Positions 1 to 18,162 of a stretch of 18,162 nucleotides of DNA are shown here, one piece after another. A model generated the notes under the pieces. It worked only from the letters and a program-made list of their open reading frames with translations. It did no database searches and was not told where the DNA came from. Position numbers and translations under genes: made by a program. This stretch comes from an uncultured delta proteobacterium (lineage in GTDB: Bacteria; Myxococcota_A; Polyangia; Polyangiales; Polyangiaceae), in NCBI GenBank assembly GCA_963763745.1, contig CAVXQJ010000001.1, positions 258,431 to 276,592 on the forward strand. The letters run 5' to 3'. How positions within the stretch are numbered: position 1 is the first letter of the stretch; the number at the start of each line of letters is the position of its first letter.

Positions 1-222
1 GCGCTCGGCGCCACGGCCGAAGAGGTCCCGCGCCACGTACACCTTCCGCTCGTGCGCGACTCGGCGGGCGCGCGCATCTCGAAGCGCACGGCGGGCGGAT
101 GCGTTCGCGCGCTCCGCGAAGGCGGCATCAGCGCACGCGAGATCCTCGAAGTGCTCGCGCGTTCGACGGACGGACGCGCGCCGCTCGTCGTGCCCGCGCA
201 GTGGGCTCGGTTTGGCGCTTAG
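1..222 (+). CDS. gluQ: 3' end (last ~73 codons) of a class-I glutamyl-tRNA synthetase family gene, most likely tRNA glutamyl-Q(34) synthetase (GluQRS); 5' end outside the window
   Basis: Frame 1 from nt 1 reads ALGATAEEVPRHVHLPLVRDSAGARISKRTAGGCVRALREGGISAREILEVLARSTDGRAPLVVPAQWARFGA*. HLPL followed by ISKR is the KMSKS-type signature region of GluRS/GluQRS. Only ~45 aa follow the motif, so there is no anticodon-binding domain, which fits GluQRS better than full GluRS. Stop TAG at 220-222. GC3-rich codon usage. Confidence 0.5.
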   Translation, partial: ALGATAEEVPRHVHLPLVRDSAGARISKRTAGGCVRALREGGISAREILEVLARSTDGRAPLVVPAQWARFGA

Positions 223-1406
223 GTTCGCAGCGCGAGCCACACGCCGACGCCGATGGCAGCCGCGATGACGAGCGCCCACACGAACACGGGCACGCCGCGC
301 GAGGTCTCGGGCTGAACGATGATGGATCCGGTCGTCGAATCGAGTGAGCGGCGCGACGGCGGTCTGCTCGAGGCATGCTTCGACGGCTCGGGCGCGGGAA
401 GCGTCGCTGCGTGGACCATGTCGTCGCTGTGCACGCGCACCATGGGCACGCCGCCGCTGGCGCCGGCCGCGACGCGCGATGGCTTCACCGCGTCGACGTC
501 TTCGGGCGTGGTGCGCGCCGCGGTGATCGCGAGCGCCATCGCGGCGGCAGTCGCGTAGCGATCGCGCGGGTCCTTTGCCATCGAGTGCATGACGACGGCT
601 TCGAGCGCAGGTGTGATCTCGCGGTCGGGTGCGCGCTTGCTTGGTGTGTCGGGATCCTGCGTGAGCTGCGCCGTGAGCACGTTGAGCGGCGTGTTCCCCG
701 TGAACGGAACGCCGCCGGTGAGAAGCTCGTAGAGGATGACGCCCACCGCGTAGACGTCGCATCGCGCGTCGAGCTCGTCGCCGCGTGCTTGCTCCGGCGC
801 CATGTACTCCGGCGTCCCGAACACCATGTTGTGCGCGGTGAGGCCCGTCGTTCCGGTGCCGCCGCCGGTCAGGATCTTCGCCATCCCGAAATCGACGACG
901 AACACTTCGTTTCCATTTTCGAGGATCACGTTCGCCGGCTTCAAATCGCGATGAATCACGCCTTGCGCGTGCGCGGACGCGAGCGCCGCACAAACTTGAA
1001 GCGCGATGTCGAGCGCGCGCTCGAGCGCGAGCGGGCCCTCTTCGCGGAGCAGCTGATCGAGCGGAGGACCCTCGATTTTCGGGAGCGCGATGTAGAGCAA
1101 GCTCGCGCCCTCGCCGCGTGGATCGGGGACCTCGCCGAAGTCGAGGATCGCGCCGAGGTGTGGTCCGCTGAGGCGGCTGAGGATCTTGGCTTCGCGCGTG
1201 AAGCGTCCGCGGATTTGTTTGTCGTAGAGGAGGTGACCGTGAATCACCTTGAGGGCGACGCGCTCGGCTTCCACGTTCGCGTCGCCTTCTTTCGGGATCG
1301 TCTTCGCTTCGTAGACGATGCCGGTGCCGCCCTCGCCGAGCACGCCGCACAGCTCGAAATTTCCGATGACGCGACCGGAGCTGAGCGGCGGCGCGGAAGC
1401 GCGCAT
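219..1406 (-). CDS. Hanks-type Ser/Thr protein kinase, C-terminally membrane-anchored (tail-anchored topology)
   Basis: Minus-strand ORF in the frame of 219..3080; the real start is probably the internal ATG at 1404-1406 (MRASAPPLSSGRVIGNFELCGVLGEGGTGIVYEAK...). Motifs: Gly-rich loop GEGGTG, VALK lysine, HRDLKPANVIL catalytic loop, DFGMAK, GTPEYMAPE. These are followed by a Pro/Ser-rich linker and a single C-terminal TM helix VFVWALVIAAAIGVGVWLAL 3 residues before the stop (TAA, overlapping the gluQ stop by 4 nt). The N-terminal 550 aa of the printed 953-aa ORF are Arg-rich, out of register with the LysM gene, and judged non-coding. Confidence 0.85.
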   Translation of the reverse strand: MRASAPPLSSGRVIGNFELCGVLGEGGTGIVYEAKTIPKEGDANVEAERVALKVIHGHLLYDKQIRGRFTREAKILSRLSGPHLGAILDFGEVPDPRGEGASLLYIALPKIEGPPLDQLLREEGPLALERALDIALQVCAALASAHAQGVIHRDLKPANVILENGNEVFVVDFGMAKILTGGGTGTTGLTAHNMVFGTPEYMAPEQARGDELDARCDVYAVGVILYELLTGGVPFTGNTPLNVLTAQLTQDPDTPSKRAPDREITPALEAVVMHSMAKDPRDRYATAAAMALAITAARTTPEDVDAVKPSRVAAGASGGVPMVRVHSDDMVHAATLPAPEPSKHASSRPPSRRSLDSTTGSIIVQPETSRGVPVFVWALVIAAAIGVGVWLALRT

Positions 1407-1453
1407 CGCCTTCGGTGTATCGACCGAAGCCACAACGGCGAAGGTATCCGAAG

Positions 1454-2368
1454 TCAGCGCGACCAGCGACACGCGTCGCGAATTTTCGGCGACACGTAAA
1501 TCGGATCGAGCGTGGCTGAGGTGTCTTGCTTGTGCCAGTCGTCGCAGGCGGTCGTCGCGAGAGCGCTCTGTTCGAGCGCGACGTACGCCTCGACCAGCGC
1601 GCGGTCGATCGACGCGATCTGCGCGCGCGCGAGCTCCGTCTGCGCGAGGAGGCGGTTGCCGCGCGCGACCGCGTCGATGTAGCGACCCGCGCGGACGTCC
1701 GCGAGCAGCATCGGGATCTCGCCGCCCGCCTTCCGCTGCTGCGCCATCGTCGAGCCACCGCTCTCGCGTTTGGCGCGCGTGTCCTCGCCCGCCGCTTCCG
1801 CGCGTCCCACATCGGTGAGGTCGAGGTTCGAAATCGGAACGAGCACGACCTCGCCACGGAGGAGCTTCCAATCTTTCTTCCCGTTGTACGAGTCGATCTC
1901 CCACGCGCGGTTCGCGTCGCCGAGGTAGCGCCGCGCGATGGCGGTCGTCGTGTCGCCTTCGGCGGCGATGTACGTCAGCACGTACGGCACGCGAATTTCT
2001 TGTCCGGGCGAGGGTGCGATCCACGCGAGCGCGTCGTTCACGCGTGCGAGCGCGTCCGCGCGTTTGTCGTCGCCGAGCCATTCGCGCGCGAGGCTCGGCC
2101 ACGTCGCGTGCTCGGCTGCGCGGTGATAGTCGCACGCGGGGATCTGCAGGTGCATGCCGGGCACGATCGCGCTGCCGCCTTGCACGTCGAGCGCGTTCGC
2201 GCCCGCGAGGAGCCCCTCTTTCGTCGCGTCGCCATAGATGTGCTTCGCGATGTCCGCGAGCGACTCTTTCGGCCGAACGACGTGAACGAACGCCTGCGCC
2301 TCGGGCGCGGACGAGGACTCGAGCGCGAGCGCGAGCGCGACGAACGAAAGCGCGTACCTCGGATTCAT
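1454..2368 (-). CDS. Secreted protein with two LysM-like peptidoglycan-binding domains and a C-terminal helical region
   Basis: In the frame of ORF 1454..2575; the likely start is ATG 2366-2368 (MNPRYALSFVALALALESSSAPEAQA, signal peptide). Two LysM-like segments: VHVVRPKESLADIAKHIYGDATKEGLLAGANALDVQGGSAIVPGMHLQIP and IRVPYVLTYIAAEGDTTTAIARRYLGDANRAWEIDSYNGKKDWKLLRGEVVLVPI. It ends 47 nt upstream of the kinase start, so co-transcription is likely. Confidence 0.65.
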   Translation of the reverse strand: MNPRYALSFVALALALESSSAPEAQAFVHVVRPKESLADIAKHIYGDATKEGLLAGANALDVQGGSAIVPGMHLQIPACDYHRAAEHATWPSLAREWLGDDKRADALARVNDALAWIAPSPGQEIRVPYVLTYIAAEGDTTTAIARRYLGDANRAWEIDSYNGKKDWKLLRGEVVLVPISNLDLTDVGRAEAAGEDTRAKRESGGSTMAQQRKAGGEIPMLLADVRAGRYIDAVARGNRLLAQTELARAQIASIDRALVEAYVALEQSALATTACDDWHKQDTSATLDPIYVSPKIRDACRWSR

Positions 2369-2393
2369 GCGCGGGATGATACGGTAGGAGGGA

Positions 2394-3059
2394 ATGAATT
2401 CGGCGGACTTCACCGCACAAGCCGTGCGCCTCCACGATCGATATTTGCTCGAGGTGGTGGAGCCGCTCGGTCTTTGTCCGTGGGCGCGGCGCGCGCGGCT
2501 CGATGGACGAACGCGCCAGCACGTCGTCCTCGACGACGCCGAAGACGCCGCGCGCGCGAACACGACGAAGATCATCGCGACGTGGGCGGCAAACGACGTC
2601 GTCGACGTCGGCTTCGTGATTTTCCCTCGCCTCGAAATCGCTCGCCCCGCGTTCGATCGCTTCGTCGCGAGCGTGACGGAGCACGAGTCGTCGATTCACG
2701 CCGTTGGCTCCGTGCCGTTCGTGATGGCCGCGTTCCATCCACGCGCGCGCGCCGACACGAACACGCCCGAGCGTCTCATCCCGTTTTTGCGGCGCACACC
2801 CGACCCGTGCATTCAGCTCGTGAGGTCGAAGGTGCTCGACGCCGTCCGCGCGAACACGCCGCAAGGCACGAGCTTCGTCGACGCCGCCACGTTCGACTTC
2901 GACGTCGAGGGTAAAAGCGCACGCGACGAAATCCCGCTGCGCGAGCGCATCGCGCGCGCGAACCTCTCCACGATCACGAAGCTCGGTTTGCCCGAGCTCG
3001 AACGCCTCCTCGACGACATCCGCGCCGACCGCGATCGCACGTACGCCGCGCTCACCTGA
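2394..3059 (+). CDS. Conserved hypothetical protein (CPWA-motif family, possibly DUF1415-like)
   Basis: 221-aa ORF with coding-like GC3 bias and no low-complexity Arg runs. Motifs LGLCPWARRARL and FVMAAFHP resemble a small conserved bacterial family I recall with a CPFA/CPWA motif; I cannot verify this without a search. It is divergent from the LysM gene (only 25 nt apart) and its 3' end overlaps the convergent FG-GAP gene by 8 nt. Confidence 0.6.
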   Translation: MNSADFTAQAVRLHDRYLLEVVEPLGLCPWARRARLDGRTRQHVVLDDAEDAARANTTKIIATWAANDVVDVGFVIFPRLEIARPAFDRFVASVTEHESSIHAVGSVPFVMAAFHPRARADTNTPERLIPFLRRTPDPCIQLVRSKVLDAVRANTPQGTSFVDAATFDFDVEGKSARDEIPLRERIARANLSTITKLGLPELERLLDDIRADRDRTYAALT

Positions 3060-4704
3060 ACGTGAACGCACCGCCAGCACCGCCCGCCGAAGCGTTGCTC
3101 GGATCGCCGTTGATGCCCGTCGCGTTGCTTGGGTCGCTCACGCCGCCGACGGCGAGCGCCGCGGCGTTGTTCGTGATCGCAACGCTCAACCCGAAATTGT
3201 CAGCGTGTGCGAACGACGATTTCACGTACGCCGTTTGTTGCCACACGCTCGCGACCGGCGTGAAGGTGTAGACGGCTCCGGCATTCGCGACCGACGTATC
3301 GCCTTGTCCGGGCGACGTGTTGTTGACGCCGGTCGCTGCGCTCGTCTCGCCCGTGCTGCCGACGGCCAGCGTGTTGCCGTCGACCGACAGCGAGACACTC
3401 GTGCCGAAGGCGGCCGATCCGCGTGTGTTTGACGACTTCACGTATGCGGCTTGTGTCCACGTCGAGCCCGCTCGCGTGAAGAGATACGCGGCGCCCGAGT
3501 TGTTCGCGCTCGTGTCGCCTTGTCCGGGGCTCGTGTTGTTCACGCCGGTTGCGCCGCTCGATTCTCCGGAGCTTCCGACGGCGAGCACCGTTCCGCCAAC
3601 GCCACCGAGCGCGACGCTCTTTCCGAAGAGCGCGTTGGTGCGCGTGTTCGACGCTTTGATGTACGCGGTCTGCGACCAGATGCTCGACGACTTCGTGAAG
3701 ACGTACGTCGCGCCCGCGAATGCCGCGGACATGTCGGTCGAGTTGATGCCGACGCCCGTGGCGCCGCTCGCTTCGCCCTCCGAGCCCACCGCGAGCTCGG
3801 TGCCGTCGTTCGAGAGCGCGACGCTCCACCCGAAGCGGCCACCCGCTTGCGTGTTCGAGGGCTTCACGTAGTGGGTCTGGGTCCAGTTGCCGCCGCTGTA
3901 TGCGTAAAGATAGGCCGCACCCGCGAAGGAGAAGTTCGCGTTGGCTGCTCCGCCGGAGCCCGTGGTCACGCCCGTGTCGGACGCCGTCTCGTCGATCGCG
4001 CCAACCGCGGCGGTGTTGCCGTCACCCGACATCGCGACGCTGTAACCGAACTGCGCGCTCTGCTGGATGTTCGATGCCTTGAACGGACCGTCGGTTTGCG
4101 ACCAAGTCTGGCTGAGACCGTTGCCGTTCGCGCTGAAAAAGTAGACAGCGCCCGATCCCACTTGGGTCGTGCTCTCGCCGCGCGCGCCGACGATCATGTG
4201 GCTCCCATCCGACGCTGATGCCGAAGTTCGCATTCGCCGTCGTGTTCGACGCTTTGATGTAGGCGATTTGAGACCACGCGTTGTTCACGCGCGTGAAGAC
4301 GTACACCGCGCCCGCTGCGGACTTGCTCGTGTCGCCTTGACCAGGGTTCGTGTTGTTCACGCCGGTCGCGCCGCTGGTCTCTTGCGACGAGCCGATCGCG
4401 AGCGTGTTGCCATCGGCCGAGATCGCGATGCTCTGTCCGAAGCCCGCGCCGGCGCGTGTGTTCGACGCCTTGATGTAAGCGTCGGCGACCGAAACGTGCG
4501 GTGGGGGTGCGGCGTCGGCGTCACCGCCGTCGTTGTTGCTTGATCCGTCCGTGCCCGAGTCGCTCGTCGTGACATCGGCGAGTGCCGTGTCCGAGGTTGC
4601 GTCGGCAGCGGCGTCAGGACCGGGCACGACACTCGTGTCGCCGACGCAGGCGCTCAGCGCACCACCAACAACCACGAGCGAAAGAAGAAATCGTTTGAAC
4701 GCCA
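3052..4704 (-). CDS. FG-GAP/integrin-alpha-like beta-propeller repeat lipoprotein (single gene split by an apparent 1-nt frameshift near 4215-4225; printed as ORFs 4022..4759 and 3052..4233)
   Basis: The start ATG at 4702-4704 is preceded by a perfect SD AGGAGG (4709-4714 on minus). It opens MAFKRFLLSLVVVGGALSAC with lipobox LSAC. It is followed by an Asp/Ser-rich linker, then at least 7 repeats of about 70 aa with consensus GAAYVFT..WSQ.AYIKASNT....FG.SVA.S.DGNTLAVGS..E.SGATGVNNTSPGQGDTS. The repeat phase continues exactly across the frame change: ..ANANFGISV in one frame, SDGSHMIVGARGE.. in the next. Nucleotide-level internal repeats occur at about 3290, 3520 and 4330. Confidence 0.75.
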
Positions 4705-4708
4705 TCCG

Positions 4709-4714
4709 TCCTCC
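4709..4714 (-). promoter_or_regulatory. Shine-Dalgarno AGGAGG for the FG-GAP lipoprotein gene
   Basis: On the minus strand aggaggACGGatg; a perfect SD 4 nt from the ATG at 4704. The printed (frameshifted) kinase ORF would read through it, which supports the corrected kinase stop at 4746. Confidence 0.6.
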
Positions 4715-6096
4715 TAAGTCACGAGCCAGCATCGACACCTTAACATCATTTCTCCGCAACGCTCGCGTCGCGGTCGCGATCGCCGCCGACGTCCATCGTC
4801 ACGTCGAGCGTCTCCGTCGCGCCCGCGGTGATCGACACGCGGCGCGTTTGAGGCGGCGCGGTCGGGTGCGTGAATTTCGACGAAGTGCACGCCGGGCGCG
4901 AGCGGGATCGCGCGCGCGACCGGCGTGACGGCTGCGCGCTGACCATCGATTGCGACCTCCGCCCACGGCGTCGCGAGGACGCGCAAGAAACCCGGCTTCG
5001 CGGGAAGAAGCGGACCCTCGGTCGCGGCGGACGCTTGCTCCGCGCTGCGATCGGTCGCGTGGATCACGGCGAGCGCGGACACGAGCGCCGCACCGAAGAG
5101 CGCGAAGCTCCATGGCGACATCGTCAGCGGACGGCGCGGCTCGCTCGCGCGCACGAGCGACGGCACTTCGCCCGACACCAAACGCGCCGACGCGAGCGCG
5201 CCTCGCACGAGCTGCCGCATCGGAAGCTCGGTGCGCGAACGCACGAACTCGGTGAGCTCCTCGGCGACCACGTCCGCGGACATCGGCCTGTCCGCTGGAT
5301 GCTTCTCGATGCAGCGCATGACGACGCGCTCGAGCGCGCGCGGAACGTCCGGCGCGCGCTGGCGCAGCTGCACGGCCGGGCTCGTTCGCGACGCGTGCGC
5401 GGGCGCGCGCTTCTCGCCGGGTCGATCGAACGGACGCACGCCGCACAAGAGTTGATACAAGACGACGCCGAGCGAGAAGAGATCGCTCGGCGCGCTCGCC
5501 GCTTCGCCGAGCAGCTGCTCCGGCGCCATGTACGCGGGCGTTCCGAACGCGCCGGGCTGCGCAGTTCCTCGTGCCGGCGTCTCGTTGTCGAACGCGGGGA
5601 TTGGCTCGTCCGCCGAAGGAAGCCGCTCGCGATGCGCGATGCTGAAGTCGACGATCTTCACCTCGCCTTGTCGCGACAAGATCACGTTCGCCGGTTTCAC
5701 GTCGCGATGAATCACGCCGCGCTCGTGCGCGTGCGCGAGCCCCTCCGCCACCGCCGCGCCGATCGCCGCGACCATCTCGGCGCGCAGCTTCGGCTTCTTC
5801 GCGAGGAGCTCCGAGAGCGAGAAGCCCGAGATGTACTCGAGCACGAGATACATCTGGGTCTCCGACTTCACGTAATCGAGGAGCAAGACGATGTTCGGAT
5901 GCGACAGTCCCGAGAGCACACGCGCTTCGCGTTCGAGCTGCGTCGCGAACGTCGATGACGGCGGGATCGTTCCCTTCAACGCTTTGATCGCGACCTTGCG
6001 ACCAAGCGGCTCTTGCGACGCGAGATACACCGTGGCGATCGCGCCCGAGCCGAGCTCGGAGATCGTTTCGTAGCTTCCGAATCGCGGCAGCTCCAT
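4714..6096 (-). CDS. Hanks-type Ser/Thr protein kinase with one TM helix and a C-terminal extracytoplasmic PEGA domain (3' end frameshifted; the corrected stop would be at 4746)
   Basis: MELPRFGSYETISELGSGAIATVY.., VAIKALK, HRDVKPANVIL, DFS (DFG variant), GTPAYMAPE. TM helix WSFALFGAALVSALAVIHA, then a PEGA-like segment PGFLRVLATPWAEVAIDGQRAAVTPVARAIPLAPGVHFVEI. At about 4873-4880 (aattt) the PEGA consensus continues in the +1 frame (THPTAPPQTRRVSITAGATETLDVTMDVGG.. stop at 4746), while the printed frame runs into an Arg-rich tail that overlaps the SD of the next gene. The start ATG (6094-6096) overlaps the gpmI stop in ATGA. Confidence 0.85.
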   Translation of the reverse strand: MELPRFGSYETISELGSGAIATVYLASQEPLGRKVAIKALKGTIPPSSTFATQLEREARVLSGLSHPNIVLLLDYVKSETQMYLVLEYISGFSLSELLAKKPKLRAEMVAAIGAAVAEGLAHAHERGVIHRDVKPANVILSRQGEVKIVDFSIAHRERLPSADEPIPAFDNETPARGTAQPGAFGTPAYMAPEQLLGEAASAPSDLFSLGVVLYQLLCGVRPFDRPGEKRAPAHASRTSPAVQLRQRAPDVPRALERVVMRCIEKHPADRPMSADVVAEELTEFVRSRTELPMRQLVRGALASARLVSGEVPSLVRASEPRRPLTMSPWSFALFGAALVSALAVIHATDRSAEQASAATEGPLLPAKPGFLRVLATPWAEVAIDGQRAAVTPVARAIPLAPGVHFVEIHAPDRAASNAPRVDHRGRDGDARRDDGRRRRSRPRRERCGEMMLRCRCWLVT

Positions 6097-7632
6097 CAGC
6101 GTGTGAGCAGCGGAATGCCCGTCATCGCGGCGGGCTGAGGAAGACCGAGGAGCGCGAGCATCGTCGGCGCGACGTCGCAGATGCGTCCGCCGCTTCGAAC
6201 GTGCGCGCCCGCGTCGGCGTCGTTGACGTAGAGGAGCGGCACGGGGTTCAGCGTGTGCGCGGTGTGCGGCTCGCCCGTCGCGGGATCTTTCATGAGCTCG
6301 CAGTTTCCGTGATCCGCCGTGATGATCACCGCGCCGCCTTTCTTCCGCGCTGCATCGACGATCGCGCCCACTTGCGCATCGACTGCTTCGACCGCGTGAA
6401 TCGCCGCGTCGAGCACGCCCGTGTGGCCCACCATGTCCGGGTTCGCGAAATTCACGAGCACGAAATCGAATCGATCCGATTCGATCGCGCGAACGACCGC
6501 TTCACCAACGCCCTTTGCGCTCATCTCGGGTTTCTTGTCGTACGTCGCGACGTCCTTCGGCGATGGGATCATCGCGCGCTCTTCGCCCGCGAACGGCTCC
6601 TCGCGACCGCCGTTGAAGAAGTACGTCACGTGCGCGTATTTCTCGGTCTCCGCGCAACGGAACTGCGTGAGCCCGGCGCGCGCAATCACTTCGGGGAAGA
6701 TGTCCGTGAACGTCTGTTTCGGAAACGCGATGGGCAAACCGAACGACGCGTCGTACGTCGTCATGCATCCATAGCGACCCGCGAACGGCGCGCCGGCATG
6801 GGGTGCGCGCGGGAAGCCGTCGAACTTTTCGATCGCGAGAGCGCGCGTGAGCTCGCGCGCACGGTCTGGACGAAAGTTGCAGTGCTGCGCGGAGTCCTTT
6901 CCGATCTCGACCCCCGCGTAATCGCCGACGACGAACGGCTCGACGAACTCGTCCGTCTTGCCCGCAGCGATCGACGCTTCGATTCCAGAAACCGCGCTCT
7001 CGTGGCGCGGGCCGAGCGCGAAGACGATCGCGTCGAATGCTTTTTGAACGCGCTCCCAACGGTTGTCGCGGTCCATCGCCCAGTAGCGCCCGCTCACCGT
7101 TCCGATTCGACCTTTTCCCGCGAGATGCTTCTCGAGCTCGGCGATGTACCTCGGCGCCGTCTTCGGTTGCACGTCGCGCCCGTCCAAAAATGCATGCATG
7201 ATGCAACTAACGCCGCGCGCGTGCGCCGCGTCGATGACGGCCATGATTTGCGTGAGGAGCGAGTGGACGCCGCCGTCGGAGCAGAGGCCGAAGAGGTGGA
7301 GCTTTCCGCCGCTCGCCTTGGCTTGCTCGATGCGATCCGAGAGGACCGCGTTCTTGCCGAGCGAGCCATCGAACACCGCGTTGTCGATGCGCGAGATGTC
7401 CATCATCGCGATGCGACCCGCGCCGAAGTTCAAGTGGCCGACTTCGCTGTTTCCCATTGGCCCGGCGGGAGGCCGACGTCGGGCCCGCTCGTGCCGATGA
7501 GCCCGTGCGGATTTTCGAGAAGAGCTCGGCGAGGCGCGGCGCCTTCGCGAGTCGCACGGCGTTGTCGGCCGCCTCGGCGCGCTCGCCGAAGCCGTCCAAA
7601 ATGACGAGCACGAGTGGCCGCGGACGTTTCAT
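6096..7632 (-). CDS. gpmI: 2,3-bisphosphoglycerate-independent phosphoglycerate mutase (iPGM); reading frame broken twice near the 5' end by 1-nt homopolymer deletions
   Basis: The N-terminus MKRPRPLVLVILDGFGERAEAADNAVRLAKAPRLAELFSK (ATG 7630-7632) is in the frame of ORF 7207..8733. The next conserved block NPHGLIGTSGPDVGLPPGQ is in a second frame. MGNSEVGHLNFGAGRIAMMD onwards is in the third frame (ORF 6096..7457) and runs through canonical iPGM motifs to the C-terminus (ITADHGNCE..). The junctions fall at the T-runs gattttcg (7511-7518) and cattgg (7455-7460). Confidence 0.9.
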
Positions 7633-7658
7633 CGCGGCGAAAATATCATCAATCGGCA

Positions 7659-8764
7659 TCAAAACGGGAGGACGTCGGTTGGTATCGCGCGCGACTCGAA
7701 CGTTCCGTCGCCGAGCTGACCGCTTTGGTTGCTGCCCCAGCACACGATGCGCTCGTCCGAGAGAATGGCGCACGAATGAAACGAGCCGCACGCGATGGCG
7801 GTCGCGCCGCTCGCAATCGCAGTGACGGGCTTGGTCGACGAAGCGGTCGTCCCATCGCCGAGCTGGAACGTGCTGTTCGCGCCGAAGCAAACGACGGCGC
7901 CCGTCGCGAGGAGCGCGCACGTGTGCGAATCGCCCGCGCAAACGTCCACGACTCCGCTCGTCAAGCTTCCGTCGCCGAGCTGGCCGGCTGCGTCGAATCC
8001 GAAGCATGTGAGCGCGCCGGCCGCGACGATGCACGTGTGTGTGCCGCCGAGCGCGATCTTCGACGGCGCGCTCGCGTTCGTTTTCGTCGGCACACAAACG
8101 GTCGACGTCTGGCCGTCGCCGAGCTTTCCGCTGTCGTCGTCTCCCCAGCACATGAGGCCGCTCGTCGTGATCGCGCACGCATCGAACTCGAGACCGAGCG
8201 CGATCGATGTCGCGCCCGTGACGCCGTTCGCGACCGGCGTGAGCGCGTTCGTGATGTCGTTGTTTCCGAGCGCGCAATATCCGCCCTGACCGAAGCAGCG
8301 CACGCTTCCATCGAGCGCCACCGCGCACGTCGTTCCGTAACCCGCCGCGATCGCCGCAGACGGCGGGAGTGCGATGGGCGTGGTGATCGCGTGCGACGCG
8401 TTCGTGCCGTCGCCGAGCTGCCCGAATGCGTTTTCGCCGAAGCAATACGTCGCGCCGGCCGACGTGATCGCGCACGCGTGATCGACGCCGACGGAGAGCG
8501 CCGTCACCGCGGCGAGCGAAAACGCGACGGGCTTCGGTTGATTTCCTCCGAAGAGTTGACCGAAGCACGCGAGCGCGCCGCTCGAACGCACCGCGCAAGT
8601 CGTCGCCGCGCCGGCGCTGACGAGCGGCGTTGCGTTCGGCGGGCGAGCCGCTTCTGCGGAGAGCGCGTCGTGCGACGCGTCTTGTGCCCCATCGAGCTCG
8701 GTGCGCGATCCACACGCGACGAACAGGACGCACACGCCGACGTGCGCGGCTCTCGATTCTGACA
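7659..8764 (-). CDS. RCC1-repeat (regulator of chromosome condensation-like) beta-propeller lipoprotein
   Basis: ORF 7659..8852; the preferred start is GTG 8762-8764 (VSESRAAHVGVCVLFVACGS, lipobox-like FVAC), because ATG 8852 would overlap the divergent rnhA. There are about seven RCC1 repeats with the hallmark C(F/W)G.N..GQLGDG (CFGENAFGQLGDG, CWGDDDSGKLGDG, CFGFDAAGQLGDG, CFGANSTFQLGDG, CWGSNQSGQLGDG). It ends 26 nt upstream of gpmI. Confidence 0.8.
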
Positions 8765-8781
8765 CTCCACCATAGTATCCA

Positions 8782-9453
8782 ATGTCGATGCCGTGGAAGG
8801 AGGCCTCGCTACGCGGACAGCGCGTGCTCGCGCGCGTGAAGGCCGACGGCACGCTCGACGAAAAAGAGAGCCGCGTGGAGATTCGCTATCGCGAAACCGA
8901 TGGTCGCGCGTACCACGCGCGCGCGGCGAACCTCGTGGTCGCCAAGGACGCGAAGGTGATGTCCGACGACACGTGCGCCCCCGCGGACAAACCGAAGGCG
9001 AAGACGGCCAAAGCGCCCGAAATAAACCATGCAGACTACAAGGATTCGTGGATCGCCTACACGGACGGCGCGTGCACGGGAAATCCCGGGCCCGCGGGGA
9101 GCGGGACGATCGTCATCGCGCCCAGCGGAAAGATCGCCGAGTCGTATGCGTACCTCGGCGAAGGGACGAACAACGTCGCCGAGCTGACGGCGATCGAGAA
9201 GGCGCTCGAGCGAACGCCGCGCGAGGAGTCGCTCGTGCTCCACACCGACAGCCAGTACGCGATCGGCGTTCTCACGAAGGGATGGAAGGCGAAGGCGAAC
9301 ACCGACCTCATCGCGCGCATTCGCAAAGCGCTCCACGGCCGGCGCGTGCGGTTCGTGTATGTGCCGGGTCACGCGGGCGTTCCGATGAACGAGCGCGCCG
9401 ACGAGCTCGCGCGCGAAGCGATCAAGACGCGCTCGAGCTCGCGCGCGGAGTGA
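8782..9453 (+). CDS. rnhA: Ribonuclease HI with an atypical ~90-aa N-terminal extension
   Basis: The C-terminal 140 aa match the RNase H fold signature: IAYTDGACTGNPGPAGSG, GTNNVAELTAI, LHTDSQYAIGVLTKGWKAKAN, VPGHAGVPMNERADELAREA (the DEDD catalytic residues are in place). The N-terminal region MSMPWKEASLRGQRVLARVKADGTLDEKESRVEIRYRETDGRAYHARAANLV is coding-like but does not resemble the canonical hybrid-binding domain. Confidence 0.9.
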   Translation: MSMPWKEASLRGQRVLARVKADGTLDEKESRVEIRYRETDGRAYHARAANLVVAKDAKVMSDDTCAPADKPKAKTAKAPEINHADYKDSWIAYTDGACTGNPGPAGSGTIVIAPSGKIAESYAYLGEGTNNVAELTAIEKALERTPREESLVLHTDSQYAIGVLTKGWKAKANTDLIARIRKALHGRRVRFVYVPGHAGVPMNERADELAREAIKTRSSSRAE

Positions 9454-9457
9454 CGAC

Positions 9458-10495
9458 GTGAAGACGCGCGATCGAGTGATTTCCGTCGCGCTCGTGGGTG
9501 GGATCATCGCGTTCATTTGGTGGGGTGGGTCGCATTTGCGAAACGTGACGGCCGTGGCGGACGCCGCGCCGAGCGCGAGCGGATCGTCGTCAGCGCATCC
9601 CGTTGCGAATGCGAGCGCGAGCGCATCGGCGAGCGCGTCCGCATCGGCGAGCGTCGCGATCGCGGACGCCGCGCCGCCGCCGATTTCCGGCGCGTGCAAG
9701 ACGATGAACGACGCATCGACGAAGAAGCTCGACGACGCGAGGACAGCACGCCCGTGCACGTCGTCGTTCGATCTCGCGATGCTCGGATGCCGGACGTCGC
9801 AGAACGGCGCGACGTGGGGCCTGCGCGTCGACGACGTCGTCGATCTCGGAACGAGCGACGCAGGCGACTGCGACACGGGATGGCTCGTGCGCCTCGTGCA
9901 CCTCGACGTGAACGGCGCGGAGAACGCGATGGTGCCCGGCCTGTCGTCGACGAAGCTCGCGCATACGTACGACGTGGATGCGATCACGCGGCTCGAGGGC
10001 GTCGCGTTCTTCGATTGGGACGGCGACGGCGAGGATGAAGTCTTCGTTCACTCGGTGCGTCCGTTCGAGAGACGGAGCGGCGTGTGGACGTTCAAGAGCG
10101 GCGATGGCGGCTCGCGCGTCGCGCCGTATGCGCCCGCCGCGCCGTTCGATGCGTCCTCCGTTCGCGACGTCGACGGCGACGGGCGCCCCGATTTGATCGT
10201 GAAGCTCCCCTTCGGCTCGCACGAATTCGTCGCGCACTCGCTCTCCGACGGAACGTTCACCGCGCACGACGCGATCGCCGTCGCGTTCGCCGAGAAGCAA
10301 TGTCCGACCGATCCCGCGCTCGATCTCGCGACGATCGACGACGCGACCGCCGAAGCCATCGCGTGCAAGCTCGTCTGGGGTCACGACCCGAAGGCGATCG
10401 ACGCCGACGTGACGAAGGCGTGCGGCCAAAAAGGGCTGTGCCCCGCGTGGACGGCTCGAATCGCGCGATCGAAGGCGCCGCTTTCGCTGCGCTGA
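9458..10495 (+). CDS. Membrane-anchored hypothetical protein with a Ser/Ala/Pro-rich linker and FG-GAP-like Ca-binding loop motifs
   Basis: GTG start 4 nt after the rnhA stop. N-terminal signal-anchor helix VISVALVGGIIAFIWWGG, then the low-complexity linker SASGSSSAHPVANASASASASASASASVAIADAAPPP, then a Cys-containing domain with DxDGDG loops (FFDWDGDGEDEVFV, VRDVDGDGRPDLIVKL) typical of FG-GAP/VCBS repeats. No confident family assignment is possible. Confidence 0.6.
   Translation: MKTRDRVISVALVGGIIAFIWWGGSHLRNVTAVADAAPSASGSSSAHPVANASASASASASASASVAIADAAPPPISGACKTMNDASTKKLDDARTARPCTSSFDLAMLGCRTSQNGATWGLRVDDVVDLGTSDAGDCDTGWLVRLVHLDVNGAENAMVPGLSSTKLAHTYDVDAITRLEGVAFFDWDGDGEDEVFVHSVRPFERRSGVWTFKSGDGGSRVAPYAPAAPFDASSVRDVDGDGRPDLIVKLPFGSHEFVAHSLSDGTFTAHDAIAVAFAEKQCPTDPALDLATIDDATAEAIACKLVWGHDPKAIDADVTKACGQKGLCPAWTARIARSKAPLSLR
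9608..9655 (+). repeat. Imperfect (GCGAGC/GCATCG)n microsatellite encoding (Ala-Ser)n
   Basis: gcgaatgcgagcgcgagcgcatcggcgagcgcgtccgcatcggcgagc, with 6-nt and 12-nt periodicity, inside the linker of the 9458..10495 protein. Confidence 0.7.
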
Positions 10496-10517
10496 ACGGC
10501 GCGCTAGAAAGCACGTC

Positions 10518-11309
10518 ATGCCGTCGATCTTTCGGCCCGGCTTGTTCGAGAATCGCGTCGCCATCGTCACGGGTGGCGGGAGCGGGATCGGCTTCGCCAT
10601 CGCGCGCGATTTGGGGATGCTCGGCGCGAAGGTCGCCATCGCGAGCCGCAAACAAGAGCGCATCGACGCGGCCAAGGCCGAGCTCGCGAAGGCGGGCGTC
10701 CACGTTTTCGGCGCCGCGTGCGACATCCGCGAGACCGAACAGGTCGCCAAGCTCGTCGATACGGTGATGAAGGAGCTCGGGCCCATCGACGTCCTCGTGA
10801 ACAACGCGGGCGGGCAATTTCCGACCGCCGCCGAGAACCTCACGACGAAAGGTTGGGACGCGGTCATCCGCAACAACCTCAGCGGCACGTTCTACATGAC
10901 GCAAGCCGTCGCGACGAAGTCGATGATCCCGCGTAAAAAAGGGCGGATCGTGAACATCATCGCGAACGTCGCACGCGGATTTCCCGGGATGATCCACACG
11001 GGCGCGGCGCGCGCGGGCGTCGAGAACATGACGAAGACGCTCGCGGTGGAGTGGGCGCAGTACGACATCCAAGTGAACGCGGTCGCGCCGGGCGTGATTC
11101 GATCGAGCGGCGTCGATCAGTACCCGCCCGAGATCGTCGAGATGAGCCGGCAGCGGACGCCCGCGAAGCGTCTCGGCACGGTCGACGAGGTGAGCGATTT
11201 GGTGGTCTACCTGGCGAGCGACGCGGCGTCGTTCGTGACGGGCGAGACGTGGTACATCGACGGCGGCGCGCATTTGTGGGGCGACACGTGGATGATTCCA
11301 GACCGGTGA
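10518..11309 (+). CDS. SDR-family NAD(P)-dependent oxidoreductase (enoyl/dienoyl-CoA reductase-like)
   Basis: Rossmann motif VAIVTGGGSGIGFAIA, NNAGG, and an SDR active-site region with GAARAGVENMTKTLAVEW; length 263 aa. The stop TGA 11307-11309 overlaps the GTG start of the next gene. Confidence 0.9.
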   Translation: MPSIFRPGLFENRVAIVTGGGSGIGFAIARDLGMLGAKVAIASRKQERIDAAKAELAKAGVHVFGAACDIRETEQVAKLVDTVMKELGPIDVLVNNAGGQFPTAAENLTTKGWDAVIRNNLSGTFYMTQAVATKSMIPRKKGRIVNIIANVARGFPGMIHTGAARAGVENMTKTLAVEWAQYDIQVNAVAPGVIRSSGVDQYPPEIVEMSRQRTPAKRLGTVDEVSDLVVYLASDAASFVTGETWYIDGGAHLWGDTWMIPDR

Positions 11310-13234
11310 CACCGCCTCCCGAGGCGAGCAAGACGACCTTCAAGGAGAAGGTGCGCGCGCTCGGCTCGCGCGTGTGGGCGAAGCTCCGCGGTTGGTGCGT
11401 GACGTACTTCATCGACGACCCGCTGACGTTCGTCGCCGCGCTCGTTCCGCTGTGTTTCTTGTCGATTGCACTCTACACGCGTCACCCGCGGACGAATTTC
11501 ATCTTCGACGAACAAGAGGCGCTGCTCGCGAATCCGTACGTGCGCTCCGTCGCCGATCCGCAATCGCATCTGCATTGGCTCGACGCATTCCGCCGCGACT
11601 TTTGGGGGCTCCCGCACGATCGCACGATCGGATCGTATCGGCCGCTTCCGGATCTCGTGTGGCGCGCGTTCTGGGGCGTCGGCGCGCGCGAGCAGAGCCC
11701 GTTCTTGCATCACTGGGTGAACGTGCTCCTCCACGGCGTGAACGGCGCGCTCGTGACGGTGATCGGGCTTCGCCTGACGAAGGATCGCTTGATCGCGTGG
11801 CTCGCGGGCGGCGTGTTCGTCGCGGCGGCGGTCGTGACGGAAGCGGTGAGCGGCGTCGTCGGTCTCGCGGACGTGCTCGGCGCGCTCGGCGCGCTCCTCG
11901 CGCTGTGCTCGCTCGCGCTTCCGATGTGGGCGATGCCGTTCGCGGTCGCCGCATCGACGCTCTTCGGTTTGTACTCGAAGGAGAGCGCGCTCTGCATCGT
12001 GCCGATGGTGCCGTTCGCGGCGCTCTTCGTCTCGGACCTCACGCACCCGAAGCGCCCGATGCGCTGGGTGCGTTGCGCGCTCGCGGCGATCGCCACGACG
12101 GCCGCGTTCGTCTTCTACGTGGAGCAACGCCGCCGCATGTTCCCCGCGACGCTCCCGCCGGATCTCTCCATCGAAGCAAACCTCGGCAAACCGTGGGCGA
12201 CGCGCTTCTACCACTCTCTCCTTCGTTGGTATGCGCAGCCGATCTTGCCGAAGGATCCGCTGAACAACCCGCTCGTCGACGCGACGGGCCCGCAGCGCGT
12301 CGCGGCAGGTTTCCGCGTGTACTCGCGCGGCATCGGCGAAGTTCTCTTTCCGTATCACTTGTCCGGCGACTACTCGGCGCCGCAAGAACCCATTCCGTCG
12401 CGGCTCGTTTTTCCGGAGAGCATCACGGGCGCGCTCGCGCTGCTCGGCCCGATCGTTGGCGCGCCGATTTTGGGCTGGATGGGCGTGCGAAAGAAGAAGC
12501 CGCTCTACGCGATCGCGGCCGTCGCGATGATGTGGATCGTCGTCAGTTATTTTCCGGTGTCGAACATTCCCATCGTGCTGCCGACGGTGCGCGCGGAGCG
12601 CTTCTGGTACTTCCCGGTGATCGGCACGAGCTTCTTGCTCGCGTTCTTCTTCGCGTGGGTGCTTCGCAGGACGCGCGCGCGAAACCGCGCGTGGCTCGGC
12701 GTCGCCATCGTCGCGGGATTTTTTCTGTGGCAATCGATCGCCGCGCGCGCGCACGCCAACGACTACACCGACGATTTGGTTTTCTGGAACGCGACGCGCT
12801 TCGCCGTTCCGAACAGCGCGAAGGCGCACCTCAATTACTCCGTGATGAAAGGCGCGCGCGGCGATCTCGAAGAGCGCCGAAAAGCCAACGTGCGCGCTCT
12901 CGAGCTCGCCCCGAATTGGCCCATGGCGAACATCTACCTCGGCGACACGCTCTGCCGCATGCACCGCGCGCAAGAAGCCTGGCCGCACTACAAACGCGGC
13001 TTCGAGCTCGCGCCCGGCGATCCGAATTTGATTTCGCTCGCGCTCCAATGCTTGTGGGACGAAAAATATTATTCGACCGTCGCCGACGAGCTCGCTGAGA
13101 TGGGCGCGGCGCAGCCCGGCTCGTGGCTCGACTTCTTGCAGCGCGACATGTCCGACCACGGCGAAGAGCACAACGGCGTCGATCCGAAATACCGCCCGCG
13201 CGGATACAACGAAGGCCCGAAGAACGAAAACTGA
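11306..13234 (+). CDS. Polytopic membrane GT-C glycosyltransferase-like protein with C-terminal TPR repeats (PMT/TMTC-like, DUF1736-type)
   Basis: In the frame of ORF 11051..13234, but the portion upstream of 11306 overlaps the SDR gene and is Arg-rich. The proposed start is GTG 11306-11308, which overlaps the SDR stop in GTGA. About 10 predicted TM helices. The first loop carries FIFDEQEALLANPYV (the DE motif used by GT-C PMT-type enzymes) and FWG....YRPL (a DUF1736/TMTC-like motif). C-terminal TPR-like helices (ANVRALELAPNWPMANIYLGDTLCRMHRAQEAWPHYKRGFELAPGDPN). Confidence 0.7.
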   Translation: MTPPPEASKTTFKEKVRALGSRVWAKLRGWCVTYFIDDPLTFVAALVPLCFLSIALYTRHPRTNFIFDEQEALLANPYVRSVADPQSHLHWLDAFRRDFWGLPHDRTIGSYRPLPDLVWRAFWGVGAREQSPFLHHWVNVLLHGVNGALVTVIGLRLTKDRLIAWLAGGVFVAAAVVTEAVSGVVGLADVLGALGALLALCSLALPMWAMPFAVAASTLFGLYSKESALCIVPMVPFAALFVSDLTHPKRPMRWVRCALAAIATTAAFVFYVEQRRRMFPATLPPDLSIEANLGKPWATRFYHSLLRWYAQPILPKDPLNNPLVDATGPQRVAAGFRVYSRGIGEVLFPYHLSGDYSAPQEPIPSRLVFPESITGALALLGPIVGAPILGWMGVRKKKPLYAIAAVAMMWIVVSYFPVSNIPIVLPTVRAERFWYFPVIGTSFLLAFFFAWVLRRTRARNRAWLGVAIVAGFFLWQSIAARAHANDYTDDLVFWNATRFAVPNSAKAHLNYSVMKGARGDLEERRKANVRALELAPNWPMANIYLGDTLCRMHRAQEAWPHYKRGFELAPGDPNLISLALQCLWDEKYYSTVADELAEMGAAQPGSWLDFLQRDMSDHGEEHNGVDPKYRPRGYNEGPKNEN

Positions 13235-13240
13235 GAAGGA

Positions 13241-14683
13241 CTACTTCGAGGTGGCGGCGACGAGCGTGGTGGAGGTCCAGTAGACGCTCGTGGCGTCGAC
13301 GGCGACGAAGCGCAGGTCGCCTTGGTTCGTGGCCAGCGTCTTCGAGATGCCGCCGCTGACGGGGAGGCGATGGATGCTGCCGTCCGTCGCGCCCCAGTAA
13401 AGCGCAACGCCGTCCGTGACGAGGTTCGTTGCGATCTTCTCGTTCGTTGCGAGCGTGGTGGGCTGTGCGGTGCCCGTCTTCGGGTGCGACTGCACCTCGA
13501 GGCCCAGGCCGATCCAGTAAATCGAATTTGCGTCCTGCGCGATTTCCATGGCGTCCACGACTTCGAACGTCTTCGCGGTCGCGTTCTGCTGATCGATCGG
13601 CGCGGACCAGATCTCACCGGTGAAGTCGGCGAGGTAGATCGTGGTCGAGTCGACGGCGGCCGAGAGCGGATCGTTCAGCGACGTGATCGTCACGGGTGCG
13701 GCCGAGCCGTCCGTGACGACGCGACCGGCGAGCGCGCCCGTCGAGTAGTACGCGTAGCCTGCGCTCGTCGTCAGCGTCTGCACGCCCGACAACGTCGCGA
13801 GCGTCGATACGGTGCCGCCCGTGAGAAGCTGCGATTGAATCAGCGTGTTGACGTGGAGCCACACGATGCGCCCCGAGTCGATGGCGAGCGCGGTGGCTTG
13901 GTTGTCGGCGTAGACGAGCTGGGCGGTGCCACCGCCAATGGGGACCTTCTCGATTCCGCCGTTCGTGCTCGATTGATTGACGAAGTAGACGAAGCTCGAA
14001 TCGACGGCGAGCCCGCCGAGCTGCCCGGTCGCGTAGGTGATGATGGGACACACGCCTGCCGTGCACGTCCCGTTGCCGCCGCACACGCGGTTGCAGACGC
14101 CGCAGTTCCCGCTGCTCGTTTGCAAATTCGCTTCGCACCCGTTCGAGCCGACGCCGTCGCAGTCGGAGAACGGCGCGATGCATTGCGAGCTGCACTGACC
14201 CTTCGAGCAAATCGGCGTCTCGTTCGCGCCGGTGGTGCTGCATGGCGTGTTGCAGTCGCCGCAGTGTTGCACGTCGTTCTGCGTGTCGATGCAGTCCGTG
14301 CCGCACGTCGTGAGTGGGCAAACGCACGTGCTGTTCGAGCAGAGCGATCCGTGGCTGCACGCGTTCCCGCACGAGCCGCAGTTGGTCGTGTCGGAGGAGA
14401 GATCCGCGCAGAACGCGGCGCCCGACGTCCCGCACGCGACCTCGGATTTGCCGGGGCACGTCGTGCAAAACGATTCGGAGCAGAGCTGGTTTTGCGCGCA
14501 CGCATTTCCACACGAGCCGCAGTTGAAACGATCCGATGACACATCGACGCACGCGCCGTTGCAGACCGTCAGCGGCCCCGCGTCGCAGCTCGAGCCCGCG
14601 TCGTCGGTGTACGTGACGTCATAGGTCCGACACGCGCCGAACAGCACGACGATCGCCACCACCGAATTTCGCACCCACGCCAC
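13241..14683 (-). CDS. Secreted Cys-rich repeat protein (Myxococcus-type CGSCGNAC repeats) fused to a YWTD-like beta-propeller
   Basis: Signal peptide MAWVRNSVVAIVVLFGAC. Six or more Cys-rich modules (FNCGSCGNACAQNQLCSESFC, TNCGSCGNACSHGSLCSNSTCVC, QHCGDCNTPC, GNCGVCNRVCGGNGTCTAGVC), then propeller blades marked by VYFV, IVWL, IYLAD, IYWIG, LYWGATDGSIHRLP, VYWTS. It is convergent with the TMTC-like gene, 6 nt apart. Confidence 0.75.
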   Translation of the reverse strand: MAWVRNSVVAIVVLFGACRTYDVTYTDDAGSSCDAGPLTVCNGACVDVSSDRFNCGSCGNACAQNQLCSESFCTTCPGKSEVACGTSGAAFCADLSSDTTNCGSCGNACSHGSLCSNSTCVCPLTTCGTDCIDTQNDVQHCGDCNTPCSTTGANETPICSKGQCSSQCIAPFSDCDGVGSNGCEANLQTSSGNCGVCNRVCGGNGTCTAGVCPIITYATGQLGGLAVDSSFVYFVNQSSTNGGIEKVPIGGGTAQLVYADNQATALAIDSGRIVWLHVNTLIQSQLLTGGTVSTLATLSGVQTLTTSAGYAYYSTGALAGRVVTDGSAAPVTITSLNDPLSAAVDSTTIYLADFTGEIWSAPIDQQNATAKTFEVVDAMEIAQDANSIYWIGLGLEVQSHPKTGTAQPTTLATNEKIATNLVTDGVALYWGATDGSIHRLPVSGGISKTLATNQGDLRFVAVDATSVYWTSTTLVAATSK

Positions 14684-14722
14684 GTTCGAAGCCTAGCGCA
14701 AAGCCGCGTGGCCGTGGGCCAG

Positions 14723-14744
14723 TGGCGCGGCCGGCCGGGCCACG
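14723..14744. promoter_or_regulatory. 22-bp GC-rich imperfect palindrome in the divergent promoter region between the Cys-rich protein gene and the cytochrome c gene
   Basis: GTGGCGCGGCC|GGCCGGGCCAC: 11-bp arms with one mismatch and no spacer. It is the only dyad in the 121-bp intergenic region 14684..14804. Candidate operator; it is too GC-rich for a sigma70 promoter element. Confidence 0.3.
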
Positions 14745-14804
14745 CCGTTTGCGCGGGTTTCTCGACGGTTTCGCGCGGCATGCGCCTCGCAAAACCGACG
14801 CGCC

Positions 14805-15431
14805 ATGAAAAAGCTCTTCCTCTTCGCCGCTCCGATCGCCGCGCTTGCGTGCTTCGCGTGCTTCGTGTCGCCGCCATCTTCGAGCACGTCGTCCACCACG
14901 ACGGGTCAGGCGCTCGCGACGTCGCTCGCGTGCGCGTCGTGTCATGGCTCCGACTTCTCGGGATCGGAATCGCCGATCGCGCCGGGCGTCTACGCCGCCA
15001 ACCTCACGCCCGACATCGCGACGGGTCTCGGCTCGTGGAGCGACGACGACATCACGCGCGCGATTCGCACCGGTCAAGACGATCAAGACAGCGCGCTGTG
15101 CGCGAAGATGCCGCGCTTCTCCACGCTCGCGGATGATCAAGCGAGCGCGCTCGTCGCGTACCTGCGATCGCTTCCAGCGATCGCACACGACATCCCGGAG
15201 AGCGAGTGCGACGCGCCACCCGATCTCGACGACGGAGGACCCGGCGACGGCGGCGTCGACATCGTCACGGACGACGCGCCTTCGTGCGAAGGCTTCGCCG
15301 ACCCCAACACGACGGCGACGTGTCACGCGTGCTCGAGCGGCCAAGCGTCTTGTCAGCACAACGGCTGCTTCGGCGGATACTTCTGCGACCTAGCAGCGCT
15401 GCATTGCGTCCCAAAGCCGAGCGGATGTTGA
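14805..15431 (+). CDS. Secreted or lipoprotein c-type cytochrome (class I) with a C-terminal Cys-rich extension
   Basis: Signal peptide MKKLFLFAAPIAALAC. Heme-binding CASCH (CXXCH). Met ligand in MPRF. Class I cytochrome c tail LADDQASALVAYLRSLPA. A C-terminal ~70 aa follows with 8 Cys (SCEGF..TCHACSSGQASCQHNGCFGGYFC..HCVPKPSGC). Confidence 0.8.
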   Translation: MKKLFLFAAPIAALACFACFVSPPSSSTSSTTTGQALATSLACASCHGSDFSGSESPIAPGVYAANLTPDIATGLGSWSDDDITRAIRTGQDDQDSALCAKMPRFSTLADDQASALVAYLRSLPAIAHDIPESECDAPPDLDDGGPGDGGVDIVTDDAPSCEGFADPNTTATCHACSSGQASCQHNGCFGGYFCDLAALHCVPKPSGC

Positions 15432-15443
15432 GACGCGCTGGAC

Positions 15444-15463
15444 GTGAACGCGTGCGCGTTCAC
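15444..15463. promoter_or_regulatory. 20-bp inverted repeat GTGAACGCG-TG-CGCGTTCAC between the cytochrome c stop and the czcA start
   Basis: Perfect 9-bp arms with a 2-nt spacer, 13 nt after the cytochrome c stop and 68 nt before the czcA ATG. It is followed by CCCCGAAAAAATAGGG, an A-run rather than a T-run, so it is not a canonical plus-strand intrinsic terminator. It could be a regulator binding site for the efflux gene or an atypical terminator. Confidence 0.3.
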
Positions 15464-15530
15464 CCCGAAAAAATAGGGCGATTTGCGATCGCGCGACTCG
15501 GCGTTCTAGTTGCATGTAGCGCGCCAGCTC

Positions 15531-18162
15531 ATGATCCAACGCCTCGTCGGAATCGCGGTGCGATCTCCGTTCGTCGTTCTCGTCTGTGCGCTCGTGCTCG
15601 TGTGCGCGGGGCTCTTCGCGTTTCGGCAGCTCGACATCGAAGCGTATCCAAATCCCGTCCCGCCGATGGTCGAGGTCATCACGCAGCCACAAGGTTGGAG
15701 CGCCGATGAAGTCGAACGTTACGTCACAGTTCCACTCGAGGTCGGCCTCGCGGGAATGCCCGGGCTCGATCACGTTCGCAGCCAATCGCTGTTCGGTTTG
15801 TCCGACGTGAAGTGCTACTTCGCGTGGGGCACCGACTACGAGAAGGCGCGGCAGGAAGTCATCAACCGGATCGGCTTCGTCAACATGCCGACGGGCGTGC
15901 AACCGGGGCTCTCGCCGTGGAACGCGATCGGTGAAGTGTTCCGCTACACCGTCGAAGGCGACGGCTACGATCTCAAAGAGCTCAAAGCCCAAGAAGACTG
16001 GGTGCTCGAGCGGCAGTTCAAGCAGGCGAAGGGCGTCATCGACGTCACGAGCTTCGGCGGCGAGACGAAGGAGTACCACGTCGACGTCGACCCGTTCCGC
16101 TTGAAGGGCCACAACGTGAACCTCACGCAGCTCATGACTGCGATTCAAGCGGCGAACCAGAACGTCGGCGGGCAGCGGCTCTTCATCGGCGAGCAGAGCT
16201 ACGACGTGCGCGGCATCGGCCTCTTCAACAACCGGCACGACATCGAGAACGTCGTCGTGCTCGAGCAAAAGGGAACGGCCGTGCGCGTCCACGACGTCGC
16301 CGACATCGAAGTCGGCCACGCGCCGCGCCTCGGAAGAATCGGCAAGGACGATCGCGCCGACGTCGTACAGGGCATCGTCCTCATGCGCTACGGCGGCGAG
16401 ACGGAGCCGACGCTCCAAGCGGTGCACGCGCGCGTGAAGACGATCGAAGAACGCCATCTCCTCCCGCCCGGCATGCGCATCGTCCCGTATTACGACCGCG
16501 GCGATCTCGTCCACGTGACGACGCACACGGTGCTCGAGAACCTCCTCCTCGGCATGGGGCTCGTGAGCGTCGTGCTTCTCTTGTTCCTCGGGCACGCGCG
16601 CGCCGCGCTCATCACCGCGCTGAACATTCCGATGGCGCTGATGATCGCGTTCTGCGGGCTCGTCGGAACGGGAACGTCGGCGAACCTCATCTCGCTCGGC
16701 GCGGTCGACTTCGGCATCGTCGTCGATTCGACCGTCATCATGATGGAGAACATTTTCCGTCACGTCGGCGCGCACGGGCGCGGATCGATCCAGGATCGCG
16801 TGCTCGCGGCCGCGCGCGAAGTGGCGACGCCCATGACGTTCTCGACGCTCATCATCGGCGTCGCGTTCTTGCCGCTCTTCACGATGACGGGCGTCTCCGG
16901 CGTCATCTTCGCGCCGATGGCGCGCACGTACGCGCTCGCGATCGGCGGCGCGATCATCCTCGCCCTCACGCTGACACCCGTCTTGGCGAGCAAGCTCCTT
17001 CCCGCGACGGCCGAGGAAAAAGAAAATTTCCTCATGCGCGCGATCCACCGCATCTATCGCCCCGCGCTCACCAAAGTCCTCGCGAAGCCGCGCCTCTCGC
17101 TCGGCCTCGGCATGCTCCCGCTCGTCTTCTGCATCGCGCTCTTTCCGTTTCTCGGAGGCGAGTTCATGCCGAAGCTCGAAGAAGGAAACTTCTGGATCCG
17201 CGCGACGCTCCCGATGAGCGTCAACCTCGATCAATCGGCGAAGTACGTCGAGCGCATGCGCGGGATCTTGCGGCAGTGCCCGGAGATCGTGACGGTCGTC
17301 TCGCAAGTGGGCCGCCCCGACGACGGCACCGACGTGAGCGGCTTCGGCAACATCGAGTTCTTCGCGCCGCTGAAATCGTTCGATCAGTGGCCGCGCGGCA
17401 TGACGAAAGAGAAGCTCACCGACGATTTGAACAAGCAGCTCTCGTCCGCGTTTCCGGACGTCGTCTTCAACTTCTCGCAGATGATCAGCGACAACGTCGA
17501 AGAGGCGGTGTCGGGCGTGAAGGGCGAGAACTCCGTCAAAGTGTTCGGCCCGCGCATCGCCGACAACGAGAAGATCGCCGAGCAGATGTCGAACATCCTC
17601 GAGAAGGTGCGCGGCATCCACGATCTCGGAACGTTCCACTCGCTCGGCCAGCCGAGCATCCACATCGTCCCCGATCGGCTCGCGTGCGCGCGCTACGGGC
17701 TCAACACGGGCGATGTCGGCAACGTGATTCAAGCGGCGATCGGCGGGCGCGCCGCGACGCAGGTGTTCGAAGGCGAGAAGCGCTTCGACGTCGTCGTTCG
17801 ATGGAAGGAACCGTATCGATCGTCGGTGGAGGCGATTCGCGAGATCAACGTCGCGACGCCCGACGGCTCGTCGATCCCACTCGGACAAATCGCGAAGATC
17901 ACGATCGAGGACGGCGCGAGCGTCGTGTATCGCGAGGACGGCCTTCGCTACACGCCCGTGAAATTTTCGGTGCGCGGTCGCGACCTCGCGAGCACGATCG
18001 AGGAAGCGAAGAGGCGCATCGACGACGAGGTCCACCTCCCATACGACACGCACATCGAGTGGAGCGGCGAGATCAACGAGCTGAAAGAAGCGCAGCACGG
18101 CTCCTCGTCATCGTCAGAGCACGAGTTGAACGAAGAACGGAGAACGGTTACCGTATTGCTCG
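15531..18162 (+). CDS. czcA: CusA/CzcA-family heavy-metal efflux RND transporter permease (5' 877 codons; continues beyond the window; the last ~55 nt are frameshifted or non-native)
   Basis: It is absent from the ORF track because there is no in-window stop. The ATG at 15531 opens MIQRLVGIAVRSPFVVLVCALVLVCAGLFAFRQLDIEAYPNPVPPMVEVITQPQGWSADEVERYVTVPLEVGLAGMPGLDHVRSQSLFGLSDVKCYFAWGTDYEKARQEV.., which is collinear with CzcA/CusA. Further motifs: GAVDFGIVVDSTVIMMENIFRH, the periplasmic loops, and EWSGEINELKEAQ. The expected RLLVIVP then appears in a shifted frame and the final 46 nt do not encode the expected TM helix. The antisense 902-aa ORF 15390..18098 is spurious. Confidence 0.9.
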   Translation, partial: MIQRLVGIAVRSPFVVLVCALVLVCAGLFAFRQLDIEAYPNPVPPMVEVITQPQGWSADEVERYVTVPLEVGLAGMPGLDHVRSQSLFGLSDVKCYFAWGTDYEKARQEVINRIGFVNMPTGVQPGLSPWNAIGEVFRYTVEGDGYDLKELKAQEDWVLERQFKQAKGVIDVTSFGGETKEYHVDVDPFRLKGHNVNLTQLMTAIQAANQNVGGQRLFIGEQSYDVRGIGLFNNRHDIENVVVLEQKGTAVRVHDVADIEVGHAPRLGRIGKDDRADVVQGIVLMRYGGETEPTLQAVHARVKTIEERHLLPPGMRIVPYYDRGDLVHVTTHTVLENLLLGMGLVSVVLLLFLGHARAALITALNIPMALMIAFCGLVGTGTSANLISLGAVDFGIVVDSTVIMMENIFRHVGAHGRGSIQDRVLAAAREVATPMTFSTLIIGVAFLPLFTMTGVSGVIFAPMARTYALAIGGAIILALTLTPVLASKLLPATAEEKENFLMRAIHRIYRPALTKVLAKPRLSLGLGMLPLVFCIALFPFLGGEFMPKLEEGNFWIRATLPMSVNLDQSAKYVERMRGILRQCPEIVTVVSQVGRPDDGTDVSGFGNIEFFAPLKSFDQWPRGMTKEKLTDDLNKQLSSAFPDVVFNFSQMISDNVEEAVSGVKGENSVKVFGPRIADNEKIAEQMSNILEKVRGIHDLGTFHSLGQPSIHIVPDRLACARYGLNTGDVGNVIQAAIGGRAATQVFEGEKRFDVVVRWKEPYRSSVEAIREINVATPDGSSIPLGQIAKITIEDGASVVYREDGLRYTPVKFSVRGRDLASTIEEAKRRIDDEVHLPYDTHIEWSGEINELKEAQHGSSSSSEHELNEERRTVTVLL
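18117..18162. other. Non-native 46-nt terminal tail, lower GC, resembling nanopore sequencing adapter sequence
   Basis: agagcacgagttgaacgaagaacggagaacggttaccgtattgctcg. The last 15 nt, GTTACCGTATTGCT, are close to the 3' end of the ONT ligation adapter as I recall it (..TTCGTTCAGTTACGTATTGCT). The upstream TGAACGAAG matches the reverse complement of the same adapter (CTGAACGAAGT). The czcA reading frame and conservation stop exactly here. Confidence 0.4.

Follow-up and report, generated by a model that had tools for sequence, protein, structure and literature searches.

A gpmI–Hanks kinase gene pair conserved in Polyangiales, with broken reading frames at one locus of an uncultured delta proteobacterium

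Myxobacteria encode hundreds of Hanks-type serine/threonine kinases, and to our knowledge almost none of these has a known substrate. Receptor kinases of the PknB/StkP/Stk1 type are involved in cell wall sensing, have metabolic substrates and combine a cytoplasmic kinase with one transmembrane helix and an extracytoplasmic sensor made of PASTA repeats. In Myxococcus xanthus, a glycolytic gene, pfk, is followed in one operon by the Hanks-type kinase gene pkn4 (pktD1), and encodes the Pkn4 substrate (PMC2887360, PMC6213207); the kinase phosphorylates the enzyme (PMC2887360, PMC6213207, PMC1262709), and of the kinase regions, that of pkn4-pfk alone was syntenic across seven myxobacteria (PMC2887360). 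About 1 in 30 Sorangium genes encodes a kinase, and over-reading of proximity has been warned against (PMC2887360). For a pair of gpmI, encoding cofactor-independent phosphoglycerate mutase (iPGM), and a kinase gene, we found no published description in the literature on phosphoglycerate mutase with Ser/Thr kinases, myxobacteria and Sorangium. The original prediction, made from the sequence alone, knew no description of the four-gene arrangement.

The window analysed here is the whole 18,162-nt stretch of DNA. Four co-oriented genes had been predicted in it, and these were recovered on the minus strand with Pfam matches for all four products: an RCC1 lipoprotein (RCC1/RCC1_2/WD40_RLD), gpmI (Metalloenzyme and iPGM_N), the Hanks kinase STK1 (Pkinase) and an FG-GAP_2 lipoprotein (FG-GAP_2). 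The prediction had overlooked frameshifts in three of the four, which are not single open reading frames: there are two 1-nt deletions in gpmI, one inserted nucleotide in STK1 and a deletion of 11 nt in FG-GAP. The features of the locus are as follows, with related loci given L numbers and FG-GAP homologues P numbers.

8782..9453, plus strand: rnhA (RNase H), by Pfam RNase_H; divergent neighbour of gpmI, conserved in relatives
7659..8765, minus strand: RCC1-repeat lipoprotein gene, GTG start at 8765, intact; by Pfam RCC1, RCC1_2 and WD40_RLD
7640..7645, minus strand: -10-like hexamer TATTTT, 7 nt before the gpmI ATG; candidate promoter of a leaderless gpmI transcript
6096..7632, minus strand: gpmI, cofactor-independent phosphoglycerate mutase, 512 aa after repair; by Pfam, match to 5vpu/1ejj and relatives
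6094..6098, minus strand: TGATG junction of gpmI and STK1, in which TGA stop and ATG start share one base
4746..6096, minus strand: STK1, Hanks-type Ser/Thr kinase, 449 aa after repair; by Pfam Pkinase and orthologues
4709..4715, minus strand: Shine-Dalgarno sequence AGGAGGA, 3 nt before the FG-GAP ATG; read from the sequence
3052..4705, minus strand: FG-GAP_2 (integrin-like) lipoprotein gene, frame broken; by Pfam FG-GAP_2 and homologues P0122/P0124
2394..3059, plus strand: DUF1415 gene, on the opposite strand; by Pfam and synteny with L001, L081 and L082
1454..2368, minus strand: secreted protein of ~304 aa with two LysM-like segments; by Pfam LysM and synteny
219..1406, minus strand: STK2, second Hanks kinase, with a C-terminal membrane anchor; by Pfam Pkinase and synteny

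The RCC1 start lies one base beyond the predicted 8764, and the predicted 26-nt spacer between the RCC1 stop (7661-7659) and the gpmI ATG (7632) agrees with the sequence coordinates, while the third spacer, from the STK1 stop (4748-4746) to the FG-GAP ATG (4705), measures 40 rather than 41 nt. An Rfam scan of the whole window gave no match.

Comparison with related loci singles out gpmI and STK1. Among loci found through iPGM alone, STK1 lies directly downstream of gpmI, usually with a stop/start overlap, in 20 of 25 from Polyangiales (Labilithrix, Sorangium and MAGs) and in 0 of 55 from other taxa; the pair also occurs in Pendulispora rubella and in other loci reached through the kinase. Adjacency has been lost in five Polyangiales loci (L011, L012, L013, L057 and L022, the last via an ABC-transporter insertion). 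Many relatives have the order gpmI-STK1-secreted LysM protein-STK2, with the LysM gene directly after STK1 in L003-L009, L020, L025 and L084-L086, and a DUF1415 gene sits between STK1 and LysM in the window's subclade only. Judged by gene order, LysM is the third and STK2 the fourth conserved gene of a putative ancestral gpmI-STK1-LysM-STK2 cluster. The gpmI-STK1 adjacency spans three families of Polyangiales/Sorangiineae despite synonymous saturation, and since the coupling is so strongly conserved across them, a functional link between the two genes is well supported. Absence of conservation had been named as what would refute the arrangement, and the synteny comparison cuts both ways: the four-gene string is unique to this lineage, whereas the gpmI-kinase pair within it is conserved in Polyangiales. 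As in pfk-pkn4, the kinase gene neighbours the gene of a metabolic enzyme in the same orientation, an arrangement kept across genomes. The two systems differ in that the enzyme is iPGM and not PFK, the clade is Polyangiales/Sorangiineae and STK1, a membrane receptor, bears a PEGA-like ectodomain and has a cluster that ancestrally included a LysM protein and a second kinase.

The junction of the pair reads cgcTGATGgag, with the stop TGA at 6098-6096 and the start ATG at 6096-6094. A stop/start overlap had been placed correctly at these positions, but as a 4-nt ATGA, whereas the overlap here is TGATG and 1 nt long. The same -1 overlap is present in L001 and L082 and a -4 overlap (ATGA/GTGA) in seven other loci; across nearly all loci, gpmI and STK1 either overlap by -1 or -4 nt or are separated by a gap of at most 39 nt. 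Translation of STK1 is probably coupled to gpmI termination, because STK1 is without its own ribosome-binding site and its start lies on or within the gpmI stop. Upstream of gpmI, 21 of 31 Polyangiales loci have a TAnnnT hexamer that begins between -16 and -12 (6-10 nt before the start), compared to three occurrences elsewhere in the 45-nt upstream regions, which suggests a leaderless promoter situated, in the window, downstream of RCC1. From the -10 element 7 nt before its ATG, gpmI would probably be transcribed as a leaderless mRNA. A sigma-70 consensus scan found no promoter, and no terminator-like site was found in the spacers, the terminator-like matches of the window all lying inside coding sequence.

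The repaired GpmI has the Metalloenzyme core with inserted iPGM_N domain of solved iPGMs (Pfam E values of 2e-78 and 8e-65), and gives full-length collinear matches to 5vpu (E 6e-145, chain 5vpu_A, over residues 6-511) and 1ejj (6e-138). It shares with these structures the catalytic serine motif MGNSEVGH, found as GQMGNSEVGH and aligned to 5vpu, and the N-terminal DG motif bearing the Asp metal ligand (LDGFG).

STK1 (Pkinase E 2e-51) has over 120 full-length orthologues, which are 50-90% identical to it. Its kinase domain (~6072-5260) contains the Gly-rich loop, VAIK Lys (5985-5983), alphaC Glu, HRDxKxxN (HRD at 5709-5701) and APE, and K, E, HRD, D-F and APE are invariant in an alignment of 66 orthologues; the DFG glycine is replaced by Ser in the window's subclade (DFS, 5649-5641). 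By these signatures the Hanks catalytic core looks intact. A transmembrane helix (5115-5056) is followed by a highly conserved extracytoplasmic PEGA-like beta-sandwich (~4992-4788) with 12 invariant positions. Of the predicted transmembrane PEGA Ser/Thr kinase, the kinase and the helix stand; the PEGA match (PF08308) reaches 11.7 bits (E 0.25) in the window's STK1, short of the Pfam gathering score of 20.8, and the assignment is supported indirectly, through matches in 7 of 66 orthologues at E <= 0.01 (best E 2.4e-5) and through a structural model. This model confidently predicts a 7-strand beta-sandwich of the transthyretin/carboxypeptidase-regulatory type, which would make the ectodomain a small all-beta sandwich outside the membrane, as expected of PEGA. 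A profile search with the ectodomain against PDB sequences returned nothing significant. The nearest solved kinase domains are those of Staphylococcus aureus (4eqm, E 8e-39), StkP and Mycobacterium tuberculosis PknB and PknA. STK1 shares the layout of the PknB/StkP/Stk1 receptors, but carries a single ~70-aa PEGA/transthyretin-like beta-sandwich in place of PASTA repeats, is encoded near a separate LysM protein and belongs to Gram-negative myxobacteria; the PpkA periplasmic domain of Pseudomonas aeruginosa with RtkS (9k1u) is also counted among the closest known systems.

Both flanking genes encode lipoproteins, as originally predicted, with lipobox-type signal peptides apparent by inspection (...VCVLFVAC|GS in RCC1 and ...VVVGGALSAC|VG in FG-GAP). 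That RCC1, gpmI, the kinase and FG-GAP form one functional operon in which these propellers work with the kinase is, in our judgement, very improbable and already largely contradicted by the lack of conservation. Co-orientation, the short first and third spacers and their freedom from terminator-like sites are compatible with it, but all 87 related loci, including those of the closest relatives L081, L082/83 and L001, whose kinases are 85-90% identical, lack both an RCC1 homologue and FG-GAP at this place. In these relatives rnhA lies 18-87 nt from gpmI, and comparison of the spacers with L081, L082 and L001 places the RCC1 gene as an insertion into the short divergent rnhA/gpmI spacer, behind which gpmI keeps its own -10-like element. 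After the kinase, the closest relatives have a 239-245-aa membrane protein or nothing recognisable where the window has FG-GAP; the possibility that the gene after STK1 in L081/L082 is the N-terminal part of FG-GAP was rejected, as there is no similarity. FG-GAP (FG-GAP_2 E 2e-32) has its own strong Shine-Dalgarno sequence, has full-length homologues in P0122 and P0124 that are 67-70% identical, and belongs to a very large paralogous family (7952 matches at E <= 1e-20). The comparative evidence thus identifies RCC1 and FG-GAP as recent lineage-specific insertions outside the conserved unit, and these eye-catching propeller lipoproteins as incidental to the pair that they flank.

We lean towards a two-gene operon of gpmI and STK1, Polyangiales/Sorangiineae-wide and ancestrally joined by LysM and STK2, as the real unit, operating by the following mechanism. 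Via its PEGA-like beta-sandwich, and possibly together with the LysM protein, STK1 most likely responds to a cue from the periplasm or the cell wall. It would then phosphorylate cytoplasmic targets, among which the pfk-pkn4 analogy in M. xanthus makes iPGM the prime candidate. This last step, taken alone, is tentative and on balance doubtful. Cofactor-independent PGMs make their phosphoserine from their own substrate and need no priming. The original prediction had drawn its rationale from this phosphoserine intermediate, a rationale that found no support here: a comparison of kinase-linked with unlinked iPGMs yielded no Ser/Thr column specific to the former, and the eight columns that are clade-specific also occur in Polyangiales loci without the kinase. 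Co-expression may instead be all that joins the genes, a possibility to be taken seriously even if it is not the expected one, with STK1 (together with the LysM protein and STK2) acting as an envelope-sensing module that has no biochemical link to iPGM and stays behind gpmI for the steady, low expression that it gains from a housekeeping promoter and coupled translation. The missing phospho-acceptor signature and the great abundance of kinase genes in such genomes (PMC2887360) are in keeping with this, as are the conserved partners, the secreted LysM-like protein and STK2, which speak for signalling at the envelope and not for glycolysis. The original prediction had indeed offered, as an alternative, a sensory module that uses the promoter of gpmI; this is borne out in part, the partners being LysM and STK2 and not the propellers. 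Against co-expression as the sole link, gpmI and STK1 remain adjacent where LysM and STK2 are gone (Sorangium L014/L015, L017, L019, L023), their adjacency outlasts synonymous saturation in three families, and there is the myxobacterial precedent of a glycolytic gene linked to its kinase. If the two-gene reading is true, myxobacteria would have, besides pfk-pkn4, a second operon that pairs a kinase with a glycolytic enzyme, conserved in the other major myxobacterial lineage and offering a concrete substrate hypothesis (GpmI) in a defined four-gene module (gpmI, PEGA kinase, LysM protein and second kinase) that is present in the culturable Labilithrix luteola DSM 27648, Sorangium and Pendulispora.

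The frame breaks set this locus apart from its relatives and, in gpmI, from the solved iPGMs, the frame being broken twice just upstream of the catalytic serine of the MGNSEVGH motif. From 7632 to 6096, gpmI measures 1537 nt in three frames, and two +1-nt repairs restore it, one near 7512 and one near 7458; at both sites four relatives have the extra base in DNA alignments. Programmed frameshifting in gpmI was rejected, the relatives having plain in-frame sequence at both sites. In STK1, one extra base relative to L001 at ~4875-4878 puts the C-terminal 42 residues in another frame. The FG-GAP frame changes at 4210/4211 through an 11-nt deletion, recognised against P0122/P0124 and the gene's own repeat register, with a repeat spacing of 175 nt compared to 207-219 nt. 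A homology-free GC3 phase plot places frame switches at these indel sites only and shows none in the window's other genes. On the window's lineage, dN/dS is 0.13-0.22 for gpmI and 0.15-0.19 for STK1, as among intact relatives; both genes are under purifying selection, and no relaxation was seen in either.

The indels are either assembly errors or the mark of a very recent inactivation of the operon. That the breaks are real, and the gpmI-STK1-FG-GAP unit very recently inactivated in this organism, is a plausible reading that falls just short of probable: a first hit in gpmI would have ended coupled STK1 translation, after which the downstream genes decayed, another phosphoglycerate mutase being sufficient. 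Such redundancy exists in the group, as Sorangium has two iPGM copies (PMC2964296). All four indels lie in three consecutive co-oriented genes and none in about 10 other genes of the window, a clustering with a rough, post-hoc probability of (4.5/17.5)^4 = ~0.004 under a uniform rate, and the 11-nt deletion fits slippage between short GTCG repeats and is atypical for a base-calling error. The unrelaxed dN/dS argues the other way, as do the spacing of the two 1-nt deletions only 55 nt apart, the position of the first gpmI deletion and of the extra kinase base in short A runs, and a frameshift in the related long-read-style MAG L001 in another gene that is intact here; moreover, errors would likewise cluster if coverage fell locally or strains were mixed at a variable locus. 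A recent knockout of the whole unit, if true, would count as genetic evidence for joint expression of the three genes as a single unit. We regard as unlikely the fuller scenario of a clade-wide module, just knocked out here, in which an envelope cue acts through the PEGA-like ectodomain (perhaps with LysM) and direct phosphorylation of iPGM, gating the 3PG/2PG step and hence the supply of PEP.

As sequenced, gpmI, STK1 and FG-GAP cannot give full-length proteins, and annotation of the locus needs frameshift-aware gene calling. The longest gpmI reading frame present encodes 453 aa from M59, and its product would miss the N-terminal metal ligand.

Four co-oriented genes had been predicted as an operon-like string, and their identities were borne out: all lie on the minus strand with Pfam support, and by inspection both the RCC1 and FG-GAP products carry the lipobox-type signal peptide expected of lipoproteins. 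These genes, together with two others of a wider cluster present in the window, are as follows.

8765 to 7659, minus strand: RCC1-repeat protein (Pfam RCC1, RCC1_2, WD40_RLD)
7632 to 6096, minus strand: gpmI, cofactor-independent phosphoglycerate mutase, iPGM (Pfam Metalloenzyme, E 2e-78; iPGM_N, E 8e-65)
6096 to 4746, minus strand: STK1, membrane Hanks kinase (Pfam Pkinase, E 2e-51)
4705 to 3052, minus strand: FG-GAP_2 protein (Pfam FG-GAP_2, E 2e-32)
2368 to 1454, minus strand: secreted LysM-like protein with two LysM-like segments, third gene of the wider cluster
1406 to 219, minus strand: STK2, second Hanks kinase, C-terminally anchored, fourth gene of the wider cluster

The 26-nt spacer between RCC1 and gpmI was confirmed, while that between STK1 and FG-GAP measures 40 nt instead of 41, and the supposed ATGA junction of gpmI and STK1 reads TGATG (6098-6094), a stop/start overlap of 1 nt. 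Three of the four genes also lack a single open reading frame, which had been overlooked.

The gpmI-STK1 pair is widely conserved. The repaired iPGM (the gpmI translation after restoring two missing bases), scanned against one genome per species, returned 80 loci, 25 from Polyangiales-type genomes and 55 from other taxa. A full-length STK1 orthologue lies directly downstream of gpmI in 20 of the 25 and beside iPGM in none of the 55, which include Anaeromyxobacter, Myxococcaceae, and Geobacter. At one further Polyangiales-type locus (L022, a Polyangiaceae MAG), an ABC-transporter insertion has moved the orthologue 3.8 kb from gpmI, one route by which adjacency gets lost; the interval (9611-13435) holds an ABC-transporter pair of opposite orientation plus one more gene. 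STK1 is missing at the remaining four iPGM loci (L011, L012, L013, and L057). Searching through the kinase extended the pair to Pendulispora rubella and to several large MAG contigs, so that the iPGM- and kinase-derived loci together span Labilitrichaceae, Polyangiaceae (Sorangium), and Pendulisporaceae. The two genes overlap by 1 nt in the window, L001, and L082 and by 4 nt (ATGA or GTGA) in L002, L009, L016, L017, L018, L020, and L021, the remaining junctions being gaps of at most 39 nt.

In many pair-bearing genomes the order continues as gpmI-STK1-LysM-STK2, with genes often overlapping and rnhA divergent upstream (LysM and STK2 follow STK1 in L003, L006, L007, L009, L020, L025, and L084-L086), and we read this order as a probable ancestral four-gene cluster. 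Sorangium and several MAGs retain gpmI-STK1 alone, which marks this junction as the cluster's most stable. Between STK1 and LysM, the window's subclade carries two insertions, a divergent DUF1415 gene and one other gene.

Synteny thus upheld the pair but not its flanking genes: RCC1 and FG-GAP occur at none of the related loci, including the closest relatives (L081, L082/83, and L001), whose kinases are 85-90% identical. In these relatives rnhA lies 18-87 nt from gpmI, and spacer comparison indicates that RCC1 was inserted into this short divergent spacer. The place of FG-GAP is taken there by an unrelated gene for a 239-245-aa membrane protein (L081 8347-9084, overlapping STK1 by 4 nt; L082 8344-9063, after a 5-nt gap). 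That protein has a signal peptide and C-terminal TM segments, belongs to no Pfam family, and resembles nothing in the window. A -10-like hexamer, TATTTT (7645-7640, minus strand), lies exactly 7 nt before the gpmI ATG. In 21 of 31 Polyangiales loci a TAnnnT hexamer begins between -16 and -12, leaving 6-10 nt ahead of the start codon, and just three others occur elsewhere in the 45-nt upstream regions. We infer that gpmI has its own promoter downstream of RCC1 and a leaderless transcript, and the recurrence of the hexamer suggests leaderless gpmI transcripts across the whole order. Ahead of RCC1, TACTAT stands 6 nt from the GTG and appears to be the ancestral gpmI promoter, captured by the inserted gene. 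Given the absences in relatives, the gpmI element, and FG-GAP's own strong Shine-Dalgarno sequence (AGGAGGA, 4715-4709), the four-gene operon of the original prediction is unsupported as a functional unit.

STK1 has more than 120 full-length orthologues at 50-90% identity, 66 of which show no variation at the Lys, Glu, HRDxKxxN, D-F, and APE positions. Comparison of its DFG motif (5641-5649, minus strand) with P0001, P0002, P0009, and P0024 shows DFS throughout the window's subclade, while more distant orthologues keep DFG. The nearest solved kinase domains are those of S. aureus Stk1/PknB, StkP, and M. tuberculosis PknB and PknA. One TM helix is followed by a domain of about 70 aa in which 12 positions do not vary; Pfam PEGA is below threshold for it in the window protein but matches 7 of 66 orthologues. 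An AF2 model from the orthologue alignment is a confident seven-strand sandwich (pLDDT 92-97) resembling transthyretin/carboxypeptidase-regulatory-type domains and, at lower score, the periplasmic domain of the kinase PpkA, whose structure was determined with a partner protein bound. At the level of fold, the original label of transmembrane PEGA kinase is thus a fair one.

Compared with four relatives, gpmI is one base short at each of two sites, near 7512 and near 7458, immediately upstream of the catalytic GQMGNSEVGH motif, and is spread over three frames; STK1 has one extra base at 4875-4878, which places its C-terminal 42 residues in another frame; and FG-GAP lacks 11 nt at 4210/4211, judged by its own repeat register and full-length homologues (P0122 and P0124, 67-70% identity), which read FGxxxALSSDG where the window has FGISV|DG (4207-4213, minus strand). 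A homology-free GC3 phase plot switches solely at these break sites, with no switch inside the other roughly 10 window genes. Pairwise dN/dS against L081, L082, and L001 ranges over 0.13-0.22 in gpmI and 0.15-0.19 in STK1, equal to that among intact relatives and near that of neighbouring genes; this unrelaxed ratio places both under purifying selection for essentially the whole divergence. If real, the indels arose very recently; the alternative is that they are artefacts.

We give real inactivation slightly less than an even chance. In its favour, all four indels fall within three consecutive co-oriented genes and none elsewhere, and the 11-nt deletion, which is no homopolymer miscall, fits slippage between short GTCG repeats. 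Were the inactivation real, this pattern is what polar loss of an operon with translational coupling would leave behind. Redundancy also exists in this group, as Sorangium is reported to have two iPGM copies (PMC2964296). Artefact is favoured by the single-base size of three indels, by the short A runs holding the first gpmI deletion and the STK1 insertion, and by the 55-nt distance between two of the three. Sporadic indels do occur in such assemblies: the long-contig MAG L001 (MFD01872.bin.1.328, the closest genome-collection relative) is frameshifted at about 2230-2255 in its homologue of the Stig1-like gene that is intact in the window (13241-14683).

The best-supported model takes three steps from conserved anatomy and a fourth from analogy only. 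A leaderless gpmI-STK1 transcript would start at the promoter adjoining the gpmI ATG; STK1 would be translated by termination-reinitiation, since no Shine-Dalgarno-like sequence is visible before it in the window or relatives and stop and start overlap; the kinase would be anchored in the inner membrane, its PEGA-like domain facing outward, and may work alongside the LysM protein and STK2; and cytoplasmic targets may include iPGM. The main rival is an envelope-sensing module merely co-expressed behind a housekeeping gene. The catalytic serine of iPGM needs no priming phosphorylation, and column comparison found no Ser/Thr column specific to kinase-linked iPGMs, so the phosphoserine intermediate once offered as a rationale for the kinase adds nothing. 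For iPGM as a putative target, the model is pfk-pkn4, likewise a kinase/glycolytic-enzyme pair, in which one operon encodes both the kinase and its known substrate (PMC2887360, PMC6213207, PMC1262709). The gpmI-STK1 pair, of which we found no description in the open literature, would be a variant of this operon type, and it gives a receptor kinase that is present clade-wide but otherwise an orphan a concrete candidate substrate.

Elsewhere in the window, synteny beside rnhA across Labilithrix-like MAGs and Pendulispora takes in a plus-strand block (9458-13234) that encodes a 345-aa FG-GAP_3-like protein, an SDR, and a conserved protein of roughly 660 aa matching no Pfam family, and a 902-aa minus-strand ORF (15390-18098) without Pfam match has a coding-like GC3 phase.

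Follow-up and report, generated by a model that had tools for sequence, protein, structure and literature searches.

A gpmI gene split over three reading frames in a Polyangiaceae metagenome contig, probably by consensus indel errors

By translating the minus strand in all three frames, we confirmed that gpmI, the gene for 2,3-bisphosphoglycerate-independent phosphoglycerate mutase (iPGM), has its coding sequence (7632..6096, minus strand) split over three reading frames in the 18,162-nt stretch of DNA analysed here, which we call the window. Most likely these breaks are indel errors in the consensus of a Nanopore assembly, an artefact and not biology. The preliminary description of this DNA had already ascribed them to sequencing or consensus indels, and this is the best-supported reading, favored by a gpmI that, once repaired, shows no decay, by three further broken genes and by an adapter-like tail at the right end of the window. 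The reasoning by which it had been reached, from compensating deletions at T-homopolymers, is in part wrong.

The interrupted gpmI gene and its repair

Codons 1-40 of gpmI (MKRPRPLVLVILDGFGER...LAELFSK, with the native ATG start at 7632-7630 and the ILDGFG motif inside) occupy 7513..7632 of the minus strand in the first frame. The block that follows, (N)PHGLIGTSGPDVGLPPGQ at 7458-7512 on the same strand, lies in a frame of its own, distinct from those of both flanking blocks: it opens with a remnant of codon 41 ('AT', 7511..7512, minus strand), the first 1-nt deletion site, continues with codons 42-58 (PHGLIGTSGPDVGLPPG; 7460..7510, minus strand) in the second frame and closes with a remnant of codon 59, for Gln59 ('CA', 7458..7459, minus strand), the second 1-nt deletion site, where the wobble base is missing. 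Codons 60-512 and the stop follow in the third frame (6096..7457, minus strand), as a 453-aa ORF that starts with MGNSEVGH and is identical to the database protein P0002, which comes from a contig of 276,592 bp.

As given, gpmI is not a single uninterrupted frame and has two interruptions within 55 nt. With a single base added at each site (7512/7513 and 7458/7459), the gene encodes a full-length iPGM of 512 aa that scores 632.8 bits against TIGR01307 (cutoff 330.65; profile 2-504 of 504) and aligns with solved iPGMs without a gap across both junctions (5vpu, 6e-145; 1ejj, 6.5e-138). This bears out the earlier proposal that one T restored in a T4 run and one in a TT would recreate the enzyme. 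For the sequences named at these sites, 'cattgg' does lie at 7455-7460 of the plus strand, and 'gattttcg' lies at 7510-7517 and not, as first given, at 7511-7518. The two deletions had also been called compensating, which they are not: both are 1-nt losses of the same sign (net -2), and since neither compensates the other, three frames are in use.

The repaired gene carries the expected motifs. GNSEVGH, which is invariant in 119/119 homologues, is present in the window, and its serine is presumably the catalytic residue, as published structures lead us to expect. ILDGFG is encoded in the first-frame segment, and its Asp corresponds in the alignment to D12 of the Bacillus enzyme of known structure; we take this Asp of the N-terminal ILDGxG to be a metal ligand, in keeping with established structural work. 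At its other end, the gpmI stop codon TGA shares 1 nt with the ATG of the kinase gene (TGATG, at 6096), and the same overlap is found in L001, one of two related MAG loci with which the window is collinear (L001, ENA contig_60035_np1212; L002, MFD01872.bin.1.328). The nearest intact GpmI proteins come from related Polyangiaceae MAGs and are 509 aa long and 88-89% identical. As for an intact copy from the same strain, the protein collection contains nothing above 89% identity and GTDB species representatives reach 89% at best, and a search of JGI metagenomes with the exact-flank pattern around the first deletion site gave 0 matches.

Our data argue against any long history of relaxed selection on this gene. 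Across 119 homologues, 226 columns reach a conservation of 97% or higher; the repaired GpmI deviates at none of them (0/226), compared with a median of 1 deviation in the other sequences. By the Nei-Gojobori method, dN/dS in gpmI was 0.119 between the window and L001, 0.127 between the window and L002 and 0.139 between L001 and L002, values which, with the conservation test, exclude long-standing relaxation while being insensitive to very recent inactivation. Codons 1-60, which lie before and between the two lesions, follow the same pattern. Neither a raised dN/dS nor a loss of conserved residues, by which a pseudogene under relaxed selection is recognized, was found in the repaired gene, which, judged from its sequence, shows no decay.

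The gene content around gpmI differs in several places from that of the related loci. Within the collinear part, L001 and L002 lack the FG-GAP_2 lipoprotein gene (3052-4705) and the gene for an RCC1-like protein (7659-8852). The latter, an RCC1-repeat (RLD-type) gene whose product is probably a lipoprotein, separates gpmI from the RNase H gene in the window, with gpmI on the same strand 26 nt downstream of it; in L001 and L002, without the RCC1-repeat gene, gpmI and RNase H are divergent neighbors. Conversely, at 216-225 the window is missing an AraC-type regulator and a 248-aa protein, which occupy 15766-17600 in L001, between a tRNA-synthetase-like gene and the first kinase. We also observed an in-frame deletion of eight codons at ~11490, in a plus-strand gene (11363-13234) whose conserved 623-aa product matches no Pfam family: both relatives read RIENGHLVMTNF where the window reads R--------TNF.

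The two deletion sites

The preliminary description had presented both indels as losses from T-homopolymers, the T4 run within 'gattttcg' being at 7512-7515 and the TT at 7457-7458 of the plus strand. At the first site, an alignment with 11 related loci shows that related DNA reads AAA TAT/TAC CC, that is, a Tyr codon, and the corresponding residue column among 119 homologues holds Y in 105, F in 10, H in 3, C in 1 and N in 0. Most likely a TAT codon lost a T there (on the plus strand, an A between 7512 and 7513), and the most economical history, and most likely the true one, is a change from AAATATCC to AAAATCC by loss of this T. Because the relatives carry TAT/TAC and the column is dominated by Tyr and never holds N, the T4 run at 7512-7515 is probably in large part a product of the deletion and not a shortened T5. 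At the second site, related DNA reads CAG ATG in 10 of 11 loci and CAA ATG in the remaining one, and the window is without the wobble base of Gln59. A contraction is thus unlikely at the first site, in view of the relatives' TAT/TAC; the comparison favors neither outcome at the second, whose TT hardly amounts to a homopolymer. The reading frame is unbroken at both sites in all of the relatives (11/11 DNA loci and 119/119 proteins).

Every coding homopolymer of at least 5 nt in the window is in frame (16/16), including three within gpmI itself (C5 at 6911, T5 at 7041 and A5 at 7186). The frame breaks sit at runs of no more than 4 nt, and the errors in long homopolymers that one might look for were not found. 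Plain homopolymer-length miscalling does not fit the gpmI lesions.

Further frame breaks and an adapter-like tail

Breaks in reading frame are not restricted to gpmI. The Ser/Thr kinase gene that it overlaps (4746..6096, minus strand) has an extra nucleotide at ~4873-4877, in the C-terminal PEGA-like region: the gene strand reads GTCGAAATTC, where comparison with L001 and L002 gives HFV-T-FTHP in the relatives. With this nucleotide removed, the kinase has 449 aa and a stop at 4746-4748; as given, its ORF overruns to 4714 and the last ~40 residues are swapped for an Arg-rich nonsense tail, the region so lost giving a weak PEGA match in the L001 orthologue. The adjacent FG-GAP_2 repeat lipoprotein gene (3052..4705, minus strand) is broken at ~4209-4211 (gene strand AGCGTC/G/GATGG). 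Here the window reads FGISV/DG where full-length relatives have FGxxVALSSDG, a net change of either -11 nt or +1 nt; the related proteins are continuous (P0122, 563 aa; P0124, 569 aa), and the source's own gene call in the window is the truncated P0121, of 381 aa. The fifth break is in a CzcA/CusA-like RND transporter gene at the right end (15531..18115, plus strand; ACR_tran profile 3-862 of 1021), for which the retrieved L001 and L002 loci have no counterpart. After a single frame of ~855 residues, 1 nt is lost at 18096-18097, so that ..EINELKEAQ and RLLVIV (18098-18115) stand in different frames where relatives read EINELKEAxxRLxxIVPLTLL; homology ends at 18115.

The window thus holds five frame breaks in 4 of its 15 genes. 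Given a true rate of 3% broken genes, a figure that we assume from general knowledge of free-living bacteria, at least 4 broken genes among 15 would arise with a probability of 8e-4. Four of the five breaks fall within 3.3 kb (4209 to 7515), for which p is ~0.02 under a uniform error rate. A check for frame jumps by tblastn, which the preliminary description had recommended, was run with the called genes of L001 and found all syntenic genes in a single frame except gpmI and the adjoining kinase. Called genes served as queries, stop-to-stop ORFs being uninformative in DNA of 66% GC, in which each of the six frames stays open. Many of the long ORFs in the window are antisense shadows typical of such DNA and are non-genic by GC3 phase and homology, for example a 902-aa ORF opposite the RND gene (15390-18098, minus strand), a 953-aa ORF (219..3080) and a 508-aa ORF (7207..8733). 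A search of the other syntenic genes for hidden pairs of compensated frameshifts found none, the runs of mismatches being variable regions or in-frame indels.

Two hexamers recur at the breaks on the gene strand: TCGAAA at 4875 (kinase) and 7513 (first gpmI site), and ATGGGA at 4203 (FG-GAP_2 gene) and 7452 (second gpmI site). A common motif as a hint of methylation-linked basecalling error was considered and set aside as too weak, with p = 0.038 by simulation for a pattern noticed post hoc, and with an FG-GAP_2 break that is perhaps an 11-nt deletion.

The last ~45 nt of the window (18116-18162) are not RND-gene sequence and read AGAGCACGAGTTGAACGAAGAACGGAGAACGGTTACCGTATTGCTCG. Within this tail, 18121..18160 on the plus strand resembles the junction of Oxford Nanopore (ONT) ligation adapters, a read-end adapter followed by a read-start adapter, taking the adapter sequences from the Porechop_ABI preprint (10.1101/2022.07.07.499093). 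The local score of this segment against the junction was 16, whereas the best of 2,579 control segments taken from the window reached 13.5, and 18147-18160 matches the terminal 13 nt of the start adapter at 13 of 13 positions with one extra C. We infer from this adapter-like tail, and from it only, that the contig was built from Nanopore ligation reads. At its right end the window probably reaches the end of the contig or a chimeric-read junction, and either would explain the break in the RND gene 20 nt upstream of the tail.

Both of the closest genomes, L001 and L002, stem from long-read MAG work, and L002 bears the name of a Microflora Danica (MFD) isolate. The long-read MAGs of that project are Nanopore-only Flye assemblies that received a single round of Medaka polishing, explicitly against indel errors, and its authors tie errors in long homopolymers to lower coding density (PMC12313526). 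That the window itself comes from Microflora Danica is only a guess.

Consensus error and the competing readings

A model that would unify our data is that gpmI in this uncultured myxobacterium of Polyangiaceae type is most likely an ordinary gene, intact and functional, with a 1-nt overlap (TGATG) with the Ser/Thr kinase gene downstream of it. The single-base gaps (7512/7513 and 7458/7459) would be deletion errors left uncorrected in the consensus sequence when a metagenome contig was made from ONT ligation-library reads, and one process would also have produced the breaks in the FG-GAP_2 (~4210), kinase (~4875) and RND (~18096) genes. Four of the five breaks fall in a stretch that reaches from one lineage-specific insertion as far as the border of a second, where reads may have been locally thin or strain-mixed, and the fifth would owe its place, 20 nt from adapter-like sequence, to a probable contig end. 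Two marks of an artefact are indeed seen here, several isolated small indels in well-conserved genes and an assembly that, by its adapter-junction-like tail, appears to derive from Nanopore reads. Error rather than mutation as the origin of the indels is nonetheless a conclusion drawn from these patterns, and some points speak against it. The indels avoid long homopolymers, and the loss at the first gpmI site is probably that of a lone T between A's; the FG-GAP_2 break may be an 11-nt deletion and not a 1-nt error; and the clustering in 3.3 kb would call for an extra assumption, namely a local drop in coverage or a mixture of strains.

The same points can be turned in favor of genuine and very recent pseudogenisation, in which real indels would have inactivated gpmI, the neighboring kinase and the FG-GAP_2 gene, with mutase activity supplied by gpmA or a second gpmI elsewhere. 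Avoidance of long homopolymers, clustering in three adjacent genes (p ~0.02) and a possible 11-nt deletion would all suit this account, as would the presence of the breaks in the deposited sequence and the fact that the database holds just the truncated P0002 and P0121. Redundant glycolytic genes are, moreover, frequent in large myxobacterial genomes. We nevertheless consider it unlikely. There is no surplus of amino-acid change, as none of the 226 conserved columns deviates and dN/dS is that of intact orthologues; if real decay brought ~10 substitutions per indel, gpmI should by a rough estimate show ~6 changes at conserved codons, and it shows 0. Two independent lesions 55 nt apart, together with breaks in 3 of 14 other genes, are far above the usual density of pseudogenes. 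The adapter-like tail points to an assembly not cleaned of raw Nanopore signal, and the fifth break lies right beside it. That a real burst of small non-homopolymer indels between 4209 and 7515 has just silenced the FG-GAP_2 lipoprotein, the Ser/Thr kinase and gpmI in a wild Polyangiaceae population, with the mutase supplied elsewhere in the genome, seems to us a long shot. If the lesions were real, they would be a modest example of the recent loss of a redundant glycolytic gene.

It is highly improbable that the 453-aa ORF from the ATG at 7457 represents a real product, a mutase that is shortened at its N-terminus and yet functional. The frame is open, begins with ATG and is reported by gene callers (P0002), but its product would be without residues 1-59 and hence without the conserved ILDGFG with its D12-aligned Asp, a segment retained in 119/119 homologues. 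Furthermore, the 175 nt upstream still encode the N-terminal segment perfectly, at a dN/dS of 0.12-0.13, and no Shine-Dalgarno-like sequence precedes 7457. Programmed recoding, in which the ribosome or RNA polymerase would slip twice by -1 each to give full-length GpmI, agrees with two same-sign shifts that restore the protein and with the mRNA A4 run at the first site but is scarcely credible and effectively refuted, as the sites (TCG AAA ATC and GGC CAA TGG) contain no X XXY YYZ slippery heptamer, -1 re-pairing would offer GAA to tRNA-Lys and CCA to tRNA-Gln, runs of A4 and A2 fall short of what transcriptional slippage requires, frameshifts occur in 0/11 related DNA loci and 0/119 homologous proteins, and a search of the window for recoding signals found no Rfam matches, tRNAs, local repeats or notable local structure.

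Consensus indel error, as the preferred reading, has consequences beyond gpmI. The preliminary description had warned that the gpmI lesions cast doubt on every other pseudogene call in the window, and the three further genes with isolated frame breaks justify this warning: since 4 of 15 genes carry such breaks, pseudogene calls made by frame cannot be trusted in the window, and probably not in the whole contig. The truncated products P0002 (453 aa) and P0121 (381 aa) have already entered public protein collections through gene callers.

Most likely, then, gpmI in this contig is an ordinary gene damaged by assembly errors, with no biological novelty. In relation to known systems, the repaired gene is a full-length member of the GpmI/iPGM family (TIGR01307; PF06415 iPGM_N and PF01676 Metalloenzyme), whose conserved columns it keeps throughout, GNSEVGH and ILDGFG included, and from which it differs, as written, by its two interruptions. 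Bacterial frameshift pseudogenes likewise have small indels that disrupt the frame, but the window departs from them in that selection is not relaxed, conserved residues are retained and too many adjacent genes are affected for a free-living bacterium. The indel errors of Nanopore-only MAGs of the Flye/Medaka type (PMC12313526) differ from the breaks described here in that no long homopolymers are hit in the window and four of the five breaks are clustered, and resemble them in the isolated 1-nt indels, the truncated gene calls and the adapter-like sequence that the window contains.

Follow-up and report, generated by a model that had tools for sequence, protein, structure and literature searches.

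A four-gene string in Polyangia encoding a putative TMTC-like GT-C glycosyltransferase and its recurrent SDR partner

Introduction

Do four closely spaced bacterial genes, for an RNase HI, a membrane protein with a Ser/Ala/Pro-rich linker, an SDR and a GT-C enzyme with TPRs, form a dedicated protein O-glycosylation module? They lie in an 18,162-nucleotide stretch of DNA (the whole of which is hereafter referred to as the window), and the first-pass annotation had read them as a candidate for such a module, with the linker as a candidate substrate. Disordered, Ser/Thr-rich regions are known targets of actinobacterial and fungal PMTs, and it was this activity that gave rise to the substrate idea. 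To our knowledge, the function of TMTC-type GT-C enzymes is known only from animals, as in the mannosylation of cadherins, although bacteria have many proteins resembling them. A survey of the literature on bacterial DUF1736/TMTC-like enzymes and on myxobacterial O-glycosylation retrieved no experimental work and, for bacterial DUF1736, only the TMTC sequence-analysis paper. The results presented here only partly support the reading of the string as an O-glycosylation module.

Results

Organization of the four-gene string

All four ORFs are present on the same strand, as initially annotated (Table 1). The genes for RNase HI and the membrane protein are separated by 4 nt (9454-9457), and the genes for the membrane protein and the SDR by 22 nt (10496-10517), whereas the SDR and GT-C genes overlap by 4 nt (GTGA, 11306-11309; a spacing of -4 nt). 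Each of the four products is full length by comparison with its homologues. A promoter scan identified no promoter-like site, and a terminator scan returned terminator-like sites at the level expected for shuffled sequence. The four co-directional genes probably constitute an operon-like, co-transcribed unit.

Table 1. Positions of the four genes and of features within their products.
Feature	Position	Strand	Remarks
RNase HI	8782..9453	+	First ORF of the string
Membrane protein with linker	9458..10495	+	Second ORF; type II anchored, predicted periplasmic; TM helix (residues 3-27), disordered linker, propeller, helical tail
Ser/Ala-rich low-complexity linker	9542..9694	+	Residues 29-79 of the membrane protein; from composition
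SDR	10518..11309	+	Third ORF
GT-C with TPRs	11306..13234	+	Fourth ORF
Eleven-helix GT-C transmembrane domain	11306..12769	+	Predicted periplasmic loops: large first (residues 59-130), fourth (279-369)
D68-E69, GT-C loop-1 acidic pair (predicted catalytic)	11507..11512	+	Within invariant TNFIFDEQEALLANPYVRS
C-terminal TPR domain, predicted periplasmic	12752..13171	+	About 4 repeats, residues ~483-622, then conserved tail NGEEHNGVDPKYRPRGYNEGPK

The first product matches the Pfam model RNase_H (PF00075; 4.1e-27, residues 90-214) and is an RNase HI, with the DEDD catalytic residues D95, E134, D156 and D207, together with H197, visible in the translation. A conserved N-terminal extension of 89 residues precedes this domain and has no Pfam match. 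Of 72 related loci, 32 have the RNase HI gene ahead of the SDR/GT-C pair with the same orientation, making it a frequent, but not universal, neighbor of this pair. It looks like an inherited upstream neighbor, with no evident functional tie, rather than a partner.

The GT-C enzyme

The fourth product is 100% identical to a public protein of 642 aa (P0001), with an agreeing start. Its fold was taken from structure because Pfam and NCBIfam scans yielded only marginal TPR matches, and sequence and profile searches against PDB retrieved TPR proteins only. The predicted structure has 11 long helices before residue 488, followed by eight paired helices of the TPR type (490-622), and structure comparison of this model placed it within the multi-pass membrane fold of the GT-C superfamily. 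The positions of the Lys/Arg-rich loops (158-161, 247-256, 393-399 and 457-464) suggest that loop 1, the DUF1736-like loop and the TPRs are periplasmic, giving 11 TM helices and a probably extracytoplasmic C-terminal TPR domain. The TPRs were recovered by phmmer against PDB (OGT, 1w3b, E 4e-7, residues 499-571) and by hmmsearch against PDB TPR proteins, and they are the sole non-membrane domain detected in the GT-C, with 44 family members scanned. The tail that follows them is also conserved in these 44 members, with G619, G624, V625, P627, Y629-R632, Y634, N635 and G637-K639 invariant, and H622, D626, K628 and G633 at least 90% conserved.

Positions 11504-11512 encode the FDE sequence of loop 1 (F67-D68-E69). 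Neither D68 nor E69 varies among the 44 family members, and the two line up with the DD of a relative that carries DUF1736, in keeping with a GT-C loop-1 acidic pair; the counterparts of this pair are TMTC motif M1, D55/E56 in ArnT and D77/E78 in Pmt (PMC7801869). The TMTC motifs described in the same work include M1 (DD), M2 (SHKSYRP), M4 (KE[T/Q]xxT), M5 (DW) and M7 (ERxxY). The equivalents of M1, M2, M4 and M7 are invariant across the 44 members (D68-E69, S110-Y-R-P113, K225-E226-S227 and E431-R432-x-x-Y435), and the M5 equivalent, D355-Y356, has an invariant Asp preceded by a Ser conserved in at least 90% of them. The enzyme thus carries M1, M2, M4, M5 and M7, with two deviations, DE for DD and DY for DW, both conservative; M3 (RxD) is matched only partially, by D189. 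The conserved motifs of the GT-C bear on donor binding, not on the class of acceptor (protein, lipid or glycan).

The family models were less informative. PF08409 (TMTC_DUF1736) did not match the window GT-C at E values of up to 10, and a single member of the 44 gave a faint match (E 0.32). The link to this model is transitive: with scores of 39.8 bits for P0300 and 31.2 bits for P0310, two distant relatives exceed the 27-bit cut-off, and P0300 aligned to the GT-C family profile with a probability of 99.8, consistent with full-length, profile-level homology to bacterial proteins with TMTC_DUF1736 and TPRs. PF02366 (PMT) did not match the window GT-C at E values of up to 10, PMT and MIR were absent from the 44 members at E values of up to 1, and PMT_2 (PF13231, ArnT-type) matched neither the GT-C nor any of the 44. 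The description of this protein as a PMT/TMTC-like GT-C enzyme with an FDE loop and TPRs therefore holds for the TMTC-type GT-C, the DE motif and the TPRs, but not for PMT membership; the family-model check proposed for it recovered the TPRs, through PDB proteins, but neither PF02366 nor, other than transitively, PF08409.

On the basis of the predicted model and the motifs, the fourth gene encodes a putative divergent bacterial relative of the animal TMTC O-mannosyltransferases, an 11-TM GT-C with about four predicted periplasmic TPRs. Like TMTC1-4, the animal ER protein O-mannosyltransferases, it has eleven TM helices followed by TPRs of presumed extracytoplasmic location, an acidic pair in loop 1, and SYRP, KES and ERFWY where the TMTCs have SHKSYRP, KE[T/Q] and ERxxY; its DY lies in the long TM7-TM8 loop, the site of the TMTC DW, and it has profile-level homology to bacterial proteins above the Pfam TMTC_DUF1736 threshold. 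It differs from them in the lack of a Pfam DUF1736 match, in DE rather than DD and DY rather than DW, in having only about four TPRs and a conserved C-terminal tail after them, in an apparent translational coupling to an SDR, and in its donor, which in a bacterium would be a polyprenyl-phosphate rather than a dolichyl-phosphate compound. With the PMT/POMT enzymes (GT39, including actinobacterial Pmt) it shares the DE of loop 1, but it has no PF02366 match and carries TPRs in place of the MIR domain. It also differs from ArnT, the GT83 enzyme that transfers aminoarabinose to lipid A, in that it has no PMT_2 match, ArnT has no TPRs and there are no arn genes nearby. The protein would thus be an enzyme of a known kind, though a divergent representative of it.

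The SDR and its pairing with the GT-C gene

The third product matched the Pfam model adh_short_C2 (2.4e-58), human PECR (1yxm; E 1.5e-66, residues 4-262), with roughly 50% identity over the aligned residues as judged by eye, and 6lln, a "citronellol catabolism" dehydrogenase (E 3.3e-65). Its orthologues are named citronellol/citronellal dehydrogenase by JGI. It has the cofactor motif TGGGSGIG, and its segment GFPGMIHTGAARAGV aligned with GFPLAVHSGAARAGV of PECR; the active-site segment reads HTGAARAG instead of the classical YxxxK, and this atypical HxGAARAG is common to PECR, placing the protein in the PECR type. It is thus predicted to be a cytoplasmic SDR of the classical PECR/AtuB/DECR type, a type of NADPH-dependent enoyl or terpenoid reductase. 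It resembles PECR and the AtuB-like terpenoid dehydrogenases in full-length alignment and the shared HxGAARAG, but differs from both in its genomic setting, which is coupled to a membrane glycosyltransferase and has no link to beta-oxidation or atu genes. No similarity to the extended sugar-nucleotide SDRs was found: the only Pfam matches were adh_short and adh_short_C2, and the top NCBIfam and PDB matches were enoyl, ketoacyl or alcohol reductases. The earlier suggestion that the SDR tailors the sugar donor consequently finds no support in homology. The closest characterized relatives of the SDR use acyl-CoA or terpenoid substrates, and an unrelated metabolic role may exist despite the coupling.

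The SDR gene lies directly upstream of the GT-C gene in 57 of 72 species-level loci, all of them from one order-level group (Polyangia) and hence not independent counts, usually with an overlapping or near-touching stop and start. At 54 of the 57 junctions, no more than 22 nt separate the first possible GT-C start from the SDR stop, with an overlap at 12. Given this recurrence, the tight junction is not a chance arrangement, and the two genes appear to be translationally coupled. In the family tree, they are also adjacent in the most deeply diverging branches. The 15 loci in which no SDR adjoins the GT-C did not form a separate paralogue clade, as they were interleaved in the tree with SDR-bearing loci. 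Outside the Polyangia group, a sister GT-C family has no SDR neighbor.

The linker protein and the variable slot

The second product carries the linker string SASGSSSAHPVANASASASASASASASVAIADAAPPP directly behind an N-terminal hydrophobic helix, as noted in the first-pass annotation. Its linker (13 Ser, 1 Thr, 19 Ala and 5 Pro in residues 29-79) is predicted to be on the periplasmic side and disordered (AlphaFold pLDDT <50, residues 30-65), and part of its coding DNA is an imperfect 18-nt tandem repeat (9611-9653, 2.4 copies). The globular part is a partial beta-propeller that contains Cys and has FG-GAP-like loops of the form DxDxDG (FG-GAP_3 Pfam match, 5.5e-7), followed by a helical tail; a structural search with the globular domain gave no informative match. 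Linker length is conserved across the family (47-57 aa), with a Ser+Thr content ranging from 8 to 43%. This content is 18-43% in the locus-linked copies and 8-17% in a Ser/Thr-poor clade, of which only two of six members could be placed (P0142 and P0144), both off-locus and in unrelated contexts. The Ser/Thr-rich linkers of the locus-linked copies favor the substrate idea, as one lead. Several other exported proteins of the window also have Ser/Ala/Asp/Pro-rich linkers behind a membrane anchor, so the linker is not a specific pointer.

The anticipated conservation of the gene trio across genomes was not observed. An HMM search detected the membrane protein in only three of 80 species loci, ruling out a diverged linker protein hidden in the others. 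The membrane protein has 40 homologues, versus more than 1500 for the GT-C. Members of the GT-C family are 50-80% identical whether the linker protein is present or absent, and in the closest relatives (L001 and L002, with GT-C enzymes 79% identical) RNase HI directly adjoins the SDR, with no linker protein between them. The slot before the SDR gene is empty in nine loci, contains the linker protein in three and contains a WlbB-like nucleotide-sugar N-acetyltransferase in 13; this acetyltransferase provides an independent context for a glycan role. Transferase and candidate substrate were thus not co-conserved in the 80 species loci, as a cis-encoded enzyme-substrate module would require. The gene for the membrane protein was inserted, lineage-specifically, into a variable slot of the operon; its product may be one substrate of the GT-C within its own lineage, but is not the reason for which the enzyme exists.

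Discussion

We consider it somewhat more probable than not that the functional core kept by evolution consists of the last two genes, SDR and GT-C, with the four-gene unit built around it, and that the GT-C acts in the periplasm, most probably on exported envelope proteins. Judging from its motifs, the GT-C would draw on a polyprenyl-phosphate-sugar at the periplasmic side of the membrane, taking one sugar from it, with loop-1 D68/E69 acting on the acceptor or a metal, and S110-Y-R-P113, K225-E226, D355-Y356 and E431-R432...Y435 making up the site for donor, phosphate and metal. The TPR domain would present the acceptor for the sugar, most probably Ser/Thr of those envelope proteins, and our best guess for the target of the SDR is the isoprenoid or lipid-linked portion of the donor. 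The nearest precedent for such a pair is mycobacterial dprE2-aftA, in which an SDR finishes the decaprenyl-phospho-arabinose donor and its gene immediately precedes the GT-C gene whose product uses this donor. The window differs in having no DprE1-like oxidase and an SDR that is PECR/AtuB-like, and AftA has no TPRs. Neither a polyprenyl-phosphate glycosyltransferase (GT2) nor a flippase could be seen in the ORFs that were inspected or scanned, with the scan extending to 15431, two kinase ORFs aside.

Three other explanations were weighed against this SDR/GT-C core. A non-protein acceptor (lipid A/LPS core, a glycolipid or an envelope polysaccharide, as for ArnT, AftA/AftD and PimE), with the TPRs docking the GT-C to envelope machinery and the SDR and WlbB-like acetyltransferase in the same glycan pathway, is unlikely but deserves consideration. 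The DE of loop 1 resembles that of ArnT, and the WlbB-type acetyltransferases found in the slot of 13 species are enzymes of LPS/O-antigen sugars; nevertheless, the motifs as a full set, and the combination of 11 TM helices with TPRs, fit TMTC rather than ArnT/Aft, PMT_2 has no match, and the window contains no other LPS or polysaccharide genes. We regard as rather improbable a dedicated O-glycosylation module in which the GT-C modifies the Ser/Ala/Pro-rich linker encoded two genes upstream and the SDR tailors the donor. The TMTC-like character of the GT-C and its predicted periplasmic TPRs would suit such a module, as would the disordered, apparently periplasmic linker and the location of every cluster-linked copy examined (window, L003, L004, L012, L081, L083, L090 and L091) in one and the same slot, with RNase HI on one side and the SDR on the other. 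The higher Ser+Thr content of the cluster-linked linkers points in the same direction, but this contrast depends on two independent cases outside the locus, and lineage composition may account for it. The rarity of the membrane protein, its absence from L001 and L002 and the equal conservation of the GT-C without it argue against the module, as do the similar linkers in other exported proteins of the window and the PECR type of the SDR; moreover, animal TMTCs are reported to target folded cadherin domains, not mucin-like linkers.

The genes might also owe their order to inheritance only, as four unrelated housekeeping and envelope genes on a shared transcript. RNase HI, for which no role in glycosylation is conceivable, is nonetheless frequently co-linear with the pair, the loci compared share an order-level origin, and the sister GT-C family lacks an adjoining SDR. 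However, the SDR/GT-C junction has kept its overlap or short spacer despite insertion, loss and rearrangement of the neighboring genes, and such constancy is expected of a selected pair, not of passive synteny. We therefore find inherited order alone very doubtful, and return to the SDR/GT-C pair as the functional core.

A bolder extension of the SDR/GT-C core would be a TMTC-type protein O-glycosylation system of Polyangia based on the two-gene unit, in which the reductase supplies the lipid-linked donor, by making or tailoring it, the periplasmic GT-C uses it and one subclade has captured a cis-encoded substrate with a Ser-rich linker. The reductase might do so by saturating or reducing either the carrier polyprenyl or a keto-sugar attached to a lipid, by analogy with dprE2-aftA. 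In this complete form, the scheme is highly improbable. The locus provides a GT-C family missed by the Pfam and NCBIfam models scanned, assigned by structure and motifs, together with a conserved reductase partner and, in a few lineages, a candidate substrate. Confirmation as a protein O-glycosyltransferase would extend TMTC-type glycosylation to bacteria and give a handle on the glycosylation of myxobacterial envelope proteins. Even without it, about 1,500 proteins named "TPR repeat" or "hypothetical" would be re-annotated as GT-C glycosyltransferases.

The four-gene string and its gene calls

The window (G+C ~66%) includes genes for Ser/Thr kinases and an MXAN_6577-like Cys-rich protein, together with four genes displaying operon-like packing. 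The kinase and Cys-rich protein genes, together with the best database matches, indicate Polyangia (Myxococcota) as the source. The spacing claimed in the first-pass annotation (4 nt, 22 nt, then a GTGA stop/start overlap) was read from the sequence, as were the Ser/Ala linker and the F-D-E triplet (11504-11512) that it quoted. All four products were covered end to end by homologues, and a 642-aa public protein is 100% identical to the gene 4 product, with the same GTG start; the four gene calls are therefore sound. Apparent frameshifts were found in an iPGM gene and an FG-GAP_2 lipoprotein gene, and genes 1-4 were free of them.

Features of the string and of its neighbours in the window
Feature	Position	Strand	Remark
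ORF with FG-GAP_2 repeats	3052-4233	-	overlaps next ORF
ORF with FG-GAP_2 repeats	4022-4759	-	overlaps preceding ORF
iPGM (phosphoglycerate mutase) gene	6096-7650	-	two frame changes needed within ~60 nt, in 7440-7650
RCC1-repeat lipoprotein gene	7659-8852	-	between iPGM and RNase HI
RNase HI ORF (gene 1)	8782-9453	+	ORF call
RNase HI N-terminal extension	8782-9048	+	residues 1-89
Linker membrane protein ORF (gene 2)	9458-10495	+	ORF call
SDR ORF (gene 3)	10518-11309	+	ORF call
GT-C ORF (gene 4)	11306-13234	+	ORF call
GT-C C-terminal tail	13160-13231	+	residues about 619-642
Stig1/MXAN_6577-like Cys-rich repeat protein gene	13241-14683	-	convergent to GT-C, 6 nt from its stop
Cytochrome c gene	14805-15431	+	next after Cys-rich protein

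Gene 4 encodes a divergent relative of TMTC-type transferases

Ordinary annotation tools did not recognize the gene 4 product, so its identity was settled by structure and profile comparison. Pfam and NCBIfam scans yielded only a marginal TPR match for the window protein and 43 of 44 relatives, and PDB searches, by sequence and by profile, matched the TPR part alone. A confident AlphaFold model (pLDDT 81, pTM 0.81), for which 44 relatives supplied the alignment, has a GT-C fold with 11 membrane helices followed by ~4 TPRs, an architecture shared with TMTC, in which 11 membrane helices precede extracytoplasmic TPRs. An exhaustive profile search with the family recovered 185 representative clusters at E 1e-30 or better. 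Farther relatives, such as the proteins P0300 and P0310, matched Pfam TMTC_DUF1736 above threshold and also carry TPRs. Comparison of the family with P0300 by hhalign (probability 99.8, E 1.2e-29, 469 columns, 28% identity) gave an alignment spanning the loop-1 motif through the TPRs. The TMTC motifs DD, SHKSYRP, KE(T/Q), DW and ERxxY, defined by Eisenhaber et al. (PMC7801869), all have invariant counterparts in the family (44 members): D68-E69, S110-Y-R-P113, K225-E226-S227, D355-Y356 and E431-R432-F-W-Y435, respectively. The protein thus agrees with TMTC in motifs, architecture and profile-profile comparison, but is not matched by Pfam DUF1736. We rate it as a divergent, distant homologue of the TMTC-type GT-C transferases, predicted to work alike, and the GT-C glycosyltransferase call of the first-pass annotation is upheld by the fold model, the motifs, the TPRs and the alignment with P0300. 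A PMT (GT39) identity was rejected in the absence of a PF02366 hit and a MIR match, as was an ArnT-type PMT_2 identity in the absence of a PF13231 hit. Literature searches found no experimental work on bacterial TMTC-like members.

The loops rich in Lys/Arg (158-161, 247-256, 393-399 and 457-464) point to the cytoplasmic side; by the AlphaFold model and the sequence, the TPRs would then be periplasmic, as would loop 1 and the long loop between TM7 and TM8. The active site would be periplasmic, the donor a polyprenyl-phosphate-monosaccharide, and the sugar would be moved to Ser/Thr of exported proteins recognized by the TPR domain. Neither a donor-making GT2 nor a flippase was evident in the ORFs that were read or scanned; the scan extended to 15431, the two kinase ORFs aside. 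The TPRs are followed by a strongly conserved tail, NGEEHNGVDPKYRPRGYNEGPK, in which most residues are invariant across the 44 relatives; the last residues of the protein (632-642) have low confidence in the model.

Conservation of the SDR/GT-C pair

A scan with one genome per species identified 305 loci encoding GT-C. The best 80 were fetched, all from Myxococcota, mainly Polyangiaceae and Labilithrix, and 72 of these had at least 1.2 kb of upstream sequence. The SDR gene lay directly upstream of GT-C, on the same strand, in 57 of the 72. The junction is also conserved: the first possible GT-C start was no more than 22 nt from the SDR stop in 54 of these 57 loci, with an overlap in 12. In a neighbour-joining tree of GT-C, the pair was present in the deepest branches, and SDR-less loci were interleaved with SDR-bearing ones, which implies several losses. 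Ten SDR-less loci were inspected (L026, L028, L040-L042, L047 and L052-L055), with upstream genes called from ORF translations alone; an NtrC-type response regulator preceded GT-C in some (L041, L042, L047 and L053-L055) and an MFS-like membrane protein in some (L040, L042 and L053).

The gene 3 product is a classical SDR rather than an extended sugar-nucleotide SDR. It aligned over its full length with human peroxisomal trans-2-enoyl-CoA reductase (PECR; E 1.5e-66, about half of the aligned residues identical by eye) and also with a dehydrogenase labelled 'citronellol catabolism' (E 3.3e-65); its orthologues are named citronellol/citronellal dehydrogenase at JGI. An unusual HxGAARAG segment, shared with PECR, replaces YxxxK. 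The suggestion that the SDR tailors the sugar donor finds no support in homology. The substrates of its relatives are enoyl-CoAs and isoprenoids. To our knowledge, only mycobacterial dprE2-aftA offers a precedent for an SDR gene placed immediately ahead of a GT-C gene. On the basis of this precedent and these relatives, our working guess is that the SDR may act on the lipid-linked donor or on the donor's isoprenoid carrier.

RNase HI (Pfam 4.1e-27) retains D95, E134, D156, H197 and D207 and is catalytically complete. Of the 72 loci, 32 carry its gene upstream in the same orientation, one deep branch included, and the gene is usually divergent from iPGM. Inheritance as a co-transcribed neighbour is the best explanation for its presence. 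The N-terminal extension is conserved across related loci and had no family match in a Pfam scan.

The linker protein and the variable slot

Gene 2 encodes a type II membrane protein with a single N-terminal helix followed by a disordered linker of 47-57 residues. The first-pass annotation proposed an O-glycosylation module in which the GT-C modifies this linker. The trio is not conserved. The slot between RNase HI and SDR is variable: it was essentially empty in 9 loci and contained the linker protein in 3, a hexapeptide-repeat acetyltransferase of ~200 residues in 13 and larger inserts in 5. L001 and L002, the loci most closely related to the window (GT-C 79% identical), have no linker protein, and the linker protein family comprises 40 members, versus more than 1500 for GT-C. 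GT-C is therefore kept independently of the linker protein. Ser/Thr/Ala/Asp/Pro-rich linkers after anchors are also common among the exported proteins of the window (e.g. the 4022-4759 lipoprotein, the cytochrome c and the RCC1 lipoprotein), making the linker a weak pointer by itself. In favour of the proposal, the locus-linked copies, all in this slot (window, L003, L004, L012, L081, L083, L090 and L091), have 18-43% Ser+Thr in the linker, versus 8-17% in a sister clade, the two placeable members of which (P0142 and P0144) lie in unrelated neighbourhoods; this is the difference that the substrate hypothesis would predict, in a small and phylogenetically non-independent sample. We consider the module, with the linker as substrate, to be at most a lineage-specific possibility, and an unlikely one. 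The features that merit experiment are the coupling to the SDR and the Ser-rich protein encoded in cis at some loci.

Among structural relatives, the slot acetyltransferase comes closest to WlbB (3mqg, E 1.4e-45), an N-acetyltransferase of LPS sugars. This WlbB/WxcM/QdtC-like nucleotide-sugar N-acetyltransferase occupies the slot in 13 species (L015, L016, L024, L034, L038, L039, L044, L045, L046, L049, L050, L056 and L068), and L019 has a copy downstream of GT-C. In L081, an extra gene (7171-7845) between those for the linker protein and SDR encodes a 224-residue lipoprotein-like product with an Asp/Ala/Pro-rich linker.

Neighbouring genes

The pieces of iPGM lie in three frames ('...LAELFSK', then 'NPHGLIGTSGPDVGLPPGQ', then 'MGNSEVGH...'), whereas the L083 orthologue has a single uninterrupted frame; the window copy is a pseudogene or else carries indel errors from assembly. 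A single lipoprotein gene, broken by a frameshift near 4200, seems to account for the two FG-GAP_2 ORFs, and the DADAAPPP end of its linker resembles the DAAPPP end of the gene 2 linker. The longest ORF of the RCC1 lipoprotein gene overlaps the RNase HI start. None of the 80 related loci has this gene here; in them, iPGM and RNase HI are adjacent and divergent. The gene is therefore a lineage-specific insertion. The cytochrome c has a Ser/Thr-rich segment after its anchor, and in the closest relatives its gene and that for the Cys-rich repeat protein are likewise kept downstream.

Follow-up and report, generated by a model that had tools for sequence, protein, structure and literature searches.

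Sequencing adapters left in public sequence records have been described in two settings that are relevant here. The first is adapter contamination of GenBank entries, in which fragments of the ONT top and bottom adapter strands co-occur near record ends in more than 1000 accessions (PMC13182109). The top and bottom pieces lie within a few tens of bases of each other, and the terminal adapter stands past the point where homology ends, as exemplified by the plasmid CP163936.1. The threshold of that survey was at least 95% identity. The second setting is the unsplit or chimeric nanopore read, in which the adapters are found mid-read: an insert is followed by the bottom strand, the top strand and then the next insert. 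Such reads are handled by the middle-adapter splitting of Porechop and by split_on_adapter of duplex-tools (the latter in PMC12313526). The ligation adapter itself is given in one published source as AATGTACTTCGTTCAGTTACGTATTGCT at the read start and GCAATACGTAACTGAACGAAGT at the read end, and for the current kit as the top strand CCTGTACTTCGTTCAGTTACGTATTGCT and the bottom strand GCAATACGTAACTGAACGAAGTACAGG. The ONT adapter sequences used in this analysis were taken from papers.

The end of the window (the whole stretch of 18,162 nucleotides that was analysed) shows the same arrangement. Its last 47 bases, at positions 18116-18162, are an assembly artefact without a biological feature, and they represent the documented phenomenon of ONT-adapter residues in a noisier form. 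The likeness to the GenBank cases includes the adapter family, the close spacing of the top and the bottom-like pieces, and the position beyond the end of homology. The copy in the window differs from those cases in its noise, as the bottom part is 71% identical and the top strand lacks its 5′ half, so it would fail the survey threshold and probably identity-based screens as well. The GenBank cases also lie at record ends, which for the window tail is the probable position. Compared with chimeric nanopore reads, the order of the parts is the same, but the tail is found in an assembled consensus and the second insert is limited to 2 nt. The features at the window end are as follows.

15531-18095, plus strand: in-frame part of a czcA-like RND pump gene, based on ACR_tran, ZneA/CusA and Polyangiaceae homologues
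18096-18097, plus strand: remnant CA of codon 856, one base short, with the frame shifted, seen as a gap against L001 and L002
18098-18115, plus strand: last genomic bases, RLLVIV in the shifted frame, based on translation and relatives
18116-18140, plus strand: probable garbled bottom strand of the ONT ligation adapter, which follows an insert, after the dA-tail base, based on alignment
18141-18146, plus strand: AGAACG between the adapter parts, presumably in place of the expected 15-nt 5′ half of the top strand
18147-18160, plus strand: 3′ end of the ONT ligation-adapter top strand, which precedes an insert, based on GTTACCGTATTGCT against GTTACGTATTGCT
18161-18162, plus strand: CG, two bases after the adapter, possibly the start of a second insert, read directly and too short to test

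The gene at the window end is an open frame on the plus strand that runs uninterrupted from 15531 to the last base. Its product is an RND transporter, which matches Pfam ACR_tran with E=1.5e-184 over profile positions 3-862 of 1021, the match ending at residue 856. The closest solved structures are heavy-metal pumps, ZneA (4k0e, E=3e-169, query 1-855) and CusA (E=5.5e-119, query 1-856), and both alignments end at nucleotides 18093-18098. The closest database proteins, P0001-P0006, are full-length CzcA-like proteins of the Polyangiaceae (1024-1049 aa), 84-92% identical to the product of the window gene. The in-frame part corresponds to residues 1-855 of about 1035, and over this range the product resembles the HME-RND transporters CzcA, CusA and ZneA. 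The full-length ACR_tran architecture of about 1020-1050 aa is not reached in the window, where some 180 C-terminal codons are absent because the sequence ends, without a stop codon. No gene for a membrane-fusion or outer-membrane partner was found beside czcA in the window or in the relatives L001 and L002.

The point at which the gene is lost was located by comparison with the DNA of relatives. L001 is a contig of a Microflora Danica MAG, and L002 shows synteny with the window across ten genes; further relatives were added by searching species-representative genomes for a conserved 26-mer, which gave seven matches, the source contig not being among them. Eight relatives, all of them Polyangiaceae, are listed across the break in total. 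Against L001 and L002, czcA is 87-88% identical through GCGCAG (18090-18095), and the last in-frame residue is Q855. A one-column gap then appears at codon 856, opposite CAG CGC in L001 and GCA CGC in L002: the window reads GCGCAG-CA-CGG, where the relatives have a complete CAG, GCA or GAG before CGC. The following bases, CGG CTC CTC GTC ATC GTC (18098-18115), encode RLLVIV, which is identical in P0003 and P0006 and is replaced by RLLIIV or RLMIIV in the other relatives. Past this site, all eight relatives go on with PLTLL or PITLL (CCG/CCC CTC/ATC ACG CTG), and in each of them the gene is intact at the break point. The window instead passes at the junction 18115/18116 from ...CTCGTCATCGTC to AGAGCACGAGTTG....

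The loss of frame thus lies 65-66 nt and the loss of homology 47 nt from the window end, the latter exactly at the start of the adapter-like sequence. When the tail is aligned with the continuation of the gene in the relatives, scores from -8 to +4 are obtained, inside the range of shuffled sequences. The relatives match one another at 29-36 of the same 47 nt. The GC content of the tail is 0.51 compared with 0.66 for the window, and just 1.9% of the window 47-mers are that low. The tail as a miscalled part of czcA is ruled out, as it lacks similarity to the expected continuation of the gene. The initial annotation had described a czcA that loses frame and conservation near the end, with RLLVIV in a shifted frame and a remainder that is lower in GC and encodes nothing CzcA-like. 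The alignments, the relatives and the base composition all agree with this description, and only its distances, about 55 nt and 46 nt, have to be replaced by the measured ones.

A continuation of the tail as genomic sequence elsewhere, which would have spoken against an adapter, was not seen in relatives at 72-88% DNA identity, these being relatives only and not the same genome. No independent assembly of the same strain was found by protein, shadow-frame and 24-mer searches. With the C-terminal 165 aa of CzcA, the best match reached 69-71% identity, the opposite-strand shadow frame, as called in a Logan gene prediction, returned nothing, and a window-specific 24-mer taken just before the junction had no match in the JGI metagenomes.

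The tail was compared with a panel of 16 adapter sequences in both orientations, giving 32 comparisons. At 18147-18160, GTTACCGTATTGCT agrees with GTTACGTATTGCT at 13 of 13 bases with one inserted C, so that the last 13 nt of the top strand (...TTCAGTTACGTATTGCT) are present with one inserted base. The top-strand score of the tail was reached by none of 3000 shuffles (z=6). The adapter end proposed in the initial annotation is therefore present in the tail, although it is not terminal, since CG follows it; the suggested alignment with ONT and Illumina adapters likewise identified the ONT ligation top strand and nothing significant from Illumina. Short adapter matches taken singly prove little, because a chance match of 10 nt to the adapter 3′ end occurs at 8440-8449 on the minus strand, within a genuine RCC1-repeat gene. 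This second CGTATTGCT (8441-8449, minus strand) was rejected as an embedded adapter, as it lies inside intact RCC1-repeat coding sequence and the match stops at 10 nt. The adapter argument is carried by the length, the two parts, their orientation and their position in combination, and not by a short motif.

The second part of the match starts right where homology stops, in the orientation that is expected after an insert. Here AGAGCACGAGTTGAACGAAGAACGG aligns with A+GCAATACGTAACTGAACGAAGTACAGG at 20 matches, 5 mismatches and 3 gaps (20 of 28 columns, 71%), including an exact 9-mer, TGAACGAAG, at 18127-18135 and a terminal AC-GG against ACAGG. These 20 of 28 columns concern 18116-18140 and the bottom strand GCAATACGTAACTGAACGAAGT(ACAGG), placed right after the insert on the same strand. 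This score was equalled by 25 of 3000 shuffles before correction for the 32 comparisons, so the bottom-strand match taken by itself is of modest significance and may be called suggestive. Between the two parts, where AGAACG (18141-18146) aligns poorly with CCTGTACTTCGTTCA, the top strand has no recognisable 5′ half. Taken together, the two parts are more distinctive. Among about 29,000 genomic 47-mers from the window and the relatives, none reaches both adapter scores, the best sum being 34 compared with 41 observed. The score of the composite bottom-plus-top junction was reached by none of 20,000 shuffles and at just 3 chance sites in about 100 kb of real sequence.

Within the panel, comparable scores were otherwise limited to the top strand of the older LSK109 kit, to the ONT strands in reverse complement and to the composite junction made from them, all of which share the same matching bases. 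None of the Illumina TruSeq and Nextera, PacBio SMRTbell, MGI, ONT rapid, native-barcode flank and cDNA primer sequences matched the tail significantly. The best adapter outside the ligation family was TruSeq R1, which raises the question of Illumina read-through from a hybrid or short-read assembly. The bases AGAGCAC...TGAAC (18116-18131) do resemble AGAGCACACGTCTGAAC of TruSeq R1, with a local score of 10.5, but 81 of 3000 shuffles do equally well, which is not significant over 32 comparisons. The resemblance ends after TGAAC, where the match to the ONT bottom strand goes on (CGAAG.AC.GG). A TruSeq origin predicts a match to AGATCGGAAGAGCACACGTCTGAACTCCAGTCAC together with the P7 end; beyond the R1 value, the P7 end shows no match (465 of 3000 shuffles equal), and GTTACCGTATTGCT is left unexplained. 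The probability of a TruSeq origin is accordingly minute.

An abrupt end of homology at 18115/18116 together with a drop in GC is also what a real insertion or rearrangement would produce, with a mobile element or foreign DNA placed in czcA after codon 862 and the adapter likeness being coincidental. Genes for DDE transposases are found at a distance of a few kb from the czcA homologue in L001, which indicates that IS elements are present in the lineage. A coincidence would nevertheless have to extend to two parts of the ONT adapters in the correct relative order and orientation. The sequence also does not behave as a repeated element: each half of the tail is unique in the window when up to 3 mismatches are allowed, and among 241 million JGI metagenome records the first half is never matched exactly. 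The terminal sequence thus shows no recurrence in the window or in JGI, while the other end of such an element would lie outside the window. No repeat beyond an 8-mer joins the tail to its surroundings in the window. All eight relatives are intact at the break point, and a deletion of the base-call type stands 18 nt upstream of the junction. Just 47 nt are present past the junction, and neither a transposase nor a second end or target duplication is available within them. The mobile element in czcA, which had been raised as the more interesting alternative, is not borne out, as the tail does not recur, the relatives are intact and the adapter match explains the tail. A real insertion or rearrangement is highly improbable.

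The window end is very probably a technical artefact of an ONT ligation library, the tail being adapter sequence and not genome. The order of the parts suggests how it may have arisen. The genuine Polyangiaceae chromosome runs through the czcA-like gene to 18115. Next would come the 3′-end adapter of the sequenced strand, represented by the bottom-strand sequence at 18116-18140, and then the starting adapter of the next strand, represented by the 3′ part of the top strand at 18147-18160 and followed by two bases. The stretch 18147-18160 cannot belong to the czcA insert, because the top strand there is oriented to precede an insert. The bottom-then-top order would result if two molecules passed back to back through the pore and were written as one read; imperfect splitting of such a two-molecule read would be another route to the same order. 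An adapter dimer formed by ligation would, from the structure of the adapter, be expected to read top and then bottom. A chimeric read is thus the probable source of the tail, as judged from the order and orientation of its parts. This read would be the outermost one at the contig end, and its untrimmed overhang may have entered the consensus at approximately single-read depth. Such a depth would account for the badly called adapter and for the base missing 18 nt before the junction. Three traits, i.e., the poor adapter call, the lost 5′ half of the top strand and the deletion, fit one or very few reads at a contig edge, and coverage at the window end was probably low. The earlier view that the contig end is a read end holds with respect to the ONT adapter, but a plain read end has to give way to a junction of two adapters.

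A further point is where the window lies in its contig. It had been described as probably a complete contig, which is not the case, the window being an excerpt. Exact look-ups assign five of the window's proteins to a single NCBI/ENA record each, a contig of 276,592 bp. An adh_short protein of the window is placed on a 276,592-bp contig by a cluster look-up, and for the cytochrome c a 1.7-kb Logan contig was returned. Among the five are a 460-aa kinase with a frameshifted C-terminus and a 453-aa iPGM with a truncated N-terminus. The 276,592-bp contig carries the window DNA, because the kinase and iPGM sequences depend on the frameshifts of this assembly. In all likelihood, the window end is the contig end and the window is the terminal 18 kb. 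A contig end is favoured because a boundary 2 nt past the last adapter base is otherwise hard to explain.

Since the window is an excerpt of the 276,592-bp contig, the adapter junction could also be internal to it, with a chimeric read having joined the czcA locus to unrelated DNA in a misassembly. The orientation of the top-strand adapter predicts a second insert, and two extra bases (CG) are present. Such a join would, however, require an independent boundary to fall within 2 nt of the last base of the adapter, for which the chance is about 1 in 10,000 or less, and this coincidence is directly explained by a contig end. The product of a czcA cut at the window end is absent from the records, which would agree with an internal join; this is a weak point, as 4 of the 9 complete ORFs looked up are also absent, probably due to start-codon calling. 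The 877-aa and 884-aa products of a czcA cut at the window end, which are absent from the protein collection, are uninformative either way. The CzcA product of the window was likewise absent from the clusters of the six closest CzcA proteins. An internal join, which would be an artefact too, is considered unlikely. A tail that turned out to be real foreign DNA in czcA after codon 862, or an adapter inside the 276-kb contig as the sign of a chimeric join within a public MAG, is very unlikely.

An end that was assembled from long reads would be in agreement with the remainder of the window. Compared with the syntenic L002, three further single-base indels that break the frame were found in conserved genes. 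A Ser/Thr kinase carries an insertion near 4878, and the phosphoglycerate mutase (iPGM) gene carries two deletions, near 7458 and 7514 and 56 nt apart. These frameshifts fit a long-read-only consensus, as far as can be judged from the sequence. The initial annotation had spoken of homopolymer indels; the single-base indels are present, three beyond czcA, but among the four, including that at codon 856, just the one near 7514 (TTTT) is located in a homopolymer run. The general impression of an uncorrected long-read consensus is unaffected by this. Among the relatives, the closest (L001/L004 and L006) are MAGs of the Microflora Danica project. Its libraries were made with SQK-LSK114, the reads were split with duplex-tools and passed through Porechop, and the Flye assembly was followed by a single Medaka round; no short reads were used (PMC12313526). 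The window may plausibly derive from data of this type. Consensus errors are also the probable cause of the frameshifts in the kinase and the iPGM.

The significance of the tail itself is limited to data hygiene. The degraded copy, with about 71% and 93% identity by part, shows how adapter remnants slip into public long-read MAGs. For the annotation of this locus, it is advisable to trim the last 47 bases and to disregard the missing base at 18096-18097, and czcA should be entered neither as truncated nor as frameshifted or interrupted. The same caution is warranted for the pseudogene calls of the kinase and the iPGM. In the organism, czcA is not biologically truncated; as in all relatives, a further 180 codons or so almost certainly follow.

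The gene context of the czcA-like RND pump gene was compared over three regions: 14805-18115 of the window, 10001-13111 of L001 (a Microflora Danica MAG contig) and 9316-13108 of L002, a close relative syntenic with the window. In none of them is the RND gene adjoined by a membrane-fusion (CzcB) or an outer-membrane (CzcC) gene. The gene is preceded by a cytochrome c gene in the window and L002, and by a sigma-70/anti-sigma pair in L001, which also carries transposase genes near its czcA homologue.

L001 18429-21545: two DDE_Tnp_1 transposase genes, lying downstream of the czcA homologue at a distance of 5-8 kb

IS elements are therefore active in the lineage; no relation was seen between these transposase genes and the 47-nt tail of the window.

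The strand opposite czcA carries a long open frame, which is a high-GC shadow ORF.

Window 15390-18098, minus strand: open frame of 902 aa

The same cytochrome c gene, identical to that of the window, is found on a 1.7-kb Logan contig (run ERR11594405), on which the gene call appears to have used the frame opposite czcA.

When L002 is taken as the reference, the Ser/Thr kinase frame is broken by a single-base indel near 4878 (window 4870-4885), and that of the phosphoglycerate mutase (iPGM) is broken twice, by single-base indels near 7458 and 7514, which lie 56 nt apart.

Window 7455-7460 and 7510-7516: iPGM indel sites, from the comparison with L002

Such indels in both genes are probably consensus errors rather than marks of pseudogenes, and their aberrant products, of 460 aa (kinase) and 453 aa (iPGM), are present in public protein collections. 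Proteins encoded in the window are on record from one NCBI/ENA contig of 276,592 bp, which makes the window an excerpt of a longer sequence; the species-representative genomes matched by a conserved 26-mer did not include the source.

Between iPGM and RNase H, the window holds an RCC1-repeat gene, whereas the syntenic L002 has only an 86-nt spacer.

Window 7659-8852, minus strand: RCC1-repeat gene (Pfam RCC1, RCC1_2, WD40_RLD)

Inside this gene, positions 8440-8449 match the end of the ONT adapter over 10 nt by chance. The RCC1-repeat gene is, by its presence in the window and the bare spacer in L002, a gene-content difference between close relatives.
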